This document shows, one piece after another, positions 1 through 64,000 of a stretch of DNA of 64,000 nucleotides. Source of the stretch: a virus; IMG/VR virus record IMGVR_UViG_3300029444_000365, positions 1 through 64,000 of that record, one strand, 5' to 3'. The notes under the pieces are model-generated. The model did not search any database. It saw only the letters and a program-made list of their open reading frames with translations, and was not told the origin of the DNA. How positions within the stretch are numbered: position 1 is the first letter of the stretch; each line of letters begins with the position of its first letter. Position numbers and translations under genes: made by a program.

Positions 1-114
1 ACGACATTTAAAACTCCAAGTGGTTTTATAATCGCTAAACTGATGATAAATAGCCTGTCCCATTGACAATTTGTAGGCATCTGTCTCCAATAAACTTGTA
101 ATAATCTGTTCCAT
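1..114 (-). CDS. pncB: nicotinate phosphoribosyltransferase, N-terminal 38 aa only (gene runs off window start)
   Basis: rc translation MEQIITSLLETDAYKLSMGQAIYHQFSDYKTTWSFKCR matches the conserved PncB N-terminus ([20 protein letters not shown]...FRCR); ATG 1 nt after stop of upstream ORF (TAATATG). Confidence 0.6.
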   Translation of the reverse strand, partial: MEQIITSLLETDAYKLSMGQAIYHQFSDYKTTWSFKCR

Positions 115-115
115 A

Positions 116-670
116 TTATTTTCCTTCTTTCTTGATTTGATTAAATATTGTTCTAATATCATATTCTCTGTTTTCGTACTCATAAAACAGATTAATATAC
201 TTATCAATAAAAGCTATGTCATTTGGATGCATTGCAATTGGCTTACTTTTCTTAGATTTCCACCATTTTAATTCCTTCTCAAAATTAAACGATTTACCAT
301 AATATGCTCTACCTGCTCCAAGATAATCACAAAACATTTCTTTTTTATACTTCATTGGCATTTCAATAGGATTTCCACCATTATCAAAATTGTCCTGCCA
401 ATATTCGTAATGGTGCTTGTTTCTTCCTTTATGGTGCATCCAAGCTGCTGACCAACCATTCTCTTTCTTGCAAGCATCTATTGGACTTGAAGTACCTTGA
501 TAATACTTAACACTCTCCCAAAATTCCGTTGGAGAAAATTTAGATAAATCATGTACTAACCCTTGAAATGGAATTCCCACTTTACAGCAATAGTAGAACA
601 CCCAATGTTTATGCGTACAGACTTTCTTAAAATGTCTGAAAGTATTAATGATATAATTCTTATACTTCAT
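116..670 (-). CDS. hypothetical Cys/His/Trp-rich protein (184 aa), translationally coupled between radical-SAM gene and pncB
   Basis: track ORF 116..745 trimmed to Met26 (MKYKNYIIN): GGAGAG RBS, ATG embedded in stop region of upstream gene (AATAATGAAGTATAA); no family recognised. Confidence 0.5.
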   Translation of the reverse strand: MKYKNYIINTFRHFKKVCTHKHWVFYYCCKVGIPFQGLVHDLSKFSPTEFWESVKYYQGTSSPIDACKKENGWSAAWMHHKGRNKHHYEYWQDNFDNGGNPIEMPMKYKKEMFCDYLGAGRAYYGKSFNFEKELKWWKSKKSKPIAMHPNDIAFIDKYINLFYEYENREYDIRTIFNQIKKEGK

Positions 671-1304
671 TATTCTCTCCAATCTTTCTATACTCCGTAT
701 ATACTTTGTTTTCACAGTAATACAAGTTATAATCACACTGTTCAATGTACCACCATAACTTCTGATGTCCTTCTTTAAGATATTCTCTACAATAATCTGT
801 TTCCTGATAGTGATTATCTACCATCTGTCTGAAACTCAACTCATCAATAATACCTGAGTTATGACAATATACTGCTATTCTGTTAATTAAATCCTCTGTG
901 AAATTTTCCGTGACCACAAATACAACTCTGACAATTTCGTTTTTTAATCGCTTGATGGATTTTAATTGTTTAAAATCATGTAAATGGTATACAACTCTGT
1001 CAAAATATGCATATGGTGCATCTTTTACATTTGGCATACTTGTATGTAGCTCTATCTGAACTCTATGTAAAGTTATATCGAAGAATTTCCTATACCACTC
1101 TACATTATTTTCTAAATTCCATAATGGATCTCCACCACCAGATATTGATACCCAATTACACTGATTTTTCTTAATCTCCTCTTCCAAAGAGTTCAATCCA
1201 TCAATCGTACTCTTTGGAATCTGAAGGTTATTATTCTTTACAATGCAATATGGACATGAATAGTGGCATCCAAAATTGGTTATCACACTCATGTACTTAT
1301 CCAT
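660..1304 (-). CDS. radical SAM enzyme (QueE/NrdG-activase-like, 214 aa)
   Basis: N-terminal CHYSCPYC (Cx3Cx2C) cluster, GGGDP (GGEP-like) SAM motif; B. subtilis-type QueE has similar CxYSCxWC. Confidence 0.75.
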   Translation of the reverse strand: MDKYMSVITNFGCHYSCPYCIVKNNNLQIPKSTIDGLNSLEEEIKKNQCNWVSISGGGDPLWNLENNVEWYRKFFDITLHRVQIELHTSMPNVKDAPYAYFDRVVYHLHDFKQLKSIKRLKNEIVRVVFVVTENFTEDLINRIAVYCHNSGIIDELSFRQMVDNHYQETDYCREYLKEGHQKLWWYIEQCDYNLYYCENKVYTEYRKIGENNEV

Positions 1305-1307
1305 ATT

Positions 1308-1817
1308 CTACTCTCCAATCACTTCAATCTGACAACTTTTCATAACTTCCATAGCCGCTTTATGTTTATCAGGTGTGACTCCTGCACAGCAACTTGCATC
1401 TACTGTGACATTAATAAATGGATAATCAGCTTTAATAATTAAAGCATTTGATACTACACAAATTTCGCTACAAAGACCAATAAGTTCTATATCATTGTTA
1501 AATCCAAAGTCAGTCCAATGTGTCCAACCAAAAGATTCCTTATTGATATATGCACAATTTGGAACTTCTAATCCGTCTGCAATCTGCCATCCATGAGTAT
1601 TGTAAATACAATGTTCAACTGGTAACTTGATACCTTCTGGTGTACTTAAATAGTTTTCATAATGTGTATCTCTTGTGAAAATAATTCTATCTCCACGATT
1701 ATAATATTCTTCAATTTTCTTCTTGACATTTGGAACAATTGCCTGTGCTTCCTTTGTACCGAGTGAGCCATCAATAAAATCATTCTGCATATCAATTACA
1801 ATTAATGTTTTGCTCAT
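1308..1817 (-). CDS. pncA: isochorismatase-family cysteine hydrolase, nicotinamidase (PncA)-like
   Basis: LIVIDMQNDF motif, catalytic Cys in GLCSEICV, DTH...H metal-site pattern typical of PncA; 169 aa. Confidence 0.65.
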   Translation of the reverse strand: MSKTLIVIDMQNDFIDGSLGTKEAQAIVPNVKKKIEEYYNRGDRIIFTRDTHYENYLSTPEGIKLPVEHCIYNTHGWQIADGLEVPNCAYINKESFGWTHWTDFGFNNDIELIGLCSEICVVSNALIIKADYPFINVTVDASCCAGVTPDKHKAAMEVMKSCQIEVIGE

Positions 1818-1951
1818 TTTGTTACCTCTTTTCTTTATTTTTATATGTATTTATTCTCTAAAAACCCAAAAGAAATTCCGCTTTCTTTCGGTCTTGGTTT
1901 TTATACAATATATAGTATTTCTTGCAATTCCTTGATACTATATATTGTATA

Positions 1952-2309
1952 TTATTTTAGTTTTCTACTGTCATAGATGTTTCCCATACCATAACCATGA
2001 GTGCAAGCCATTAATGTGAAACAAATACCCTCTATTCCAATAACTCTACCGCCAATAAGACTATTCTCACTTACAGTTCCAACTCTTTGTACATCGTTTT
2101 CATAAGTTAATTTTGAATAGAGGGTAAATTAAAATTTTTTGCCACCGTATACAAGTAACTGAACCCACCAGCATTACCTACAGGCTGTGCCAATAAACAC
2201 ATTGCTACATGATCTGAATCATATACTCTATTACCCTGACGAAATTGCTTTCCAAAATTTATTTCACCGACACCACCAACTAACTGTGGTTTATCACCAC
2301 AAGCAGAAC
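1952..2309 (-). pseudogene. degenerate C5-methyltransferase TRD-like remnant (two frames, no start codon)
   Basis: immediately after MTase stop; frames read QGNRVYDSDHVAMCLLAQPVGNAGGFSYLY and IGGRVIGIEGICFTLMACTHGYGMG, i.e. two copies of the Q(G/S)xR(V/I)Y..G..(P)TL.A.GGG...Y block that precedes motif IX in C5-MTases; interrupted by stops. Confidence 0.3.
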
Positions 2310-3818
2310 TTAATCCACTTGTGGCTGATGAAAATTTACCATCTTCTCATCTGTACAAATATATGTATTGTCATACTGAGCCTTATATAAATGCTCAATC
2401 AACAAAGAGATGCAAGTTGTCACTATACTGTTACCGCTTTGTTTATATCCCTGAGTATCAGACATTCCAACTGCTTTACAGTTCTCATAATCAATATCAT
2501 CGAATCCCATGAGCCTGTGGCACTCTTTTGGCGTGAGCTTCCTCACAACTCTTAAATTGTCTCTTTCAACTTTTGGTTCTGTATTACCGCCACCACAAGT
2601 ATGCATAGCTGGTGCAATTCCATCTTCGCTATATACTCTGCGAGACTGTTCATGCATTCTCTGAAACTTTTCGCTGCATAAATCAGCAATATGTATTGGT
2701 TCGTTTGAGTCGGCAAGAATCTGTTTTGGCTGTTTATAATCGGTTGCCACTAAAGTACCCATTACTGAATCCTGCTGATAAACTAAATCTCTGTTACCTA
2801 ATCTGGTACAATTTTGTCCAATTGTTGTTCCTACTACATTCTTTTCAAATTTTGGATCTGTTATCTGAAGTCTTTTCTGTACTTCATCAGATAAGAAATA
2901 TTTCTCCAGAACACTGCTATCTGTTTCTAATAAATCCTTTAATCTGATTCCTGTATCAAAAGGCTGTGGAAATTCAAAAGACTTGGTATCAATATCCTTA
3001 CGAATAGAGATACAGAAGATTCTATTTCGATTCTGTGGAATACCTGTATTCTTTGCATTGATTGTCTGATAATATGAGTTATATCCCAAGTTATCAAGCC
3101 GAATCAGCCAATCCTTAAAACTGTCAATATACTTCTTTGATACAAGAGCATCTACATTCTCCATAAGCAAATACTTTGGTAATGTATTATTCTCTTTTGC
3201 TTTTACAAGAAGTCTCTCAACTTCATACAATAAACCTGAACGAGTTGATTTAATGTTGTGGTTGCCACAATTAGGGCATGTATAACGAGTATCTACGTCT
3301 AATTCAGATGGATCATATTCACAACCACAATCATGACATGTCCACTTTAATCCTTCCTGCTTACCGGCGATTGACAAATCTGTACATGGAGTCGAGTATG
3401 TAAGTAAATCACTATATGGCAGTGACTCAATCTGCATCATATCGCCAAGATTATGTGAAATATGGTCTGCTAACCAATATTTCTCAATACCTTTTGCCTT
3501 GTTCTTCTTTCGTGAAAGCTTCTCCCAATCATACGGAACATCTTTCTTAAAATCATATCCAAGTCTCTTATCTGTAAGCTGTTTTACCATTTCTTCTTTA
3601 CTTGGATAATCTTCATAATTTTCAATCATCTCATTAGTTAATCCACAATGAATTGCAGCATAACTAACTACTACTTCTTTGTCTAAATCTGCTGTTGCAA
3701 TCATATTTGCATTGAAGAGATGAGTATTATCAATTCCCTTCATCTGCGCACCAATACCACTGCAAAGCTCAATTACACTTAACTCACAATAATTATTTTT
3801 TTCTTTATTCTCTGTCAA
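2310..3818 (-). CDS. DNA (cytosine-5)-methyltransferase with internal zinc-ribbon insert
   Basis: motif I ELCSGIGAQ, motif IV TPCTDLSIAG (PC), ENV, QNRNRIF, TRD block SRRVYSEDGIAPAMHTCGGG, motif IX RKLTPKECHRLMGF, motif X QSGNSIV; insert CHDCGC..CPNCG. Confidence 0.85.
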   Translation of the reverse strand: MTENKEKNNYCELSVIELCSGIGAQMKGIDNTHLFNANMIATADLDKEVVVSYAAIHCGLTNEMIENYEDYPSKEEMVKQLTDKRLGYDFKKDVPYDWEKLSRKKNKAKGIEKYWLADHISHNLGDMMQIESLPYSDLLTYSTPCTDLSIAGKQEGLKWTCHDCGCEYDPSELDVDTRYTCPNCGNHNIKSTRSGLLYEVERLLVKAKENNTLPKYLLMENVDALVSKKYIDSFKDWLIRLDNLGYNSYYQTINAKNTGIPQNRNRIFCISIRKDIDTKSFEFPQPFDTGIRLKDLLETDSSVLEKYFLSDEVQKRLQITDPKFEKNVVGTTIGQNCTRLGNRDLVYQQDSVMGTLVATDYKQPKQILADSNEPIHIADLCSEKFQRMHEQSRRVYSEDGIAPAMHTCGGGNTEPKVERDNLRVVRKLTPKECHRLMGFDDIDYENCKAVGMSDTQGYKQSGNSIVTTCISLLIEHLYKAQYDNTYICTDEKMVNFHQPQVD

Positions 3819-4005
3819 AATCCTTTAATCTACAGAGATTGCGCAATCATTTATCCTAGAATTTACTGTTAATTCCTTTCTTCTTAATTATTTTATTGTA
3901 AAATCCTATGGAATTTGCACGTCTGCAAAAACCATAAGAAAAAAATATTTCATTTTACTTTATTTTTGGAAACACTTGAACGAATGTACAAGTTAAGAAA
4001 TATTC

Positions 4006-4380
4006 TCACTGATTTTCATTAATCAGCATATCTTCCAGTTTATAAATTTCATCTTTTAGAGATCTAATTCTGGTTCTAACCAATTTATTAAATCCCCATA
4101 CAGCTTCCTCGTATGTATCAGCAAAGAATCTCGCATATATAGTTACACCATTCTTTTTCAAATCTTTACCATTTGCTTTATATTCATAGAAATATTTATC
4201 TTCTTTGATTCTCCCCTTTACGGGCTTACACATAAGATTTAATGCTCTCTCATCTTCCTTGTATGCAAAAGCCCAAAAATCTTTATTATAATGTGTTCCA
4301 TCATCAATGTATTGTAAATCATTAAAGATATTTCTATATATACCATTATATCTTGCATCTATATTGTTACAATAAATCAT
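4006..4380 (-). CDS. hypothetical protein (124 aa)
   Basis: ORF in co-directional array; no motif recognised. Confidence 0.5.
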   Translation of the reverse strand: MIYCNNIDARYNGIYRNIFNDLQYIDDGTHYNKDFWAFAYKEDERALNLMCKPVKGRIKEDKYFYEYKANGKDLKKNGVTIYARFFADTYEEAVWGFNKLVRTRIRSLKDEIYKLEDMLINENQ

Positions 4381-4415
4381 TTTCTTACCTCGCTTTGCTT
4401 GGAAAATTTGGCTGA

Positions 4416-4712
4416 TCAGCCTTTGAATAGAATCTCTATTTGAAATTTCTTTAATTCATCTTGAATCATCTTCTGTATATCTTCTTTGTCAAAAGATATA
4501 TTTGCAACTGGAATAATATTTGCATTTTGATTAACATCGCCAACAAGAGCATTATCAAATGCCTCTAAAAACATTTCTGCAATTTCTTTTTCATAGTTGC
4601 CACACATTCCATCGTAGTTAATATCTGCAATTACTCTCGAAAAGAAATCTTTGAACTTATCAGCGATAAAATCTTTCTCATACCCTATTGGAATATCAAT
4701 TGTTAATTTCAT
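4416..4712 (-). CDS. hypothetical protein (98 aa)
   Basis: ORF in co-directional array. Confidence 0.5.
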   Translation of the reverse strand: MKLTIDIPIGYEKDFIADKFKDFFSRVIADINYDGMCGNYEKEIAEMFLEAFDNALVGDVNQNANIIPVANISFDKEDIQKMIQDELKKFQIEILFKG

Positions 4713-4726
4713 TCTTTTATCTCACC

Positions 4727-5161
4727 TTACTTCCCAAATGGATTCTCCATAATACAATGGTCAACCATATCTTTAAATGCAAAAGGTGAATCAATCACTC
4801 TATTTGAATATCTGAAACGCTTTAAAAACTCAAGTACCTCATGTGCATCTCTATGTGATAATGGAATAAATGATACATACTCTGGATGACCTTTAATGCA
4901 TACAACCGCCCAAGAATGGTCATCAGAACAAAAACCAACATCCGTTCCAACATCTACCATCGAGTTCATCATCTTGTGACAATCATCAACCAATTTATAA
5001 GAATCTTCATATGCAATAGTTGCATCAGACAACCGTATATTGGCATATTCGCATCTTCTTCTTGCGTTATTGTATGATTTTTTAGCTGCTTCCACTTGAA
5101 ATAAATCATCTTCTAATAACCAATGTCTCAATTTATCTCGTATTTTATCCTTTAATTTCAC
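4727..5161 (-). CDS. hypothetical protein (144 aa)
   Basis: ORF in co-directional array, adjacent to macro gene. Confidence 0.5.
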   Translation of the reverse strand: MKLKDKIRDKLRHWLLEDDLFQVEAAKKSYNNARRRCEYANIRLSDATIAYEDSYKLVDDCHKMMNSMVDVGTDVGFCSDDHSWAVVCIKGHPEYVSFIPLSHRDAHEVLEFLKRFRYSNRVIDSPFAFKDMVDHCIMENPFGK

Positions 5162-5167
5162 ACTCTC

Positions 5168-5611
5168 TCACCTCTTACATACCAAAATCTCAACATCTGT
5201 ATCCGCAAAAATGTTTTTAATCTGTTCAGAGACATCATTCCAGTTCAATCTATCTAAGCCACAACCAATTACAGGCATTGCAATCTTCTTGATATTATTC
5301 TCCAAACAAATCTGTTTCATCTTTTCAAGTGCAAGTCTCATTGTAATTGTTGTTGGTTTGTGAAAATATCTCTCTTTTGTAATAAGATTTAATACCCTAT
5401 CTTCTAATAGACAATCACCACCAATCCTCTTATGAGTATACCGGTCAAAATAATATGGATATTTTGTCAGCAACCTTCTCTTCATATCAAACCTTTTATT
5501 GAACTCAACTACAATTCCTTTACCCATTCCAAAATCTGCACTGATACAATGTGCTAAATAATAATCTTCTGGTACTGTAAACAAGTCTTTATTTTCTTCT
5601 CTATATTTCAC
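5168..5611 (-). CDS. macro domain protein (ADP-ribose / ADP-ribose-1-phosphate / O-acetyl-ADP-ribose processing family)
   Basis: 147 aa, HCISADFGMGKGIVVEF...AMPVIGCGLDRL pattern typical of macro/Appr-1-p processing domains. Confidence 0.7.
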   Translation of the reverse strand: MKYREENKDLFTVPEDYYLAHCISADFGMGKGIVVEFNKRFDMKRRLLTKYPYYFDRYTHKRIGGDCLLEDRVLNLITKERYFHKPTTITMRLALEKMKQICLENNIKKIAMPVIGCGLDRLNWNDVSEQIKNIFADTDVEILVCKR

Positions 5612-5832
5612 TATTTCACCTCGCTTACCACTTTTATCTTACATTCGATTTCTACAACTTCTAGCTGCCTATCAGCGTTATAACGTCTTGACTTGAATCT
5701 TCTAACCGCATTCTCAGCAGTTTTTCTTGTTTCCCAATATTTGTGTCGTGGGTTTGTAAGATTACTTAGTAATTTTCCTGTTAATTTATCCATTACACCA
5801 TATAATGTAAATTCATTTTCCATCTCTTTCAC
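5611..5832 (-). CDS. hypothetical protein (73 aa)
   Basis: ORF, start overlaps macro gene stop. Confidence 0.45.
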   Translation of the reverse strand: MKEMENEFTLYGVMDKLTGKLLSNLTNPRHKYWETRKTAENAVRRFKSRRYNADRQLEVVEIECKIKVVSEVK

Positions 5833-5837
5833 CTCAC

Positions 5838-6038
5838 TTATTCTCTATATGGTTCAGGACATTTCTGCCACGCAACCACATCTACGGTGCTACCACTTGG
5901 TAAAACATCCCATATCCAATTTCCCTTTGGATATTCATATCTATCAGTTTGTCTTACCTGTCTCCCAAAAGATGTTTCTATTGTTACCAAATACCTTCCT
6001 TTTTTCTGTGGTGGATTTTTAGTTCCCCATTTTGCCAT
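5838..6038 (-). CDS. hypothetical protein (66 aa)
   Basis: ORF in array. Confidence 0.45.
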   Translation of the reverse strand: MAKWGTKNPPQKKGRYLVTIETSFGRQVRQTDRYEYPKGNWIWDVLPSGSTVDVVAWQKCPEPYRE

Positions 6039-6048
6039 TTATTTCACC

Positions 6049-6789
6049 TCACATCCATTTATCAATCTCGCTAAACACATTGCCTAGCGAATCAACAATC
6101 GTCAGATCCGTATCTTCATTCATTAACACTTGAATTTTTTCCCTATTGATAATAACCAAATGCCTACCACTGAAATACGAAATATAATTCGCTGCTGGAT
6201 AAACTTTTAATGAAGTGCCACCAATAATCAACATTTCAGCATCTCGAATGGCTCTGATTGCCCTATTTACCGCATCATTAGGAAGATTTTCTCCATATAA
6301 AGTTACGTCAGGTCTAATCAGACCACCACATTCACACTTTGGGATAGCTTCTTTAGTGTTAAACAAGAAATCTGAATGATATTCCATTTTACATTTACTA
6401 CAATAATTCCTCTGAGTAGTTCCATGAATTTCAAATACATTCTTACTGCCAGCTTTTTGATGAAGCCCATCAATGTTCTGTGTAACAATAGCCTTCAACT
6501 TACCTATTTCTTCCATCTTAGCAAGTACCTTATGAGTAATATTTGGCTCAATATTTCTTGTATCCATCTTCTGACGATAGAACTCATAGAATACCTTTGG
6601 ATTGTTATATAAGCATTCTCGACTCAAAAGATACTCTGGCTCGTATCTATCAAACTGAACGTCATGCTGATTATATAACCCATCCTTAGAACGAAAGTCT
6701 GGAATACCACTTTCAGTAGATACACCTGCTCCACCAAAGAATACAATATTATTTGATTCTTCTATATATTCTCTTAATTTTTCGTACAT
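6049..6789 (-). CDS. SIR2-family NAD-dependent protein deacylase (sirtuin)
   Basis: GAGVSTESGIPDFRS, QNIDGLH, two CxxC zinc pairs (CSKC..CECG), GTS motif; 246 aa. Confidence 0.85.
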   Translation of the reverse strand: MYEKLREYIEESNNIVFFGGAGVSTESGIPDFRSKDGLYNQHDVQFDRYEPEYLLSRECLYNNPKVFYEFYRQKMDTRNIEPNITHKVLAKMEEIGKLKAIVTQNIDGLHQKAGSKNVFEIHGTTQRNYCSKCKMEYHSDFLFNTKEAIPKCECGGLIRPDVTLYGENLPNDAVNRAIRAIRDAEMLIIGGTSLKVYPAANYISYFSGRHLVIINREKIQVLMNEDTDLTIVDSLGNVFSEIDKWM

Positions 6790-6799
6790 AGTTCTTACC

Positions 6800-7051
6800 T
6801 CACTCTATCATTTCAACTTTAATTCTAAATTTTGTTGTTTCTATATGTTCGCTTTCTTGATAAGGACGATTATAATCAAAGTGCTGATGTTTAACAGTCG
6901 CAATCAAGTGAGCATCATTGCCAGAAACAAATTTCGTATCTGTCTCATAAGTATCTTCTGAACCATCACCAAGTTTAGAGTCTGTACAATATATCTGATT
7001 TGCGTCTAATGCATCTTGAATAATTCTGTAAATTTCTCCTGTATTATACAT
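6800..7051 (-). CDS. hypothetical protein (83 aa)
   Basis: ORF in array. Confidence 0.45.
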   Translation of the reverse strand: MYNTGEIYRIIQDALDANQIYCTDSKLGDGSEDTYETDTKFVSGNDAHLIATVKHQHFDYNRPYQESEHIETTKFRIKVEMIE

Positions 7052-7061
7052 AGCTACTCCT

Positions 7062-8450
7062 TTAATACTCTATCCAACCATCTGTAATACCAGTCATCCA
7101 ATAAATAAGATCTTCTCTATCATTTTTTAATCTTCCATCTATTACACGAGTTAAGATTTCATTGAGCCAGTATCCAACTTCTTTTCCACTTTTAATGAGC
7201 ATTGTATCCATTACATCTTTTCCATTAACTGCTAAATCCTTTAGAGAAAAACATTCATCGTCCTGTAAAACTTCTTCCAAAATATATCCGATATTGTCAA
7301 TCTTCTGTAATCTTGTTTCCTGATTAATGTCTGCTTGTGCTTTAATATCAGCTCTACGAACATTTAATAACCTTCTGAACTGTTCTTCTCCAATTTTATT
7401 AAGCCATCTCTTGACATATTTCTTCCCCATCTCAAAAGTTGTATCATGATAATAAACAAGCTGCACTACTTTTTCTCTTGTATCATTATCAAAACGAAGT
7501 CTTTTCATAATTGTATCAGTCATATCAGCACTGACTCTTCCATGACCTTTAAAATGTCTAATACCATCTTCTCCATCCTGATAACAATGTGGTTTTCCTA
7601 TGTCATGAAAGAACACCGCTAATGATGTAATTAAATCTATTGAATTTAAGTCGGGTTCACAATCACATTCATAAGCTTGTACTGCATGTACTGTATGATT
7701 CCATACATCATAAATGTGATATGGATTATTCTGTTGAAAGCCAAGCATATCTTTAATTTCAGGAATGAACAACGAGAATACTTCACGGAATAATCCTATC
7801 TGTATATAAAACTCGCTTGATAATGCAATCTTACAGAACTCACTGTTGATTCTCTCAATAGATATATTCTCTAAATTCTTATACATTTTATGAATATTAA
7901 AACTCACATCAGAATCAACCACAAATCCCAGTTGTGAAGCAAACCGAATAGCACGTAAAATTCTTAAAGCATCTTCCGAAAATCTATCCTCTGCTCTACC
8001 AACACATCTGATTTTATAATGCTCAATATCTTCCATACCATTAAACGGATTTACAAGACCAACTTCATCATTGTATGCCATCGCATTGATTGTAAAATCT
8101 CTACGCTTCAAATCTTCTTTAAGACTTCGTGTAAATGTTACGCTATCAGGTCTACGACTATCTGAGTAATTACCGTCAATTCTGTAAGTGGTGCATTCAT
8201 ATCCTTCACCGTCAATTACAATGGTAATAGTTCCATGTTGTAAACCAGTTTCAATAATTCTCTTGTCCTTGAATACTTCCATCATTTCATCTGGTGTGGC
8301 AGAAGTTGTAATGTCGTAATCGTGAATTGGTCTGCCAAGAATACTATCTCTCACTGCACCACCACATAAAAATGCCTCATATCCATTATTCTGTAAAGTA
8401 TGAATAATTTCATTTGCACCAGATGGAATTTCAATTTTCAATTTCTTCAT
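7062..8450 (-). CDS. cca: CCA-adding tRNA nucleotidyltransferase with C-terminal HD domain
   Basis: GGAVRD..DxD head motif (LCGGAVRDSILGRPIHDYDITT), RRDFTINA, HD motif FFHDIGK; 462 aa. Confidence 0.85.
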   Translation of the reverse strand: MKKLKIEIPSGANEIIHTLQNNGYEAFLCGGAVRDSILGRPIHDYDITTSATPDEMMEVFKDKRIIETGLQHGTITIVIDGEGYECTTYRIDGNYSDSRRPDSVTFTRSLKEDLKRRDFTINAMAYNDEVGLVNPFNGMEDIEHYKIRCVGRAEDRFSEDALRILRAIRFASQLGFVVDSDVSFNIHKMYKNLENISIERINSEFCKIALSSEFYIQIGLFREVFSLFIPEIKDMLGFQQNNPYHIYDVWNHTVHAVQAYECDCEPDLNSIDLITSLAVFFHDIGKPHCYQDGEDGIRHFKGHGRVSADMTDTIMKRLRFDNDTREKVVQLVYYHDTTFEMGKKYVKRWLNKIGEEQFRRLLNVRRADIKAQADINQETRLQKIDNIGYILEEVLQDDECFSLKDLAVNGKDVMDTMLIKSGKEVGYWLNEILTRVIDGRLKNDREDLIYWMTGITDGWIEY

Positions 8451-8487
8451 TCAAATTCACCTCAATTTTTGGTATATTTATAAAATA

Positions 8488-9042
8488 TCACTTATTCGTT
8501 ATCATATCCAAAAACAACAAATCATCTTTCTTCAATGTGATATCATAACCTTTCCATTCTTCCATTAGCCCTCTTATATCAAATTTATGCGGAACAATAA
8601 TTGCATAGCCGTGAGGAGTCTTATGTACCTCTATCTCTAATAATGGAATTTCCGAATACATAGCTATCTCATGGACAAAATCATTCATCAATAACTCATC
8701 ATCCACATCAAAATCAAATAACCACTTGCCATCATCTCTGTTCTGCACTTGCAGTGCAACTGAAGCCAATGTGTGATTGAGACGTGTCATACTCAGTTTA
8801 TCTCTCAGTAGTCGGATAATAAATTCTTCTCTGATTTTATCTTCATTCCTTGAATTGACCGACCTGTATAATCTTGTCTGTTCACCAGGAACTCCTTTGG
8901 CTGCAAAACTCTTAAATTCTTCAATTATTTTGTCTTCATTCTCTTTATATTCAAGGATTGTTTCAATTCGCCCCTTGAAGTTTGGAACATCTTTATTATC
9001 CTTGTTACGAGAACGAATTAAATATACATATAAATTTGACAT
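8488..9042 (-). CDS. hypothetical protein (184 aa); weak 2H-phosphoesterase-like HxT x2 (NHTL, HKTP)
   Basis: track ORF trimmed to MSNLYVYLI start (AAGGAG RBS, 5 nt after Tpt1 stop); two HxT motifs only, weak. Confidence 0.5.
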   Translation of the reverse strand: MSNLYVYLIRSRNKDNKDVPNFKGRIETILEYKENEDKIIEEFKSFAAKGVPGEQTRLYRSVNSRNEDKIREEFIIRLLRDKLSMTRLNHTLASVALQVQNRDDGKWLFDFDVDDELLMNDFVHEIAMYSEIPLLEIEVHKTPHGYAIIVPHKFDIRGLMEEWKGYDITLKKDDLLFLDMITNK

Positions 9043-9047
9043 TGTAT

Positions 9048-9611
9048 TTATTCTCCTTCTAAATAACAGATTGGTACTTCTTTTGTAAGCCATACACCAT
9101 TTTGAGATAAAAAGAATTTATATCCGTCATTATACATATCTTTTGCTCGAACCTTATAAATAAACGGTTCTCCATGTCTACTGCCAACATTTGTTGCTGT
9201 TTCAATATCTTTTGATAGATGAACATATAAACGGCTCTTAGAGATTAATCCTTGTTTGTTGATTGAAGAACAATATTTGACACCTGTTCCATGATATAAA
9301 ATATCTGGTGGCATACACTCTTTTAATTCTACATCAACTTTTATAGAATGACCTTGATTTGCTCTTATAAGCGTCTTTTCTCGATTAAATGAATATCTCT
9401 GTTTAGAATCTTCTTCTACAATTTTCTCAAGCATTTTCATTGTAATCGTCTGAGTTTTATTGATTCCTTTTAATAGATCTGACACGTTAGCCCAACCATG
9501 TTTGTCTAATGTGATACCGATAACATCAGGTCTGTGTCTAAGAATTAATGCTATGTATTTGCTTAAATTATTTTGCTCTTTATTCGTCATAATGTTATCT
9601 CCATTCTCCAA
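9048..9611 (-). CDS. kptA: RNA 2'-phosphotransferase KptA/Tpt1 (NAD-dependent)
   Basis: LSKYIALILRHRP, HGT, RLYVHLS motifs; 187 aa. Confidence 0.8.
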   Translation of the reverse strand: MENGDNIMTNKEQNNLSKYIALILRHRPDVIGITLDKHGWANVSDLLKGINKTQTITMKMLEKIVEEDSKQRYSFNREKTLIRANQGHSIKVDVELKECMPPDILYHGTGVKYCSSINKQGLISKSRLYVHLSKDIETATNVGSRHGEPFIYKVRAKDMYNDGYKFFLSQNGVWLTKEVPICYLEGE

Positions 9612-9831
9612 TATACTCAGAACATTCTTTTTTGAATTTTTCCAATATATGTATTAAGCTATCTATTTCATAAGAATCCTTAAATGTTATTTCAATTATT
9701 TCAGGCTTAGATATATCAATATTGTCAGTAGTGTAGGGCAATGGTTTCATAAAGCAATCAAATCTGACGTTCAACCCTTTATGTGTCAATCTTATTTGAT
9801 TGACATTTTCTTTATTTCCAACAACCTTCAA
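9595..9831 (-). CDS. hypothetical protein (78 aa)
   Basis: ORF overlapping Tpt1 start region. Confidence 0.45.
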   Translation of the reverse strand: MKVVGNKENVNQIRLTHKGLNVRFDCFMKPLPYTTDNIDISKPEIIEITFKDSYEIDSLIHILEKFKKECSEYIGEWR

Positions 9832-9948
9832 ATAGATTTCACCTCCAAAATTCCATAAGAAATGTGCGTTTCTTTCTAATGCAAAATATATACCACATAT
9901 AGTATATATTGCTTATTTTTAATACTATATATGGTATATCCATAACAA

Positions 9949-10338
9949 TTATTCACTTAATTCTGCAAGTGCCTTATCCAGATCCTCATCAGACATATTT
10001 TCAAGTGCCGCATCCTGTCTCTTAGCTTTGATTTCAAGCAATCTCTGTCTCATCTCAGCATTTTTCTTAGCATCTTCTCTCTTCTTTTTCTCATCCAGCT
10101 TCACGCTAACAATATACTTAACAATTTCAATCTTGTTAGAAATCTCCTCGTCTTCCTTTGACTTAGTATTCAGAAGACTCTCTTCCTCAGACTTCTTTAC
10201 TTCCGCATTGAGTGTCTTGAATACTGAGTCCAGATTTGTGAGAGATAAATCCCACAAATCAATTACATTAATCATTCCTCTGAATGGGAACTGATAGTTT
10301 GCTCTTGTTGCATTAATAAATAATTCGTTGTTTGTCAT
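9949..10338 (-). CDS. hypothetical protein (129 aa), charged C-terminal coiled coil
   Basis: ORF in array. Confidence 0.5.
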   Translation of the reverse strand: MTNNELFINATRANYQFPFRGMINVIDLWDLSLTNLDSVFKTLNAEVKKSEEESLLNTKSKEDEEISNKIEIVKYIVSVKLDEKKKREDAKKNAEMRQRLLEIKAKRQDAALENMSDEDLDKALAELSE

Positions 10339-10356
10339 AATAATCTCCTTTTCTAA

Positions 10357-12414
10357 TTAAAACTTAATCTTCATTACACGCTCTGTTGCGCCCTTAACCT
10401 TAACAACTAAATCTGCTCTCTTTGTCATAGAGAATCCAATTCCTGAAAGCTGATCATCAGTATCTTCTACATGGCACTTAGCACCTAAAGCCTCAAATAC
10501 TCTCTTGTGCTTTTCAAGGTCACTCTTTAAGAACTCATTGTAATAGCCATTAGGATCTTCGCTATTTACACAATCCTTCAGGAAAAAGAATAAATGTCTA
10601 TGACCAATTCCATCCTGCTCATCAAAATAATTTGGACTATAACTAATTACTGATACAGGAACAAACTGATTAGTGCTTACACCCCAAATCTCACGACTTG
10701 AGATAGATGAACTTCCAGATAACTTTTCCTTAATTGAGAAGTTGCCATTCTTGTCAAGTGTTACCTCTGCCACCTGAACTTTCTCACCAGTTCTCATAGG
10801 ATTGCTATAATCAAATGAATAAATCTCTCCATTGAACTCAACTTCTGCTCTAAATCCATGTCTTACTGCACCTGAATACTGATGTACAAAGAACTTATAA
10901 ACACCTGGTTTCATTCTTGACAGGTCTTCCCAAGTAATATTCTCTACTGCAACCTTTCTATCTGGATGAATAATATCAACGTCTAACTGACCACCCATTC
11001 TTGAAACACTTGGCTTTCTACAATTACTAAAGAAAATTTCATTCTCATCTGGCTCAATACAATGTGCATCAAGGTCGTAATTATCATGACCATCTTCGTT
11101 CCACTGAATAGAAAATCTGAGTACACCGTCAACATTACCGCCAGCAGCTTTTACATTCTGTTTCATATCAGAATCAGTAATGTTTCCTGAATAAGCCCAA
11201 GACAATCCATTATTCCACTTGAACATTGTCTTAGCGTCTGGATTAACAGGTGCAACCATAGAAACAAAATTCTTCTCATGCTTATTCTCTACAAAAGCTT
11301 CAATTTCTTTTGCGGTTGGAAGTACCTTATCAATGAAATCCTGTGCTGAAATCTCTTCAACCTTAGAAAACTTCTTAGGACTTACAGCAACATCCTTTTC
11401 CATCTGACCAAAAATATCATCTGCACCAACCATTCTTCTTGCAGCACTCTTATTTGAGAACAGTACATTATTTACAGTAATATCATTCAGATTAGCAAAT
11501 CTTCTCTGTAATGAATCCATATATCCAAGCTCTGTAATGGTCTTCTTTGCATCCTCAAGCATTTTCTTTGTAAAAATAGCCTTTGGTCTTTTATAGTTGC
11601 TCGGTGCTGTAATCTGCTCATACTTCTTAACTGCTGTGTCAAGATCCATATCCTCACTTACATTAATAAGAAGTGTTCCAATAGAATGATTTCTAATTCT
11701 ACCGATAGCCATACCTGCTGTTACCGACTTCTCCCAAGCATATAAATCCTTTTCAGTATCAGAAGTCAGCTTATCATATTCTTTCTTATACTTCTTGAAC
11801 TCTGTGAGTACACCTTTCCACTCTTCGCCCTTGTAAAGTGTATTTGAATTGATAAGTTCAAGAATTGTATCGAGTGCATCCATAGTAATTTCATCAAGAG
11901 AACGCTTAAATACATTTCTTGTGTCTCTGAACTGTCCCTTAACTTCCTCGTTTGAACGGCTACTTCTATTTACGAACTTGCTTGGAAGTTCTAAGAAAAA
12001 GTGATCCCACTGATGAGACTTTCCATTGATTTCCTCAAAATTAAAATCTGTACCAATCTTAGGGAACTTAGTTGTATAAATATCTGTAACTGTATGAGCT
12101 TTTACGAAAGCATCAAGTGCATCACATACTGGCTGATATGTTGTATCACCAAGATTCAGTTCCCAAATCGTATGAATCTGGTTATCCTTGATAGTTACAG
12201 CAGAACCAATATTCTTAATAAACTGTCTACAACAACTACAATCATGTTCTCTACGCTCTCTGAAAATCTCATTTGTACCAGCAGGGAAGCTATCAAGATA
12301 TGTATTCCATAATTCATCCTTATCTACATTTACCTCAAATAAATGTGTTGCCTCTTTCTGCATTTCATCGAAGTGCTTCTGTAATGCCTTCTTAAATTTC
12401 ATAAATCCATCCAT
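10357..12414 (-). CDS. large hypothetical protein (685 aa)
   Basis: long uninterrupted ORF; CSCC cluster near N-terminus; no family recognised. Confidence 0.6.
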   Translation of the reverse strand: MDGFMKFKKALQKHFDEMQKEATHLFEVNVDKDELWNTYLDSFPAGTNEIFRERREHDCSCCRQFIKNIGSAVTIKDNQIHTIWELNLGDTTYQPVCDALDAFVKAHTVTDIYTTKFPKIGTDFNFEEINGKSHQWDHFFLELPSKFVNRSSRSNEEVKGQFRDTRNVFKRSLDEITMDALDTILELINSNTLYKGEEWKGVLTEFKKYKKEYDKLTSDTEKDLYAWEKSVTAGMAIGRIRNHSIGTLLINVSEDMDLDTAVKKYEQITAPSNYKRPKAIFTKKMLEDAKKTITELGYMDSLQRRFANLNDITVNNVLFSNKSAARRMVGADDIFGQMEKDVAVSPKKFSKVEEISAQDFIDKVLPTAKEIEAFVENKHEKNFVSMVAPVNPDAKTMFKWNNGLSWAYSGNITDSDMKQNVKAAGGNVDGVLRFSIQWNEDGHDNYDLDAHCIEPDENEIFFSNCRKPSVSRMGGQLDVDIIHPDRKVAVENITWEDLSRMKPGVYKFFVHQYSGAVRHGFRAEVEFNGEIYSFDYSNPMRTGEKVQVAEVTLDKNGNFSIKEKLSGSSSISSREIWGVSTNQFVPVSVISYSPNYFDEQDGIGHRHLFFFLKDCVNSEDPNGYYNEFLKSDLEKHKRVFEALGAKCHVEDTDDQLSGIGFSMTKRADLVVKVKGATERVMKIKF

Positions 12415-12515
12415 GTTTTGTACCTCTTCTTTCTTATATTTATTTTTGTTAATTGTTTCTACTATTATATTCTCCGTTTTATAAATTAAAAGGTCTGTTT
12501 TATTACCCTTTGAAT

Positions 12516-12545
12516 GAGTTAGTAGGCTATGACACCTACTAACTC
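12516..12545. other. perfect 11-bp inverted repeat hairpin (GAGTTAGTAGG / CCTACTAACTC, 8-nt loop) at 3' end of transporter operon
   Basis: seen directly; T-rich only on plus side, so not a canonical minus-strand intrinsic terminator. Confidence 0.4.
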
Positions 12546-12550
12546 TTGAA

Positions 12551-12643
12551 TTATTTATTCTTCTTACGTTTTCCTACAATAAAACCTGCTCCAAAGCATA
12601 CACCAAGACAGATTACGAAAACTCCAATGTTTAATACAATCAT
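12551..12643 (-). CDS. small hydrophobic peptide (30 aa, MIVLNIGVFVICLGVCFGAGFIVGKRKKNK)
   Basis: AGGTGA RBS, single TM helix plus basic tail; below track cutoff. Confidence 0.3.
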   Translation of the reverse strand: MIVLNIGVFVICLGVCFGAGFIVGKRKKNK

Positions 12644-12651
12644 ATTGTCAC

Positions 12652-14235
12652 CTACTCAATAATCTTAAATGATACATCTGTTCTTCTATTCATTGCACGA
12701 TGTTCCTCTGTATCATTATCTATTACAGGATTGCTTGAACCGTTACCAACAGTTACGATTCTATCTGCTGAAATACCATTCATAATGAAGTAATTCTTAA
12801 CAGCTTCCGCTCTCTGGGCTGATAACTTCTGATTGTACTCGTCCTGCGGATCTGAATTTGGATTAGGATCTGTATTACCAGCAATCTCAATAATTGCTCC
12901 ATCGAGTACATTTGCAATATCAATAAATTTATTAAGCTCCTCGGATGCGGCGGCTGAATCTGTAAACTGGGCTGTATTCTTATTAAATGTTACCGAAGCA
13001 GATCCACTTAATAATGCCTCCGTATCCTGTACTTCCTGCTTATTATCATCTGTTACCTTTACTGTGTCTGTGTTAGATACATCTGTAGCATTAAACTTGT
13101 CTGCAATGGCATTAATATATGTATCATCAAAAATTGTATCTACTAAATCAGCATTTACAGTCTCACCAATTGATGTCCAAACATTGCACATATCTGAATA
13201 AATAGTCTTTGCTGTGCCATTTAATAAATCAGAATTGTCTTTCCAAGTTGTGAGTTTTGCAGTAGCTGCACTTCCTGCAATATCTTCATCAGATGCAGTA
13301 TTGAACATTGGCATTACTTCTCTGATTGCTGTAAACTCATTGTCGTACATATCGGATGCTTCAAGAGAACCCTGAACAAATTTCTCTACTATCTCTGGAT
13401 ATGCCTCTGCAAAATTCTTATCAAATAAAATTCCATCCATTACAAGATTTGTTGAGCTTGCTGTACTAAATAATACATGTGCATCTGTCATATTCTGTGC
13501 CTGTGTTAAATAAGGCTCCCATGTAGCAGCTACATCAACTTGTCCTGCAAAAAATGCTTTTGCTGTATCATCTGCTGTTGAGAATAATACAAGATTATCA
13601 ATAATATCAGATTTCTCATCGTCTGATAAATCAGAATTATTAACAAACCAAATAACTAATGTCTGTGCCTCTGAAAACTCAGGGACACCAATTTTTGCAC
13701 CAACTAAATCTTTTACTGAATTAATTGATGATTTGGCAATAATACCATCACCACCATTTGAGTAGTTTGTAATATATGGCATAATTACATCTTCACCAGC
13801 TTCTGTAAACTTTTGTGATAAAAATGCTGTTCTATTGATTGTATAGCCTGCCGCATTTAAATCACCTTTAATAAGGGCGTTGCTTGACTGTGTAGCATCA
13901 TTAATAACATTGATATTTACATTGATACCGAGTTTTCCATAAATAGAATCTGGCTGTGTTGTAAGTCCACCATTAGCGTCAATAATAGATTTCCAGCCAA
14001 TCCACTCATCTAATGAAAGATTAATAGTTCCGTCACTATTAGCTTTCTTTTTATTAGAACTAGAAGATGTTGTGCCAGTTACTTTGTTCCCTGCATTACT
14101 TATCGAAGTGTTACTCTTGGTTTTAATTAACCCTGTCTTTACACCAGCGAAAACACCACCACCAATTAATGCAATAACCAAAACCATAATTAAAATTTTT
14201 GAAGCTTTGGTAAGTCTAAATCTTTTTGTACTCAT
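12652..14235 (-). CDS. TM-anchored NMT1/SsuA-like substrate-binding protein fused to C-terminal OmpA-like peptidoglycan-binding domain
   Basis: N-terminal TM helix; SBP-like body; C-terminus AIIEIAGNTDPNPN...NQKLSAQRAEAVKNYF...NRRTDVSF matches OmpA/MotB C-domain consensus. Confidence 0.65.
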   Translation of the reverse strand: MSTKRFRLTKASKILIMVLVIALIGGGVFAGVKTGLIKTKSNTSISNAGNKVTGTTSSSSNKKKANSDGTINLSLDEWIGWKSIIDANGGLTTQPDSIYGKLGINVNINVINDATQSSNALIKGDLNAAGYTINRTAFLSQKFTEAGEDVIMPYITNYSNGGDGIIAKSSINSVKDLVGAKIGVPEFSEAQTLVIWFVNNSDLSDDEKSDIIDNLVLFSTADDTAKAFFAGQVDVAATWEPYLTQAQNMTDAHVLFSTASSTNLVMDGILFDKNFAEAYPEIVEKFVQGSLEASDMYDNEFTAIREVMPMFNTASDEDIAGSAATAKLTTWKDNSDLLNGTAKTIYSDMCNVWTSIGETVNADLVDTIFDDTYINAIADKFNATDVSNTDTVKVTDDNKQEVQDTEALLSGSASVTFNKNTAQFTDSAAASEELNKFIDIANVLDGAIIEIAGNTDPNPNSDPQDEYNQKLSAQRAEAVKNYFIMNGISADRIVTVGNGSSNPVIDNDTEEHRAMNRRTDVSFKIIE

Positions 14236-14250
14236 TCCATTCTCTCCTTA

Positions 14251-14988
14251 TTATTTGTTGTATTTTTTCTTTAAACTGTCTAAATAATCATTACTGCTAT
14301 TCTTTTTAGCTTCGACTTCTGCTTTTGCAAGTTTCGTAGACATCTTGTTATTATGTACTACTTTTGAACCCTCAACAATTGCATCTAAGTCTTTATTCTT
14401 ATCTCTGACAGAATCAAGAAGTTTATCAGTTGCAGTTACATTTTTTAACTCGTCCATATCATCATAGACTTCCTGTAACTGTTTCTTCACTTTCATATTC
14501 TCCACAACTTCCTTACTTTCTCTCTTTAATTTGCGGAGATTCTTTTCACACATTTCCTGTGCTTCTTTTGCAGTGTTAGCTGCGTCTTCATATGCTTTAA
14601 CTAATTCTGAATATCTCCTGATATCAGCCATAATCTCTTCTCTCTCATCAGCTTTTAACTGTGCTAACTCTATCTTATTTGCTTTTACAAGAGATTCACA
14701 TTCAGATTCGACCTTCTCAAGCTTTGCTTTGAGATTCTTCATATCTTTTTGTGCATTGCTTAATTTACCAGCAGCTACCTTGTAAGCATTATCCGCTTTG
14801 TTATAAGCGTCTTGTGCCTGATCAATTTTTTCACCATAAATAGCCTCCGCACCTTCTGGGGTTGTAGCCATATCTTTGATAAACAGTCTCGTAATTCCCG
14901 AAAATAATGTTCTTACTTCAGGAAATAAAATAAAAATCAAAATAATAACTGCAACTACCAAAATCACAATAAGTTTTCCAAGATCCAT
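14251..14988 (-). CDS. PspA/IM30-like coiled-coil protein with N-terminal TM helix
   Basis: TM helix then LFSGITRLFIKDM..PEGAEAIYGEKIDQAQ resembling PspA N-terminus; long coiled coil. Confidence 0.45.
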   Translation of the reverse strand: MDLGKLIVILVVAVIILIFILFPEVRTLFSGITRLFIKDMATTPEGAEAIYGEKIDQAQDAYNKADNAYKVAAGKLSNAQKDMKNLKAKLEKVESECESLVKANKIELAQLKADEREEIMADIRRYSELVKAYEDAANTAKEAQEMCEKNLRKLKRESKEVVENMKVKKQLQEVYDDMDELKNVTATDKLLDSVRDKNKDLDAIVEGSKVVHNNKMSTKLAKAEVEAKKNSSNDYLDSLKKKYNK

Positions 14989-15518
14989 TAATTGTCTCCT
15001 CCTTCAATAAATTTAATTAATCCAGAAATTCTACCAACTTCTGTATTAATACTATTCTCTGAAACTTTCATCTCTGACTGCTGTTCAGAAATTTCTTTTT
15101 CCAATCTTGCAATCTCTTTTTTATGATTCTCAATTTCAGTTTCCTTATCAGCGACATTGGCATTTCCATCATCTAAGATTTTTGCCAATACACTATTTAA
15201 TACATCCACTCTCTGTTCGCCATCAAGTGTTACATCAGTAACCGTTAAGCCGAACACTCCAAGAGTTGCTAACACTGAACCTCTCTTTGTCTCTGTAACC
15301 ATTTCTTTTGGAAGAGAATTAATCAGTTCTTCAATTTTGAAAATTGATTTTGACCTATCAGATAACTCATTCTGAGCATAAATATCATCAATAAGAGTAT
15401 CTGTATGTACCTCGTCAAGTTCAACTGGAACTGTACTATCCTCTACAGAATAATCAGTGCCTACATCATAATTCTCTTCTTCTGGAACTTTCTCTACGAA
15501 AAAGTCTCTAAATCCCAT
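14988..15518 (-). CDS. hypothetical acidic coiled-coil protein (176 aa)
   Basis: ORF, 1-nt overlap with downstream gene. Confidence 0.5.
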   Translation of the reverse strand: MGFRDFFVEKVPEEENYDVGTDYSVEDSTVPVELDEVHTDTLIDDIYAQNELSDRSKSIFKIEELINSLPKEMVTETKRGSVLATLGVFGLTVTDVTLDGEQRVDVLNSVLAKILDDGNANVADKETEIENHKKEIARLEKEISEQQSEMKVSENSINTEVGRISGLIKFIEGGDN

Positions 15519-15535
15519 TTTGTTTCCTCCTTAAA

Positions 15536-16147
15536 TTAAAATTCTATAATCACGTCACACATTTTTTGTGCTTCTTCTTTGCTATGTGTAACCATAATTA
15601 TTGTGTTATTTGTTTCTTTATGCTGCTTGATAATCAAATCTTGCATTTTTTGTCTAGTTTCAATATCTAATGCAGATAATGGTTCATCCATAAGAATTAT
15701 TTCTGGATTCATAAATAATGTTCTTGCCAAAGCAAGTCTTTGTCTCATACCGCCTGATAGTTGTTTTGGATATTTATTTTCGTTATCTTTCAATCCAACA
15801 ATAGAAATCATTTCTTTTGCTCTATCAATATCACACTTATTTATTCTCCCTTTGACTTTCTGTGCTATCAGAATATTATCCAAACACTTTAACCAATCAA
15901 ATGAAGTATAATTTTGATGCATCATGTAAATATTATTTTTACTTGCCTTAGTAACTAATTCTCCATTTACAACTACATTTCCACTTAAAGGCTTAATAAG
16001 ACCTGCGATTGTTCTTAACAAAGTTGTTTTCCCACAACCAGATTCACCTAATATCCCATAGATCTTAGGATCAAATTGATAGTTGAAATTCTTCAATAAA
16101 GGCTTGTCTCTGCTATACCCTGTATATAACTCATTTAACTTAACCAT
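15536..16147 (-). CDS. ABC transporter ATP-binding protein
   Basis: Walker A GESGCGKTT, signature LSGGMRQR, Walker B ILMDEPLSALD, H-loop VTHS. Confidence 0.8.
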   Translation of the reverse strand: MVKLNELYTGYSRDKPLLKNFNYQFDPKIYGILGESGCGKTTLLRTIAGLIKPLSGNVVVNGELVTKASKNNIYMMHQNYTSFDWLKCLDNILIAQKVKGRINKCDIDRAKEMISIVGLKDNENKYPKQLSGGMRQRLALARTLFMNPEIILMDEPLSALDIETRQKMQDLIIKQHKETNNTIIMVTHSKEEAQKMCDVIIEF

Positions 16148-16886
16148 TTATATACCTCCATTTAAAAATGTGTTTTACTAACCATTTTGCAGAAAAATCA
16201 AATATAACACTTATAATCATGATTACGATAATAGCCATAAAAACCAAATCTGTTCTTCCTCTTGAAGAAGATTGTTGAATTATATAACCCAATCCATATT
16301 TTGCATTAATTGTTTCTGCTACTGCTATATATGTAAATCCAATTCCATACATCATGATAAAACTATTTAATACTCCTGGTAGAGATGCTGGTATCTGTAT
16401 TCTCCAAATAGTTTGTATCTTATTCATTCCGATTGTTAATCCTGTATCAATCAAATCACTACTGACTTCCTCTAAACATAAAATAACTGAAGGCATCATG
16501 TATACAAAAGTTGCGATAAATAAAAATACTATTTTCATCATTTCGTCTATACCAAACCACATAATCAGTAGAGGATAAAAAGCTGTGACAGGAATGTATC
16601 TCATAACACTGATAATCGGATTTAATATATCTTTTGCTACTTTTGAGTTATAAACTAAAATTGCAATAGGAAATGCAATAAATCCTGATACAAAAGTTGC
16701 TATAGTTATTCTCAAAAACGAATATTTAATAGCCATTATCAACTGTCCAGTTTTCAACATTGCAATTAAATCTTTAAATACTGTCTTTGGATCTGGAACA
16801 AATAATTGATTTACATGTTGTGAAGCAATACTCCAAATTATAAAAATAGTCATTAGTAATGCTATTCTTTTTAAAATAATTTTCAC
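16140..16886 (-). CDS. ABC transporter permease, NitT/TauT (SsuC/TauC) family
   Basis: 6 TM segments, EAA-like loop VAETINAKYGLGYII...RGRTDLVF. Confidence 0.75.
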   Translation of the reverse strand: MKIILKRIALLMTIFIIWSIASQHVNQLFVPDPKTVFKDLIAMLKTGQLIMAIKYSFLRITIATFVSGFIAFPIAILVYNSKVAKDILNPIISVMRYIPVTAFYPLLIMWFGIDEMMKIVFLFIATFVYMMPSVILCLEEVSSDLIDTGLTIGMNKIQTIWRIQIPASLPGVLNSFIMMYGIGFTYIAVAETINAKYGLGYIIQQSSSRGRTDLVFMAIIVIMIISVIFDFSAKWLVKHIFKWRYING

Positions 16887-16985
16887 ATTCTCACCTCTTT
16901 CTATATCTATATTCTCTTTTTAATTTGGGAATTTTATTGAGCTGAATCACTCAGAAATTTTTTACAATGAAACGAAGTTTTCTTG

Positions 16986-17273
16986 TTACTTATTGTAGAT
17001 ATAGTCAGCATTTCTAAACAATATATTTGGAAATATATTTACAGCAACATTACGAAGTGCTACAAACAAATCCCCTCTCTCATCTACACATGAATCATGT
17101 CCATCAACTGTCTTAAATACATTTAACTCATCATCGGAATTTTTATATACAAAGTAATCAGTATCCTCATCAAGAACAAAACCTATATGTAAAGTTTCAC
17201 ATAAAATTCTAAATGCTTCTGCTGAATCAATATCTATAGTACATATTGCTTTTGTATTAACATTTATTTCCAT
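16986..17273 (-). CDS. hypothetical protein (95 aa)
   Basis: ORF in array. Confidence 0.45.
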   Translation of the reverse strand: MEINVNTKAICTIDIDSAEAFRILCETLHIGFVLDEDTDYFVYKNSDDELNVFKTVDGHDSCVDERGDLFVALRNVAVNIFPNILFRNADYIYNK

Positions 17274-17287
17274 TTGTTTCCTCTTAA

Positions 17288-17500
17288 TTATCTCTTATAC
17301 TCTATCCACCTATCTGAACCCTTGAACTTCACTTTAATCTTCGTAGGACATCCATCTGGGATAGATTTTAATGATTTATAATCGCCTATAATTGTTGCTG
17401 TTTCCAAAGCCTTGTGATTCTTCTCACATTCCATTGCTTTTTCTTTATCTGCATAATCAGTATTACAGAACTGACAAGTATATAATGTCTTTGTAACCAT
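17288..17500 (-). CDS. hypothetical zinc-ribbon protein (70 aa)
   Basis: CQFC...CEKNH / C-pairs. Confidence 0.45.
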   Translation of the reverse strand: MVTKTLYTCQFCNTDYADKEKAMECEKNHKALETATIIGDYKSLKSIPDGCPTKIKVKFKGSDRWIEYKR

Positions 17501-17518
17501 ATAAATCTCCTTTCCAAT

Positions 17519-17725
17519 TTACCAAATTCCATTTACCGTCTTATCAATAGCTTCCCTCATTACACCACCAGTCATTTTATTCATTGTATCCGCAACAAGA
17601 CCTTTAAACTCTGCTCTTATTCGTTTATTATGATGAGTACATGGCGTTGAACAATAATTATTTCTTCTACATTTTTCACAGTTACCATTCAATTTCCACT
17701 GTTCATTTTCCTGAATCTGTTCCAT
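17519..17725 (-). CDS. hypothetical Cys-rich protein (68 aa)
   Basis: CEKCRR..CSTPCTHH. Confidence 0.45.
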   Translation of the reverse strand: MEQIQENEQWKLNGNCEKCRRNNYCSTPCTHHNKRIRAEFKGLVADTMNKMTGGVMREAIDKTVNGIW

Positions 17726-17766
17726 AATATTCGTATGTTCCTTTCAAAGTTATATATTTATTCTGC

Positions 17767-18096
17767 CTAATATTGCTCTGCTATATCATCATATTCTCTT
17801 GAAAGATATCCAACTAAATCCTTATAAATATCTAACTGATGTTCATGTAAATAATTACATAGTTCAATATCTGTATTGAAAAACTCTTCAATAGCTGTAG
17901 AATTAGCCCATCTATCAAAAGCGCTTCTTGTTGAAACTCTAAGCATCCATCTGTTTTTAGTTCCACTATGAGGCTCTACTACCATAAAAATAACTGTATC
18001 TGTTCTTGCTTCTAAATGACCTTCGTATTCGTCAATCTCGTAATTCTGACCATTATTCATTTGGTCGTTCTCAAACCATCTTCTTATATTTTCCAT
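17767..18096 (-). CDS. hypothetical protein (109 aa)
   Basis: ORF; preceded by conserved 5'UTR motif. Confidence 0.5.
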   Translation of the reverse strand: MENIRRWFENDQMNNGQNYEIDEYEGHLEARTDTVIFMVVEPHSGTKNRWMLRVSTRSAFDRWANSTAIEEFFNTDIELCNYLHEHQLDIYKDLVGYLSREYDDIAEQY

Positions 18097-18133
18097 TTCT
18101 TAACCTCTCTTCCAAAGAAATCGAACTTTCTTG

Positions 18134-18316
18134 CTACTCAAATTTCTTATTAACCCAATGTCCTGTTGGATCAATTCTGTATTCTTCAACCAAATGTACT
18201 TTTTCTAACCATGCACAGTCACCATTCTCACATCTAATTGGCAACCATGCGAATACAGTGGAGTATCTTAGTTCACCATGATAAGGTTTTCTTTGTACTA
18301 CTTGTTTCCATCTCAT
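18134..18316 (-). CDS. hypothetical protein (60 aa)
   Basis: ORF; preceded by conserved 5'UTR motif. Confidence 0.45.
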   Translation of the reverse strand: MRWKQVVQRKPYHGELRYSTVFAWLPIRCENGDCAWLEKVHLVEEYRIDPTGHWVNKKFE

Positions 18317-18350
18317 AGTTTTTACCTCTCTTTCAAAGAAACGAACTTTC

Positions 18351-18518
18351 TTAGTAATCGTTTCCTATCAAACATACAAAACAACCACACTCCATACAGT
18401 CACCATGTCCAGTTTCAGAACACTCTTCTGCCACATTACATAATTTTTCTGGAATTTTTGTTATGTAATATCCATTATCTTTTAAAAGCTCTATTGCTTC
18501 TTTAATTTTTGTTTCCAT
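18351..18518 (-). CDS. hypothetical Cys-rich protein (55 aa, METKIKEAIELLKDNGYY...)
   Basis: GAGGT RBS; below track cutoff. Confidence 0.4.
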   Translation of the reverse strand: METKIKEAIELLKDNGYYITKIPEKLCNVAEECSETGHGDCMECGCFVCLIGNDY

Positions 18519-18533
18519 TTTCTACCTCACAAT

Positions 18534-18749
18534 CTAGCAAATATGTTTGCTTGTGTCTATTTTTAAAGCATCTGCTTCCAAGTCTTCTACTAACGTTCTT
18601 CGTTTCACTATTCTTTTTCCATTACAATAATTACACTTTTCTTCCCAAGATTGATCTTCGTAACAATTTAATCTTTTTGAACATTGTATTTTCCCATTAC
18701 CATTACATATGGGGCAAATAATATTTTCAAATTTTTCTAATACTTTCAT
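18534..18749 (-). CDS. hypothetical zinc-ribbon protein (71 aa)
   Basis: CPICNG..C...CNYCNG. Confidence 0.45.
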   Translation of the reverse strand: MKVLEKFENIICPICNGNGKIQCSKRLNCYEDQSWEEKCNYCNGKRIVKRRTLVEDLEADALKIDTSKHIC

Positions 18750-18897
18750 TTATTTTTCTCACCTGTTCATGTTTATCTTCTCTCTCATAATTGTAAACAC
18801 CAACTACTTTTGCTATTTCTATGCAACATTCATAATCATCCAAATCAGGTGATTGCAATAACTCAATAATTTTATTTACTTTTTCTTCATCACTCAT
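18727..18897 (-). CDS. hypothetical protein (56 aa, MSDEEKVNKIIELLQSPDLDDYECC...)
   Basis: AAGAGGTG RBS; overlaps next gene start by 23 nt. Confidence 0.35.
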   Translation of the reverse strand: MSDEEKVNKIIELLQSPDLDDYECCIEIAKVVGVYNYEREDKHEQVRKINESIRKI

Positions 18898-18912
18898 ATT
18901 TTCACCTCTTAA

Positions 18913-19014
18913 TCATTTCTCAAATTCTTCGCCAGTTGCACAATCATTTTTGACAGGAATTTTATCACTGTTATTTATTTCTTTTATGATATCTTTTGCA
19001 AATTTAACTGACAT
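18913..19014 (-). CDS. hypothetical peptide (33 aa)
   Basis: weak RBS; low confidence. Confidence 0.2.
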   Translation of the reverse strand: MSVKFAKDIIKEINNSDKIPVKNDCATGEEFEK

Positions 19015-19022
19015 AGTTCACT

Positions 19023-19142
19023 TTACTTCCTTGTTAGTCTAATTATCATCTCTACAAGTCTTTCCTTACTCATAGCATGTAAATGCTCTCTCTTCTCATC
19101 ATCTGAGCAGTTTTTAATAATTTTTAAATCACTCTCTGGCAT
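19023..19142 (-). CDS. hypothetical protein (39 aa, MPESDLKIIKNCSDDEKREHLHAMSKERLVEMIIRLTRK)
   Basis: track ORF 19023..19211 trimmed so it no longer overlaps the tRNA; strong RBS TAAGGAGGA 8 nt upstream. Confidence 0.45.
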   Translation of the reverse strand: MPESDLKIIKNCSDDEKREHLHAMSKERLVEMIIRLTRK

Positions 19143-19171
19143 TTTTAATATCCTCCTTATATTTTTTCTAA

Positions 19172-19246
19172 CTAGGCTGGTGGGACTTGAACCCACAAAA
19201 CCTGCGGTCAAAGCGCAGTGCGTCTAACCAATTTCGCCACAGCCCA
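19172..19246 (-). tRNA. tRNA-Gln (anticodon UUG), no encoded CCA
   Basis: hand-folded cloverleaf: acceptor UGGGCUG/CAGCCUA with U1-A72, U8, D-loop GG, anticodon stem CUGCG/CGCAG, loop CUUUGAC, T-arm GUGGG-UUCAAGU-CCCAC, G73. Confidence 0.7.
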
Positions 19247-19289
19247 TTAGAGATGGTGTGGAATTTCACCACACCAAGTTATTCTCTAT

Positions 19290-19883
19290 TTACTGGTCTG
19301 AATCAGCATCCTTTGTAACTACAGTATCGCTACCCTGTACTGTAACCCATCCATGTTTAAGTCTTGCTTCTGCCTCTTTCATACGAATGAGCTGATCAGT
19401 AATTGAACTGTTAATCTTTGCATTTGCGTCTGCCTCTGCCTCTGCTGCGATAACCTTTGCGTCTGCATCACCCTGAGCTTTTGTAACCTCTGCTTCAGCG
19501 TCAGCTTTTGCCTTATCAATATTTGTCTGATTCTGAATTGCCTGAGTCTCTGCGTCCTGTTGAGCCTTAATCTTAGCATTTATAGCTTTCATTGTATCTT
19601 TATCCACATCAATATTGATTAAAGATACGTTGCTAATTGTAATACCATACGGCTCAAATTTCTTTGCAAGATAATCTGAAACTGCACTATTAATATTCGC
19701 TCTTTCAGAACCAAGAATATCGGATACTTTGTAATTTGCAACAATCTCTTTAGTCCAAGAAACAATATTAGGTTTGATAAAACTATCTCTTACCTCTTTA
19801 CCACTCTGACCTTTAAATCTTGTAAAAACGTCTGCAACACTATTTTGTTTATACTGGTATGTATAAGTAAGCTCTAAAGTCAT
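19290..19883 (-). CDS. SPFH/band-7 (HflC/stomatin-like) protein, C-terminal part (frame B of a frameshift-split gene)
   Basis: TASSSEGKSMTLELTYTYQY..VADVF band-7 core, Ala/Glu/Lys-rich tail. Confidence 0.6.
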   Translation of the reverse strand: MTLELTYTYQYKQNSVADVFTRFKGQSGKEVRDSFIKPNIVSWTKEIVANYKVSDILGSERANINSAVSDYLAKKFEPYGITISNVSLINIDVDKDTMKAINAKIKAQQDAETQAIQNQTNIDKAKADAEAEVTKAQGDADAKVIAAEAEADANAKINSSITDQLIRMKEAEARLKHGWVTVQGSDTVVTKDADSDQ

Positions 19884-20167
19884 TGACTTACCCTCTGATG
19901 AACTTGCTGTAAAACTATCATCGTCTGGTGAATCTCCTTTTTAGAAGCTGTTAGATATGACTGCTCAAGACCAACTGTATATAATGTTGTCTTTACCATT
20001 GGACTCTTCCAATGCCAACCTTGATCAAGTACCTTTTTCTCTACTCCACCGTTCGCATTGTACTGAACTGCTGCATAGCCAGCAGGTACTCTTACTAAAG
20101 ATTTCATACATATGATTACTCCAATTACAAGTACAATTGCTGCTACAAATCCTCCTAGTTTCTTCAT
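19880..20167 (-). CDS. SPFH/band-7 protein, N-terminal part (TM helix + start of band-7 domain)
   Basis: MKKLGGFVAAIVLVIGVII TM, VPAGYAAVQYNANGGVEKKVLDQGWHWKSPM; joins frame B by a -1 shift at CTAAAAAG (19938-19946). Confidence 0.55.
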   Translation of the reverse strand: MKKLGGFVAAIVLVIGVIICMKSLVRVPAGYAAVQYNANGGVEKKVLDQGWHWKSPMVKTTLYTVGLEQSYLTASKKEIHQTMIVLQQVHQRVSQ

Positions 20168-20319
20168 TCTTTTGTCTCCTTTTCATCTTTATTTATTTCT
20201 TCTATCACACTATTTTTTATTATCTTATAGATAAATGAGCCTATTTTTGTAAAAAATGGTGACAGTAAAAACCATAATATTAATAGTCCTATAATGACCA
20301 AAATCATCAAAACTGACAT
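20164..20319 (-). CDS. small membrane protein (51 aa) upstream of the SPFH gene
   Basis: AAGGAG RBS, TM helix, ATGA overlap with SPFH start. Confidence 0.4.
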   Translation of the reverse strand: MSVLMILVIIGLLILWFLLSPFFTKIGSFIYKIIKNSVIEEINKDEKETKE

Positions 20320-20323
20320 TTGA

Positions 20324-20719
20324 TTATTCTCCTTGTTTTAATGTTGATATTCCTAATTTCTCTTCTAATTTTCTTTTTTCTCTTTCCATTTTATTTAATT
20401 TAATTATCAAAGAATCATAGTTATTAATTACATCACAAGCTGCCATCATACTTTCTGCTAAATTTCTTATATATTCTTCTTCATGGCGGTAAATCTTCTG
20501 TAAGTCTTTAATATTTGTTTGCCCATTAAAAATTTTTATCAATACATTTGCTAATTCTTTTTGATTATTTGGTGAATAATTAAAATTCACGCTCCAAGAA
20601 AAAGGAATATTGGTTAATTTTTCTATTCTATTAATTTCAGTTTTTAGGCTATTTATTTGTACACAAGTTTCTCTTAGTTCTTCTAATAGAGATTGCTCTT
20701 TATTCTTTTTATCAAACAT
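20324..20719 (-). CDS. hypothetical coiled-coil protein (131 aa)
   Basis: ORF in array. Confidence 0.5.
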   Translation of the reverse strand: MFDKKNKEQSLLEELRETCVQINSLKTEINRIEKLTNIPFSWSVNFNYSPNNQKELANVLIKIFNGQTNIKDLQKIYRHEEEYIRNLAESMMAACDVINNYDSLIIKLNKMEREKRKLEEKLGISTLKQGE

Positions 20720-20723
20720 ATTA

Positions 20724-20858
20724 TTACCTCAACAACAAATATTTTAACCAATCAGGTATATCAGCATTTACAACCATACTAAATATCCCAATGTTTGCTA
20801 ATATAGCGAGTATCGTAATTACTATAAATATTCCTATAATAAATAACTTATCTTTCAT
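20724..20858 (-). CDS. small TM peptide (44 aa)
   Basis: GGGAG RBS; hydrophobic; below track cutoff. Confidence 0.35.
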   Translation of the reverse strand: MKDKLFIIGIFIVITILAILANIGIFSMVVNADIPDWLKYLLLR

Positions 20859-21076
20859 ATGTATTTATTCTCCCCTTGCCAACTTATATATCCAAGTATC
20901 AACAGTTTCTGTAAATCATTGCCATGAAAACCTGTTACATCGCAAAATGCACCAAGTATTTCTGTATCTTCATGTGTTATTGCATGATAATTTACACTAT
21001 TACATTCTTCTAAGTGATTCATATTTCCATTTTGGAAAAATGTGTCTTGTAATATTTCATATTCAGTATTCGTCAT
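20855..21076 (-). CDS. hypothetical protein (73 aa)
   Basis: ORF in array. Confidence 0.45.
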   Translation of the reverse strand: MTNTEYEILQDTFFQNGNMNHLEECNSVNYHAITHEDTEILGAFCDVTGFHGNDLQKLLILGYISWQGENKYI

Positions 21077-21079
21077 ATT

Positions 21080-21220
21080 TTATGCACCATATCTTTCCAG
21101 TTCATCTAAAATTTTCTCAGCTTTAATATTGTGTTCATCACATTTTTTAGATAATAGATTCATTATCGAAACATAAAATTTTATCACCGCAAGATGAAAT
21201 CTAAATCTAACTTCGTTCAT
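21080..21220 (-). CDS. hypothetical protein (46 aa)
   Basis: GGAGG RBS 6 nt upstream of second ATG. Confidence 0.35.
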   Translation of the reverse strand: MNEVRFRFHLAVIKFYVSIMNLLSKKCDEHNIKAEKILDELERYGA

Positions 21221-21308
21221 ACTCATCCTCCAAACATTTCATGCCGTATAACCATTCAGAAAATCCAACGACACCTGCGACCAATGTAATTTCCAAAATC
21301 CATTCCAT
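21207..21308 (-). CDS. small TM peptide (33 aa)
   Basis: AGAGG RBS; low confidence. Confidence 0.25.
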   Translation of the reverse strand: MEWILEITLVAGVVGFSEWLYGMKCLEDEYERS

Positions 21309-21310
21309 AT

Positions 21311-21787
21311 CTATAACCTCTGATTCTTGGCAATACGTTTAATTTTCAAATCTTTTGGAATATCCATTGGTCTGAAATCAGACCTTATAATCCTTGATAT
21401 AATTACTGGCTTAACACCACATTTGGTATAACACATGACTATATCTCCTACCGATATATTCTCCATAAACATATTCCATTTCTCAGAAGTCGGAACTCTC
21501 CAAACGTATTCTTTATCACTCTGCTGATTTGGGTGCTTGCCATATATGTATGTAACTACTTTTTTATTCTCTCTTTCATATCTATATTGTTTGACATGTT
21601 CCACATCAAACTCTTTAAGCACTAAATATCTTATGTATCCATCTACCAATTCTTTTTTATGGTTGATTATAATTGGCTTGTCCAGTTCTCCATACTTAAG
21701 GAAATATCTCTTTACTCTGTTCATCTTTGCCTCATTTGGTACAGACTCGGCAAGATAATCTGGGATTATAATGTCTGCTAACTTCAA
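21311..21787 (-). CDS. ParB/Srx-like nuclease domain protein (158 aa)
   Basis: N-terminal KPIIINHKKELVDGYIRYLVLKEF resembles ParB N-domain (PIiV..G.hR). Confidence 0.5.
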   Translation of the reverse strand: MKLADIIIPDYLAESVPNEAKMNRVKRYFLKYGELDKPIIINHKKELVDGYIRYLVLKEFDVEHVKQYRYERENKKVVTYIYGKHPNQQSDKEYVWRVPTSEKWNMFMENISVGDIVMCYTKCGVKPVIISRIIRSDFRPMDIPKDLKIKRIAKNQRL

Positions 21788-21815
21788 TTTATTTGTTCTC
21801 CTTTATTTTATGTAT

Positions 21816-23264
21816 TTATGCATTTGCCATCTTATCAAAACTTCTCTTCATGAAGTCATAATTTACCTTCTGTGAAGAGCTAAATTTCTTCTGATTTTTG
21901 TATTTATTAATCCATTCCTCAAACTTGTCCTCATTCTCATTCTTGCAAGCATAAGCCATTAAAGCAATTAATGCCATCTGACACTTCTGATATAGTGGAA
22001 TATCTATTTTTATCTGATTATGATTAAAACAATACTCAACTAAATCTGTATATTCTTCAACATCCTCATTTGTCACTTCAGAATCTGCATTCTCCTGAAC
22101 AAAGGAAAGAATGCTTTCTTCCGTATTATCTTCAACATTTTCTTCCGTATTATTATTCTCTATTTCCTTGCTATTTGTTTCTGCTGTATCAATATATAAA
22201 AAATCGTTCATCAAAGCTGTATATGTATTAATTTTAGCAACTACAAGTTTTTTATCTGTAGTACCAGACTCTTTATTTAACGAATCGTAACTGACACCAT
22301 TAACATCAATACTATGTAATTTTCCTGATAACTCATGAATAAAATCTGCAAACTTGCTATCTTCTAAACCACATTTTGCAAATCTACTAAATACTGTCAG
22401 CCATACAGGAATATCTTTTTTAACAAGAATATCTTTACAAGTATCTTTACAAGCCGCTTCGATTCTTTGAAAATATTCATGGATTGTATTAAACTCTTCG
22501 ATATTACTGTTATCTTCGAGATAATCACATATTTCTTTTGCACCACGTTTATAGTCATCAAAATGAAAAACATTCATAACAGATCTGCATACACTCTGCA
22601 TATATTCTCCGTTTTTTCTGGCAGTATCAGAATACTCAATACTATTTTTAAAGAATCCTTCATCGGCAATGTTTTTAATTTTTCTTGCATATGTAGGAAT
22701 CCAAGTCAACGCTCTCTGACTTGTATTCATTCCTCTTTGTACATTCAATTTTCTTACCAATTTACTTACCTTTTTCATATCACAATTTTGATATGTGGCA
22801 ATTCTAAGCTGATAATTGTCAAATCGTTTCTTCAGTTCTTTTGGAAAATCATCATATGTTTTATTTTTAATATCAAATGTTTTCTTTTCCCATACAAAAT
22901 TCCCATCATCATCTTTTAGAAATTTACCATTTTCGTCTACTTGCTTTTCCTGGTACTCAATTTCACTATCTTCAATAGCACCAGTAAATTTATGATTTCC
23001 ATATCTAATCTGCATCAATGCGGTTGTTCTCTGAAGACCATCTACAATATATTTCTGTACAATATCTTCATTTAAAGGAATTTCGGCTAAAATTAAAGGT
23101 GGAAGATAATCACCAGTTAAGATCGTAACACCGATTCCATTAACAAATGGTTTGTCGCTACAGAAATACCTCTGTACATCCTGATTGTCATTAACATCTC
23201 CATCTTTTACCTCACTGGTATAGTTAATCAATGGAATATTTTCTTCTCTTACTTTCTTTGCCAT
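21816..23264 (-). CDS. DUF262-like (GmrSD N-terminal, DGQQR-motif ParB-fold) protein, 482 aa
   Basis: IVDGLQRTTALMQI = DGQQR signature of DUF262; long acidic C-terminal region. Confidence 0.6.
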   Translation of the reverse strand: MAKKVREENIPLINYTSEVKDGDVNDNQDVQRYFCSDKPFVNGIGVTILTGDYLPPLILAEIPLNEDIVQKYIVDGLQRTTALMQIRYGNHKFTGAIEDSEIEYQEKQVDENGKFLKDDDGNFVWEKKTFDIKNKTYDDFPKELKKRFDNYQLRIATYQNCDMKKVSKLVRKLNVQRGMNTSQRALTWIPTYARKIKNIADEGFFKNSIEYSDTARKNGEYMQSVCRSVMNVFHFDDYKRGAKEICDYLEDNSNIEEFNTIHEYFQRIEAACKDTCKDILVKKDIPVWLTVFSRFAKCGLEDSKFADFIHELSGKLHSIDVNGVSYDSLNKESGTTDKKLVVAKINTYTALMNDFLYIDTAETNSKEIENNNTEENVEDNTEESILSFVQENADSEVTNEDVEEYTDLVEYCFNHNQIKIDIPLYQKCQMALIALMAYACKNENEDKFEEWINKYKNQKKFSSSQKVNYDFMKRSFDKMANA

Positions 23265-23283
23265 GAGTATTTCCTCCTTATGT

Positions 23284-23844
23284 TTACATTAAAATTTTTA
23301 CATTCTCATATGCTTGAATAGCTGCAAGATTATTAGAATATTGTTTGCTATCCATATGTAATAATTCTCTGATTTCCTTTGCCTTATATCCTTCAGATAA
23401 CAAAGCAACTATTTTCCGTTGATTATATGATAATTTATTCAAATATCTTTCTATCTTTGTGCCTTCAAGCATATACTCAGCAACAAGTTCATATGTATTA
23501 AAATCTGATGGAATTAATTCGCTTAATTCCATACCATCCTCTGATACCAAACTATTGATTGAATCAATCTTCTTCGCAGGAATTCGTTTGTTACGATTAC
23601 GATCACGAATTTCAGTTTTAAACTTTCGTTTAATGTTGCTGGCTAAGAATGAATCAAAACTGCATTGATTTTTTTCATCATATTTAAAAACCGAATAACT
23701 AAGTGTATCTAATGCAATGTCAAAGAAATCATCATAATCCTTATCAGATATGCCACCTATTTTGATTATCATTGGAAGACACATTTTCTTGAGCATAGCC
23801 ATTTCGTTGTTACAGTAATAGTTAAGTGTTTGTTGTATATCCAT
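23284..23844 (-). CDS. sigma-70 family (ECF/phage-type) sigma factor
   Basis: region 2-like core, region 4 HTH LSYNQRKIVALLSEGYKAKEIRELLHMDSKQYSNNLAAIQ. Confidence 0.7.
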   Translation of the reverse strand: MDIQQTLNYYCNNEMAMLKKMCLPMIIKIGGISDKDYDDFFDIALDTLSYSVFKYDEKNQCSFDSFLASNIKRKFKTEIRDRNRNKRIPAKKIDSINSLVSEDGMELSELIPSDFNTYELVAEYMLEGTKIERYLNKLSYNQRKIVALLSEGYKAKEIRELLHMDSKQYSNNLAAIQAYENVKILM

Positions 23845-23869
23845 TTCATTACTCCTTTGATTTTGATGT

Positions 23870-24148
23870 TTACTTATTCTCTGTTTCGTTCACTTCAATT
23901 ATTCGATATGTATATTTTCGGTTGAATAATCCATTTATTGCTTTTTGTGTTCTTTCTTTGCTGACTTTAGTGGTGTCTACTTCAGCAATTACATTATGTA
24001 TAATGACCATCTCATCTTTGAGGTTACGTCTATTTTTTCGATTTGTACGAATTCTCTTATAGAATATCCAGCCTCTGTAGAGATCAACTGGCTTTTCCAA
24101 CTCTACTTCATGTAAGATATCTATCAATTCTTCGTCAGCTCGCTTCAA
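23870..24148 (-). CDS. hypothetical protein (92 aa)
   Basis: ORF. Confidence 0.45.
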   Translation of the reverse strand: MKRADEELIDILHEVELEKPVDLYRGWIFYKRIRTNRKNRRNLKDEMVIIHNVIAEVDTTKVSKERTQKAINGLFNRKYTYRIIEVNETENK

Positions 24149-24220
24149 CTCAATTTCGAGTTCTTTATATCTTTTTGCTGCATCACTAAGAATTCGTTCA
24201 CATTCGCCAAACTTATCAAC

Positions 24221-24496
24221 TCAAGACTTAACTGATTCAGCAACTTCATATCCATCATTACCTTTAATTGATACTTTAGTTGCTTTAACAATTCTCTCAA
24301 CTGATGTTTCCATCTTAATATCAGGTATACATTCCAATTTAAAATGTAAACGTCTCATAGATTTTGGTAGATGCTCCAAGATATTTTCTGCCTTTTGCTT
24401 TTGAAATGTGTCTCTTGTTTTCTTTGTACAAGCAATTGGTTGTCCATTATTGAGCCTTATGTATACACCATTGTTGTTTACAATTGCGTATTCCAA
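24221..24496 (-). CDS. hypothetical protein (91 aa)
   Basis: ORF. Confidence 0.45.
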   Translation of the reverse strand: MEYAIVNNNGVYIRLNNGQPIACTKKTRDTFQKQKAENILEHLPKSMRRLHFKLECIPDIKMETSVERIVKATKVSIKGNDGYEVAESVKS

Positions 24497-24528
24497 TTTC
24501 TATCACCCTTTCTTCTTATTTATAATAA

Positions 24529-24588
24529 GAGGCATCAAGGAGTTGAACCTTACATAATTTGACTTTCCTGTAAAGCTGATGCCTCATC
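24529..24588 (-). other. tRNA-like remnant: 8-bp acceptor-like stem (GAGGCAUC/GAUGCCUC) + T-arm (AAGG-UUCAACU-CCUU) but no D or anticodon arm
   Basis: hand fold; middle hairpin has 5-nt loop so not a functional tRNA. Confidence 0.4.
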
Positions 24589-24715
24589 CGTTAGTGGATT
24601 AAACTATGGTAGAACTATAGCAGCTACACATTCTGCTCTTACAAGGCAATATGTATGTACAAAGAAACAAGTACCTTGCGTACTGCACTTACATCGGGTG
24701 TGATTCAGTGCATAA

Positions 24716-24787
24716 CGGGGCTACTGGGATTCGAACCCAGAAATACATGGATCAAAACCATGTGCCTTGCCATTTGGCGATAACCCT
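24716..24787 (-). tRNA. tRNA-Gln (anticodon UUG), no encoded CCA
   Basis: AGGGUUAUCGCCAAAUGGCAAGGCACAUGGUUUUGAUCCAUG...GGGUUCGAAUCCCAGUAGCCCCG; close to bacterial tRNA-Gln, unpaired 1:72, G73. Confidence 0.75.
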
Positions 24788-24845
24788 ATAATTTATTAAA
24801 TTTTGATTAAATATGTGAAAAATATGCTGAATTGCTTGAATTTAA

Positions 24846-24874
24846 TTGACATTCCATCAATTTATATGTATTAT
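24846..24874 (+). promoter_or_regulatory. sigma-A-type promoter TTGACA-17-TATTAT
   Basis: seen directly; drives the candidate sRNA. Confidence 0.5.
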
Positions 24875-24880
24875 AATTAT

Positions 24881-24977
24881 GAGCGTATTCCAGTACGTTC
24901 ATAATACAATTCAACCAAATATTTTTAGGAAAGTCGAGCTAGTGTTCCAGCACTATGATGCTCGGCTTTCTCTTTTT
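24881..24977 (+). ncRNA. candidate small RNA (~95 nt) ending in an intrinsic terminator
   Basis: promoter upstream; nested hairpin GUCGAGC[UAGUG-UUCCAG-CACUA]UGAUGCUCGGC followed by UUUCUCUUUUU; no RBS/plausible ORF; convergent with MazF operon. Confidence 0.45.
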
Positions 24978-25093
24978 GTATCTCACATTTTATATATTAG
25001 AACGTTCGTTCGATTTTGTCAATACTTTTATCGAACATTCATTCTGTTTTTTATATAATATCACGTTACGAGTCCCAAATTCTGCTCTCGTAA

Positions 25094-25360
25094 CTATTTT
25101 CTTGAAAGAATTGTATGTAAATATCCCCTTGGCGTTTCTTCTTGGATTTCTGAAAAAACTTTAAGCCCATTGGAAAATTCATCACATACCCTTGCGATGC
25201 TTGCAGCTTCTTCCAAGATATTTGTGCAGTCGCAAAATTTCTTTTTACAAAATCCAACATTCACATCAGGTTTTGCTAAATCCTGCTTCGCTACTAATAC
25301 AATAGCATCTTTTTTTGCAAACTTTTTCGCTTCTTCCAGCGACATTTTAATATATTCCAT
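25094..25360 (-). CDS. hypothetical protein (88 aa) downstream of MazF toxin, possible antitoxin/partner
   Basis: ATGA-type junction with toxin gene. Confidence 0.45.
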   Translation of the reverse strand: MEYIKMSLEEAKKFAKKDAIVLVAKQDLAKPDVNVGFCKKKFCDCTNILEEAASIARVCDEFSNGLKVFSEIQEETPRGYLHTILSRK

Positions 25361-25361
25361 A

Positions 25362-25724
25362 TTAAGCCTCCTCTAATTGCCCGAAATTAGCATCGTATAC
25401 TGCTTTGACTTTTATTTTCTCTTGTAATTTAGTGATAGTACCTAACTTCTTCATTATTCTCTTTTTTGAAACTTGCCTAACGCATTCACCAAGAATCATT
25501 GAATCTTTAGTTAATCCTTTGCCTAAATCCTTATGAAAGAAAGAATGTGTCGGTTGCTGAAGATGTTTTATTTTACTTGTAAATGGAATTACAATTGTTG
25601 TATCAGAATAAATATTGCCATAAGCATTCTGAATTACAACTGCTGGTCTTATACCGCCTTGCTCTCCAGCAAAGACCACATCTCCGAAATCAACTCTTAC
25701 AATATCAAAAGTATTTATTTCCAT
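25362..25724 (-). CDS. mazF: MazF/EndoA (PemK/Kid) family mRNA interferase toxin
   Basis: FDIVRVDFGDVVFAGEQGGIRPAVVIQNAYGNIYSDTTIVIPFTS...PTHSFF...KDSMILGECVRQVSKKR matches B. subtilis EndoA/E. coli MazF core. Confidence 0.8.
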   Translation of the reverse strand: MEINTFDIVRVDFGDVVFAGEQGGIRPAVVIQNAYGNIYSDTTIVIPFTSKIKHLQQPTHSFFHKDLGKGLTKDSMILGECVRQVSKKRIMKKLGTITKLQEKIKVKAVYDANFGQLEEA

Positions 25725-25873
25725 ATATCACATCCTCCTTTCTTATATTGAGTATTCATAACTACCTTGGATTACCTTTGATACTTCGTATTATATACCT
25801 ATACATATTATATGTCAACATATAATATTGAAAAATATAATATTTTTTGATATTATATTAATAAGTAATTCAC

Positions 25874-26092
25874 ATGGAGGTATTATATATGAAATTAAAT
25901 GTGAAACAAATTCTTGAAAAACAAGGCAAAACTCCATATTGGTTATCTAAGGTTACAGGAATTTCTAACAATAATATTAGCAATATTTGCAATGGTGACA
26001 CAAAAAGTATTCGACTTGACACCATTGAGAAAATATGTCATGCACTAAATTGCACACCAAATGATATTTTCACCAACGACACTAATAAATAA
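25874..26092 (+). CDS. XRE-family HTH transcriptional regulator (72 aa)
   Basis: HTH_3-like; divergent from mazF; GGAGG RBS. Confidence 0.65.
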   Translation: MEVLYMKLNVKQILEKQGKTPYWLSKVTGISNNNISNICNGDTKSIRLDTIEKICHALNCTPNDIFTNDTNK

Positions 26093-26285
26093 ATTTAACG
26101 AGATCAAATGGTTGCACTTCCATTGCTTTAGCAACCAAATCAAGTACAGCTAAGTCAGGAACAGCACTTCCATTTTCCCATTTACTGATTGTACTTGGTG
26201 CAATGTCAGACATTTTCGCAAGCCCTCTTACTGTTATTCTCTTTTCAGTTCTGATTTTCTTTCCAATATATTTAACCATAATCAC
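26082..26285 (-). CDS. XRE-family HTH transcriptional regulator (67 aa)
   Basis: RGLAKMSDIAPSTISKWENG; 3' end overlaps convergent XRE gene by 11 nt. Confidence 0.65.
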   Translation of the reverse strand: MIMVKYIGKKIRTEKRITVRGLAKMSDIAPSTISKWENGSAVPDLAVLDLVAKAMEVQPFDLVKFIY

Positions 26286-27310
26286 ATCTCCATCAATTTC
26301 TCTTTCATTCCAACAGCTCCGTTTGCATAATTATTAACTGTTGTATTTACACTACTATGCCCCAACTGTTGTTGCACAAATGCAAGATTTCCATTCTGAT
26401 TCATTATACTAGCATAATAATGTCGCATCATATGTGGAGTAATACCATTTCCATAATTCTCAAATATCTGTTTGATATTTCTTTCCGTGGTACGTGTGCC
26501 ATTCTTATTAATAAAAACTGCTTCTTTGTCTACAATATTATTCAATGTGTTTCTATACTCTAGCCATTCTCTTAATGCTTTCAGAGCAGATCCAGTAAGA
26601 TATACAGGTCTTTTTTCAGTTTCTCTTTGATATCCTTTTGGTAAAACCATAATATGTGACATATCATTAAGATCAATATATTCACTATTTTCATCTAAAT
26701 GCAAATCTGATAAATCCAAACCAGCAAGTTCAGACTCTCTTATTCCAGTTCCTCTTAAGACACGAAAAATAGCAATATTCCTATTCCTTACACATTCATC
26801 CTTTTTCCACATTATTTTTTCTTCCATACCATTAAGCTGATTTTCTGTTGGAAGTTTTTGTGTTAAGTTGTTTTTAGAAGATATCCCTTTATATTTTATT
26901 TGTTTACTAAAATCTTCCATACTGTTATAAAGTTCTCTCAATAAACATTCTCTATATGAATATACATTTTTTATAAAACTTTTTATAATATTCTTTCTTG
27001 TTTCCGTTGTGGTTGGCGACATTCCATTTGTTTCCTTATATCTAAGGTATGAACTAATATTTTGTGGTCGCAAGTCGCTAAAATCAGAAACTTCTATTTC
27101 AGAAATTGATTTCTTATTAATAATATTACTTTCAATCAACCACTGTAAAAAATCTTTAATTGCTACTAAATAATTTAACGCTCCGTTCTTGCTTTCCAAC
27201 TCATTCAAGTAATCTCTTAAAAACTGTGGTGCATTTAACTCATCCAACTTCCTATTAAGCTTTTCAGCATTTTTATTTTGCACTTCTATCTTATAACACA
27301 TAATTATCAC
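26282..27310 (-). CDS. int: tyrosine recombinase / phage integrase
   Basis: C-terminal HMMRHYYAS...LGHSSVNTTVNNYAN (HxxR...Y) catalytic motifs; 342 aa. Confidence 0.8.
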   Translation of the reverse strand: MIIMCYKIEVQNKNAEKLNRKLDELNAPQFLRDYLNELESKNGALNYLVAIKDFLQWLIESNIINKKSISEIEVSDFSDLRPQNISSYLRYKETNGMSPTTTETRKNIIKSFIKNVYSYRECLLRELYNSMEDFSKQIKYKGISSKNNLTQKLPTENQLNGMEEKIMWKKDECVRNRNIAIFRVLRGTGIRESELAGLDLSDLHLDENSEYIDLNDMSHIMVLPKGYQRETEKRPVYLTGSALKALREWLEYRNTLNNIVDKEAVFINKNGTRTTERNIKQIFENYGNGITPHMMRHYYASIMNQNGNLAFVQQQLGHSSVNTTVNNYANGAVGMKEKLMEM

Positions 27311-27621
27311 TCCCTTGTATAATCTGCTATCGCTTTTGCAATAGCTTTAGCTGCCATTTTACTCTTTAATGATTTCTGAATAGATTCTGTATTCCAAGGG
27401 ACATCACTAAACTCAGCTAACTCACCACCACAATTCCAATTCGGAATACTAAAGAATCCTCCATTTACATATTCTCCGAAAATCACACTATAATAATTTC
27501 CATTATATTCAACACCTATATGGTGAATATTTTCAACATAAGCATCACCATTATAACCGATTTTATAATTTTCCATATTAATCAACCTCACTTTCCTACA
27601 TACATATTCTCTGTTTTCCAT
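27307..27621 (-). CDS. hypothetical protein (104 aa)
   Basis: ATGA overlap with integrase start. Confidence 0.45.
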   Translation of the reverse strand: MENREYVCRKVRLINMENYKIGYNGDAYVENIHHIGVEYNGNYYSVIFGEYVNGGFFSIPNWNCGGELAEFSDVPWNTESIQKSLKSKMAAKAIAKAIADYTRE

Positions 27622-27887
27622 TCAGGTAGCAGCTCATTATTCTCATCATAATATTTTGACTTAATTTTCTTTGCATATTCCATTCGCTCATCAAAATCAT
27701 CGCACCACCTGACTTCAAGATTTTTAGTTCTCATTTGCAATTTTGTACATAGACAACACAAGTTTTTTACATGATCCTTTTCTCTCATATTCGGTCTACG
27801 AATTTTATCACCAACTTGATTTTTGCTAAGACATCTTAAACAGATAAACTCACTTGCTCTGCTCGTATTGTCGTGTCGTTTACTCAT
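27588..27887 (-). CDS. hypothetical Cys-rich protein (99 aa)
   Basis: CLRC...CCLC pairs. Confidence 0.45.
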   Translation of the reverse strand: MSKRHDNTSRASEFICLRCLSKNQVGDKIRRPNMREKDHVKNLCCLCTKLQMRTKNLEVRWCDDFDERMEYAKKIKSKYYDENNELLPEWKTENMYVGK

Positions 27888-27989
27888 AATTTTATTTACC
27901 TCGTTTTCTATACTAAAAAAGAAGCAGTTAATTCCTGCTTCTATTGCTTATTTCTATATTTAATTCGCTTTCAATAAGAAAGCAATTTT

Positions 27990-28403
27990 TCATTTGATTA
28001 ATGTATCTACATCAATATTTGTTTTAAAAATAACAAACGATCTTGACTTCATTAATTCATCCGTTTTCTTGGCAGCTTCTCTCCAATCTAATCCTTCATA
28101 ATCTCTTTTTGAAATTTCGATAAAATCAGTTTCGTAAATTTTCTTATGAGTCTTTTTTATATCAACACATCCACTACTATTCAGTTCAGGTCTTCGTATT
28201 TTTACAACATATGCATCATATTTTGTGTCGATTATAAGTACACTTGCCATTTCACAGATTCTTTTATCTGGTAATCTACTTATAAGTTTTGTTCTAATAT
28301 CTCTAATATCCTCTTTATATAAATGTGGCTCATAAACACAATCTACAAAGCTTCCAAGCACCTTCATATTATTACCTCCAAATTTCCCATAAGAAATCGT
28401 CAT
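27990..28403 (-). CDS. hypothetical protein (137 aa)
   Basis: ORF. Confidence 0.45.
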   Translation of the reverse strand: MTISYGKFGGNNMKVLGSFVDCVYEPHLYKEDIRDIRTKLISRLPDKRICEMASVLIIDTKYDAYVVKIRRPELNSSGCVDIKKTHKKIYETDFIEISKRDYEGLDWREAAKKTDELMKSRSFVIFKTNIDVDTLIK

Positions 28404-28606
28404 TTCTTAAACATCAATTCTTCAACTTCCTGCTTTATCATACTTATTTCAGATAAATCATACGATTCAATCATTTTCTCTAATTCATTAGATAATCCAG
28501 ACATTTGTGATAAATCTTCAATAGCTCTTTCCATATGTTCATAAGCTAAATCTAAATTGTTCCACACGGTATCTAAATTATTTTGCGTTTTATTAATTCG
28601 ACTCAT
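28400..28606 (-). CDS. hypothetical protein (68 aa)
   Basis: ORF, overlapping junctions. Confidence 0.45.
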   Translation of the reverse strand: MSRINKTQNNLDTVWNNLDLAYEHMERAIEDLSQMSGLSNELEKMIESYDLSEISMIKQEVEELMFKK

Positions 28607-28996
28607 TTATACCACCTCTTCTAATCTTCCAAGTAAATCATTCTTTACTTCGATTATTGTATTCAACCTTGATTCAGTTTCAGTAACCTCACAAGCTTCT
28701 ACATTATAAGTCATTTGCTTTTCTAGGTCAGATTCAAGTCTGTCAATTTCTGTATCAAGCTCACCAATATATTCTTTTATCTTTTCTCTCATATCTAGCT
28801 CATTAACAAAATCAACTCCACCAAAATCCTCTTTAGTTAGTTCTCTCCCACACTTAGGACAAAATCTAAAGCGATTATCATTATTGACTTGTTTTTTACT
28901 TCCTGAAAAAGCAATTCCTGTCATATCTAAATATTTATCAATTTGAACCATTCTAAAATCATATTTTCCACCACATAATTCACAATTATTATTCAT
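28607..28996 (-). CDS. hypothetical zinc-ribbon/coiled-coil protein (129 aa)
   Basis: CELCGG...CPKCG. Confidence 0.45.
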   Translation of the reverse strand: MNNNCELCGGKYDFRMVQIDKYLDMTGIAFSGSKKQVNNDNRFRFCPKCGRELTKEDFGGVDFVNELDMREKIKEYIGELDTEIDRLESDLEKQMTYNVEACEVTETESRLNTIIEVKNDLLGRLEEVV

Positions 28997-29034
28997 TATC
29001 TTTCACCTCCAAAGGAAAGTTAAAATTGCTTGCC

Positions 29035-29739
29035 TTATTTGCTTTCAATATCAACTGGATTTTCCAATTTTAAAATTTCATCTCTATGCTCTACCAACGC
29101 AGCACTTGCAATAGCATTTATTTTATTCTGGCAAAATGACTCAATTTCACCTTTTGCTTCCATAACAGTTTTATCCATCTGTTCATTGAACTGGTCTGCA
29201 ATAAAATCCAAATCACATCCAATATCCATACTTAATTTTCTAAGTTTAGATATTACAGCTTCTTTGTCTGCCTTTGTTAGTGCCTTTTTCTGTGAAAACA
29301 AATCAGTCACATCCTGAATTAACTGCTGTGCCTCATTCATTGCTTCCTTTGTTTTATCTTTGAATTCATCAGTAAACTGTTCTCTTTTACTAACAAAATC
29401 ACATGGAGGTATTTTACCATCTTTTTCAGTATAGCGAATTGTTACTGGAATTCCTGTTTCTTGTCCAAAAGATGTAATTGCCTCGGCAAATTGTGAATAA
29501 CTCATTTCGACTTTTACAATAGGCTTGTTGCCAAAAATATCGTCACGATTTAACCCTCTTGTAATATCAGCATGTCTAAGTTCCATTGTAATTACATTAC
29601 TATGTTCAATGCTACTTCCAAATAAAGGTGTCTTTCCACCATAAGCTCTGTTAAATAACAAAGTACCATAACTAGGATGGCTTGTTTTTGTTCCAAATTT
29701 TGTTTCTTCTACTTTATATTCATTTTCCATATATTTCAT
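29035..29739 (-). CDS. hypothetical protein (234 aa)
   Basis: ORF. Confidence 0.5.
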   Translation of the reverse strand: MKYMENEYKVEETKFGTKTSHPSYGTLLFNRAYGGKTPLFGSSIEHSNVITMELRHADITRGLNRDDIFGNKPIVKVEMSYSQFAEAITSFGQETGIPVTIRYTEKDGKIPPCDFVSKREQFTDEFKDKTKEAMNEAQQLIQDVTDLFSQKKALTKADKEAVISKLRKLSMDIGCDLDFIADQFNEQMDKTVMEAKGEIESFCQNKINAIASAALVEHRDEILKLENPVDIESK

Positions 29740-29769
29740 TCTCCTTCCATAATAAACTTAGAGTTCCTA

Positions 29770-29931
29770 CTATTTACTTTCGATAATTACATTGATTCCG
29801 TCAAGTTTCAATTCTCTTGCTATATTCTCTGCATTATACCAATCAAATTTTTCTGCATTATCTTTTGATACCCATGCACCATTATTGTAGTATTTAATAT
29901 CATTTTCTTTTTTTATGATATATTTACACAT
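29770..29931 (-). CDS. hypothetical protein (53 aa)
   Basis: GGGAGAATATATT RBS; below track cutoff. Confidence 0.4.
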   Translation of the reverse strand: MCKYIIKKENDIKYYNNGAWVSKDNAEKFDWYNAENIARELKLDGINVIIESK

Positions 29932-29970
29932 AATATATTCTCCCTGCTCACATAAAAACTTGTTTTCCTA

Positions 29971-30216
29971 CTATTTTTCATAATAACTACATGGTACTTC
30001 ACATTCTCCAGAGGACGTACATGCAGGATTTTTACCACACAATCCATTTCCTAGCATATATTTACACCCTTCTTTTCTTGTACCAATATTTCTCGAACCA
30101 CAATTATTACAATGATATGATTTCTCTTTTTCATCATATCGAATATCCATATTTCCGCAATCCAAACAAATCATATTTTTATTCTCCATTCTTCTAAAGG
30201 ATCTATTACAAACCAA
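29971..30216 (-). CDS. hypothetical Cys-rich protein (81 aa, 14 Cys)
   Basis: CLDCG..CNNCG..C..C. Confidence 0.45.
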   Translation of the reverse strand: MVCNRSFRRMENKNMICLDCGNMDIRYDEKEKSYHCNNCGSRNIGTRKEGCKYMLGNGLCGKNPACTSSGECEVPCSYYEK

Positions 30217-30616
30217 TCATTTTTTCAAAATACATTGCTGCTTTACCATTTCCACCTTCATGTTTATATCCAATACATCCAATTAATGCAGAATCAAGAG
30301 ATAAATATGAATGGTTTGTATCACTGTAGTTAATGTATCCATGATAATATGTTTTCTTATCTCTTTTATCAATATACTCTACAATCTGATATTCTCCAAT
30401 GCAATGTATCTTGATCACATTGCCCCATGTAAATTCTTTTTCTATCAGTTCCAACTTTTCATCGTGTGTTGCTTCTCTTACATCCTTATCTGTAATTGTA
30501 TCCAGTAAACTAAATGAACAACTTCCATAATTACACGGATGAAACTTAAAATCATTTTCGTTTTTTACTACTGTTCCAATCTGATTTTTGTATACAACAA
30601 TGTCTCCATATTTCAT
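30206..30616 (-). CDS. hypothetical protein (136 aa)
   Basis: ORF. Confidence 0.45.
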   Translation of the reverse strand: MKYGDIVVYKNQIGTVVKNENDFKFHPCNYGSCSFSLLDTITDKDVREATHDEKLELIEKEFTWGNVIKIHCIGEYQIVEYIDKRDKKTYYHGYINYSDTNHSYLSLDSALIGCIGYKHEGGNGKAAMYFEKMIGL

Positions 30617-30697
30617 ATAAATACCTCCAATTTTCTAATGAAACTATTATTTCTCGCTTTTATTTTAGCATGTAAAATGCATACTGTCGGTATTCAT

Positions 30698-31330
30698 TTA
30701 CCAATCTTCACCCCATAATTTCTTAGTCACATTAAAATCACTTGGCATTGTCCTACATTTTAAACATCCAAAATTCAACTTGTTAAATTCTTCCTCTGTA
30801 ATTTCAGTGCCCATATCTCCTTCAACAGTCGTATCATAATCAAGTTTTCCCTGACATTCTGGACGAAAATACCATACTCTATAAAATTCTTTTCCAGTTT
30901 TTCTATTTTTTCCGCTAAACAAACAAGTAATTGTTCTTCCTGAACTAATTTCGGTTGTTACTATTTTCCCAAAATAAGGATTATACTGTCCATATGAATT
31001 GTATCCTCTCTTGATATTATTTTGTTTGTCACGTTCACTCATTTCCAATAACTGCTGCGTACCTCTTCCGTAAGAAGTGTTATACACTCTGCTACTATTC
31101 ACTCCAACAGTTGAATACAACTTAACTCCATTTCTGTCCGTTGTTTCAACTCTCTTTACTCGCTCACCGTTGATATAATCATTGCACAATCTGTCCATAT
31201 AATGCACATTTCCATCTTTATCAACTGTACGAGTTGTTTTCTTCATGTCATAATTATCATAAGCTGCCTTTGCAGCACTTCCTGCATAAATTCCTAAGAA
31301 TGCTAATAGTCCTCCGAACATATTCATCAA
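30698..31330 (-). CDS. hypothetical secreted/membrane-anchored protein (210 aa)
   Basis: N-terminal signal-like hydrophobic segment. Confidence 0.5.
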   Translation of the reverse strand: MMNMFGGLLAFLGIYAGSAAKAAYDNYDMKKTTRTVDKDGNVHYMDRLCNDYINGERVKRVETTDRNGVKLYSTVGVNSSRVYNTSYGRGTQQLLEMSERDKQNNIKRGYNSYGQYNPYFGKIVTTEISSGRTITCLFSGKNRKTGKEFYRVWYFRPECQGKLDYDTTVEGDMGTEITEEEFNKLNFGCLKCRTMPSDFNVTKKLWGEDW

Positions 31331-31344
31331 CCACCTTTCTTATA

Positions 31345-31497
31345 TTATTTTCTCCATTTATCCATTTCGTCTACAGACTTCTTATTAAGATTGTTATACA
31401 TATCTTGTCTCTTTTTTGCTTCATCTTCCTGACTAGCTTTCCAAGGAAGATATATACATAAATATCCTGCAATCAAACATCCAATTAACTGTGCCAT
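31345..31497 (-). CDS. small membrane protein (50 aa)
   Basis: GGAGG RBS; TM helix. Confidence 0.45.
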   Translation of the reverse strand: MAQLIGCLIAGYLCIYLPWKASQEDEAKKRQDMYNNLNKKSVDEMDKWRK

Positions 31498-31545
31498 AAT
31501 AACTACCTCCGTTATCTTATTTCCGTTACCATATTACTACTTTTA

Positions 31546-31719
31546 TTATATCACTACTATTTCATTATTAATAGTATCAAAAATCTCGTAGAAATTCTCT
31601 TCATAAATATTATCCAGTTTATCAGCTTCCTCATACTCATTAAGGGCATACATCGCAGCTTCCAACGAATCGAAACTATCTATGACATTTCCACCCTGTC
31701 CATCTCTGATTTCAAACAT
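31546..31719 (-). CDS. hypothetical acidic protein (57 aa)
   Basis: GGAGGTGA RBS. Confidence 0.45.
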   Translation of the reverse strand: MFEIRDGQGGNVIDSFDSLEAAMYALNEYEEADKLDNIYEENFYEIFDTINNEIVVI

Positions 31720-31810
31720 ACAATCACCTCCATTATATTATTCTCCACTAAAAAACAGACAACCTTTCGATTGCCTGTTTCAAGTCACATATTCAATTTA
31801 CAATTTTATA

Positions 31811-32002
31811 TTAAAACTCTATAACTTTATTCTCTCTCCCATCTTGATATGTATCAGTATATTTATTTAGTACGTTAGCTAACTCTTCTAATGTTTCAGA
31901 CTGCTCAATTTCTTTTTTGTATTCAGTAAATTCTTTACAAAATCCTTCATAATCATCACCTAAATACTCTTCCCTAGTACATGGAATATTATCTTTTGGC
32001 AA
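31811..32002 (-). CDS. hypothetical protein (63 aa)
   Basis: ORF. Confidence 0.4.
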   Translation of the reverse strand: MPKDNIPCTREEYLGDDYEGFCKEFTEYKKEIEQSETLEELANVLNKYTDTYQDGRENKVIEF

Positions 32003-32141
32003 GTACCATTCCTTTGCCTCTTCTAATTTTGTAAAAACAACCTCTGTATCAACATTATTTCTTAATTTTTTTCATAATATTTGTACCTCCATTCTTTTTA
32101 ATTATATCATATAAAAATATGCACTTCTGTTTTCTGATATA

Positions 32142-32369
32142 TTATAAATCCATTATATCAATTCCAAACTCTGATTTCAATACATTCTCAAAGCCTGGAT
32201 CGAATTCACAGTATCTCTTAATAAATTCATTGTTACTACATGGTGCAAACTCATTATGTACCAGTTCTCTTATGCCACCATCCATAAATATTGCAATTGC
32301 AGGCATCGCATATTTACTTATTTCCATTTCATCAACCTCCTTTACACGCATTGAGCAAATAATATACAC
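32142..32369 (-). CDS. hypothetical protein (75 aa)
   Basis: ORF. Confidence 0.4.
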   Translation of the reverse strand: MYIICSMRVKEVDEMEISKYAMPAIAIFMDGGIRELVHNEFAPCSNNEFIKRYCEFDPGFENVLKSEFGIDIMDL

Positions 32370-32487
32370 ATTTTCTTATGATCTGTGTATGTTATCTTTT
32401 TCTTAGTTGTCTTGTTATAAACAGTAATACTCAATTGCTTTGTGAGCAGATTCTGATTTAGCACTATCTGCTTTTCTTTGTTGTCTT

Positions 32488-32736
32488 TTAATAACATGTA
32501 GCTTTCCTCCTAAACCCAAGTACTACTGCATAAGCCGAGTTAAAAATCATATCAGACAACTCAATATTATGTACTGATTTGAAAACTTCTGTAAACGCTG
32601 TTTTCTCGTCCTTTCCATCTTCAATATTAAAGACTGCTGAAAGAAAAGCATCTTCTCTCTCATATTTGTCTGGATTTATTCTGTATCTCTTTAATAGCTC
32701 ATTATATAGCTTACTGTAAAAATTATAATCTTTCAT
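32488..32736 (-). CDS. hypothetical protein (82 aa)
   Basis: ORF. Confidence 0.4.
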   Translation of the reverse strand: MKDYNFYSKLYNELLKRYRINPDKYEREDAFLSAVFNIEDGKDEKTAFTEVFKSVHNIELSDMIFNSAYAVVLGFRRKATCY

Positions 32737-32774
32737 ATTTTACCTCACTTTTTCCAAGAATTTTCCGTTTCTTC

Positions 32775-32963
32775 CTAATCGCTAATCGGTAGCCAATTTA
32801 CAACCGCTGGCATTTGAATTAAGCTTTCTGTTTTCTGTATATCTTTTTGCATTTCTTTTATGTCTTCTGTAGTTGGTGGAATATTTTTAAAATTATATAC
32901 CGCACTATATATTCCGTTTTCCGTATAAAATATTACTAAATGTTTCATACTTGTTTTCCTCAC
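32775..32963 (-). CDS. hypothetical protein (62 aa)
   Basis: ORF. Confidence 0.4.
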   Translation of the reverse strand: MRKTSMKHLVIFYTENGIYSAVYNFKNIPPTTEDIKEMQKDIQKTESLIQMPAVVNWLPISD

Positions 32964-32984
32964 TTTCCGCAGTAAATCATCGTT

Positions 32985-33188
32985 TCATTTCTCTGCTAGG
33001 ATGTCATTAATGTGTTTTGTATACGAAATAATCTCATCAATCTTATATTTAATTTTCTCTGTATGTGTTTCGCCATCCTCTATTTTGTCGATAAGCTTTC
33101 CAATATTACTTGCTGTTGTACGAATGCTCTGTTGGTAGAAGGATAAGCTTTCTACCTCGTCTGATGTTAAAGTATATAATTTCTGCAT
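32985..33188 (-). CDS. hypothetical protein (67 aa)
   Basis: ORF. Confidence 0.4.
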   Translation of the reverse strand: MQKLYTLTSDEVESLSFYQQSIRTTASNIGKLIDKIEDGETHTEKIKYKIDEIISYTKHINDILAEK

Positions 33189-33213
33189 ATATATTTCTCC
33201 AATCCTAAAATTA

Positions 33214-33483
33214 TCATTTTATGTCCAAATTTGCTTTAATCATATCCATTGCATTATCTTTGATTTCATTACGCACCTTTTGTAATTTATCCCATGTCAC
33301 ATCTTCCTTCATACCACAATCACCCCAATTACAGTACATGTATTCTGTGACTGTATCAATAATGTTCATAATTGCTTCGTCACTTGCTACAACCCCAATC
33401 TTTTTCATAGGTTCATTTAGTGACATCTTATAAATCTTATTATCCTGTATATGGTAAAGTCCGTTATTCATAATATTCTCCAT
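33214..33483 (-). CDS. hypothetical protein (89 aa)
   Basis: ORF. Confidence 0.4.
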   Translation of the reverse strand: MENIMNNGLYHIQDNKIYKMSLNEPMKKIGVVASDEAIMNIIDTVTEYMYCNWGDCGMKEDVTWDKLQKVRNEIKDNAMDMIKANLDIK

Positions 33484-33510
33484 TCTTCTAAATTTTACTT
33501 AATTGTGATA

Positions 33511-33771
33511 TTACTCCTTTCGATTCACTCGTTTCAAAATAATTTCTGTATCGGTATAGGCAGTACAATATGCAATGTTATTGTTTTCATCATAATAATT
33601 TACATAATACGTATCATCGTCAAATGTTCTATTGACTCCAATAAAACCACCTCTTCTTTTGCCGTTTAAATAAACATCATACTTTACTTCTTTTAATGTA
33701 TCTGCCCAATAATCTTGAGGATTTTTCACTCTCCATATAAAATCATGTGGTGTTGTTCTTAATTCATCCAT
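33511..33771 (-). CDS. hypothetical protein (86 aa)
   Basis: ORF. Confidence 0.4.
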   Translation of the reverse strand: MDELRTTPHDFIWRVKNPQDYWADTLKEVKYDVYLNGKRRGGFIGVNRTFDDDTYYVNYYDENNNIAYCTAYTDTEIILKRVNRKE

Positions 33772-33807
33772 TATTTTGCCTCCAATTCTTACCTTAAAAC
33801 TCTTGAT

Positions 33808-34038
33808 TCATAGTGACGTATATTCCGTCATTTCTGAATCTCCACGTTCTATTGTAATTCCTGTCCTATAATATTTTTTATTTGTTGTCTTACTCCATTC
33901 AACGATTTCATTCTGCATTCCGTCAACGAAGTTAAATCCACGATTAACGAGGGCAATAATCAAATTCTCTATATTGTCTGCAATACAAATTTGATTTCCA
34001 TAACCATTCCTTGTGGAAAAATCTGCTGTAAATTTCAT
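33808..34038 (-). CDS. hypothetical protein (76 aa)
   Basis: ORF. Confidence 0.4.
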   Translation of the reverse strand: MKFTADFSTRNGYGNQICIADNIENLIIALVNRGFNFVDGMQNEIVEWSKTTNKKYYRTGITIERGDSEMTEYTSL

Positions 34039-34053
34039 ACTTATACCTCCATT

Positions 34054-34266
34054 CTATCCCATACATCCTAATTCAAGAACATCAGGATTATCAGCAAACC
34101 AATGATTATCAATATTTTCAATTTCAATCATATCTTTGGTTATCACTGACTCGTATCCTCCATGCTCTGTATATGCTTTTAATACTTTCTGTTTGGCTTC
34201 CTCTTCTGTATCAGCTTTTACAATTCCATAAGTGTCATCGTCAAATGTGTATATCCAAAACTTCAT
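34054..34266 (-). CDS. hypothetical protein (70 aa)
   Basis: ORF. Confidence 0.4.
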   Translation of the reverse strand: MKFWIYTFDDDTYGIVKADTEEEAKQKVLKAYTEHGGYESVITKDMIEIENIDNHWFADNPDVLELGCMG

Positions 34267-34272
34267 AGATCA

Positions 34273-34461
34273 TCACTCCTTATCATCTTCCCAATAAGCA
34301 TTTACATCATCTTTGTTATCCTTGTCATCATCCCAACAATTAAATCCACATTTTACTTTTGCTTTACAATCCCATTTCTTATCACAATAATAACAACATC
34401 TATCATCTTTGTAACTGCAATCGTCTGTTTCAGGCTTTACATAATTTCCACATTTGTACAT
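34273..34461 (-). CDS. hypothetical Cys/Asp-rich protein (62 aa)
   Basis: ORF. Confidence 0.4.
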   Translation of the reverse strand: MYKCGNYVKPETDDCSYKDDRCCYYCDKKWDCKAKVKCGFNCWDDDKDNKDDVNAYWEDDKE

Positions 34462-34467
34462 ATATCA

Positions 34468-34674
34468 TCACTCCATTTCTAACTCTCTTCTAATTACAGT
34501 ATCAACAAACCATTCAACTTCTTCTGGAATTTCCTTTTCGCACTCATATAATTTGTTATGAAATTTTCCATCATTATATGTTTTAATCACAAATGATTCT
34601 TGATTATATATCAACCAATACTCATTATCTCCTGTTTGTCTAAAGTGAATATCAATATCTTGCATAATTATCAC
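34468..34674 (-). CDS. hypothetical protein (68 aa)
   Basis: ORF. Confidence 0.4.
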   Translation of the reverse strand: MIIMQDIDIHFRQTGDNEYWLIYNQESFVIKTYNDGKFHNKLYECEKEIPEEVEWFVDTVIRRELEME

Positions 34675-34880
34675 CTCTCTCCAATCTCAAATAATTCATT
34701 ACCTGAAAAATCAGTCATATCTTGTAATACTGCATGAGCAAATTCTTTTGCGTATTCTGACCATATTTTATCTTGCAATTCTTCTACACTTAATCTTTCA
34801 AGCTCATAATCCTTAACGAATTTCCGAACTATATTTTTCATTCTGTATTCATAATCTTCTTCTATTATTGGAATATGCAT
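34671..34880 (-). CDS. hypothetical protein (69 aa)
   Basis: ORF, 4-nt overlap. Confidence 0.4.
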   Translation of the reverse strand: MHIPIIEEDYEYRMKNIVRKFVKDYELERLSVEELQDKIWSEYAKEFAHAVLQDMTDFSGNELFEIGER

Positions 34881-34897
34881 ATCTTATACCTCCAATC

Positions 34898-35227
34898 TTA
34901 TAATTTTATCTTTCCATAATCAGGAATCATCTGAATAAATTCATCTGCATTTGTAAACTGTTTATTGATTTCAATCCAATATTGTTCGTTATTTGTATCT
35001 GTACAACAAGCTTCTAATTTAAAATCATGCTGTGCGTAAATCGTTAAACATAATTCCGCTTTCTGAATAGATACACCCTCTGGAACTTCTTCAACAGTTG
35101 CATATTCTTCTAAAAAGTCATCAATTTCGCTTTCTTTTAAATCATAATTGTAAAATGCCTGTAATGGTTTGTCTGTATCATCTAACTCATTAAATGTAAT
35201 TTTTGTATAATCTAACATATTAAGCAA
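34898..35227 (-). CDS. hypothetical protein (109 aa)
   Basis: ORF. Confidence 0.45.
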   Translation of the reverse strand: MLNMLDYTKITFNELDDTDKPLQAFYNYDLKESEIDDFLEEYATVEEVPEGVSIQKAELCLTIYAQHDFKLEACCTDTNNEQYWIEINKQFTNADEFIQMIPDYGKIKL

Positions 35228-35456
35228 TCCTTTCTACACTACAGAAGAAATCATCTTCTGTAAAACTATATCCATCATAGTGTTCATAAATAAATTCATC
35301 ACTAACATATTCATCAATACTTGCAATCATTTCATATGATGGTTCATTGATATTAACTCCCATCACTTCTGCAAAAGTGCCTTCATTTACAAGTTCTGAA
35401 TAATATGCCTGTTTCAATTCGTGTAACTGATCTCTATTTAATTCTCTCGCTGTCAT
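35220..35456 (-). CDS. hypothetical protein (78 aa)
   Basis: ORF. Confidence 0.4.
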   Translation of the reverse strand: MTARELNRDQLHELKQAYYSELVNEGTFAEVMGVNINEPSYEMIASIDEYVSDEFIYEHYDGYSFTEDDFFCSVERIA

Positions 35457-35469
35457 AATTTATCACTCC

Positions 35470-35955
35470 TTATGCAACTTTTGTTATTTCCATGTAGCAA
35501 CCATTCATAGCTTTATCATACTGTCTAATATCATAGAGCCAACTAAACGGAACTTTAACAGTTCCTTCTTTTTTCAATTTTTCCATTACTTCCCCAATAG
35601 AAAAATAGCCCTGCATCCAACCATAGCCTGATAAATACTGTTGTCTATCCAAATTACACAGTCTGTCATGATATTTGATTGTATTTTTCTTTAGAAATTT
35701 AATATATCTATCAGATAATCCATAATTTTCTTCTGGGTTGTCATCACTGTATTCCGACATAACAAATGAATTTCCGTGGAATAATTCAAGCTGCCACATT
35801 ACTTCTCTCATATTATAAAGAGTTCTCGTTATTCCGTTTATTGCAATCATATAATCATTTCGTGTGCCAGGTTCCCAATTCTTTTTACTACATCTTCCGC
35901 ATTTATATGTATCTGTATTAATTATCATTTTATATCTCGCCATACAATCAACCAT
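35470..35955 (-). CDS. hypothetical protein (161 aa)
   Basis: ORF. Confidence 0.5.
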   Translation of the reverse strand: MVDCMARYKMIINTDTYKCGRCSKKNWEPGTRNDYMIAINGITRTLYNMREVMWQLELFHGNSFVMSEYSDDNPEENYGLSDRYIKFLKKNTIKYHDRLCNLDRQQYLSGYGWMQGYFSIGEVMEKLKKEGTVKVPFSWLYDIRQYDKAMNGCYMEITKVA

Positions 35956-35960
35956 CCTTT

Positions 35961-36263
35961 CTATAATTCAAATTCCACGATTCTTCCAGAACTTAACACT
36001 ACATATTCATCTCCATTTTCTGCAATATGATTTCCAAGCTCTGTATAATCAAGAACCGCCTCAATATGATGATCTAATTCTCCAATTACGTTATCAATAT
36101 AATTACTTGCCAAGTCATAAGCGGAATCAAATATTGCTACAATATGTAAATCATCTTCTGTTACATTGTCGTTAAAATTTCCAAGAAGTTCATCAACTTC
36201 CCTTTCCCATATATCCTGATCTAATAAGTATTCTCTTAATTCTTCCATGATTTTATCCTCCAA
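35961..36263 (-). CDS. hypothetical acidic protein (100 aa)
   Basis: ORF. Confidence 0.45.
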   Translation of the reverse strand: MEDKIMEELREYLLDQDIWEREVDELLGNFNDNVTEDDLHIVAIFDSAYDLASNYIDNVIGELDHHIEAVLDYTELGNHIAENGDEYVVLSSGRIVEFEL

Positions 36264-36283
36264 TCTTAAAATGAAATTGCTAT

Positions 36284-36673
36284 TTACGGTGTTTCTTCAA
36301 TATTCTTTTCCAACATAAATACAAGTCCATCCTTATATGTAATTCTGAACTTATATGTTTCTTCAAGCCAATCGTTAAAACCATCATCAAAATATGTTTT
36401 TTCTGTTCCTCTTCTTGGCTTAATATTATCTAATAATTCGATAAAACAACCTGCAATCCCAAATACAGACTCTGCAATTACTATTGGATTTTCCATAAAT
36501 GCAAGTGTTGATGGAACTGCTATGAATCTGCACCTATTGATATTCGGGTTACTACTTTCTGTTCTTTCAACTACAATAGCTGCTTGATTGCAATTACTAT
36601 TCATAAACATATTATAAAATCTATTTGCATTTTCTTTTCGTTCTTTTTTGGTTGTTCTTTTCATTTTTATCAC
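36284..36673 (-). CDS. hypothetical protein (129 aa)
   Basis: ORF. Confidence 0.45.
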   Translation of the reverse strand: MIKMKRTTKKERKENANRFYNMFMNSNCNQAAIVVERTESSNPNINRCRFIAVPSTLAFMENPIVIAESVFGIAGCFIELLDNIKPRRGTEKTYFDDGFNDWLEETYKFRITYKDGLVFMLEKNIEETP

Positions 36674-36918
36674 TCCCTTATCATCATGTTTCTAAAGTAT
36701 GCAAATACCATTATCATCGCTTTATATTTCCGTGGATGTTTCATAATATCCTCAATTTCTTTCTCAAGACCTGCTGTATCTATGTCTAATTCGCTTTTTG
36801 TGAGAAAGAATCCGTTTAATCCACGAATTTCCTCATTGCTATAAGTTTCCATAATTTCTCTTCTTATCATTTTTGCTGTGTCTATTACAGCTTGCTCTAA
36901 TAATTTTTGATTTACCAT
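36670..36918 (-). CDS. hypothetical protein (82 aa; track ORF trimmed to MVNQKLLEQ start)
   Basis: GGAGAG RBS, start 4 nt after stop of upstream small ORF. Confidence 0.4.
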   Translation of the reverse strand: MVNQKLLEQAVIDTAKMIRREIMETYSNEEIRGLNGFFLTKSELDIDTAGLEKEIEDIMKHPRKYKAMIMVFAYFRNMMIRE

Positions 36919-36922
36919 ATAA

Positions 36923-37102
36923 TCACTCTCCAATCTCTTCTGCAATTTCTTTTCGTGTTCCTCTAATAGAGCAACCTTCTGTATCATGTTTGTTTAGAAT
37001 GTTCCAAATTGCATTTTCTTCAGCTTCGGTAAGACTAAATCCTTCCCAATAACCGAAATCATTATCTTCATGTTCTATTACAATTCCTGCGATTCTATTC
37101 AT
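36923..37102 (-). CDS. hypothetical protein (59 aa, MNRIAGIVIEHEDNDFGYWEGF...)
   Basis: AAGGAGG RBS; below track cutoff. Confidence 0.4.
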   Translation of the reverse strand: MNRIAGIVIEHEDNDFGYWEGFSLTEAEENAIWNILNKHDTEGCSIRGTRKEIAEEIGE

Positions 37103-37103
37103 A

Positions 37104-37457
37104 TTAAGCTACCTCCTTTAATATCTGTGCAACCTCATCATTTGTAAGTTCTCTGATGACTTTCATTTTCTGCGCCAATATCCAACTGCCGCCTTGTGAT
37201 TCAGGACGATTGTAACTATCCCAATCTTCTACTTCACATTCAACCCATACTCTCTGTTCTCCGTTTGCAAGCCGCATTGAAAGATGTGGCGCTAATGGTT
37301 TAAAACAACAATGCCAACCGCATCGAACTGCAAATCCCTTTGTTGGATAACACTCAGCTTGTATCCATTCATTGAATGGGGTTGCATATGTTTTGTGAAT
37401 GAACAGCGGATATAATTTTCCGTCAGATAACTTTCGTAATAGTTTATATGCTCTCAT
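37104..37457 (-). CDS. hypothetical protein (117 aa)
   Basis: ORF. Confidence 0.45.
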   Translation of the reverse strand: MRAYKLLRKLSDGKLYPLFIHKTYATPFNEWIQAECYPTKGFAVRCGWHCCFKPLAPHLSMRLANGEQRVWVECEVEDWDSYNRPESQGGSWILAQKMKVIRELTNDEVAQILKEVA

Positions 37458-37529
37458 GTATTATTCTCCTTTCCATAATAAAAGAGAGTAGATTTCTCTA
37501 CTCTCAAGAAACAGTTCTTTCCTTTGGTT

Positions 37530-38423
37530 TTATGCTACTGCCTCAACGCTGTCATACAATGTTTCGCTTACACCAAAATCGAGTGCTATTTCCTTAATCA
37601 ACTCATCTCCCCACTTATCATTGAAGAATCCCCAACAACTGTCTTTTTCTTCCCAGTCATCATCTTCTGTATCATATTCTTCCGTGATGACTCCATATAC
37701 TTCACCAGTTAAATACATGTCATATTCTTCAACTTCGCCTTGCATCCACTGGTATGCAGCCTTCTTCCAATTTTTATCTGTGGTTTTTACGTAATTCCCT
37801 TTTTCATTCCTAATTTTTCCACCGCAATCAATAATTGTTTTCTTGTCAGTGTAAATATATCCAACCTGTCCAGAGTCCCATCTGTCACCAAAACTTCCAG
37901 TGCTCATTGTGATTCCGCTATGGTCATACAGATAAAGTGGAAGATATACAATGTTTGCGTGTTTCTCTAACAAATACCATTTATCTTTCTGTGGTAAAGC
38001 TTCAATCATATCATCGACTAACCAATCAAGCGATTCATATTCTTCTATTACATCAAATTTTGCTTCTCTGCTTGTGCCAAGTGGAAACCAATAATATGTT
38101 CCCCATAACTGCCACATCTGTTCATGTCTGTCATATCTCAACTCAAGTCCATTAGATGCTTTCTTTGCCTTGATATAATTAATGATTGATTTATCTTCTA
38201 CATTTTCCCTTATGAGATTATTTAAAAAGTCCTCATTATCGTTGTAATCATTATCCTTATAATCTCCCAGTCTATAATCTCTATGCCAACACATCATTTT
38301 GCCTATTTGACCATCCCAATCATACCGTGGATCGAGTGGTTCATTATCCTGTTCAATATGTAGTCTCATAAGCTTTCCGTTATCTTTATAGTATCTGTAT
38401 TCTTTATCTATCATATCAATCAA
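37530..38423 (-). CDS. hypothetical Trp/Asp-rich protein (297 aa)
   Basis: ORF. Confidence 0.5.
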   Translation of the reverse strand: MIDMIDKEYRYYKDNGKLMRLHIEQDNEPLDPRYDWDGQIGKMMCWHRDYRLGDYKDNDYNDNEDFLNNLIRENVEDKSIINYIKAKKASNGLELRYDRHEQMWQLWGTYYWFPLGTSREAKFDVIEEYESLDWLVDDMIEALPQKDKWYLLEKHANIVYLPLYLYDHSGITMSTGSFGDRWDSGQVGYIYTDKKTIIDCGGKIRNEKGNYVKTTDKNWKKAAYQWMQGEVEEYDMYLTGEVYGVITEEYDTEDDDWEEKDSCWGFFNDKWGDELIKEIALDFGVSETLYDSVEAVA

Positions 38424-38431
38424 CCTCCGTT

Positions 38432-38869
38432 CTATATTTCATAATCTCTTACTGGTTCTGTATAACCACTATCCAATTTAATTTCCGTTGTTTCATAATC
38501 ATCATAAACACTCTTTTGTGTTCCTCTTGTATGAATAATCTTTGCAAGCTGCATAATTACATATCTGCGTTCACAACCATGTTCATCATAAATTTTATGT
38601 TGATAATATAATGCTCTACCATTGCAAACTGTAAAATTATCAAACTCTTTTCCATAGAACTGTTCACAATCACTAGCATGTAAATTCCGTAATGCGTGTT
38701 CTCTAATGTACTGTTTCTCTTCATCTGTTAATTTATCTGTGTTATCTAATAATGAGAAATCAAACAGAATATTTCTCTTACCAGTCTCAAATGAATCAAC
38801 ATATTCCAGGCTATTTTCTTTTGCTGTCTTTTTAGCTGTCTTGTACAATTTATATTCTTTAATTTTCAT
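38432..38869 (-). CDS. hypothetical protein (145 aa)
   Basis: ORF. Confidence 0.45.
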   Translation of the reverse strand: MKIKEYKLYKTAKKTAKENSLEYVDSFETGKRNILFDFSLLDNTDKLTDEEKQYIREHALRNLHASDCEQFYGKEFDNFTVCNGRALYYQHKIYDEHGCERRYVIMQLAKIIHTRGTQKSVYDDYETTEIKLDSGYTEPVRDYEI

Positions 38870-39098
38870 TTTCGTTTACCTCCGCTTTATATTTCTCAAA
38901 CACTTCTTCGCATCTCGCTTTGTCGCTGCTCCAAAATACTAAATGCCAGGAATAAACCCATTCTCCATTTTCAAAATATTTATATTTCTCTTGGATTTCC
39001 CATCGCTTATTCCAATGACTTCCAATTCCTTCAACCATTCTGTATTTCCGTAACCGCACCATTTCATTCACTCCTTCCATTACAAAAGGCAGACACAT
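38859..39098 (-). CDS. hypothetical protein (79 aa)
   Basis: ORF. Confidence 0.4.
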   Translation of the reverse strand: MCLPFVMEGVNEMVRLRKYRMVEGIGSHWNKRWEIQEKYKYFENGEWVYSWHLVFWSSDKARCEEVFEKYKAEVNENEN

Positions 39099-39131
39099 TT
39101 GTTTGCGTCTGCCTTTATTTATTCTCTGTTT

Positions 39132-39557
39132 CTAATCAATCTCATCACACTCTAAACTATCAACATCCCAATCAAGTTCATCAATCGGCTTATCCCACAA
39201 TCCATTATCATCCGCAATATAGTTCATAATCTTTGCAAAACTACTTGCTTTTACCTTTTCCATTTCCTCTGTAAATTTATAAGTCGGCTGCATAGCATCG
39301 TCTGTTTCATAGATGTACATATCAATTGTGTTGTCACTATTTACGAATGCCTTGATAAAGCCCATCTCATTTTTATGGAAAATGAGAAACTCACATAACC
39401 TGTTATTACAATTCCAATCAAAAGGTGTGCTGTCATTGCCATTCATATAATGAATAGCTCCGTTAGTATCAAGCATTTCATCTGTTACATTAGGACACAT
39501 ATTTCGTGCAACCTTAAAAATTCTTTCAATTTCTCTTTTAAATTCATATCCATTCAT
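39132..39557 (-). CDS. hypothetical protein (141 aa; trimmed to MNGYEFK start)
   Basis: removes 107-nt overlap with upstream gene; AAGGAAG RBS. Confidence 0.45.
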   Translation of the reverse strand: MNGYEFKREIERIFKVARNMCPNVTDEMLDTNGAIHYMNGNDSTPFDWNCNNRLCEFLIFHKNEMGFIKAFVNSDNTIDMYIYETDDAMQPTYKFTEEMEKVKASSFAKIMNYIADDNGLWDKPIDELDWDVDSLECDEID

Positions 39558-39558
39558 A

Positions 39559-40071
39559 TTATTTTTCTTCCTTTGGTGTAATAAGCTTTGTGATCTTCTC
39601 TCTGAAAAATTCACAATATCCGTTAATACTTCCGTCATTATAAACCCAGAACCAATCATCATCATAATTCCAGAAAATTATTACTTCGTGACCTGCTGTG
39701 ACACCATCAAATACATGTTTATCTCTCGTTCCATCTTTTGATTTAAAACAATCATTTATCGTATCATCACTTGCTCCATTTTTCTTTAAAACAAGGTATA
39801 AATATCTTTTAAGGTTTTCCAAATCTCTTTCTGTTTGTATATCAAAAATTTCAACTTTCTCATCATAGCTACAATCATCGTTTATGTCGCAATGTGATAA
39901 ATAGTTTTTGTTACCCATTCTCTTTAATTGTTTACTTAACGCAAACAGTGCTGATTCCTCATACTTTTTGCACTCCTCTTCGCTTCTAAATACAGTTCCA
40001 TCATCTGCAATGTATTCTATTCTTACAAGTTTCTCGATTGTTTCTGTTTTTCTTACTTCTTTTATCTTCAT
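39559..40071 (-). CDS. hypothetical protein (170 aa)
   Basis: ORF. Confidence 0.45.
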   Translation of the reverse strand: MKIKEVRKTETIEKLVRIEYIADDGTVFRSEEECKKYEESALFALSKQLKRMGNKNYLSHCDINDDCSYDEKVEIFDIQTERDLENLKRYLYLVLKKNGASDDTINDCFKSKDGTRDKHVFDGVTAGHEVIIFWNYDDDWFWVYNDGSINGYCEFFREKITKLITPKEEK

Positions 40072-40174
40072 TTTTTATTTTTAGTCTCCTTTTCTCTTAT
40101 ACTATATATTGTGGTTGCTCGTTTTATACGTCACTACATCTTGTAATTTTTTACCAGGAAATTACAATTTCCTG

Positions 40175-40363
40175 TTAATCTTCCAAAGTCCAATTGCCAA
40201 CTTTATTTCCATTGATATCCATTATGTAACCAGCTTGATATCCATATTCGAGTTTTTCTTTAATCTCTTTTAAATTTCGTCTTAACTCATATGCACTTCT
40301 GTCAAGCTCACCATCTTCATCTCTATAAGCTGCGCCACCTGTTTCAATTTCAATTTTCAGCAT
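40175..40363 (-). CDS. hypothetical protein (62 aa; trimmed to MLKIEIETGG start)
   Basis: GAGGAGG RBS; removes 149-nt overlap. Confidence 0.4.
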   Translation of the reverse strand: MLKIEIETGGAAYRDEDGELDRSAYELRRNLKEIKEKLEYGYQAGYIMDINGNKVGNWTLED

Positions 40364-40364
40364 A

Positions 40365-40778
40365 TCAATATTCCTCCTCATAGAATTTAATTGTTCTTTC
40401 CTTTTCAGCTTCATATTTCGTTTTATCAGTAAACAACGTGAGATAAATATCTCCCTCTGTATATGTGAATATTGCCATCTGTTCATCTGAATAAGCATAG
40501 GCACTATAACCATCTACCTGCACTAAATCGAATTTACATTTCTTTGCAAATGCATAACTTAAATCAGACATCCAATGTCCACCCAACATATAGTTTCCGT
40601 TTTTATCTTCTGTCTCTTCCATAAAGTTTACATTTGCAATTCGCTTTGTATCTTCATTTAATGAATATACTGATAAATCTAAGTCTGCAATTTCATACTC
40701 ACTTTCTACTTTCTTTACTCCAAGCTTATCAATTAATTCAAAATATTCATTTCTCGAAACATATTTCATATCAATCAC
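40365..40778 (-). CDS. hypothetical protein (137 aa)
   Basis: ORF. Confidence 0.45.
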   Translation of the reverse strand: MIDMKYVSRNEYFELIDKLGVKKVESEYEIADLDLSVYSLNEDTKRIANVNFMEETEDKNGNYMLGGHWMSDLSYAFAKKCKFDLVQVDGYSAYAYSDEQMAIFTYTEGDIYLTLFTDKTKYEAEKERTIKFYEEEY

Positions 40779-40786
40779 GCTCCTTC

Positions 40787-41374
40787 CTAAATCAACAACA
40801 TTCTCTTATACTCTGGATTCTTTTTATGTCTATCTCCAACTTTAACGAAAATCGACTTTCCATTGTCAATAGTCACAGCTCCCCAAGGATCTGTCATAAG
40901 TGGATTTTTCTTCCAACCTTCAGGTATTTTAGATACAACTTCCATACCTCTTTCTTTTGCAACTTCCATTACATGTTCAAGTTTCTTTTCCGTTGCACTC
41001 TTACCTGTGGCAGATTTAAATAATCTGATGCAAGCTTCAATGATTTTCTTTCTGTTTTCTTCTGTATCTTCAAGCAACCAATCAAAGTTAATCACATTTC
41101 GTTTCCCATCAAATTTTTCTGTCACATTATATCCACCATAACAACCATTTTCTGAATCATGTACATAAGTATGGCAACCAATATAGGTTTCCATTACTTT
41201 ATCAGTCCAACCATTTTTATACCACGCATAAGGTAATGAATTTTTTCCACCTGGATTTTCACAATGCACAATTTCAATTACCATTGTTTCCTGCTTTGCA
41301 TTCTTACCAATTACATGTACCCATGTACTACCAAAATCTCTTTTTTCTATTTCATACTTCATCATACTAATCAA
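40787..41374 (-). CDS. hypothetical protein (195 aa)
   Basis: ORF. Confidence 0.45.
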   Translation of the reverse strand: MISMMKYEIEKRDFGSTWVHVIGKNAKQETMVIEIVHCENPGGKNSLPYAWYKNGWTDKVMETYIGCHTYVHDSENGCYGGYNVTEKFDGKRNVINFDWLLEDTEENRKKIIEACIRLFKSATGKSATEKKLEHVMEVAKERGMEVVSKIPEGWKKNPLMTDPWGAVTIDNGKSIFVKVGDRHKKNPEYKRMLLI

Positions 41375-41383
41375 CCTGCCTTT

Positions 41384-41665
41384 CTAATCATCAATTAAAT
41401 GCTCAATGTGTGCTTTTTCGCTCAAACAAACTGGCGTATCAAGTGTTCCCATAGAATAATCATAATCATACCACTCACTCATTGACGGATTAGGATCATT
41501 CCAAATTGCATTACATAAATGACTTGCAATACAAAAGTTGTCTTCATCAATTTTTTCTTTAATAAATTCCTTTAAACTGTCAAGTGTTGTAATCTCATCC
41601 AATTCTTCATTAAGCTGACTCATTACATCTTCAAATGATTTCTCTTCAAATTCTGTTCTTGTCAT
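41384..41665 (-). CDS. hypothetical acidic protein (93 aa)
   Basis: ORF. Confidence 0.4.
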   Translation of the reverse strand: MTRTEFEEKSFEDVMSQLNEELDEITTLDSLKEFIKEKIDEDNFCIASHLCNAIWNDPNPSMSEWYDYDYSMGTLDTPVCLSEKAHIEHLIDD

Positions 41666-41677
41666 ACAATCATCTCC

Positions 41678-42364
41678 TTATCTCACATATGGAATATCTT
41701 TTCCATGCATATAATTTTCACCTCTAAAACAATCACCACAGTATTCCCAAATTCCATCATTCACCTTTTTGAATGTGGAATATGTTGTTCTGCCTTCTCC
41801 GTTTTCATCAATTCTGCTTGAACATGGTTCACCAATCTGTGAACAATCGCTTCTCATACAAACTGGTGGTAATAAATCCATAAAGAAATCAACCATATCT
41901 TCTGTGAAATACTCACCAACTTCATGTGCATCAAGTCCAAAATAGTGTTCTTTATCTACAACTTCCTTTCCCTTGTACATTTTCGGTTCGCTTAATGGAA
42001 CACCGTCATATTCGACTTCTTCAATCACTAAATCTTCATTGAACCATGTATATGATTCATAATGCTTTTTATAAACTTCTGCTGCTTTGCGTGTTGGGAA
42101 GATTTGTGGATTACCTGCTGATAATCTATATTCTCCGTTGTAATACACAACTTCATATCCCTTAAGTCCTTTTGTCCATCCTGGAATATCAGTTTCGATC
42201 ACATATCCGTTATCAACTGACCATTCAACTGCTTCATAATCATATTCGTCTACAGGTTCACCAACTGTTTTATACTTGTAACTTGCACATTCTTCTTTGC
42301 CTTTTTCTGTAAGTACAAAATGCTTTCCCTTGTCTGCTTTGTACCAATTGTTCCGTAATTTCAT
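41678..42364 (-). CDS. hypothetical protein (228 aa)
   Basis: ORF. Confidence 0.45.
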   Translation of the reverse strand: MKLRNNWYKADKGKHFVLTEKGKEECASYKYKTVGEPVDEYDYEAVEWSVDNGYVIETDIPGWTKGLKGYEVVYYNGEYRLSAGNPQIFPTRKAAEVYKKHYESYTWFNEDLVIEEVEYDGVPLSEPKMYKGKEVVDKEHYFGLDAHEVGEYFTEDMVDFFMDLLPPVCMRSDCSQIGEPCSSRIDENGEGRTTYSTFKKVNDGIWEYCGDCFRGENYMHGKDIPYVR

Positions 42365-42456
42365 AATTCGTTTCCTCCTTGTAATAAAATAGGCAGCTAG
42401 GTATTTATTCTCCTAACTGCCTTTGCGTTTGCGTTATTCTGTTTAGTTGCTAAACA

Positions 42457-42765
42457 TTACAGATACTCTGCAAAAATCTGAAGGTTAAATTTGTTACTCA
42501 ACTCTTCAATAGTCATATCTTTAAGTTTCTTTGCAAGTGATAATTCGTTTGCATTATAACTCCATTCCATTGCACATCCGTTTGGTGTTGCAGGAAATTT
42601 CACTTCTACACAAATTTCATTTGTATATTCTGTAACTTCTGTTACTGTACCAAAGAAACTTTTATGTGTTCTTTCTCCATATTCCTTTTCATATTCTGTA
42701 TCTGGGTTAGATACATACACTAAATCACCAACTTTAAACATCTTAATCACCTCATTTCTTTCCAT
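42457..42765 (-). CDS. hypothetical protein (102 aa)
   Basis: ORF. Confidence 0.4.
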   Translation of the reverse strand: MERNEVIKMFKVGDLVYVSNPDTEYEKEYGERTHKSFFGTVTEVTEYTNEICVEVKFPATPNGCAMEWSYNANELSLAKKLKDMTIEELSNKFNLQIFAEYL

Positions 42766-42991
42766 AGTTTACACTCATTGGATGCCAACTCATATCAAAT
42801 CCGAAATCATATTCCAGACATTCAACAATTTCATCCTCATTGAATGAAAGGGCTTTCATTTCTCTTATAATTATCTCCTCGAAATCATCTTCGTCCTCAA
42901 CTATTCCCATGAGATAATTAATAAGATATTTAAGCTTCTTACCATGCTTTCTGTAATCTGCTAACTGTTTCCGTGTATTTTCCGTTATCAT
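42752..42991 (-). CDS. hypothetical protein (79 aa)
   Basis: ORF. Confidence 0.4.
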   Translation of the reverse strand: MITENTRKQLADYRKHGKKLKYLINYLMGIVEDEDDFEEIIIREMKALSFNEDEIVECLEYDFGFDMSWHPMSVNYGKK

Positions 42992-43032
42992 TTTCCTTCA
43001 CCTGCTTCCTAAGAAATCTTAGTTTCATTCGG

Positions 43033-43317
43033 CTAATACGCTAATACAGATGTATAATAATCTAACTCAGCTTCATCTAATCCATGTTCTTCAGCAGATT
43101 CAACGTCTTTCAGTATATTAAAAATCATATCTATTGTCATATCTAATGTATATGATTCCCAATATTCTTCTTTTGTTAAATCATCATCTTCTGAACCGAG
43201 AAAATAAAATGCGTTATCACCAATTCTGCAACAAATGCCAATACATCCTGCATATTCTTCTTCGATTGAAACAGTTCCAGATTCAAAACCATTTCTAATC
43301 ATTTCTCTTGTAATCAT
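43033..43317 (-). CDS. hypothetical acidic protein (94 aa)
   Basis: ORF. Confidence 0.4.
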   Translation of the reverse strand: MITREMIRNGFESGTVSIEEEYAGCIGICCRIGDNAFYFLGSEDDDLTKEEYWESYTLDMTIDMIFNILKDVESAEEHGLDEAELDYYTSVLAY

Positions 43318-43352
43318 GTCCTATCCTCCAATCTTTTAAATAAATGCGAATT

Positions 43353-43556
43353 TCAAATACTCATTGTTCCATCCAAATAATCATTTACACCTTCAAAATA
43401 ATCTTCGTTTGACTGTTCCTGATGAGCAAATCCCTGTTCGCACTGTTCCTCATAAGCTGCCTTTTGTGTCTCTTCATAAATAATTTCATCAATTCTGTTC
43501 ATTTCTCTTGTCTCCAATTCTAATGAGATACACATATTTAGTGCCAACTTTCGCAA
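43353..43556 (-). CDS. hypothetical acidic protein (67 aa)
   Basis: ORF. Confidence 0.4.
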   Translation of the reverse strand: MRKLALNMCISLELETREMNRIDEIIYEETQKAAYEEQCEQGFAHQEQSNEDYFEGVNDYLDGTMSI

Positions 43557-43759
43557 GTAGAATTTCTATCAACTAATCCTTCTACTTCTGTACAATATCC
43601 TTCATAAGTTGTACAAGGATTGTACGCACTGCATCCGTCACAACGCTTGCACTTTCGCTTTGAACTGCTTACAATATGATACATATTCGGTTCTACATAT
43701 TTCTCTTTAATGTCTTCCCATTGTTTTTGAGTTACTTTTAAATAAGCATTTACAATCAT
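43538..43759 (-). CDS. hypothetical Cys-rich protein (73 aa)
   Basis: CKRCDGC..C; preceded by conserved 5'UTR motif. Confidence 0.45.
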   Translation of the reverse strand: MIVNAYLKVTQKQWEDIKEKYVEPNMYHIVSSSKRKCKRCDGCSAYNPCTTYEGYCTEVEGLVDRNSTCESWH

Positions 43760-43798
43760 TTTCTCTTACCTCCATTTTAAAGAAACACACAAATTTCT

Positions 43799-44038
43799 TT
43801 ATTCTGTATCGCATAATGTATATCCCATTCCTGCTAACACATCTGGTGCATTATTATAATTGATTTCCTCAAAATCTTCTTCCATCCATGATAAAGTTCC
43901 CTTACAATCACATTCAGGACAAGTGTCTTCTCCGTGATTTATCAGCATTGCTCTTCCACAGTTATTACATGCTACAAAATCACAACATTCGCTTTTGTTT
44001 TCATTTGTAACTCTGTCTAATACAATATTTTCATCCAT
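43799..44038 (-). CDS. hypothetical Cys-rich protein (79 aa)
   Basis: CCDFVACNNCG...CPECDC; preceded by conserved 5'UTR motif. Confidence 0.45.
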   Translation of the reverse strand: MDENIVLDRVTNENKSECCDFVACNNCGRAMLINHGEDTCPECDCKGTLSWMEEDFEEINYNNAPDVLAGMGYTLCDTE

Positions 44039-44095
44039 TTTTAATCACCATTCATCTTTCTTAAAATCCATAAGAAGCTCGCATTTTTATTTATC

Positions 44096-44230
44096 TTATC
44101 TAAACACATCAATACAAGATAATGGTACACTTAATTCACTTGCTAATTTTTTTCGTGCATTAAATTCGTTTTCAGCTTCTACTTCATAGCTTTTCATTGT
44201 TACTGTACAAAATAATTTCCATTTCATCAT
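44096..44230 (-). CDS. hypothetical protein (44 aa, MMKWKLFCTVTMKSYEVEAENEF...)
   Basis: AAAGGAAGG RBS; preceded by conserved 5'UTR motif; below track cutoff. Confidence 0.4.
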   Translation of the reverse strand: MMKWKLFCTVTMKSYEVEAENEFNARKKLASELSVPLSCIDVFR

Positions 44231-44260
44231 AATTACCTTCCTTTCTAAAGAAACACGCAT

Positions 44261-44563
44261 TTACTCAGTTACTCCCAGCTCTACCATACAGATATAAAAA
44301 TATCCATCTCCGTTTCTCTCTTTAAAACATAATGAATCTTCATAACTTTCATCTTTTACATAGCGAAAATCATTATCATCAATATATTCTTCTTTTCGCT
44401 TTTTCATATCTACAAGAGCTTTCTCTTTATTTGTGAATAATTTCATATCACATCCTTCTACACAATCAACATCTCCGTCCATATTGTAATTCTTTTCATA
44501 TACTAAAAACATATAATCACCTCTACCTTTCCGAAGAAACCATTTACTACCAACTAATCTCAC
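44261..44563 (-). CDS. hypothetical protein (100 aa)
   Basis: ORF. Confidence 0.4.
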   Translation of the reverse strand: MRLVGSKWFLRKGRGDYMFLVYEKNYNMDGDVDCVEGCDMKLFTNKEKALVDMKKRKEEYIDDNDFRYVKDESYEDSLCFKERNGDGYFYICMVELGVTE

Positions 44564-45329
44564 AAGTTTCTTTATTAAAGAAATAAGCGTGATCGCTTAA
44601 TATTTCTTCGGGTTCAACTTGTGTTTCATTTACCTCACGAACCATATTTGAATACATTTCCATATCTGGGTTATTGTCGATATGAATAATACATTCATGA
44701 ATACTTGATGGAAGAATTACAAGGTTACTATTATATTTCCTTGCAATATTGCTTAACAACTCTTTATTACAAATTGCAACTGCTCCATTTACCTTTTCCT
44801 TATTTGTAACAATAATCATTTTTGCTTCATCCATATCGAAAAGTTCGTCACAACCTATCATATTGGCAAGCATTTTTGCCATATCTTCAACAAGAATATT
44901 TTCTTTTGCATTTAACAATGCTCTTGCAAAAATCTCATCTTCGCTTACTTCTTTAAACATTCCTGGCTTTACCTTGTATGTAGCATCTTCTGCGACTTTT
45001 ACCCTAACATACATTTCCATATCAAGATAATCCCTCTTTAAAATATTTTCATTCGTCTTTCTCTGTAAACAAAGTTGCAAGTTATTCTTTGCATAATCCC
45101 ACTTTACGATCTTATCCGTATTTATATCCATTTTTGGAATGTTTTCATAAATATTAATAATTTCACTTACACACTCATCTACTGTATAATTTAAGTCGGG
45201 ATAAATAGTAGGTCTTATTGTACCTTCACCTATAATTATTCCGACTTTTTCAATTCCATTTTTTACCACTGTTGTACTTTCTGCCTTGTATCCTCTGTTA
45301 TTTAACTCTGCAATAATTTTATTCATCAT
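44547..45329 (-). CDS. hypothetical protein (260 aa)
   Basis: ORF. Confidence 0.5.
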   Translation of the reverse strand: MMNKIIAELNNRGYKAESTTVVKNGIEKVGIIIGEGTIRPTIYPDLNYTVDECVSEIINIYENIPKMDINTDKIVKWDYAKNNLQLCLQRKTNENILKRDYLDMEMYVRVKVAEDATYKVKPGMFKEVSEDEIFARALLNAKENILVEDMAKMLANMIGCDELFDMDEAKMIIVTNKEKVNGAVAICNKELLSNIARKYNSNLVILPSSIHECIIHIDNNPDMEMYSNMVREVNETQVEPEEILSDHAYFFNKETCEISW

Positions 45330-45373
45330 AATTTTTTACCTGCCTTTCTTCTAATGAAATATCCATTTACTCT

Positions 45374-45592
45374 TTACTCTAAATCCAAATCATCTTCATC
45401 ACAAACAGATCCGCACTGTCCATCTGATGTAAGAATTAAGGCTCTATAATCATTTCCTCTAAATGATGCTATGCCTTTACCTTCTTCAATATATCCAATG
45501 TATTCTCCATACATATCACCTGATGGTTGAAATACAATTTTCATATCTTCATCATAGTCATCCAACATTCTTTTTAATTCACCAACTGTCAT
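45374..45592 (-). CDS. hypothetical protein (72 aa)
   Basis: ORF. Confidence 0.4.
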   Translation of the reverse strand: MTVGELKRMLDDYDEDMKIVFQPSGDMYGEYIGYIEEGKGIASFRGNDYRALILTSDGQCGSVCDEDDLDLE

Positions 45593-45598
45593 ATTTAA

Positions 45599-45934
45599 TC
45601 ACTCACTTTCATTTTCAAACTCGTCAATAAACTTTTGTGTAAACCTACCTACTTTGTAAGTTCCATAGTTTACCTTTACCTCATCCGTAATTTCCAGATA
45701 TCCGTTCTCAACCATTTCGGTAATCAGATTGGGAGAATCGGCACTCAGAAATGATTCTCCCTCATTAAGTGAATACTGTGGGATATTGATTGTAACGTCT
45801 CCATACAATTCGCCTTTTTCATCACCACTTGCAACAAACGCAAGAACTGCTTTTCTATGGAACATATCTGCGTATGTATCTACTACAAAAGATACTTCGC
45901 AATCATTTACTTTTATTGTTTTCATTTTCATCAC
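45599..45934 (-). CDS. hypothetical protein (111 aa)
   Basis: ORF. Confidence 0.4.
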   Translation of the reverse strand: MMKMKTIKVNDCEVSFVVDTYADMFHRKAVLAFVASGDEKGELYGDVTINIPQYSLNEGESFLSADSPNLITEMVENGYLEITDEVKVNYGTYKVGRFTQKFIDEFENESE

Positions 45935-46383
45935 TCCTTACTATTTGCGCCATCTGCAAATCCATCATCGTAACCCTTGTTATACATAGGATTCTCAAAC
46001 TTTGTATTCGCTATTGGTGAATCTTCTTCAATGCCAAAGAAAGATTTCTCTTCCTCTGACATTTCACAGATTTCGTCAAAATATTCAAGAGCACTTTCTC
46101 TGTCGTCAGAGATAAGTCCATCTTTGAAGAGTATTGCAAGTTCTTCAAGTCTGCATCGTGGGATATATCCCTCTTCAGTTTTGTATCTAAAAGCATCAAT
46201 CGCTTTTGCTAATGCTTCTGCTTTTGATATTGGTGAAAATTCACCAAAGTTGTAATAGACATATGTCCATGCCCATTCACCTTTTGCCTTGTCAAGCCTA
46301 TTGACTACCGCATATTCATCCATCCGTGTTTTACGGAGAATTAATGCATAATCACCTTTTTCCATTATTACTTCATATTTCAT
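45931..46383 (-). CDS. hypothetical protein (150 aa)
   Basis: ORF. Confidence 0.45.
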   Translation of the reverse strand: MKYEVIMEKGDYALILRKTRMDEYAVVNRLDKAKGEWAWTYVYYNFGEFSPISKAEALAKAIDAFRYKTEEGYIPRCRLEELAILFKDGLISDDRESALEYFDEICEMSEEEKSFFGIEEDSPIANTKFENPMYNKGYDDGFADGANSKE

Positions 46384-46388
46384 TTTTA

Positions 46389-46616
46389 TTACCTCCTACT
46401 ACTAATTTTTGACAATAACTCTCTGCCACCCTTTAGCGAATGCCTTTTACATTCACCAAGCCATAGCATTCTATTTAACGACTCTGGAAGACTTATTACA
46501 TCTCCCTTTTCATTCTCATATATGTAATGAGAACCTGATTTCCGTTTGATATGGTATCCGTTCATCTCCATTACTGGATTGACGACACGGATATCACTAT
46601 GCCATCTTTTGCTCAT
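46389..46616 (-). CDS. hypothetical protein (75 aa)
   Basis: ORF. Confidence 0.4.
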   Translation of the reverse strand: MSKRWHSDIRVVNPVMEMNGYHIKRKSGSHYIYENEKGDVISLPESLNRMLWLGECKRHSLKGGRELLSKISSRR

Positions 46617-46725
46617 TTGTTTTCTCTCCTTTTATTTATTTGACCGTATAGCCGTTATCTCAGCTATTATGTATTATTTATGCATATACCATAACTATGC
46701 ACCTCCTTTGCATATAGTTATTCTC

Positions 46726-47646
46726 TTAAATTGCCTTCTTTCTTGTTGCTTTTTTCTTTGTTGCTGTAAATGGGCTTTCCATTTCGTAACGTACAATTTC
46801 TGACAGATAATCAAAAATCTGTGCCTGTGTTTTATCCATGATATTTTCAACAAAGTATTCAGTTCCATTACAATGTTTAATTAAGGCTTTCTCCATTTCG
46901 TCTGTTCTGCCTTCTGTGTATGCATATAATGCTTTTAAAGCACGAATAATTTTTGCAGTATATGCTTTTCCGTTGTAACTATCTGCATATCCATTCCATT
47001 TGAGTTTGGTAATAATATTAAGAATATGATCAAGCAATTCTGGATTCATACGAACTAATTCAATTCCATCTGTTATGGATGTGAGCGTTCCAACTTTGTT
47101 TGCCTTATTTCTATCTCCTTTGACCGACAGATTGTATTTTTTACAAATATCTCTAAGTGTAATATAATCCTCATCTCCACTTGTTATCTTTGCCTTATAT
47201 GTATCTTTTGGTCTAATCTGTGTTCTGCCTTTTGTTTGATCCGTAAATATAGCGATTGCTTTCTTTAAATCGCATTCAATTACTTGTCCTACAATAAAAT
47301 CTTTTCCTGATTTTACTGCTCCGTATGTTCTATGTTGCCCTTCAATAGCCCAAAGTAATCCCATAAAATGCCAATAAATAGGCAATCCCCACAAATCACT
47401 ATCATAGTTATTTCCAATAGATAAAGCCTTTGGTACTCTGATTTCCCTTTGCCATTCTGGGTAATGGATGTATTTCGGATCAATACAAATCAAAACCTTA
47501 TCACCAATCCGTGAATTTACCTTTGCGTTCTTTACAAGTTCCTTTATAAATATTTTCTCTGTCTTTTCGTCAATCCCTGCTGCCTTCCTGATTTCTGCTA
47601 CTTCTTTCTCTGCTTCTTCTGGGAATAAAAATGTTCTTTTGCACAT
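46726..47646 (-). CDS. DndB-like DGQHR-domain (ParB/Srx-fold) protein, 306 aa
   Basis: WAIEGQHRTYGAV = DGQHR signature. Confidence 0.6.
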   Translation of the reverse strand: MCKRTFLFPEEAEKEVAEIRKAAGIDEKTEKIFIKELVKNAKVNSRIGDKVLICIDPKYIHYPEWQREIRVPKALSIGNNYDSDLWGLPIYWHFMGLLWAIEGQHRTYGAVKSGKDFIVGQVIECDLKKAIAIFTDQTKGRTQIRPKDTYKAKITSGDEDYITLRDICKKYNLSVKGDRNKANKVGTLTSITDGIELVRMNPELLDHILNIITKLKWNGYADSYNGKAYTAKIIRALKALYAYTEGRTDEMEKALIKHCNGTEYFVENIMDKTQAQIFDYLSEIVRYEMESPFTATKKKATRKKAI

Positions 47647-47729
47647 AACTTTTACCTTTTTAACCTTTCTTAAATTTAAATTTTTTTGTATAAAAATAAC
47701 GGTTTGCCTTTTGACAAACCGTTTAGTTA

Positions 47730-47984
47730 CTAAATACCCAATTCTTTTCGGATTTCGCTTGTCCAGTAGCGAACATCCTCAAGCTCTTCTCCATTTGCAA
47801 TGTCTTCATCTAAATTAGTAAGCAAATACTTGATTGTATTATTTGGCTCACCTTTCTCTTTACTTGACTGAAACTCGCATAAATAATTATAAGCATTCTC
47901 AGCTATCTCGATTGGTGCGAAACCGCCTTTCCAATTCATATTAGCATAATCAGCTATGCGGTAGAAATCAGCATAATCTAACAT
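47730..47984 (-). CDS. hypothetical protein (84 aa; ATG start MLDYADF)
   Basis: track ORF start adjusted to first ATG, 1 nt after upstream stop (TAATATG). Confidence 0.4.
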   Translation of the reverse strand: MLDYADFYRIADYANMNWKGGFAPIEIAENAYNYLCEFQSSKEKGEPNNTIKYLLTNLDEDIANGEELEDVRYWTSEIRKELGI

Positions 47985-47985
47985 A

Positions 47986-48129
47986 TTAATCAACCTCTCT
48001 TCTGCCTGTAATAGTCAAAGTAAAATTCTGCCTTACCACTACTGTAATTTTTGTGTAGCCTTTTCTTTTTAATGAACGGATTGCCTTCCGCTCGTTGTAC
48101 ATTGGAACATTAAATAGTGTGTAACTCAT
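47986..48129 (-). CDS. hypothetical protein (47 aa, MSYTLFNVPMYNERKAIRSLKRKGY...)
   Basis: GGAGG RBS, ATGA overlap with upstream micro-ORF. Confidence 0.4.
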   Translation of the reverse strand: MSYTLFNVPMYNERKAIRSLKRKGYTKITVVVRQNFTLTITGRREVD

Positions 48130-48251
48130 GCTGCATCCTCCTTTAATAATACATATTCAAGATAATCAGTTTCCGTTGCGAATAACTGATATCTGCTTTC
48201 GCTTTTCAGCCATCCCATATAGCCGTTGGGTACGGTGTATCCTTTAATCAT
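48126..48251 (-). CDS. hypothetical protein (41 aa, MIKGYTVPNGYMGWLKSESRYQ...)
   Basis: AAGGAGG RBS. Confidence 0.4.
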   Translation of the reverse strand: MIKGYTVPNGYMGWLKSESRYQLFATETDYLEYVLLKEDAA

Positions 48252-48263
48252 TGTTTGCCTCCT

Positions 48264-48440
48264 TTACAGTAATGCGGATAATATTTCCGCAAAGCTCTTG
48301 TGATTTTTGTTTTGCCTTTTATTTCTCTTTGCATAAAGCTCCTCTGCATAACGCATATTCTCATATGCGATCTCTGCTTCAGGGCGAGCATCTATAATTT
48401 CCATTCCGTTGTACGCTCTGTATACTATTGCCTTTTGCAT
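48264..48440 (-). CDS. hypothetical protein (58 aa, MQKAIVYRAYNGMEIIDARPEAE...)
   Basis: AGAGGAGGA RBS; TAAAATG junction. Confidence 0.4.
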   Translation of the reverse strand: MQKAIVYRAYNGMEIIDARPEAEIAYENMRYAEELYAKRNKRQNKNHKSFAEILSALL

Positions 48441-48441
48441 T

Positions 48442-48582
48442 TTACAGTTCCTCCTCTCTTGCGGTGCGCAAAATCCGTGTTACCTCATTTTCGGATGTTG
48501 CATTTTTGATTTTATTAATTACGTTTTCGCTATAGCAAAGCTGCTTAGCAATGCGAATAGCGTTGTACTTTATTGCGCCCAT
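48442..48582 (-). CDS. hypothetical protein (46 aa, MGAIKYNAIRIAKQLCYSENVINKIKN...)
   Basis: GGGAG RBS. Confidence 0.35.
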   Translation of the reverse strand: MGAIKYNAIRIAKQLCYSENVINKIKNATSENEVTRILRTAREEEL

Positions 48583-48586
48583 TTAT

Positions 48587-49099
48587 TTATTCTCCCTTCT
48601 GTACGTAATCGAACCTTTCGATTACATCATCTGTATAGTTTGTATCTGGATTGTAAATTAGATACGTTACTATTGTGTCTCCCTTAGTGCAGTCAACACT
48701 TTCGTATGAGATATAGCTTCCGTCCTCAAGACTTCCGTTTTTCTCATCGTCTGTGACTGTTCCAATGCATTTTTCTATGATTAGTTTGCCTTGTCTATTG
48801 GCAAGAATATCTTCTGTAAGTTCAGAAGAATCATAGAATTGACAAATATTATCCGTTTCTGTTTCGCTTGGGATCACGTTTACATTTGGCTCAAAATTGT
48901 AACTGTCAGTTGATGTACTGATAGTCAACTTATTTTCGCTTGCATAGTAATCAATTGATTGAATATCATTGACTGCTAAGTATTGTTTTGCGTTTGGTTT
49001 TGGCTCAACTGTCTTCTGTATAGACATTGTTTTGCCTATTAAAAAAGCACTCATTACGAGTGCGGTTGTTGTTAGTATGTATGCAATTTTGTGTTTCAT
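48587..49099 (-). CDS. hypothetical secreted/membrane-anchored protein (170 aa)
   Basis: N-terminal hydrophobic signal-anchor. Confidence 0.5.
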   Translation of the reverse strand: MKHKIAYILTTTALVMSAFLIGKTMSIQKTVEPKPNAKQYLAVNDIQSIDYYASENKLTISTSTDSYNFEPNVNVIPSETETDNICQFYDSSELTEDILANRQGKLIIEKCIGTVTDDEKNGSLEDGSYISYESVDCTKGDTIVTYLIYNPDTNYTDDVIERFDYVQKGE

Positions 49100-49129
49100 G
49101 GTTCGTTTATCTCCTTAATTTTGGGTATA

Positions 49130-49165
49130 AAAATAGCACCCTTTGCGCTTTACGTTTGGGTGCTT
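49130..49165 (-). terminator. intrinsic terminator (AGCACCC...GGGUGCU stem + AUUUUUAU on minus-strand RNA)
   Basis: 7-bp GC-rich stem, 16-nt loop, U-run; downstream of 49195..49497. Confidence 0.45.
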
Positions 49166-49194
49166 GATTGGTGCGTTGGTTATATTTGACGCAG

Positions 49195-49497
49195 TTACAT
49201 TGTTTTTAGTTTCGCTTGAAGTTCTGCTATTTGAGCCTGGACTTCTTGCTTTGCCTGCTGCTTCTCTATATAATTACTATCTGGGATGAATTCCATTATC
49301 TCATCAGGCATACATTGAAAATAATCGCAAATACGACAAATAATTTCTAATGTTACAGATTCATTATTAATTAATTTTTGCATAGTACCACCACCAATAT
49401 TGGCAGCTATTTTAAATTCTTTTTGTGTTAAATTATTTTCTTTTAGCTTATTAAAAAGCCTAGTATATTCAATACGCATTTTCTTATATGCCTCCAT
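49195..49497 (-). CDS. XRE-family HTH regulator with C-terminal coiled coil (100 aa)
   Basis: LTQKEFKIAANIGGGTMQKLINNESVTLEIICRICDYF HTH_3-like. Confidence 0.6.
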   Translation of the reverse strand: MEAYKKMRIEYTRLFNKLKENNLTQKEFKIAANIGGGTMQKLINNESVTLEIICRICDYFQCMPDEIMEFIPDSNYIEKQQAKQEVQAQIAELQAKLKTM

Positions 49498-49578
49498 CAG
49501 TTATTCACCTCCTATAATAGCATATAATTTCGCTTTTGTAAAAGGGCAAAGTTGTCCCTTGCCCTTAATTTCCGTAGA

Positions 49579-49869
49579 CTATTTAACCCCAAAACTTTTT
49601 AATGTCTGAGGTTCAAGAGTGGCAACCATATAATAAAACAATGCATTCAGATATAATTCATCATCTTTTGCTATATGTTCCCAATTTTCCCTTGTTTCTT
49701 CTGCGGTTGCTTTCAGACCACCGCCATATTTTTGCCAAATAGTATCTCTGCTACCTACAGACATATCACGCAAATGGTTATCCATTTGACGCAAAGACTC
49801 CATCCGTTGAGCGGTGTTCCAATCGTTAATTTTGAGCATAGTAATGCCCTCCTTTTGTTTTTTAGGCAC
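49579..49869 (-). CDS. hypothetical protein (96 aa)
   Basis: ORF. Confidence 0.45.
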   Translation of the reverse strand: MPKKQKEGITMLKINDWNTAQRMESLRQMDNHLRDMSVGSRDTIWQKYGGGLKATAEETRENWEHIAKDDELYLNALFYYMVATLEPQTLKSFGVK

Positions 49870-49993
49870 ACTGTACCTATCTACAATGTTACCATAAAAT
49901 CAGCCTCCTTTTCAATTTCCGTTTCGCTACTGCTCATCGGTTACGGACTCACACCGTAAGACGGAAGGCAGAACTTAATCTGCCTTTATATAA

Positions 49994-50239
49994 TTATCCA
50001 AAACATAATGTTATTTTGCGTTCTGTATAAGTACGCAACTCATTATTCCAGACTGTGCCTTCTGTATGCGAATATGTGCATGGCAAACCCTCATATTTTA
50101 AATCCGCAAGACATATATCTTTTAATTTTTTATTAGGCAATTCTATTCCTAGATCTGCCTTTATAAGTTGAGATATTATATCTTTTGCCTTATAGTTACC
50201 TTCTGCATCTGAATGAATTGTTGTTTGCATATTAAGCAT
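49994..50239 (-). CDS. hypothetical protein (81 aa)
   Basis: ORF. Confidence 0.4.
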   Translation of the reverse strand: MLNMQTTIHSDAEGNYKAKDIISQLIKADLGIELPNKKLKDICLADLKYEGLPCTYSHTEGTVWNNELRTYTERKITLCFG

Positions 50240-50241
50240 GA

Positions 50242-50433
50242 TTATACCTCCTGCAAATCTAATTTAATCATGTCTATAACTACAGTTCCCTTATATTTCA
50301 AAGGTTCATTATAAAAGGCATTCCAACCCTCTTTGATTTTTTCAAGCTGTTTTTGAGACAGCCACATGTCAAGCATGTTTTCTATTAAAGCCTGATTATT
50401 CATGACGTAAGTCCTCCTTAATCTCTGAAACAC
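50242..50433 (-). CDS. hypothetical protein (63 aa)
   Basis: ORF. Confidence 0.4.
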   Translation of the reverse strand: MFQRLRRTYVMNNQALIENMLDMWLSQKQLEKIKEGWNAFYNEPLKYKGTVVIDMIKLDLQEV

Positions 50434-50600
50434 TCTTCAAAGTCGCAAAGTGCCATTTCCCTATAAATTCCAGACGCACCGCCAAAAGTTCGTGCATATA
50501 AAAGCGCAAACTTATTTCGTGCATACTCTTTTGAAAATACGCCTATATTATAGGCAAGTCGAATAGAATATAATTCTTGTGAAAACTTGTCTTTCATCAT
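50418..50600 (-). CDS. hypothetical protein (60 aa)
   Basis: ORF. Confidence 0.4.
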   Translation of the reverse strand: MMKDKFSQELYSIRLAYNIGVFSKEYARNKFALLYARTFGGASGIYREMALCDFEECFRD

Positions 50601-50611
50601 ACTATTTCCCC

Positions 50612-51097
50612 TTAATCTCTAATATTTGAGGCAGTCCAGCCAGCGTTGCCTTTTCCGTACCAATGAGCCTCTTCAGTTACCTCGTTCCACTCAAGCGGAT
50701 TATTAATCTGATGTGTGTTAATCCGTGAGCCAGTTCCTTTTTTATGCAAAGCATATGTTTTCATCATGCTTTTACAACTATCAAAGGACAGATTTTCCCT
50801 TTGAACCGTAGGAATATAGCCTAACTTTTCACACGCAGACTTTACCCACTTATAAATCGGATGGTCTGCATTTACAAGCACATCTTGCCAATATCCGCAG
50901 AAAATATGGACTGGCAATTTACCATTGAAAAGCGCAAAATCATCGCATACCCAGAAAACACGCTTTTCGTTTTCGTTGGTGTATCTACCGTAGATTGCAC
51001 CTGGTAACACCTTAAAATCGCAAGGCAGATTTGTAACAGTTCCCTTACATAAACGCACATAAAATTTTGGTGCGTGTACGTGGTTATTTTTTGGCAT
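50612..51097 (-). CDS. hypothetical protein (161 aa; trimmed to MPKNNHV start)
   Basis: AGGGGG RBS; removes overlap with hairpin and tRNA-like fragment. Confidence 0.45.
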   Translation of the reverse strand: MPKNNHVHAPKFYVRLCKGTVTNLPCDFKVLPGAIYGRYTNENEKRVFWVCDDFALFNGKLPVHIFCGYWQDVLVNADHPIYKWVKSACEKLGYIPTVQRENLSFDSCKSMMKTYALHKKGTGSRINTHQINNPLEWNEVTEEAHWYGKGNAGWTASNIRD

Positions 51098-51144
51098 GGT
51101 TTCACCCCCTAAAATTAGGCGCACTTGTAGTGCGATTTTTGAAA

Positions 51145-51185
51145 TAGGCAGGCAGGGAATCGAACCCTGCTCACCTAGCACTTGC
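51145..51185 (-). other. tRNA 3'-half-like fragment (T-arm CAGGG-UUCGAUU-CCCUG + acceptor 3' strand CUGCCUA), no 5' half
   Basis: hand fold; upstream part does not form an anticodon arm; typical footprint of integration into a tRNA gene. Confidence 0.4.
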
Positions 51186-51200
51186 GTACTACTACCTAGA

Positions 51201-52022
51201 TTATTTTGCAGCCTTTTTGTCCTCAGACTTTACTTCAGGCTTGATAACCTCATGGTATTTCTCATTCGCAAGGACAACCGAACACAAGTCGGTAATACTT
51301 GCTACTTGCTGAGCTTTAGTCAGATTAAGGTTGTAGTTATACGGCTCATAATTCACCGTTTTATTACCTAAATCATCCTTGCCAGTCTTAATCTTTCTAC
51401 TAGCGTTACCGCCAAAAGAAGCGACAAAATGATGTAATAACCACTCATCAATAAATGAACGCTTGCAAGTAACTGGATAGAAATACTTACAATCCTCATT
51501 GTTAAAAATCTCAACAATCAACGGACGGAGATACTCTTTGAATTGTTTAAGCCCTGAACCTTTTGTGTAAAATGTTTTGATAGCATCAGCAATTTTCTTT
51601 GCTCTTTCATCTGAAAGAAAATCAGAATTAAAAGCTGTAATATCAATAGATTTATAAATCTGGTGCGCTAATAAATTGATGTGAACACGGTCTGTCAGTG
51701 GTAAAGCGGTCACTGTATCGAGTGACATGCAAGCCTCTACCTCTTTGCGAAGTTCTACGACATTATTCCGCTTAGAGATAAAGTCCCCTGCATCTACTCC
51801 GAGCTTCTCAACGACAACCCCAACCTCAGCGGTTAAAGCATCCACACCAAGAGCTACTCTTTCAAACTTCTCGCGCAAGTCTGTAAAAGCCTTCTCAGCC
51901 TTTGCAAGCTCAGCATGACGGACAACGGTCTTGACTGCATCCATAACTAAGAAGTTATCCTTTTTGCAAGCATCGAGATTAGTTGCGTCAGTTTTGATGT
52001 CGAATAATTCAGATTTTAACAT
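51201..52022 (-). CDS. hypothetical protein (273 aa; start at second Met with GGAAGGA RBS)
   Basis: ORF; by eye more GC-rich than its surroundings. Confidence 0.5.
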   Translation of the reverse strand: MLKSELFDIKTDATNLDACKKDNFLVMDAVKTVVRHAELAKAEKAFTDLREKFERVALGVDALTAEVGVVVEKLGVDAGDFISKRNNVVELRKEVEACMSLDTVTALPLTDRVHINLLAHQIYKSIDITAFNSDFLSDERAKKIADAIKTFYTKGSGLKQFKEYLRPLIVEIFNNEDCKYFYPVTCKRSFIDEWLLHHFVASFGGNASRKIKTGKDDLGNKTVNYEPYNYNLNLTKAQQVASITDLCSVVLANEKYHEVIKPEVKSEDKKAAK

Positions 52023-52968
52023 AAATAGTCCTTCCATCCTAGTTTTAACGTGGGGACATCCACGAAAAAAAATAAATAAGTTTCAATGTTTTTTTTACTG
52101 GAATAATTCCAGCGACTGCGCTATAATGGAATTGAACCACTACAAAAGATTTTATAAAAATCCAATGGTGCCAACTAGCGCACTATTCACCGACTAAGGT
52201 TACTTATATTTTTTTAAACCGATTGAACTAAAACAAGTTTTCGGAGATTTTAAAACTTGAGTTTTTCGCACTAGCTCATACGGATATAAGCTATTTTGTA
52301 AACCAGTATAAAACCAAAATCTAACAATTAAATGTTTTTTACTGGCTTGTATGTAAAATCTGTACGAATACAGATTATAGAAAAGTTGTGCTATGTATTG
52401 GTACTTGCTAACGGATATATGCTGTATATACATTAGCTTGCGCCCCGTCAAATATGTTTAGGTAAAATTAGTTCATGCCCCTGAACTTGCTAACTACATC
52501 TCATGCAATAGCTGTCTGTAATGTTATTATATAGGTTTACCAAGGTTTACACCTACAATTCTATTAGTACCATTCTACCATTCTACGGTGGTACTAAGAC
52601 AGTTAAGTTCGCTGTCGTGGCTTTAGTCTATATAACCGTTTTGACATACGTTTTAAATACGTCTATTCCGTCATCTGCTGTGCGGTGCTTCGCTCGTGTG
52701 GTCTATGACCTTTTTATTATAGCTGAGCAAATAGCTATCTTGCTATCATGTAGCAAGTGGTACTTTATTAACTTGTCAATCACTACTGAATGAAGTAGTA
52801 ATTAGGTTTCCGACACCCTTAACGTATGGACTTATAAAAAGGGTTTTGCCCCTTGCCCTTTCGGACAAGTCAATAATAATACAAATTTTGGGATTTTGCA
52901 ATACATTTTTTAGGATTTTTATTATTTTGTTAAAATTGTATAATTTTAGTATAGTTTTGGTGTGGGTT

Positions 52969-53049
52969 ATTGTGAATTATTCACAATTTGTTGATAACTA
53001 TGTGGATAAGTTTTAATTGATTGTTGATAACTTATAAAAATGTGGATAA
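52969..53049. promoter_or_regulatory. 19-bp perfect palindrome ATTGTGAATTATTCACAAT followed by four direct DnaA-box-like 9-mers (2x TGTGGATAA = rc TTATCCACA; 2x TGTTGATAA = rc TTATCAACA)
   Basis: seen directly in the 1.6-kb non-coding hub. Confidence 0.5.
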
Positions 53050-53564
53050 ACTAACGATAACAAAACTATATCAGATAATAATATCAATACTATATAACAT
53101 AGTTTTTAAAACTACATATAATGGTTTTTATAGTTCTAAAAAGAATGTATAATATATATCTATTATCCATTGTTTTGCCTAATTGGGGGTAGTTAAAACT
53201 AATTAATAAGGCTGGAAATGCAGCAAGCCCTATAGCTGATTCATCCACACACCAACTCAAAAATCCATCCTTCCCCAATCCTCAAAAATCCCAACAAAAT
53301 CAAGCAAAATCCCAAATTCTCTCCTCCAAACCACTTATCGTACCCCATATCGTCAAAACCCACTAAAATCAAGCATTTTCCTTGCTTTACAACCCAAAAA
53401 TCAAACCTTCCTCTCACCAAAAATTCATCCATAAATCCAAAATCTTCCTTATTTATAGGTACTTTTAACGATAACGTTTTTCACCTCAAAATCGCCCAAA
53501 TCATCTCTCACCACACTCCTCACATAGGGGGGTACTCAAAAAACTACACACAAAATCACTCCAA

Positions 53565-53585
53565 TAAGAGAATAACTATATAACC
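53565..53585 (+). promoter_or_regulatory. AGAGAATA-type promoter-like motif (ATAAGAGAATAACTATATAAC) upstream of 53622 gene
   Basis: one of 6-7 related copies upstream of plus-strand genes. Confidence 0.35.
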
Positions 53586-53621
53586 AATACAAAAATAATT
53601 ATTCAACTTAAAGGAGAAAAC

Positions 53622-54599
53622 ATGAATACATATCTAATACCAACAACAGCAGCTTATTGCTATGAACCTTATGATCATATCTATCTCGCATATGCCAACA
53701 CTCCACTAGAAGCATATAGAAAAGCACAAACAGAATTACAAGGTGAATACATACCACAAAAATTACAAAAATATGAATCATACTCATTTGAATTATATAA
53801 GCCAAATGACACTGCTACTTTCCCATTTCCAGAATCTCAAAAATATGATATACTTACAGAAGCGTTTAAGAATACAAAAGGAGCTGAGAATATGGGACAT
53901 TTTAATGTAAATTGGAATGAATATACTGAAGTTTTATCTAAAAAAGCAGATAAAGAAATTTGGTCAAATCCGACTTATCCTAATAATGGTATATTAACTA
54001 ATTATCTAGTTCATACCTATAAACGTCTTAGAACAGAAAGACAAATTATAAGAAAAGATAATTATGCTTTATTTAATACAGGACTCTTTACCAAGTATTA
54101 TGAATCAATATATGCGTATTCTGATCAGGAGTATAATGTATCATTTCTTACTGGACATGAATTAAATCAACATGGAATATCTGAACGTCCACAAAAAGCT
54201 AATTATTTTGAAGATCCTTCTCTTCTATTGTTTGATTGGCATTACCCAATAGATATACATTTCAAGCATATTTTGGAAGATGAAAAGAATAAAGAAAGAT
54301 TACCAAAAGGATTTTTAGAAAAAGAAAATAAAATGTGTATCTTAACAGGCGCAGTTGAATTAATGAAACGTAGAGTTTCAGCAAACTATAAATTAGCAAT
54401 TCCACAATGTTATGAAGATAAAATTCAATTATTACTTCCTTTATGTTTAGACACAGACGAAGGAAAACCTGATTTAGCTCTTGCAGTCACAAAATTAGAT
54501 AATTGTTATCAAGGATACACATGTTTAACACTTGATATGGCATATAATAATGCTCGTCTTATAGCTAAACCAGAGTCTAGTTGGTTATATTCTAAGTAA
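53622..54599 (+). CDS. hypothetical protein (325 aa)
   Basis: strong RBS AAAGGAGAAAAC; no family recognised. Confidence 0.6.
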   Translation: MNTYLIPTTAAYCYEPYDHIYLAYANTPLEAYRKAQTELQGEYIPQKLQKYESYSFELYKPNDTATFPFPESQKYDILTEAFKNTKGAENMGHFNVNWNEYTEVLSKKADKEIWSNPTYPNNGILTNYLVHTYKRLRTERQIIRKDNYALFNTGLFTKYYESIYAYSDQEYNVSFLTGHELNQHGISERPQKANYFEDPSLLLFDWHYPIDIHFKHILEDEKNKERLPKGFLEKENKMCILTGAVELMKRRVSANYKLAIPQCYEDKIQLLLPLCLDTDEGKPDLALAVTKLDNCYQGYTCLTLDMAYNNARLIAKPESSWLYSK

Positions 54600-54611
54600 A
54601 AATTGTTTATC

Positions 54612-54652
54612 TAAGGCAGATTGATTACTCAGTCTGTCTTATTTTTATGTCA
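54612..54652 (+). terminator. intrinsic terminator (AAGGCAGAUUG / CAGUCUGUCUU stem with two G-U pairs, then AUUUUUA)
   Basis: seen directly after 53622..54599. Confidence 0.5.
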
Positions 54653-55115
54653 AAATATACATCCACTCTCTCTAGCGTTCATATTGCTTCAAATAAGCCA
54701 TTCTAATTTTTAGACAACAATCTCTCCACCCACTTTCTTTTACACACCTTAAAAGGCAAAATACAAGGTCATATTTTTTAACTTCAAATCTCAAACTATA
54801 CAATATAACTAAATATATCATCAATATTGCAACGTATTTTATATAAAATGTATAGCATTCATTCTCATAACACCCTCTATAAGCTGAAAATTCACTGTCC
54901 TGACAGTGTGTAGAAAGTTCCAACCTACTACCCTTACACTTTATTGGCTAAACAATGCATTTCTCAAATTTACTATTCCAATAAGGAAAAATAAAAATGT
55001 ATGTCATATGTGCGTAAGCACAAGATATAGTCCCTTGATAGGGACGGTCTTTTCGCAGCGTTAGCAAGAAAAGAATATCTCTAGGGTAGACAACTGATAA
55101 CAAGCCCATACCAAA

Positions 55116-55130
55116 AGAGAGAATAATATA
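55116..55130 (+). promoter_or_regulatory. AGAGAGAATAATATA promoter-like motif
   Basis: 18 nt upstream of 55148 start. Confidence 0.35.
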
Positions 55131-55147
55131 CCAAGGAGGAATCAAAT

Positions 55148-55519
55148 ATGATACAAGAAAACGAAATACCAAAATATCTCAAGTCAAAAGAAAGCAATAT
55201 CTCAAAGAGTAATCGCAAATCAAAACACAAACATCATTATGAAGAATGTTTAATTCAATACAGATCCACATTTATAGGAAAGACTCGTCTTAATACAGAT
55301 TTATATACCTACTGTACTATTTGTGGAAAAATAAATGAGCGATTCAAGGAAAATAAATCTATTGTAAAAGATTATATCAGAGAAGTTAATTCGCCAATAG
55401 GTAAATTCAAATGCTACTCTCGTATTTCTAGTGAGGAATTATATAAAAAATATCATGATAAATTGCCAATATTCTTTGTAGAGAATATTTACAAAGAGAA
55501 GTATGTTGATTTAGAGTAG
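55148..55519 (+). CDS. hypothetical basic protein (123 aa)
   Basis: AAGGAGGA RBS. Confidence 0.5.
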   Translation: MIQENEIPKYLKSKESNISKSNRKSKHKHHYEECLIQYRSTFIGKTRLNTDLYTYCTICGKINERFKENKSIVKDYIREVNSPIGKFKCYSRISSEELYKKYHDKLPIFFVENIYKEKYVDLE

Positions 55520-55532
55520 AATAATAATCCAG

Positions 55533-56651
55533 ATGGAGAATAAAACTATAGGTACATCATACATGTACCTAAATGAAACCATCAATTTAAAACATATGTA
55601 TTTAAATCAACCAATAACAATCAAACAAAAGAAAGAAGGAATTATTATAATTGGGGTATATTCTATAACAAATTTGAAAACTAAAAAATTATATATTGGA
55701 GAAAGTCTTGATATTGATAAAAGATGGATTAACCATAAAAATGATCTTTTAAATAACCAACACGCTAATTATTATCTTCAACAAGATTTTAATAAGTTTG
55801 GGAAGGCATTTTTTAAATTTGAAGTTCTGCAAGAAGTTGAAAGAGATAGTATCACTATTACTCAATCCAAATTATTGATGTTAGAAAATGCTTATATAGA
55901 AAAATATAAAAATGAAGATTATGAATTATATAACATAGAAAATACACTAGAAGATGTTCTTTCAAATAAAAGGAAATTATTGGTTTGCGAAGAAATTGCA
56001 AATTATGTTGTAGTGTCTCAATTTTTAAGAAATAAATATGTATATGATTATACAAATAAAAGATTTAATTATTGTCAAAGAGATACAATTGAAAATTTAA
56101 TATTATCTAATTCTTCCATCAAAGGGAAAGAAAAAGCAAAGCAAGTTGCAAACATAATATTAAAAGAGTTAATTGATCAGAATTTATATGAAAACTTTAT
56201 AATAGAAAACACTTACTCTATTTATCTATATCATAAAATTCAAGAACGTAAAATTATAGAAATTAATTCTAAAGGTCGAGAATATATATTAAATCATTAT
56301 GACTTTAATTCGTTTTTATTGAGAAAAAGAACTTCTGAAACCAAATTTTATATACAACAATATCCCTCTGAAAAGAAAATTAAACCAGAAGATCAAAATA
56401 GAATACAAGATGTTTGGCATAAACTTAAAGATAAATGCATTTTACCACCAGAAAATAAATACAATGATTTTCGAGATATGCTTATAAAATTAAATTTAAT
56501 TATTATTGATAATAATAAGAGAACACGAGCAACTGAATTTGCAATGAAAAATAAATATTTTTTAGTTGTTAAATATAATAAAGCTAAAGATATTTATCAA
56601 TATGTTATATCTCAAGATGGTTTAAGGTATATTTTAGCAAATATAAAATAA
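55533..56651 (+). CDS. GIY-YIG homing-endonuclease-like protein (372 aa)
   Basis: GVYSITNLKTKKLYIGESLDIDKRWINHKN = GIY...YIG..R..H/N motif; long DNA-binding-type tail. Confidence 0.7.
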   Translation: MENKTIGTSYMYLNETINLKHMYLNQPITIKQKKEGIIIIGVYSITNLKTKKLYIGESLDIDKRWINHKNDLLNNQHANYYLQQDFNKFGKAFFKFEVLQEVERDSITITQSKLLMLENAYIEKYKNEDYELYNIENTLEDVLSNKRKLLVCEEIANYVVVSQFLRNKYVYDYTNKRFNYCQRDTIENLILSNSSIKGKEKAKQVANIILKELIDQNLYENFIIENTYSIYLYHKIQERKIIEINSKGREYILNHYDFNSFLLRKRTSETKFYIQQYPSEKKIKPEDQNRIQDVWHKLKDKCILPPENKYNDFRDMLIKLNLIIIDNNKRTRATEFAMKNKYFLVVKYNKAKDIYQYVISQDGLRYILANIK

Positions 56652-56747
56652 AATTTTTTAATTTACAGAGTAATTTGTGAAACAAATTGCGCTGTAAATA
56701 GTCTGTCTTATTAAATAAGTTATATATCTTCTTTCAGTTCAGTTGAC

Positions 56748-56807
56748 CTACACAAAAGTGTAGTCAAAATTCTCATATTTTAAAATTGGACATACACAAA
56801 AGTGTAG
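56748..56807. promoter_or_regulatory. two copies of 16-bp palindromic operator (C/A)TACACAAAAGTGTAG, centres ~45 bp apart
   Basis: seen directly, upstream of 56890 gene and of an AGAGAATA motif. Confidence 0.55.
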
Positions 56808-56846
56808 TTTGCTGAACGCTCGTAAAGGCGTTTCTCTTTAAATAGA

Positions 56847-56866
56847 AACAGAGAATAAATAAATAT
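56847..56866 (+). promoter_or_regulatory. AACAGAGAATAAATAAATAT promoter-like motif
   Basis: 24 nt upstream of 56890 TTG start. Confidence 0.4.
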
Positions 56867-56889
56867 CACATACAAAGGAGTATTTTTAA

Positions 56890-57696
56890 TTGCAACAAAA
56901 AATAGAATATTTTACACGTTTCCCAAATGGCTATATCCAAGGGAATATCAAAACAAAATATGGAGTTAGTAGGAAATTTTATATCACATACATACTTATA
57001 GATAAATACAGATCATATGAAGACTATAGTTGGATTACTATTCGTAAAGTAATGGAATTCTATGGCTATAAAACAACCAAACATAAACCAAAAGCATTTC
57101 ACGAAATTCTCGATGTATTAGAATATATGGTTAATAATAAAATGATTGAAGTAAAACAAGACCTTGATTCTATAGGATATGATACTGGAATTGAGATTAA
57201 GATAATTCCTGAAAATTTTGATCCGTGTAAAGATTTTTCAAAACTCACATCATCTCAATATGATTTTATAATGATGAATGAATCTTCTATAAATAGAGAG
57301 AATATATTAGTAGCCTTTCTATATATTAATTCTTATATTTATCTACGACAAAGAGATAAAAATGGCAATGAGCTATTATCAAAACCACAAGACAAGCCAG
57401 AAGCCTTTTGGCGAAGTATAGATTCTATGTCGAAAGAACTTTCTATGTCAAAAGACACAATTAATCAATGTATTCAATATCTCACATCTTCTATTGGCGA
57501 CAAAGAACCACTTCTAATCAAAAAAGAAGTCGGTAGTGTTCAGCCTGATCCCAAAAAACCACCACAAAATGTACCAAATATATATGTACTTAATAAAGAA
57601 GGATATGAGCAAGAAATTGAATGGGCTATTGCTAAGATGTTAGAAATCTATAATGTAGACTCATTTGGAGAAATCAAAAACGGCAATAAGTCGTAA
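56890..57696 (+). CDS. hypothetical protein (268 aa), TTG start
   Basis: AAAGGAG RBS; operator pair upstream suggests a regulated (early/regulatory) gene. Confidence 0.55.
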   Translation: MQQKIEYFTRFPNGYIQGNIKTKYGVSRKFYITYILIDKYRSYEDYSWITIRKVMEFYGYKTTKHKPKAFHEILDVLEYMVNNKMIEVKQDLDSIGYDTGIEIKIIPENFDPCKDFSKLTSSQYDFIMMNESSINRENILVAFLYINSYIYLRQRDKNGNELLSKPQDKPEAFWRSIDSMSKELSMSKDTINQCIQYLTSSIGDKEPLLIKKEVGSVQPDPKKPPQNVPNIYVLNKEGYEQEIEWAIAKMLEIYNVDSFGEIKNGNKS

Positions 57697-57700
57697 CTAA

Positions 57701-57719
57701 AACAGAGAATAAACATATG
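57701..57719 (+). promoter_or_regulatory. AACAGAGAATAAACATATG promoter-like motif
   Basis: 77 nt upstream of 57796. Confidence 0.35.
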
Positions 57720-57795
57720 TAATAAATTAACGCAGCACTCAAAGGAGCTGATTACAATATGAATAATAATTTTAAAACAAAAGGAGAACTAATTA

Positions 57796-57996
57796 ATGAA
57801 CAAAACCGTAACAATTACATCAAAGAACCATAAATATGCAAATACATATGGGGGAAATATTTGTATATCAGATTTTTGCACTGATTATGAAGGCAGTCGA
57901 AATATTGCAGAACGTATTGAATCTGCATGGCGATTTGATAGGTCATGTGAAAGAAATAGAGTTGTATTAGATGATTATAAGGAGAGACAAAAATAA
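57796..57996 (+). CDS. hypothetical protein (66 aa)
   Basis: AAAGGAG RBS. Confidence 0.5.
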   Translation: MNKTVTITSKNHKYANTYGGNICISDFCTDYEGSRNIAERIESAWRFDRSCERNRVVLDDYKERQK

Positions 57997-58298
57997 TGGC
58001 AGATATAAATATGAGTGTATCAATTGAGGAGCAGGAAATTTGTATTAATGCAATGCGTGATGAAAAGTTTGCAACAATATATGCTTCCGATTCTACATAT
58101 ATTACGAAATTGGATAGATTGTATAAGGAAAGCCCTGATATGTACTCTCTTATTGAAGATACAAGTAGAGGCAAGAAATATTTATTAAAGGATAAAACTC
58201 TTATCAGTTTCAGAGCAAAGAAACGTGAACTTACAGATGAGCAAAAGAAACAAGCTGCTGAACGTATGAGAAAATATCAAGCCAATAAATCTAACTGA
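57996..58298 (+). CDS. hypothetical protein (100 aa)
   Basis: ATGA-type overlap with upstream gene. Confidence 0.5.
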   Translation: MADINMSVSIEEQEICINAMRDEKFATIYASDSTYITKLDRLYKESPDMYSLIEDTSRGKKYLLKDKTLISFRAKKRELTDEQKKQAAERMRKYQANKSN

Positions 58299-58436
58299 GA
58301 TACCCTTTCTAGCCAGAATTTCTAATGTAGACCATTGTACAGAAAATTCTAATCCCATTCGTGAAGAAATACTCGTCTAAGAATTACATTTTTCAAATTA
58401 CAATAAACAACAATAAATAGAAAGAAGGATTACATT

Positions 58437-58790
58437 ATGCTGAGAAATTATTATCAAGGAACAATGATAACTGTCGAGTTACCAAAGAATCAATATAAAG
58501 GTTATGTGGTTGATTGCATATACAGATATGTCAAGGATATGAACAAGTATGCACTGAGCATGTGGCTTCGTAATACTGGAGTTGACGACAGAATGCAGAT
58601 TTGCTCACAGGAAATTAATACTCAATACATTACAAGCACAAGAGAGAATATAAAGAAGGATGTGTGTGCAATTGTTGAGCAAGCTGCCAATAGTTCATAT
58701 TTTGACAAGTCGATTGAGACTTATGAGTATACACAGAAATGTTTTGAGCGTGGCAATGCTGAATTTGAGAATGAGGAGAACAGATCATGA
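58437..58790 (+). CDS. hypothetical protein (117 aa)
   Basis: AAGAAGGA RBS. Confidence 0.5.
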   Translation: MLRNYYQGTMITVELPKNQYKGYVVDCIYRYVKDMNKYALSMWLRNTGVDDRMQICSQEINTQYITSTRENIKKDVCAIVEQAANSSYFDKSIETYEYTQKCFERGNAEFENEENRS

Positions 58791-59017
58791 GCTGTCCATA
58801 TTGTAGAGGAATAGGTGAACATGATTACAGATGTCCTCTTTGGCAGCCAAGTAAAAAGGCAAGAGTTAAGTGTGGTTATTGTGATGAGTATATTCTTGAA
58901 GGTGACGATTACGTTGAGATTAATGGATGGGCTTATCACAAAGACTGCTTAACTGTTAATAGGTTACTTGATTTAATTGGAGTTATTACAAAGGAGATGT
59001 CGTATGAATTGGATTAA
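58787..59017 (+). CDS. hypothetical zinc-ribbon protein (76 aa)
   Basis: CPYCRG...C..C..CGYCDE; ATGA overlap. Confidence 0.5.
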   Translation: MSCPYCRGIGEHDYRCPLWQPSKKARVKCGYCDEYILEGDDYVEINGWAYHKDCLTVNRLLDLIGVITKEMSYELD

Positions 59018-59132
59018 AAGAAAGATAAAATGGATTATTTATAAACTTAATGGACTTATACCTAAGATACATGACTTGCCTGACGTTGTGTATATTAAGT
59101 GGATGGGCGAGGAATTCATTATTAAGAAGTAA
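59004..59132 (+). CDS. hypothetical protein (42 aa, MNWIKRKIKWIIYKLNGLIPKIHDLPD...)
   Basis: AAGGAG RBS 8 nt upstream; overlaps upstream gene end. Confidence 0.45.
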   Translation: MNWIKRKIKWIIYKLNGLIPKIHDLPDVVYIKWMGEEFIIKK

Positions 59133-59145
59133 ATAGAAATTTTAT

Positions 59146-59161
59146 TTGGAGAATATATAAG
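59146..59161 (+). promoter_or_regulatory. TTGGAGAATATATAAG promoter-like motif
   Basis: 24 nt upstream of 59185. Confidence 0.35.
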
Positions 59162-59184
59162 TGGAGAAAAAAGGAGGATTCAAA

Positions 59185-59505
59185 GTGTATTGTTTTCAAA
59201 AGAAGGATGGAACAGTAAAGAAATATTACAAAGAAGCCATCGACTACATTCTGACTGCAACAGTTCAAAAACATGAAATAATGGTTGGAAGATCTGATGA
59301 AGTTGGAAAAATATATGAATGCTATACAACTAAAAGGAAAAGATTTTTAGAACCCAAACGAAACACAATTCAATCTAAAATCATTGACATATGTGCTGAA
59401 TTTGGTTGTTATACAAATCCGTGGTATAGCGGTTATCAAGAAATTTCAATTGAATTGCATGGAGATAATGTGGAATTTATGCTAAATGAACTTAGAAAAT
59501 ATTAA
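59185..59505 (+). CDS. hypothetical protein (106 aa; GTG start with AAGGAGGA RBS)
   Basis: track ORF 59161 start moved to in-frame GTG with proper RBS spacing. Confidence 0.45.
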   Translation: MYCFQKKDGTVKKYYKEAIDYILTATVQKHEIMVGRSDEVGKIYECYTTKRKRFLEPKRNTIQSKIIDICAEFGCYTNPWYSGYQEISIELHGDNVEFMLNELRKY

Positions 59506-59526
59506 TAATAAACAAAAGGAGGATTT

Positions 59527-59991
59527 ATGGCTGGTATAGTTGAAAAAGAAACCAATTTTTATCTATATAAGATTATAGATAAAGACGAATTAGTGTATAT
59601 TGGGAAATCAACTAATATTGATAATAGAATTGAAGTTCATAGCGTTATAAATAATCATTTTGATAAAAACACGTATTTTATATGTAGAGGAGAAAGTATA
59701 TCAAATTTGGTTATTTATATTGCAAATGTTCCTGACGAGTATCTTTTGTCAATATATGAAATAACATTAATTTCAAAATATAAACCACTATATAATAACA
59801 GCGACAAGTATGATACAAAACATCTATTAAAGTTACCAAAAATAAATTGGTTTCCATATGTATCAAAAGAAAATTGTGAAGCAATTTATAACATGAAAAC
59901 AGGCAAGATTATTGATACTTGTTTAATAGATACACCACTAAAAAGATGGAATATTTTAAAAGATTTACATATGGAGGAAATTAAATGTTAG
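59527..59991 (+). CDS. small GIY-YIG-like endonuclease (154 aa)
   Basis: NFYLYKIIDKDELVYIGKSTNIDNRIEVH; AAGGAGGA RBS. Confidence 0.55.
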   Translation: MAGIVEKETNFYLYKIIDKDELVYIGKSTNIDNRIEVHSVINNHFDKNTYFICRGESISNLVIYIANVPDEYLLSIYEITLISKYKPLYNNSDKYDTKHLLKLPKINWFPYVSKENCEAIYNMKTGKIIDTCLIDTPLKRWNILKDLHMEEIKC

Positions 59992-62753
59992 ATACACAGA
60001 TTAATATGTATTCTGTTGATACAGGTCATTTTTATAGCAATCATGAAAAATACTTACATGAAATGAACTGTAAATACAGACGTGAAAGAAATTATGTAAA
60101 TAATATGCTTCCAAAATTAGAAGAAGAACTCGTAACGCAAGGTTATAACAAAGATGATTTTTCTGATTGGAAACGTTGTACCGTTGAAGACTACTATGAA
60201 CAAGAAAATGATTCTGTAAAAGAATATATGAAGTGGTGTTTGATTATAAAACACAAAAGAGAGAAAGCAAATTTATCAAAAGAAAAACTTTTGAATCTAT
60301 TATCAAATAAGACAATTCAAAAAGAGAATCTATCGAATAAAATCGAGTATTGCAAATCGCATAATATTCCATATAATAAAAAAATCGAATTAAGAGAGTT
60401 AAGAAAAGACGAACTAAATGATAATAATATCATTTCAGTATTTGAATCTTCCCTTACCCGTATTATCGGCATTAAAAAAGACGAACTAACAGACGCTCTT
60501 ATTGTAGTTCAAGTTTATTATTTTGATGTATTTAAAGATTTATCTTTTTATGGATTTATGTATAATGGCGAAAAATACAGATACTTTACATCTTCTGCTG
60601 GTCAAATTCGTAAGAAAAAAGCTGTTTTTATTAAAGAATCAGTATGGAATGAAGTTGAAAAGACAGTCATGTGTGGTCTTACTATTGATAAAATAAACTC
60701 AAAGGGTGGAAACAATGTAAATAAACATCTTGCATATATGGCATTGGCGAATTCAGCTACTGACCAGTGGAATGATTTTAATATAGACAGATGTATTGTT
60801 GTAGATGATTTTGAAACGAATGTTCCAGGAGAATTTGATTTTATTGATGAGACTGATTATTCGATTGAGAGAAAAACTGGTACTGTTCCGATTACTCATA
60901 CTGATGGAGCTGGCATGATGTTGCCAAGCGTAATGATGAAAAATACAATGTTTCGTGCGCCTTGGGTAAAAGGTTTATTGGGGGTATTTGATTTTAAAAA
61001 GTTTATTGAAGTGAACAACTGCTCTCCTATTATCACAGATATTTATGGACAAGACCATGATGTAATTGCTGAAGATATTAGAATAATTTTCACAAAAAGT
61101 CAATTTAAGATGTATAAGTTTTACGATTCATGGGATGAGTATAAGACATATTTTAAGCAATATCATTGTCAAGCTGGTAGATGCAACACTGAGGAAGATA
61201 GAATTAAAAATGCAAAAATCAATTATCAGATGTTACAAACTCTCACAAATGTAACAGACGAAGAGATTGATTTACTTACAAAGAAGTCTGTAGAACGAAT
61301 TACAAATATTTGTAACTCTGTTGATACCATGAAAGATATTCTTGGAATTACACCTTATAATACAAATATGACAGCTTTTCAAAAAGCAGTAAATATTTAT
61401 CCTGCTCTACTCAACGATACATATGCAAAAGACGTGATCCGTGAAGTAAAGAATAGCCTTTTAAAAAAATATAGAAGTGGAAAACTTGAAGTAAATGGAA
61501 AATATACTTTCTTACTTCCAGATTATTATGCAGCTTGTGAGTATTGGTTTGGGCACATTGATACACCTAAAGGATTGTTGGCAGACAAAGAGGTGTTTTG
61601 TTGGTTATTTAAACAATATGATAAACTTGACTGTCTAAGAAGTCCTCACCTCTACAAAGAACATGCTATTCGTTTTAATGTGGCGAATAAAGTATATGAG
61701 GAACGAGTTGATAAAATCAGAGAATGGTTTATAACAAATGCGGTATATACAAGTACATATGACTTGATTAGTAAAATTCTTCAGTTTGATGTTGATGGAG
61801 ATAAATCATTGGTGGTTGCTGATCCTGATTTTGTAAGAATCGCAGAACGTAATATGAATGGTGTTGTACCACTCTATTATAATATGCGTAAAGCTGAACC
61901 AAGAATTTTGAATAATCAGAGTATTTATGAAGGATTAAATGCGGCATTTACAGGTGGAAATATCGGTATTTATAGCAACAATATTTCAAAAATCTGGAAT
62001 AATGACGTATTTATCAATGGAACAGATGAGGAAAAAGAACATGCAACTAATTGTGTCAAGCGTTTATGCTGTCAAAATAATTTTGTTATTGATTACGCTA
62101 AGACATTATACAAACCTGAGTTTCCAGAAACAATTGGTGAAGAAATTAAAGAGTTTACCAATCAGAAACTTCCTGCATTCTTTGAATACGCCAAAGACAA
62201 GGAAAAATCACAAGTTGATGATAGAAATGATAGTTTTGTAAATAAACTCTACTCTCGTATTCCTAATAAATCAATTAATACAAGAGGTATGAAACTTGGA
62301 GAATTAAAATATAAGGATATGATGAAAAACCCTGATATTGTATGCTCTAAAGAAGTTTCTGATTTGTATGATGAGTTAAACAAGAAGTATCGTTATATGA
62401 TTAATATGAAGGATGAATATATTGATAATCTTCATTATGTAGCTTGTTCTATTAGAAACCAGTTTGCGGAGCTTGGATATTCGGAAGAAATGATTGCTGA
62501 TATGCTTGTGCAGTATTTGTATGAAGGGGAAAAACGTGGAAAACAATTATTTTGGTTTTGTTATGGTCAGTATGTAGTTGTCAATTTAGAGAAAAATCCA
62601 AATATTAAAAAGAAAAAGACTAAAATGATTCAGTGTATTGATTGTGGTGAATGGATTGAAGTTGATTTTATGTCCAAGTCATGTAGATGTGAACTTTGTC
62701 AGCATGAATATCGAAAACAGCTTGATCGAGAAAGAAAAAGAAAAAACAAGTAA
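59985..62753 (+). CDS. YonO-like single-subunit two-barrel (DPBB) DNA-dependent RNA polymerase, 922 aa
   Basis: LRSPHLYKEHA (beta-prime RxPxLH DPBB1 motif) ~50 aa upstream of QFDVDGDKSLVV (beta-prime NADFDGDQMAVH catalytic motif); size and phage context as SPbeta YonO. Confidence 0.6.
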   Translation: MLDTQINMYSVDTGHFYSNHEKYLHEMNCKYRRERNYVNNMLPKLEEELVTQGYNKDDFSDWKRCTVEDYYEQENDSVKEYMKWCLIIKHKREKANLSKEKLLNLLSNKTIQKENLSNKIEYCKSHNIPYNKKIELRELRKDELNDNNIISVFESSLTRIIGIKKDELTDALIVVQVYYFDVFKDLSFYGFMYNGEKYRYFTSSAGQIRKKKAVFIKESVWNEVEKTVMCGLTIDKINSKGGNNVNKHLAYMALANSATDQWNDFNIDRCIVVDDFETNVPGEFDFIDETDYSIERKTGTVPITHTDGAGMMLPSVMMKNTMFRAPWVKGLLGVFDFKKFIEVNNCSPIITDIYGQDHDVIAEDIRIIFTKSQFKMYKFYDSWDEYKTYFKQYHCQAGRCNTEEDRIKNAKINYQMLQTLTNVTDEEIDLLTKKSVERITNICNSVDTMKDILGITPYNTNMTAFQKAVNIYPALLNDTYAKDVIREVKNSLLKKYRSGKLEVNGKYTFLLPDYYAACEYWFGHIDTPKGLLADKEVFCWLFKQYDKLDCLRSPHLYKEHAIRFNVANKVYEERVDKIREWFITNAVYTSTYDLISKILQFDVDGDKSLVVADPDFVRIAERNMNGVVPLYYNMRKAEPRILNNQSIYEGLNAAFTGGNIGIYSNNISKIWNNDVFINGTDEEKEHATNCVKRLCCQNNFVIDYAKTLYKPEFPETIGEEIKEFTNQKLPAFFEYAKDKEKSQVDDRNDSFVNKLYSRIPNKSINTRGMKLGELKYKDMMKNPDIVCSKEVSDLYDELNKKYRYMINMKDEYIDNLHYVACSIRNQFAELGYSEEMIADMLVQYLYEGEKRGKQLFWFCYGQYVVVNLEKNPNIKKKKTKMIQCIDCGEWIEVDFMSKSCRCELCQHEYRKQLDRERKRKNK

Positions 62754-62792
62754 AATTCCGCATATCTTTAATGATATTTTGCACCCATTAGT

Positions 62793-62832
62793 AATGGACT
62801 ATTTTTAAATGCTATTTTTTAAATAGTCCATT
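62793..62832 (+). other. 12-bp perfect inverted repeat AATGGACTATTT...AAATAGTCCATT (16-nt loop) after RNAP gene
   Basis: seen directly; no U-run, so a hairpin or protein site rather than a classic terminator. Confidence 0.4.
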
Positions 62833-62953
62833 CAATATGGACTTTCATTTGTGTCTATATGGAGAACAACATATCATATAGGCATAAGCCTAATTTACAA
62901 ATCAAGATATGTTTCTATAAACGAATTCGTGCAGTTGGGAGGAATGATTATTT

Positions 62954-63247
62954 TTGACAATTACACAGGAAAAGATTATTAAAGAAATCGCAGAGAAAGA
63001 AGATATAAATGTAGCGACAGTCCGTAAGGTATTCAAAAGGGCAGAGAAATGTATATTCGCCTACCTATCTTCTACTACTCCCACTGATAATACAGTGGTA
63101 AAAATTTTAGATGGATTAAGTTTGGAATGTAAATATATTCCAGAAAAAGAAATTCATACATATGATAATATCCGATGTGAGGCAAAAATTTGGACGAAAC
63201 CAAAAATAACTCGTTATTACAATAGAAAGTTAAATGGATATTTTTGA
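62954..63247 (+). CDS. HU/IHF-like DNA-binding protein (97 aa), TTG start
   Basis: ITQEKIIKEIAEKEDINVATVRKVF...VKILDGLSLECKYIPEKE resembles HU family (as SPO1 TF1); GGGAGG RBS. Confidence 0.4.
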   Translation: MTITQEKIIKEIAEKEDINVATVRKVFKRAEKCIFAYLSSTTPTDNTVVKILDGLSLECKYIPEKEIHTYDNIRCEAKIWTKPKITRYYNRKLNGYF

Positions 63248-63281
63248 TTAAACAATGAAATCAGCTTTTCTTGGCTGATAA

Positions 63282-63300
63282 AACAGAGAATATATAATTG
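63282..63300 (+). promoter_or_regulatory. AACAGAGAATATATAATTG promoter-like motif (contains TATAAT)
   Basis: follows hairpin ATCAGC-ttttcttg-GCTGAT. Confidence 0.35.
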
Positions 63301-63615
63301 TCGAGAGACATTATAATATTTCGCCTAACACATGGATATATTTTAGTTGCTGTGAAGCCATGTGAAAAACTTGTGTATGAGTGTGAGAAATCAAGTGAGT
63401 TCAGCAAGCAAAAACTTGTACCATACATTTCTGTGGAAGCTATTTGAAGGCTATTGTCATTATGACACATGAGCCAAAGGCGTTTTCAAGCAGAACAATT
63501 CTAAAAATTATTTCTAAGATTGGTATATATTCATATTGTACTACCTCTTCTTATATGTGTTGGTGGCTGTACTACAGTTCTTGTAGTATGGTCACTGATA
63601 ATTCTTAAATATTAT

Positions 63616-63689
63616 CGCGGAATGACGAGCAATGGAAGCTCACTTGGCTCATAACCAAGAGTATGCAGGTTCGAGTCCTGTTTCCGCAA
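63616..63689 (+). tRNA. tRNA-Met/initiator-like (anticodon CAU), no encoded CCA
   Basis: anticodon stem CUUGG/CCAAG with loop CUCAUAA, T-arm GCAGG-UUCGAGU-CCUGU, acceptor CGCGGAA/UUCCGCA with C1:A72 mismatch (initiator-like), D-arm GAGC/GCUC; D-region offset unresolved by hand. Confidence 0.5.
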
Positions 63690-64000
63690 CTCTCCTACTT
63701 TTTGTAGGACGGTCGGTTTCGGATCGTGAGTTGTTGAAACTCAAAATAAACTTAGTAATAAGGATAAAGCAGGAATGTCTTTAGTTCGCATAAGACACTG
63801 CGACTGCGCATAGTAGTTTGACGGAAAACACAGATAATCTATACCAAACCTAAAACCAGAGGGCTACTGCTAATGATATGGCTTGGTAGGGGCGATGAAA
63901 AACGCTCTGTATTAACATGGAAACATGGGTATGATTACTGTCTTATTGGTGCGATTTCCGCAAGAAAAAGTGCTGATATTGATTGTTGCAACGTTTCTTA

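Follow-up and report, generated by a model that had tools for sequence, protein, structure and literature searches.

Phages are known to restore NAD+ by several routes. NARP1, whose action against NADases has been validated by experiment (bioRxiv 10.1101/2024.02.11.579819; PMC12774641), and NARP1-AP are phage operons, found in SPbeta-like phages, which rebuild NAD+ from NADase products by Adps and Namat, with or without an Adpp macrodomain (Osterman et al. 2024, 2026). NARP2 (Nampt and Nmnat) and NARP3 (PnuC and NadR) are phage salvage pathways that start from nicotinamide or nicotinamide riboside and restore NAD+ against SIR2-type defences. A 2024 study described clusters of pncB, nadD and nadE in gut jumbo phages, as well as phage pncA, and proposed that such Preiss-Handler clusters keep NAD+ up and counter its depletion (Li et al., Microbiome, PMC11662467); among isolated phages, Phosso carries genes annotated as a NadE-PncB-NMNAT cluster. 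A 2022 survey of large phages covered the co-occurrence of KptA, macrodomain, sirtuin and NAD salvage genes and placed KptA in NAD-dependent RNA repair (Iyer et al., PMC9503650). Finally, antitoxin mimics of DarG-like or NADAR type which are carried by phages and neutralise DarT are known (PMC13309987, PMC11481870, PMC11825919).

Here we analyse a window of 64,000 nucleotides (positions 1 to 64,000 of IMG/VR record IMGVR_UViG_3300029444_000365) which carries five NAD-related genes, all on the minus strand and co-directional within 10 kb (1-9611). The sequence-only reading had regarded a PncA/PncB variant of NAD+ reconstitution as not described; the 2024 report, the annotated cluster of Phosso and the 2022 survey speak against this, and a phage module of this kind has already been described by genome surveys. 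As in the jumbo phages, pncB, nadD and nadE are physically clustered in a gut phage. Those phages, however, were chosen as larger than 200 kb, with the Kuafu clade assigned to Bacteroidota (PMC11662467), whereas the present SPbeta-like phage probably measures about 150-160 kb and is associated with Lachnospiraceae, and its operon has PncA and a DUF5662 gene of predicted HD fold as fixed members and abuts a variable accessory island. Like NARP1, the operon would rebuild NAD+ from NADase products, but the pyridine would be deamidated first, NadD would take the AMP moiety from ATP and not from ADP-ribose, and four steps would be needed instead of two. NARP2 and NARP3 follow amidated routes via NMN, whereas the route predicted here has nicotinate, NaMN and NaAD as intermediates and depends on NadE; Nampt, NadM, NadR and PnuC are absent here.

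Phage and host

The element carrying the window is a large SPbeta-like phage of human-gut Lachnospiraceae. Its phage origin, assumed before, was supported by a YonO-type RNA polymerase with 44 % identity to the SPbeta counterpart and by strong PHROG matches. Evidence on the host comes from strong Shine-Dalgarno sites, from an anchor gene that is 92 % identical in Eubacterium segne, and from many further Lachnospiraceae matches. The lineage comprises 153 IMG/VR contigs and is extremely prevalent in human gut samples. The phage looks temperate, since it encodes a tyrosine recombinase and a near-identical region is contained in the isolate assembly of Eubacterium segne BX4. The NAD operon lies inside a 50-kb co-directional block that also includes tRNA genes, genes of tRNA repair and DNA methyltransferases, and an ABC transporter is located 11 kb from it.

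12.6-16.9 kb: ABC transporter (NMT1-like binding protein fused to an OmpA-like domain, ATPase, permease)
26282-27310: tyrosine recombinase

A conserved operon for NAD+ synthesis

1..114, minus strand: PncB (nicotinate phosphoribosyltransferase), first 38 codons, N-terminal MEQIITSLLETDAYKLSMGQ..., the gene leaving the window
116..670, minus strand: DUF5662 protein, 184 aa, between PncA and PncB, a conserved operon member
660..1304, minus strand: radical-SAM-like protein, 214 aa, CxxxCxxC motif (Pfam Radical_SAM 20 bits, weak; phrog_17662 241 bits)
1308..1817, minus strand: PncA-type nicotinamidase, first operon gene (Pfam Isochorismatase 83 bits)
1866..1891, minus strand: terminator-like hairpin between methyltransferase gene and PncA (consensus match only)

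Genes beyond the window were read in L005, a contig 99.8 % identical to it, from which we infer NadD and NadE of the present genome. In L005 the operon order is PncA, radical-SAM-like protein, DUF5662, PncB, NadD and NadE, the last two following directly after PncB with overlapping or near-abutting reading frames. Judged by sequence, the phage thus encodes all four enzymes leading from nicotinamide to NAD+, two of them just off the window, and the dependence on host NadD and NadE that had been expected from the window does not hold. The hairpin at 1866..1891 suggests that the operon is a separate transcription unit, although the number of terminator-like sites in the region is not above shuffle expectation.

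The closest solved relative of PncA, a short form of 169 aa, is the Pyrococcus horikoshii nicotinamidase 1ILW (E 8.6e-15, full length), with which D9, K93 and C116 as well as the metal site D50-x-H52...H69 align. Of 130 distinct phage homologues (41-100 % identity), 125-130 retain these catalytic-triad and metal-site residues, and an identical protein occurs in 170 indexed blocks of a public-assembly collection. The proposed nicotinamidase identity was hence upheld by family and active site, but not by the E. coli-type NCBIfam equivalog, against which PncA scored 29.5 bits, far under the cutoff of 174. The PncB fragment proved to be what it had been taken for: the full-length protein of L005 (402 aa) reaches 408 bits against TIGR01514, the NAPRTase equivalog, with a cutoff of 270 bits. 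Similarly, NadE (245 aa in L005) scores 181 bits against TIGR00552 (cutoff 64). The NadD-like protein (208 aa in L005) remains with 99.9 bits under the trusted cutoff of 112 bits of TIGR00482, and its top solved matches are NaMN adenylyltransferases. The DUF5662 protein is predicted to be an HD-superfamily metal-dependent phosphohydrolase.

These are the same four families, in the same order of reactions, as in bacterial salvage pathway I (PncA-PncB-NadD-NadE), and PncB and NadE pass the respective NCBIfam equivalog cutoffs. Unlike in that pathway, the genes are phage-encoded and form one compact operon, PncA is of the short type that fails the E. coli-type equivalog, and PncB is of the PRK05321 type of about 400 aa and not of the type of about 480 aa, which is the common one in Firmicutes.

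The operon is the conserved part of the region. Of 80 relatives in IMG/VR, 74 carry PncA, and NadD (73) and NadE (78) directly follow PncB there as they do in L005, again with overlapping or near-abutting frames; in the 28 loci spanning the adjoining island PncA, PncB, DUF5662 and NadD are invariably found, NadE in 27; the radical-SAM-like gene is an optional insert (6 of 28). Relatives devoid of any NAD-consuming gene still keep the operon. PncA and NadE show allele mosaicism beside a PncB of 96-100 % identity.

A variable island next to the operon

2310..3818, minus strand: C5 cytosine DNA methyltransferase, variable island gene (Pfam DNA_methylase 171 bits)
5168..5611, minus strand: TARG1/OARD1-DarG-type macrodomain, 147 aa, variable cassette (Pfam Macro only 22 bits)
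6049..6789, minus strand: CobB/Sir2Tm-type NAD-dependent protein deacylase (sirtuin), variable cassette (Pfam SIR2 192 bits)
7062..8450, minus strand: CCA-adding tRNA nucleotidyltransferase with HD domain (NF009814 318 bits, cutoff 290)
8488..9042, minus strand: 184-aa protein of phrog_8839, usually adjoining Tpt1
9048..9590, minus strand: Tpt1/KptA NAD-dependent RNA 2'-phosphotransferase, variable cassette (NF002014 245 bits, cutoff 239)
9949..12414, minus strand: anchor genes p129 and DUF8224 (phrog_1735), far-side island boundary, conserved in relatives

Between the DUF8224-p129 anchors, of which a copy with 92 % identity resides in Eubacterium segne BX4, and PncA lies a hypervariable accessory island in which single-gene cassettes are exchanged: Tpt1, CCA-adding enzyme, RlaP, sirtuin, macrodomain, DNA methyltransferases, DHH phosphoesterase and metallophosphoesterase. 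The place of the methyltransferase is taken in relatives by several alternative alleles. In addition to PncA and PncB, the family matches also bore out the sirtuin, macrodomain and Tpt1 that the sequence-only reading had named, completing its five gene identities, all at the positions that it gave.

The macrodomain matches human TARG1/OARD1 end-to-end (E 1e-26) with equivalents of both catalytic residues, K84 and D125, and the DarG model with 55 bits. Unlike DarG, it is stand-alone, lacks the DarG C-terminal domain and has no DarT context. No relation to Poa1p-type Adpp phosphatases was detectable, and Vibrio phage records were absent among the 20 phage records matching it at E <= 1e-3, the characterised Adpp stemming from Vibrio phage Gary. 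The sirtuin scores 310 bits against the NCBIfam protein deacylase NF001752 (cutoff 221) and aligns with Sir2Tm 1YC5 (E 1e-45) including the catalytic His and four Zn cysteines; no meaningful match occurred among defence-type SIR2 models. For Tpt1 (open reading frame 9048-9611), the ATG at 9590 is the likelier start, yielding 180 aa that match 7KW8 (E 1e-45) with the R-H-R-R tetrad aligned. Its neighbourhood is one of RNA repair: it lies beside the CCA-adding enzyme, and RlaP takes its place in other genomes. This resembles the Tpt1/KptA RNA-repair modules of large phages, apart from RNA ligase, 2H phosphoesterase and polynucleotide kinase, none of which was seen in the window. The phrog_8839 protein gave a poor structure model (pLDDT 61) with uninformative fold matches.

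Across the 28 spanning loci, the sirtuin occurs in 4, the macrodomain in 6, Tpt1 in 8, the CCA-adding enzyme in 15 and the phrog_8839 protein in 19. Sirtuin and macrodomain coincide in a single one of these loci, macrodomain and Tpt1 in none, and all three in none, with no pairwise association (Fisher p at least 0.14). Operon and all three consumers stand side by side only in this genome and one near-identical contig. Each of the families is rare in phages: among 50,697 records, PncB was found in 14, PncA in 9, NadE in 46, the TARG1-type macrodomain in 20, SIR2 in 164 and Tpt1 in 98.

A NARP1-type module in sister phages

In sister phages with the same anchors, the DUF8224-p129 pair precedes an alternative, NARP1-type module consisting of Adps-like, Namat-like, macrodomain, NadE and PncA genes. 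The Namat-like gene scores 445 bits against the solved SPbetaL1 Namat. Its product is devoid of the nicotinamide-binding Asp, and we predict that these modules represent a nicotinate-dependent variant of NARP1. Adps and Namat are absent from the window and from L005. The suspected resemblance of the salvage genes to phage NAD+-reconstitution counter-defences is strengthened by this replacement at the same site.

Possible roles of the operon

We consider it rather likely that the operon, as read from its genes, is a phage-run NAD+ replenishment pathway, probably directed against NAD-depleting immunity, with the NAD consumers acting independently; the NAD module itself is real, its counter-defence role is probable. 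PncA would convert nicotinamide to nicotinate, PncB nicotinate to NaMN at the expense of PRPP, NadD NaMN to NaAD at the expense of ATP, and NadE NaAD to NAD+ with consumption of ATP and NH3, so that each step of deamidating (Preiss-Handler) salvage would be encoded, the window holding the promoter-proximal part. This reading is favoured by the allele mosaicism of PncA and NadE and by the company of the operon, as the island beside it carries genes typical of counter-defence or repair. The reading is weakened by the cost of the route, three ATP equivalents plus PRPP, and by its being slower than the known two-step phage routes; further weak points are the scores of the NadD-like protein and PncA below their NCBIfam cutoffs. 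Moreover, the host has essential genes of its own for NadD and NadE, and the phage copies would also fit a simple boost of flux.

An unlikely alternative is lysogenic conversion, in which a prophage 'moron' would boost the scavenging of gut nicotinamide or niacin (vitamin B3) by the Lachnospiraceae lysogen, perhaps together with the phage ABC importer. The recombinase, the Eubacterium segne BX4 copy, the transporter 11 kb away and the prevalence of the lineage in the gut would be in line with this. As essential genes of nearly all bacteria, however, NadD and NadE would bring no new capability to the lysogen; moreover, the co-directional 50-kb block is typical of lytic-cycle genes, the sister phages hold a NARP1-type module at the site, and in L002, L003, L004 and L006, the four relatives whose fetched flank reaches past the DUF8224 anchor, the transporter is not its neighbour.

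We regard as less probable still that the operon supports replication in general, by a higher NAD+ flux for NAD-dependent DNA ligase and the like or by compensating for host shut-off, with no link to immunity. Relative L072 has an NAD-dependent DNA ligase 5 kb downstream of NadE, and 90 of the 174 NAD-jumbo phages studied by Li et al. 2024 (PMC11662467) have LigA, but neither the 64-kb window nor L005 yielded a LigA homologue, and the NARP1-type replacement uses ADP-ribose, the specific NADase product, which argues for an immune context.

Least probable is one integrated NAD economy, the functional block of consumers and recyclers originally envisaged, in which the products set free by sirtuin and Tpt1 would be processed further, the ADP-ribose derivatives (O-acetyl-ADP-ribose or ADP-ribose-1''-phosphate) by the macrodomain and the nicotinamide by PncA/PncB, which would recycle it. 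Its chemistry hangs together (TARG1/OARD1 deacylates O-acyl-ADP-ribose, the sirtuin is of deacylase type, and PncA removes the sirtuin inhibitor nicotinamide, a relief established for yeast Pnc1-Sir2) and the genes are co-directional, but the consumers vary individually without co-inheritance, the operon is retained where they are missing, and the macrodomain is not detectably of the Adpp phosphatase type. Sirtuin, macrodomain and Tpt1 would rather be independent of the operon, the macrodomain probably reversing ADP-ribosylation (DarT-type) or clearing ADP-ribose derivatives, and Tpt1 probably working with the CCA-adding enzyme in RNA repair.

Under the favoured replenishment reading, the operon would be expressed during infection and would rebuild NAD+ from the nicotinamide that is freed when NADase immune effectors, or any other NAD consumer, cleave NAD+; it might thus represent a functional analogue of NARP1, NARP2 and NARP3.

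Gene organization of the interval

The minus strand carries every long open reading frame (ORF) from position 1 to about 52 kb of the window, with a negative GC skew throughout, and no plus-strand ORF in the interval under study (1-9611) has family support. Strong GGAGG-type ribosome-binding sites are found on the genes, and PHROG matches are strong for DUF8224, a YonO-type RNA polymerase, the radical-SAM-like protein and the 184-aa protein p184.

Genes of the interval and of its upstream anchors, in order of transcription (window coordinates)
10357-12414, minus strand: DUF8224 anchor, just outside the interval, first in transcription order
9949-10338, minus strand: p129 anchor, just outside the interval; then one small ORF
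9048-9590/9611, minus strand: Tpt1
8488-9042, minus strand: p184, unknown 184-aa protein (phrog_8839)
7062-8450, minus strand: CCA-adding enzyme; then one small ORF
6049-6789, minus strand: sirtuin; then two small ORFs
5168-5611, minus strand: macrodomain; then three small ORFs
2310-3818, minus strand: C5 DNA methyltransferase; then a 490-nt gap with a terminator-like hairpin
1308-1817, minus strand: PncA
660-1304, minus strand: radical-SAM-like protein
116-670, minus strand: DUF5662
1-114, minus strand: PncB, first 38 codons

No riboswitch or other RNA element was identified by Rfam, the 490-nt gap upstream of PncA included, and a promoter scan returned no more sites than shuffled sequences. 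Directly 3' of the methyltransferase stop codon (1960-2309, minus strand), start-less, out-of-frame stretches still resemble the target-recognition and motif IX segments of methyltransferases (...FRQGNRVYDSDHVAMCLLAQPVGNAGG...). This pattern resembles either a 3' end put out of frame or the remains of a multispecific enzyme like those of the SPbeta group.

A predicted phage-encoded route from nicotinamide to NAD+

The PncA triad D9/K93/C116 corresponds to D10/K94/C133 of Pyrococcus horikoshii PncA in an alignment to 1ILW and is kept in 125-128 of 130 distinct phage homologues (41-100 % identity). The metal site D50/H52/H69, equivalent to D52/H54/H71 of 1ILW, is kept in 130/130, and it is this Asp-x-His...His site that separates nicotinamidases from other isochorismatase-fold hydrolases. 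The protein matches Pfam PF00857 with 83 bits, and among solved structures its closest match, over the full length, is a nicotinamidase from an archaeon. Against the NCBIfam equivalog NF008623, a model built on the 213-aa E. coli type, it scored 29.5 bits (cutoff 174) over the N-terminal 58 residues only, and by model score its identity is the weakest among those of the interval's genes. On the triad and the metal site, the product of 1308-1817 is predicted to be a nicotinamidase converting nicotinamide to nicotinate.

Since PncB is cut by the window edge, the remainder of the operon was read in L005, a public contig that matches the window at 99.8 % identity along 10.5 kb. There, PncB (402 aa) exceeds the nicotinate phosphoribosyltransferase equivalogs TIGR01514 (408 bits, cutoff 270) and NF003704 (484 bits, cutoff 379). 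PncB is followed by a NadD-like protein (208 aa), whose frame overlaps that of PncB by 8 nt, and by NadE (245 aa); the five further contigs examined have the same order. The NadD-like protein reaches 99.9 bits with TIGR00482, just under the cutoff of 112. Its solved relatives are all NaMN/NMN adenylyltransferases, the best being NaMN adenylyltransferases (E 2e-9, full length), and both signature motifs align with theirs (GSFNPITNAH with GGTFDPPHYGH, TSSSLVR with VSSSLLR). NadE scores 181 bits against a cutoff of 64 (TIGR00552) and is of the single-domain, NH3-dependent type without a glutaminase domain. As PncB, NadD-like and NadE continue the operon after PncA, all steps from nicotinamide to NAD+ are predicted to be encoded by the phage, and the proposal of the sequence-only reading that the pathway would need host NadD and NadE for completion appears to be wrong.

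Two further genes lie between PncA and PncB. DUF5662, which has an HD-GYP-like fold, was considered as the source of a missing NAD-specific step, for instance an ADP-ribose hydrolase to supply PRPP synthesis, and was rejected as a defining NAD component: elsewhere, it adjoins genes for thymidylate, folate and guanylate in the absence of NAD genes, and a general role in nucleotide metabolism is therefore as likely. The radical-SAM-like gene was rejected as a pathway member because it occurs in only 6/28 related loci.

A conserved operon beside a variable island

A scan of IMG/VR for PncB returned 153 contigs, 80 of which were fetched with 10-kb flanks and scored by tblastn. Since absence here means 'not within the fetched flank', counts were limited to the 28 loci spanning p129 to PncB. 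PncA, DUF5662 and NadD are present in 28/28 of these loci and NadE in 27/28. Between the anchors DUF8224-p129 and PncA, p184, which accompanies Tpt1 yet is commoner, occurs in 19/28, the CCA enzyme in 15/28, Tpt1 in 8/28, the macrodomain in 6/28 and the sirtuin (SIR2) in 4/28. Tpt1, sirtuin and macrodomain are found all together in none of the 28 spanning loci, macrodomain and Tpt1 likewise in none, and pairwise Fisher tests among the consumers across these loci gave p >= 0.14. Clustering of the island ORFs revealed a pool of alternative cassettes, including several methyltransferase alleles, a GmrSD/DUF262-like protein and three enzymes found in 26, 19 and 11 loci, respectively: a 307-aa DHH/DHHA1 phosphoesterase, an RlaP nucleotidyltransferase and a calcineurin-like metallophosphoesterase. 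These three take the place of the sirtuin and macrodomain in relatives, with examples in the loci L001 (5781-6704), L019 (4162-5085), L003 (5108-6136) and L050 (6470-7243). The mix of cassettes suggests an anti-defence and RNA-repair island. A conserved operon next to shuffled cassettes means that what had been read as one block of NAD+ consumers and recyclers is a synthesis operon abutting a hypervariable accessory island whose consumers vary independently; as a unit the block does not hold, and the three-consumer combination of the window is a rare draw from the cassette pool.

The ends of the operon vary as well. Beside PncB proteins that are 96-100 % identical (L009-L088), PncA is 56-100 % and NadE 57-100 % identical, a mosaicism of alleles which implies frequent recombination at the operon ends. 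Several relatives depart from the common layout: DUF5662 is missing from the PncA-PncB-NadD-NadE set of L072, where an NAD-dependent DNA ligase is encoded 5 kb downstream (16097-18085); in L078 a 474-aa NrtR-like Nudix-WHD-adenylyltransferase fusion replaces NadD (6041-7465); in L083 and L088, genes for a Nudix protein and a macrodomain of the MacroD type come after PncB-NadE (12036-12644 and 14385-14861 in L083); and an RtcB RNA ligase follows NadE in L076 (9517-10701).

Genes of the island

The genes recognized earlier from the sequence are in place, and catalytic residues align for the sirtuin, Tpt1 and the macrodomain as they do for PncA. The sirtuin is of the CobB/Sir2Tm type (NF001752, 310 vs 221 bits); in an alignment to 1YC5 its EIHG corresponds to ELHG with the catalytic His, and the zinc-site CxxC...CxC is matched. 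Two other roles were considered for it. Pairing with the macrodomain in a SirTM-macrodomain ADP-ribosylation system was rejected given the CobB-type score, the two ORFs between the genes and their co-presence in 1/28 spanning loci. A defence-type SIR2 NADase as in Thoeris ThsA, DSR, SIR2-HerA or pAgo-SIR2 was rejected on its single-domain form (246 aa) and on a partial match of only 16.6 bits to the PADLOC SIR2 effector models.

The macrodomain matches TARG1/OARD1 (4J5R) over its full length with E 1e-26. Equivalents of the catalytic Lys84 and Asp125 of TARG1 are present, with LITKERY opposite LITKKRA in the alignment and GCGLDRL shared by both proteins, and the protein belongs to the TARG1/OARD1-DarG clade. 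The characterised Adpp comes from Vibrio phage Gary; no Vibrio phage was among the 20 phage records matched by the macrodomain (E <= 1e-3), and PF14519 was absent at E <= 0.01. Judged from matched phage records and Pfam, the macrodomain is thus not detectably of the Poa1p/Adpp type.

Tpt1 exceeds the NF002014 cutoff (245 vs 239 bits), and its LRHRP, IRANQGHS and SRLYVHLS align with the motifs of 7KW8 that hold the catalytic Arg-His-Arg-Arg tetrad. The CCA-adding enzyme likewise scores above its curated NCBIfam equivalog cutoff. In p184, a DFDVDD plus HKTPHGY pattern is reminiscent of primase-polymerase motifs; its structure model is poor.

A NARP1-type module at the same site in sister phages

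Three NAD+ reconstitution pathways of phages served for comparison: NARP1 (Adps and Namat, with or without the macrodomain Adpp), NARP2 (Nampt and Nmnat) and NARP3 (PnuC and NadR). By tblastn, neither the window nor L005 contains homologues of Adps or Namat, and the Pfam and NCBIfam results for the window and the gene list of L005 include none of the NARP2 or NARP3 genes. Related phages hold a different arrangement. A PncA search of phage records identified phAss-1 (OQ749652, 5998-10436), in which an annotated 'nicotinamidase' heads an operon with PRPS-like and NAMPT-like genes that ends in NadE. The gut contig MT835544 (L114) has the DUF8224-p129 anchors in common with the window's phage, and at the same site (module 2542-8543) carries an RNA ligase, PRPS-like and NAMPT-like genes, a MacroD-type macrodomain, NadE and PncA. 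Its NAMPT-like protein scores 445 bits (E 2e-132) against 9W5X/9W5W, the structures of SPbetaL1 Namat (PMC12774641), vs about 188 bits against genuine NAMPTs; with Namat as the best match, the sister phages hold a NARP1-type module where the window's phage holds PncB-NadD. Experiments have proven that NARP1 counteracts NADase immunity. By analogy, the operon of the window may serve the same end, and the positional equivalence is the strongest argument for this here.

In SPbetaL1 Namat, Asp215 hydrogen-bonds nicotinamide, and the D215A substitution lowers activity 8-fold. The validated Namats read G-T-D-T at this position, whereas L114 reads N-T-A-T and phAss-1 R-T-A-T. The Asp is absent in 80/80 IMG/VR loci of the L114 clade (L115-L194, 52-99 % identity), which have T/S-A/S-T instead; PncA and NadE both lie within 7 kb in 72/80 of them, and PncB or NadD in 0/80. 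In the canonical Namat clade (80 loci, 50-66 % identity to 9W5X), the Asp is kept in 80/80 and PncA or NadE is found in 0/80; as each clade is monophyletic, a small number of evolutionary events may underlie this correlation. L114 keeps the clamp residues R40 and F392 that enable the use of ADPR-PP, but not Y396. The simplest reading of these patterns is that the widespread L114-clade module would be a nicotinate-dependent NARP1 making NaAD: PncA would yield nicotinate and Adps ADPR-PP, the altered Namat would join the two to NaAD, and NadE would finish the synthesis. A literature search found no paper mentioning Namat or Adps together with NadE. This prediction is the most novel element of the analysis and concerns loci outside the window.

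The element and its host

A nucleotide search of 50,697 phage records with the 10-kb block returned no match, and the lineage is without a sequenced close relative among deposited phages. At 59985-62753 (plus strand) the window encodes a 922-aa single-subunit RNA polymerase of the YonO type, whose fold is eukaryotic-RdRP-like; it is 44 % identical to SPbeta YonO (phrog_8308, 821 bits), which places the element among the SPbeta-like phages. A gene for a GIY-YIG endonuclease (55533-56651) lies upstream of it. A contig of Eubacterium segne BX4 carries a copy of DUF8224 that is 92 % identical, followed by p129 at 99 % identity, and relatives at 53-79 % identity are found mostly in Lachnospiraceae genomes. 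The IMG/VR contigs of the lineage cluster at about 140-162 kb (maximum 216 kb), and the distance of the operon from their ends is constant; ENA contigs of 272-373 kb may include host DNA. We infer that the element is an SPbeta-like phage of about 150-160 kb, probably temperate, with a Lachnospiraceae host. A 'Kuafu' jumbo phage of Bacteroidota was rejected in view of the strong Shine-Dalgarno sites, the matches to Lachnospiraceae genomes and the SPbeta YonO polymerase.

The window holds several further features. A phage-encoded ABC importer (12652-16886, minus strand) consists of a 527-aa binding protein, a PspA-like protein, an ATPase and a permease. In the binding protein, an NMT1/THI5-like domain is joined to one of the OmpA-like, peptidoglycan-binding kind; PDB matches were mostly to the latter, with one weak match to a nitrate-transport binding protein (E 2e-4) and no clue to the substrate. 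A pyridine precursor is conceivable by analogy to PnuC in NARP3. Two tRNA-Gln(UUG) and one tRNA-Met(CAU) are located at 19172-19246 and 24715-24788 (minus strand) and 63616-63690 (plus strand), in a genome that also has a CCA-adding enzyme. A GmrSD-N/DUF262-like protein is encoded at 21816-23264, and a tyrosine recombinase at 26282-27310 lies amid the co-directional genes. At the strand switch near 52-53 kb there is a gene for a DUF3825 protein (53622-54599).

Relation to known systems and implications

Iyer et al. 2022 (PMC9503650) surveyed the viral NAD+-ADP-ribose network, including KptA, macro, sirtuin, 2H and Nudix proteins, and listed NadV, NadM and NadR as the only synthesis enzymes. 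NARP1 and NARP2 were established by Osterman et al., who in 2026 added the extension by the Adpp macrodomain, directed against aRES; NARP3 comprises PnuC and NadR. In gut jumbo phages, a complete salvage or Preiss-Handler pathway was reported for 174/668 genomes by Li et al. 2024 (PMC11662467), who showed a pncB-nadD-nadE cluster, mentioned a phage pncA and proposed counter-defence without experiments. Like these NAD-jumbo phages, the lineage of the window has a complete NAD+ synthesis pathway (PncA, PncB, NadD-like, NadE). Their genomes exceed 200 kb by definition; the IMG/VR contigs of our lineage cluster at about 140-162 kb and reach at most 216 kb. The lineage differs from the Bacteroidota jumbo phages of that study in phage lineage and host phylum. 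Deposited genomes contain comparable genes: in Sinorhizobium phage Phosso, NadE, PncB, MutT, NMNAT and a hydrolase are annotated within 6 kb, PncB adjoins NadE in the 735-kb phage LR756501, and Phage G has PncA-like, NadE and TARG1-like macro genes. Because that survey and these genomes already show such genes, our finding is a further case of the surveyed kind; the concept is known, and what is new is a very abundant case from another lineage of phages and another phylum of hosts. In the cultured jumbo phage Agrobacterium phage Atu_ph07 (L007, 1512-3085 and 5959-7909), PncB is followed by an overlapping, unannotated 219-aa gene, and about 4 kb away a gene annotated as hypothetical gives a weak PncA-like match (28-30 % identity, E 3e-8) beside an annotated ADP-ribose pyrophosphatase.

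Taken together, the gene observation of the sequence-only reading is solid and its interpretation holds in part; its dependence on the host and its unit of consumers plus recyclers were not borne out. The best explanation, which we regard as reasonably likely, is a self-sufficient phage operon for NAD+ replenishment, probably in counter-defence, beside independent accessory cassettes. A bolder reading, somewhat less likely than not, is that PncA-PncB-NadD-NadE represents a fourth, deamidating NAD+-reconstitution counter-defence of Firmicutes phages ('NARP4'), built in a modular fashion with PncA and NadE as a bracket around either of two interchangeable nicotinate-to-NaAD modules. One module, as in the window, would be PncB and NadD, consuming PRPP and ATP; the other, carried by phAss-1 and, at this very locus, by sister phages, would be Adps and the Namat variant without the nicotinamide-binding Asp, consuming ADP-ribose and ATP. 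If true, the latter would be a hitherto undescribed nicotinate-dependent NARP1.

NAD+ depletion is among the commonest outcomes of bacterial immunity, and the three proven pathways by which phages rebuild NAD+ all use amidated chemistry. With the whole deamidating route packed into a single operon, the lineage offers a tangible candidate, and an abundant one, for the fourth such pathway, in Firmicutes: it is among the most frequently assembled phages of human gut metagenomes, a close PncB is carried by 153 IMG/VR contigs, and 170 indexed blocks of a public-assembly collection contain PncA in identical form. The comparison with the sister phages points to two chemically different routes from nicotinate to NaAD between the same PncA and NadE genes and gives a testable prediction on the substrate specificity of Namat. 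PncA carried by phages of gut bacteria may, as noted by others, also matter for the niacin metabolism of the host.

What the first reader, a model, noticed from the sequence alone, without database searches (positions are those of the whole stretch)
5168..12414. Possible complete tRNA 2'-phosphate repair route: Tpt1 -> (2H-like?) -> macro, next to CCA-adding enzyme
Established knowledge: Tpt1 transfers the splice-junction 2'-phosphate to NAD giving ADP-ribose 1'',2''-cyclic phosphate, which a 2H cyclic phosphodiesterase opens to ADP-ribose-1''-phosphate, which a macro-domain phosphatase (Poa1-type) removes. Here Tpt1 (9048-9611) is flanked by a CCA-adding enzyme (7062-8450), a 184-aa ORF with two weak HxT motifs (8488-9042), a macro protein 3.5 kb away, and two tRNA genes that lack encoded CCA. 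This looks like an RNA-repair module, e.g. to undo host anticodon-nuclease or 2'-phosphate tRNA damage. An RNA ligase/kinase is not identifiable; the 685-aa unknown at 10357-12414 is the only candidate large enough.
Basis: inference. Interest (0 to 1): 0.7.

Follow-up and report, generated by a model that had tools for sequence, protein, structure and literature searches.

The report
Phage NAD/ADP-ribose and tRNA-end gene island

Summary
Observation confirmed. On the minus strand lie Tpt1 (9048-9590), a class II CCA-adding enzyme with an HD domain (7062-8450) and a macro protein (5168-5611). All three tRNA genes of the window lack an encoded CCA.

Interpretation only partly supported.
- The 184-aa ORF is not a 2H enzyme. 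It has one chance-level HxT, no conserved histidine pair in 54 homologues, and a confident model without a 2H fold.
- The 685-aa protein is DUF8224. It is present in 555 phage records and has no ligase or kinase profile or motif.
- No RNA ligase, kinase or RtcB was found anywhere in the 64-kb window.
- The macro protein is TARG1/DarG-like. It accompanies Tpt1 in only 1 of 14 related loci.
- Tpt1 does track the CCA enzyme: 11 of 14 loci, p 7.5e-6.
- Sir2 is a single-gene insertion.
- An NAD+ salvage operon lies downstream and runs off the window edge.
- In a second phage group, Tpt1 sits inside such an operon, beside a DarG-like macro protein and NADAR.

Best reading: a mosaic NAD+/ADP-ribose counter-defence and tRNA-end island. 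The parts are known and the concept is known. Interest is modest.

The parts
9048..9590 (-). Tpt1/KptA RNA 2'-phosphotransferase (180 aa from ATG 9590). Catalytic tetrad present: R18-H19, R76, R120.
   Evidence: PF01885 E 1e-46. NCBIfam NF002014 245 bits, above the 239 cut-off. PDB 7kw8 E 1.6e-45. Motifs found by regex. Tetrad defined in PMC6097658.
9595..9831 (-). orf78, unknown function. It forms a two-gene cassette with Tpt1, ending 4 nt before the Tpt1 start.
   Evidence: Present in 13 of 14 Tpt1 loci against 11 of 47 others, p 4e-6. No Pfam, PHROG or NCBIfam match.
8488..9042 (-). orf184 (phrog_8839), the conserved anchor gene of the island. Fold is ferredoxin-like or AEP-primase-like. 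It is not a 2H phosphoesterase.
7062..8450 (-). Class II CCA-adding tRNA nucleotidyltransferase with an embedded HD domain (residues about 274-365).
   Evidence: PolyA_pol 3.4e-36, tRNA_NucTran2_2 4.9e-12, HD 3.9e-6. PRK13299 318 bits, above the 290 cut-off. PDB 7otr and 1miv. Motifs GGAVRD, DYD, RRD and HD282/HD335.
6800..7051 (-). orf83, unknown function. In relatives it is found only downstream of the CCA enzyme.
   Evidence: Present in 5 of 17 CCA loci and 0 of 44 others. No family match.
6049..6789 (-). Canonical Sir2/CobB-type NAD+-dependent protein deacylase. It is a single-gene insertion relative to the closest relative.
   Evidence: PF02146 1.5e-56. NF001752 310 bits, above the 221 cut-off. 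PDB Sir2Tm 1yc5 1.1e-45. GAGVS, QNIDGLH, H122 and CSKC present. Window 6052-6797 is absent from L097.
5611..6038 (-). orf66 (5838-6038) and orf73 (5611-5832), small unknown ORFs between Sir2 and the macro protein.
   Evidence: No significant family: only a weak phrog_15198 hit at E 0.0045.
5168..5611 (-). TARG1/OARD1-like macrodomain protein (147 aa, ALC1-type clade, DarG-related). Catalytic Lys in 'ITKE' and Asp in 'GCGLD'.
   Evidence: PDB 4j5r (human OARD1) E 1e-26. TARG1 pattern TKx(33)PxIGxGxD matched (pattern from PMC6397177). NCBIfam DarG 5.7e-12 and PADLOC DarG 1.9e-15 over the macro part only. phrog_335 7.9e-21.
4727..5161 (-). orf144, unknown function. It is the usual downstream partner of the macro gene.
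   Evidence: Co-occurs with the macro gene in 11 of 17 loci against 4 of 44 others, p 2.5e-5. No family match.
9949..12414 (-). DUF8224 (685 aa, 10357-12414) plus orf129 (phrog_2018, 9949-10338). This pair is conserved in phages and is independent of Tpt1.
   Evidence: phrog_1735 6e-268 and phrog_2018 2e-36. PF26675 on relatives. 555 phage records. The same pair occurs in a Bacillus phage and in C. difficile pCD1602_4 with no Tpt1 in the stretches examined. No KxDG motif and no P-loop.
1..1817 (-). Start of an NAD+ salvage operon: isochorismatase/nicotinamidase-like (1308-1817), radical-SAM-like (660-1304), DUF5662 (119-670), and the NAPRT N-terminus (1-114, cut by the window edge).
   Evidence: PF00857 2.8e-23. 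Weak match to nicotinamidase NF008623. tblastn: DUF5662 96% identity, NAPRT 100% over 38 aa. Relatives continue with NMNAT and NAD synthase.
19172..19246 (-). tRNA-Gln(UUG) without an encoded CCA. Also tRNA-Gln(UUG) at 24715-24788 (-) and tRNA-Met at 63616-63690 (+), neither with CCA.
   Evidence: ARAGORN, Rfam, and sequence downstream of each 3' end.

Best explanation
The interval is part of a mosaic accessory-gene island of a large temperate gut-Firmicute phage (about 150 kb). It is not one dedicated pathway. A conserved anchor gene, orf184, is flanked by interchangeable cassettes that share two themes.

1. RNA and tRNA end maintenance. The orf78-Tpt1 cassette and the CCA-adding/HD enzyme are usually inherited together.
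- Shown by homology: Tpt1 has all four catalytic residues, so it should transfer RNA 2'-phosphates to NAD+.
- Shown by homology: the CCA enzyme should add CCA to the phage's three CCA-less tRNAs and rebuild trimmed tRNA tails.
- Inferred: together, helped by the HD domain, they could heal phosphorylated or truncated tRNA 3' ends without a ligase.

2. NAD+ and ADP-ribose conflict.
- A canonical Sir2 deacylase consumes NAD+ and makes O-acetyl-ADP-ribose.
- A free-standing TARG1/DarG-like macrodomain protein removes ADP-ribose from nucleic acids, proteins or O-acetyl-ADP-ribose. It is an orphan-antitoxin-like enzyme of the kind shown elsewhere to neutralise DarT.
- A separate downstream operon (nicotinamidase, NAPRT, and in relatives NMNAT and NAD synthase) rebuilds NAD+ from the nicotinamide that Tpt1, Sir2 and host NADases release.

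The macro protein may also clear ADP-ribose-1''-phosphate derived from Tpt1, but that is a possible side benefit and not the organising principle.
For: - Gene identities and catalytic motifs.
- Island behaviour: 48 distinct architectures among 61 full loci around orf184, and none reproduces the window.
- Tpt1 and the CCA enzyme co-occur in 11 of 14 Tpt1 loci (odds ratio 25, p 7.5e-6). After collapsing identical architectures it is 7 of 10, p 0.0018. In a second sample it is 20 of 23.
- Tpt1 with macro: 1 of 14. Sir2 with macro: 1 of 8. Macro with orf144: 11 of 17.
- Sir2 is a one-gene indel relative to a relative that is about 96% identical.
- The NAD+ salvage genes lie downstream and run off the window edge.
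- Independent support for the NAD/ADP-ribose theme comes from a second phage group whose Tpt1 is 64% identical. In at least 22 loci the order is NAMPT, a 162-aa ORF, Tpt1, orf139, DarG-like macro, SLOG, NADAR, NAD synthase.
- Literature:
  - phage macro (AdfM) and NADAR (AdfN) proteins reverse DarT ADP-ribosylation (PMC13309987, PMC11825919);
  - phage NAD+ reconstitution pathways counter NADase immunity (PMC13464706);
  - tRNA-tail cleavage is an immune mechanism (PMC12851939);
  - some Tpt1 enzymes remove terminal 2'/3'-phosphates (PMC6573784).
Against: - No activity was measured. Every function rests on homology.
- The loci compared are related phages, so the co-occurrence statistics overstate independence even after collapsing architectures.
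- Tpt1 and the CCA enzyme flank the same anchor gene, so physical linkage alone could explain part of their association.
- The Tpt1-CCA link is not seen outside this phage family: 0 of 53 other Tpt1 loci.
- The window's Tpt1 is closest in sequence to PDB 7kw8, which I recall (not verified with a tool) to be Runella slithyformis Tpt1. That enzyme is reported to be inept on terminal phosphates. This weakens the ligase-free end-healing idea.
- Only 64 kb of a genome of about 150 kb was seen, so a ligase could be encoded elsewhere.
- The host is unknown; the only hits are MAG bins.
Confidence: 0.55

Rival explanations
1. One reading: a self-contained tRNA 2'-phosphate repair route. [quoted passage not shown]
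For: - Tpt1, macro and CCA genes are intact and lie in one co-directional array.
- The Tpt1 stop lies 5 nt from the orf184 start.
- In another phage group Tpt1 lies one gene from a macro protein.
- The KptA-2H-Macro idea for phages is in the literature (PMC9503650 and PMC7824862).
Against: - orf184 has no 2H motif pair, no 2H profile match and no 2H fold. It is present whether or not Tpt1 is: 47 of 61 loci lack Tpt1.
- DUF8224 has no ligase or kinase profile or motif, and it occurs in hundreds of phages without Tpt1.
- No ligase, PNK or RtcB was found in the window, nor in recurrent Tpt1 neighbourhoods.
- The macro gene accompanies Tpt1 in 1 of 14 and 1 of 23 loci.
Confidence: 0.07
2. No functional coupling at all. 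Each gene is an independent accessory gene ('moron'). The CCA enzyme only matures the phage's own CCA-less tRNAs. Tpt1, Sir2 and the macro protein act separately on unrelated targets. Their adjacency reflects a recombination hotspot next to orf184.
For: - 48 architectures in 61 loci.
- Single-gene indels such as Sir2.
- Cassettes swap at fixed junctions.
- CCA enzymes are common in phages: 371 records.
- All three tRNA genes lack CCA.
Against: - The Tpt1-CCA association survives collapsing to unique architectures (p 0.0018).
- NAD+-consuming, ADP-ribose-processing and NAD+-regenerating genes recur together in two separate phage groups. This is more thematic than random cargo.
Confidence: 0.25
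3. A writer-eraser pair. Tpt1 ADP-ribosylates 5'-phosphate ends of RNA or DNA (a capping reaction shown in vitro for Tpt1/KptA enzymes) and the TARG1-like macro protein removes the cap.
For: - Tpt1/KptA enzymes ADP-ribosylate 5'-phosphorylated nucleic-acid ends, and TARG1 reverses this in vitro (PMC8883491; PMC12678800 abstract).
- The window's macro protein carries the TARG1 signature.
Against: - The writer and the proposed eraser are not co-inherited: 1 of 14 and 1 of 23 loci.
- No in vivo role for the capping reaction is established in bacteria or phages.
Confidence: 0.07

Closest known systems
Yeast tRNA-splicing by-product route: Tpt1, then Cpd1 (2H cyclic phosphodiesterase), then Poa1 (macro, ADP-ribose-1''-phosphate phosphatase)
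   Same: A bona fide Tpt1 with the full catalytic tetrad. A macrodomain of the same ALC1-type clade as Poa1 lies nearby.
   Different: - No 2H enzyme.
- No Trl1-type ligase to create 2'-phosphate junctions.
- The macro protein belongs to the TARG1-like subclass, not the POA1-like subclass (PMC6397177).
- The two genes are not co-inherited in relatives.
Predicted phage KptA-2H-Macro / RNA-ligase repair systems (Iyer, Burroughs, Aravind and co-workers, PMC7824862 and PMC9503650)
   Same: A phage-encoded KptA, a CCA-adding enzyme and a macro protein in a large phage. NAD+-linked RNA end clean-up is the proposed logic.
   Different: Here there is no 2H enzyme, RNA ligase, PNK or HAD phosphatase partner. 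Tpt1 is instead tied to a CCA/HD enzyme and, in a sister group, to NAMPT, macro and NADAR genes.
Orphan antitoxin-like ADP-ribosylhydrolases of phages: AdfM (DarG2-like macro) and AdfN (DarG1-like NADAR)
   Same: A free-standing macrodomain related to DarG/TARG1 with the catalytic Lys, lacking the DarT-binding domain and lacking an adjacent DarT. Relatives of this phage also carry NADAR genes.
   Different: - The window's protein is far closer to TARG1/OARD1 (E 1e-26) than to DarG macrodomains (E 7e-5 and 0.009).
- Anti-DarT activity is untested.
- The host defence repertoire is unknown.
Phage NAD+ reconstitution pathways (NARP1, NARP2, NARP3)
   Same: A phage operon of NAD+ salvage enzymes sits beside NAD+-consuming and ADP-ribose-processing genes.
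   Different: - The route here looks Preiss-Handler-like (nicotinamidase, NAPRT, NMNAT, NAD synthase). Some relatives have NAMPT plus a Prs-like gene instead.
- Only its first genes lie inside the window.
- No function has been tested.
Phage T4 tRNA repair (Pnkp plus Rnl1 against the anticodon nuclease PrrC)
   Same: The presumed purpose: keeping tRNAs usable during infection.
   Different: No kinase-phosphatase and no ligase. Any repair here would be of the 3' end (CCA rebuilding), not rejoining of a broken anticodon loop.

Membership tests
Tpt1/KptA RNA 2'-phosphotransferase | Full-length match to the family profile above the curated threshold | tested here: met
   PF01885 159.7 bits against a cut-off of 26. 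NCBIfam equivalog NF002014 245.4 bits against 239.
Tpt1/KptA RNA 2'-phosphotransferase | Catalytic Arg-His-Arg-Arg tetrad (RslTpt1 R16, H17, R64, R119) | tested here: met
   R18-H19, R76 (IRANQGHS) and R120 (RLYVHL) found. Residues defined in PMC6097658.
Tpt1/KptA RNA 2'-phosphotransferase | NAD+-dependent removal of an RNA 2'-phosphate | not testable with these tools
   Needs an enzyme assay.
2H phosphoesterase (LigT/CPDase), proposed for orf184 | Two conserved H-x-T/S motifs | tested here: not met
   One literal HxT, at chance level. Among 54 homologues, H90 is conserved in none, H140 is His in 15 (Tyr in 22), and only H152 is common (42 of 54), without a T/S partner.
2H phosphoesterase (LigT/CPDase), proposed for orf184 | 2H fold (pseudo-symmetric bilobed beta-sheet fold) or a profile match | tested here: not met
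TARG1-like macrodomain (ALC1-type clade) | Signature TKx(30,35)Px[IL]GxGxD with the catalytic Lys and Asp | tested here: met
   The regex matches residues 78-120. The pattern and catalytic residues come from PMC6397177. Alignment to human OARD1 has E 1e-26.
TARG1-like macrodomain (ALC1-type clade) | ADP-ribosyl hydrolase or O-acetyl-ADP-ribose deacetylase activity | not testable with these tools
   Needs an enzyme assay.
Poa1-type ADP-ribose-1''-phosphate phosphatase | Membership of the POA1-like subclass | not tested
   No Poa1 sequence was compared. The literature places POA1-like and TARG1-like as separate subclasses of the ALC1 clade, with POA1-like restricted to Saccharomyces (PMC6397177).
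DarG antitoxin (DarTG2) | Macrodomain plus a C-terminal DarT-binding domain, encoded next to DarT | tested here: not met
   Only the macro part matches: model positions 26-145 of 338, 45.6 bits against a cut-off of 250. The protein is 147 aa. The Pfam, PHROG and PADLOC scans of the flanking ORFs gave no match other than Tpt1 that I would read as an ADP-ribosyltransferase. So it is at most an orphan DarG-like hydrolase.
Class II CCA-adding enzyme | Pol-beta head domain with the GGxVRD, DxD and RRD motifs, and an equivalog-level profile match | tested here: met
   The extra HD domain (H252/H255, HD282, HD335) resembles that of the multifunctional CCA/repair enzymes (NF008137 match).
Sir2 protein deacylase | Rossmann motifs, catalytic His and a Zn-binding Cys pair; profile above cut-off | tested here: met
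   PF02146 191.6 bits. NF001752 309.6 bits against 221. GAGVS, QNIDGLH, H122 and CSKC present.
RNA ligase / polynucleotide kinase / RtcB, proposed for DUF8224 | Nucleotidyltransferase KxDG motif, a P-loop, or a profile match | tested here: not met
   No K.DG and no GxxxxGK[ST]. No ligase, PNK or RtcB family in Pfam at E up to 0.1. No NCBIfam or PADLOC match. No PDB sequence match at E up to 1. The AF2 model is too poor to use, pLDDT 45.9.
Ligase-based tRNA repair system (T4 Pnkp/Rnl1 type or RtcB type) | An RNA ligase and an end-healing enzyme encoded with the other parts | tested here: not met
   No such Pfam family in any ORF of at least 100 aa of the 64-kb window, nor in recurrent neighbours of Tpt1 in 53 other loci. 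The rest of the genome was not seen.

The most novel reading that the evidence does not exclude
Phage Tpt1 is itself a counter-defence enzyme. Fed by the phage's own NAD+ salvage operon, it would strip terminal or internal 2'/3'-phosphates from tRNAs damaged by immune nucleases. The CCA-adding/HD enzyme could then rebuild the acceptor end without any ligase. This would be a ligase-independent, NAD+-driven route for repairing tRNA tails. It would also give Tpt1 its first physiological role outside tRNA splicing in fungi and plants and tRNA 2'-phosphouridine removal in archaea.
Probability: 0.15. Interest if true: 0.7.

Novelty: new member of a known kind. Interest (0 to 1): 0.35.

Why it matters
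The role of Tpt1/KptA in bacteria and phages is a long-standing open question (PMC6573784). This locus and its relatives give two concrete genomic leads.
- In one family of gut phages, Tpt1 travels with a CCA-adding/HD enzyme.
- In another family, Tpt1 sits inside an NAD+ salvage, macro and NADAR operon.

Both point to NAD+-linked conflict biology rather than classical ligase-based repair, and both suggest simple assays. For annotation, three corrections follow: phrog_8839 should not be called a 2H enzyme, DUF8224 should not be called a ligase, and the macro protein is TARG1/DarG-like. The components themselves are ordinary, and the general concept has already been published.

Tried and rejected
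1. 2H identity of orf184. Rejected on motifs, profiles and fold.
2. DUF8224 as a ligase or kinase. Rejected on profiles, motifs and distribution.
   - The structure prediction failed for lack of diverse homologues: all 120 listed hits are at least 86% identical, and the model has pLDDT 45.9.
   - For that reason no fold search was run on it.
3. Megablast of the region against known phages found nothing. This phage family is known only from metagenomes.
4. The promoter scan was uninformative: 78 sites against 88 expected.
5. The Rfam scan found only the three tRNAs and no riboswitch upstream of the NAD+ genes.
6. The AFDB fold library was unavailable.
7. The BFVD search gave only uncharacterised phage proteins.
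8. Host identification through species genomes gave only MAG bins: 'uncultured Bacilli', Acetatifactor and Phascolarctobacterium. The host is unresolved.
9. Known phages with the closest Tpt1 (C. difficile phiCD211, Erwinia Ea35-70) show no annotated CCA, macro or 2H gene, and no convincing RNA ligase, near it. phiCD211 does carry a 133-aa ORF annotated 'ATP-dependent DNA ligase' about 2.7 kb downstream of kptA; I did not examine it. C. difficile pCD1602_4 has DUF8224, orf129 and the CCA enzyme together, but no Tpt1 in the 45 kb examined.
10. A literature search for an experimentally shown counter-defence role of phage Tpt1 found none.

Full report
**What is there**

All genes of the finding lie on the minus strand in a tight co-directional array. 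Reading 5' to 3', the order is:
- DUF8224 (12414-10357)
- orf129 (10338-9949)
- orf78 (9831-9595)
- Tpt1 (9590-9048)
- orf184 (9042-8488)
- CCA-adding enzyme (8450-7062)
- orf83 (7051-6800)
- Sir2 (6789-6049)
- orf66 and orf73 (6038-5611)
- macro (5611-5168)
- orf144, orf98 and orf124 (5161-4006)
- Dcm methylase (3818-2310)

From orf78 to orf124 every gap is 37 nt or less. No terminator-like hairpin lies on the coding strand between about 15.7 kb and the hairpin at 1891-1866. Co-transcription is therefore plausible but unproven. The promoter scan was no better than shuffled sequence.

**Identities**

- Tpt1 is unambiguous.
  - PF01885 has E 1e-46.
  - NCBIfam equivalog NF002014 is above its cut-off.
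  - PDB 7kw8 has E 1.6e-45.
  - The essential Arg-His-Arg-Arg tetrad is present (residues from PMC6097658).
- The CCA enzyme has a Firmicute-type class II head, with PRK13299 above its cut-off. It also carries an HD domain with intact His/Asp motifs.
- The macro protein is only at the Pfam threshold, but it aligns end to end with human OARD1/TARG1 at E 1e-26.
  - It matches the published TARG1 signature TKx(30,35)Px[IL]GxGxD, which contains the catalytic Lys and Asp.
  - It hits the macro part of the DarG models.
- The three tRNA genes, two tRNA-Gln(UUG) and one tRNA-Met, lie outside the stated interval. None has an encoded CCA.

**The 2H claim**

- orf184 has one literal H-x-T/S. That is expected by chance in 36% of shuffles.
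- In an alignment of 54 homologues down to 28% identity, the invariant residues are R12, D15, N16, F46, R57, Y59, N63, R65, D110, D112, F154 and D173.
- No pair of histidines is conserved.
- An AlphaFold model built from that alignment is very confident (pLDDT 95.6).
  - The top hits are generic ferredoxin-like domains aligned over about 65 residues.
  - The only 2H structure in the list, 1fsi, aligns 66 residues.
- BFVD returns only uncharacterised phage proteins.
- Neither the sequence nor its profile matches any PDB chain at E up to 10.
- The family (phrog_8839) also occurs in Streptococcus prophages, between a replicative helicase and a resolvase, and in Lactococcus 949-group phages, with no Tpt1 nearby.

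The 2H assignment is rejected. A primase-like or other nucleotidyl-transfer role is only a weak suggestion.

**The ligase claim**

- The 685-aa protein is DUF8224 (phrog_1735). It is conserved at about 40% identity across 555 phage records, from Bacillus Bastille-like phages to Ackermannviridae.
- Its partner orf129 follows it here, in a Bacillus phage and in C. difficile pCD1602_4, in stretches that carry no Tpt1.
- It has no ligase, kinase or RtcB profile match at E up to 0.1. It has no KxDG motif, no P-loop and no PDB relative.
- A structure prediction failed for want of diverse homologues.
- A Pfam survey of every other ORF of at least 100 aa in the window found no RNA ligase, polynucleotide kinase, RtcB or 2H enzyme.

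**Comparative genomics**

The window belongs to a large family of gut-metagenome phages of about 100-200 kb.
- The window carries an integrase and a YonO-like RdRP-fold protein, and relatives carry YopX. From memory, these are features of SPbeta-like phages.
- There is no near match among cultured phages.
- GC content is a uniform 32-36%.

I compared 61 full 20-kb loci centred on orf184.
- There are 48 different gene orders, and none reproduces the window.
- Gene counts: Tpt1 in 14 loci, the CCA enzyme in 17, macro in 17, Sir2 in 8, and a metallophosphoesterase in 6.
- Tpt1 is almost always preceded by orf78 (13 of 14).
- Tpt1 is usually accompanied by the CCA enzyme.
  - The count is 11 of 14 loci (odds ratio 25, p 7.5e-6).
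  - After collapsing identical architectures it is 7 of 10, p 0.0018.
  - An independent retrieval by Tpt1 gave 20 of 23.
- The macro gene accompanies Tpt1 in only 1 of 14 loci (1 of 23 in the second sample). It accompanies Sir2 in 1 of 8.
- The steady partner of the macro gene is orf144 (11 of 17, p 2.5e-5). It is sometimes paired with the metallophosphoesterase (4 of 6).
- A relative about 96% identical in nucleotide sequence lacks exactly the Sir2 gene.

The region is therefore a mix-and-match island, and only the Tpt1-CCA pairing looks non-random. These loci are related to one another, so the p-values are upper bounds on the strength of the evidence.

**The unifying theme is NAD+ and ADP-ribose**

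- Downstream of the array, after a terminator-like hairpin, come four genes:
  - an isochorismatase-family (nicotinamidase-like) gene;
  - a radical-SAM-like gene;
  - DUF5662;
  - the first 38 codons of NAPRT, cut by the window edge.
- Relatives continue in one of two ways.
  - Some carry NMNAT and NAD synthase.
  - Others carry instead a Prs-like gene, NAMPT, a DarG-like macro protein, NADAR and NAD synthase.
  - A bacterial-type PARG is often present too.
- A second phage group has a Tpt1 64% identical to the window's. In at least 22 loci Tpt1 is embedded in such an operon. The order is NAMPT, a 162-aa ORF (it shows a DxDGxL-like motif to my eye, but no Pfam match), Tpt1, orf139, DarG-like macro (PDB 5m31, E 1.2e-5), SLOG, NADAR, NAD synthase and NMNAT.
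- The remaining Tpt1 loci sit in other settings, near a MazF, HTH and integrase trio or near a different metallophosphoesterase.
- In none of them was a ligase or kinase profile found among recurrent neighbours.

**Comparison with what is known**

- The idea that phage KptA works with 2H and macro domains in RNA repair is already published as a prediction (PMC7824862, PMC9503650).
- Phage macro (AdfM) and NADAR (AdfN) proteins have been shown to act as orphan antitoxin-like enzymes that strip DarT-made ADP-ribose from phage DNA.
- Phage NAD+ reconstitution pathways that defeat NADase immunity are established.
- tRNA-tail cleavage has recently been shown to be an immune mechanism.
- Some Tpt1 enzymes, including that of Clostridium thermocellum, remove terminal 2'/3'-phosphates.
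- No experimental counter-defence role for a phage Tpt1 was found in the library.

**Verdict**

- The 2H step and the ligase candidate are refuted.
- The macro protein is a TARG1/DarG-like hydrolase that is inherited independently of Tpt1.
- The best-supported functional link is between Tpt1 and the CCA/HD enzyme.

The most likely description is a mosaic accessory island that combines tRNA-end maintenance, ADP-ribose removal and NAD+ regeneration, probably to cope with host immunity. Every function is inferred from homology and gene context, and nothing was assayed. Only 64 kb of the genome was visible, and the host is unknown.

This is a new member of a known kind and of modest interest. One reading is worth testing: that Tpt1 and the CCA/HD enzyme form a ligase-independent, NAD+-driven route for repairing tRNA tails.

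Noticed in passing
window 6049-6797: The Sir2 gene is a clean single-gene insertion or deletion relative to a relative that is about 96% identical (L097/L018, IMGVR_UViG_3300045988_134708). In two other relatives Sir2 occupies the slot where the CCA enzyme usually sits.
   Followed up: partly
window 1-1891: An NAD+ salvage operon (nicotinamidase-like isochorismatase, radical-SAM-like protein, DUF5662, NAPRT) starts after a terminator-like hairpin at 1891-1866 and runs off the left edge of the window. Relatives continue with NMNAT and NAD synthase, or swap in NAMPT, a Prs-like gene, macro and NADAR.
   Followed up: partly
window 12652-16886: The phage carries an ABC transporter set: a permease, an ATPase, a PspA/IM30-like protein, and a substrate-binding NMT1/THI5-like domain fused to an OmpA-like domain. 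In relatives the module sits on the other side of DUF8224-orf129. Its cargo is unknown; import of an NAD+ or vitamin precursor is a guess only.
   Followed up: no
window 25362-27310; L120-L145: A PemK/MazF-type endoribonuclease gene lies next to the integrase. In several other phage groups the same trio of MazF, HTH protein and integrase lies only 2-4 kb from Tpt1. MazF cuts leave 2',3'-cyclic phosphate ends (from memory; not checked here), so a link to Tpt1 is conceivable but untested.
   Followed up: no
L147-L172 (about 8000-13500 in each locus): A second gut-phage group has Tpt1 embedded in the gene order NAMPT, 162-aa ORF (DxDGxL-like motif by eye, no Pfam match), Tpt1, orf139, DarG-like macro, SLOG (YAcAr), NADAR, NAD synthase and NMNAT. 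An adenylosuccinate synthetase, an isochorismatase and a metallophosphoesterase lie upstream. I found no description of this Tpt1-in-NAD-operon arrangement in the papers read.
   Followed up: partly
window 8488-9042 and alignment A2: phrog_8839 (orf184) gives a very confident model (pLDDT 95.6). It has invariant DxD, RxYxxxNxR and SRNKDN motifs and weak similarity to archaeo-eukaryotic primase catalytic domains. The family is widespread in Firmicute phages and has no assigned function.
   Followed up: partly
window 9949-12414: DUF8224 (685 aa) and its 129-aa partner are about 40% identical between Firmicute phages and Ackermannviridae, in 555 phage records. That is unusually strong conservation for a protein of unknown function. 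In a Bacillus phage an ATP-binding protein follows the pair.
   Followed up: partly
window 19172-19246 and 24715-24788: There are two different tRNA-Gln(UUG) genes 5.5 kb apart, plus a tRNA-Met at 63616-63690. The reason for duplicate Gln isoacceptors is unknown.
   Followed up: no
window 53622-62753: This plus-strand block contains a DUF3825 protein, two GIY-YIG endonuclease-like ORFs (55533-56651 and 59527-59991), and a 922-aa protein matching the RdRP family PF05183 (59985-62753). The last resembles, from memory, the YonO-type single-subunit RNA polymerase of SPbeta-like phages.
   Followed up: no
window 1950-2310: The 492-nt gap after the Dcm gene contains short reading-frame fragments that look like coding remnants, ending in stops at about 2110 and 1955. 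They may be a decayed gene. This was not verified.
   Followed up: no
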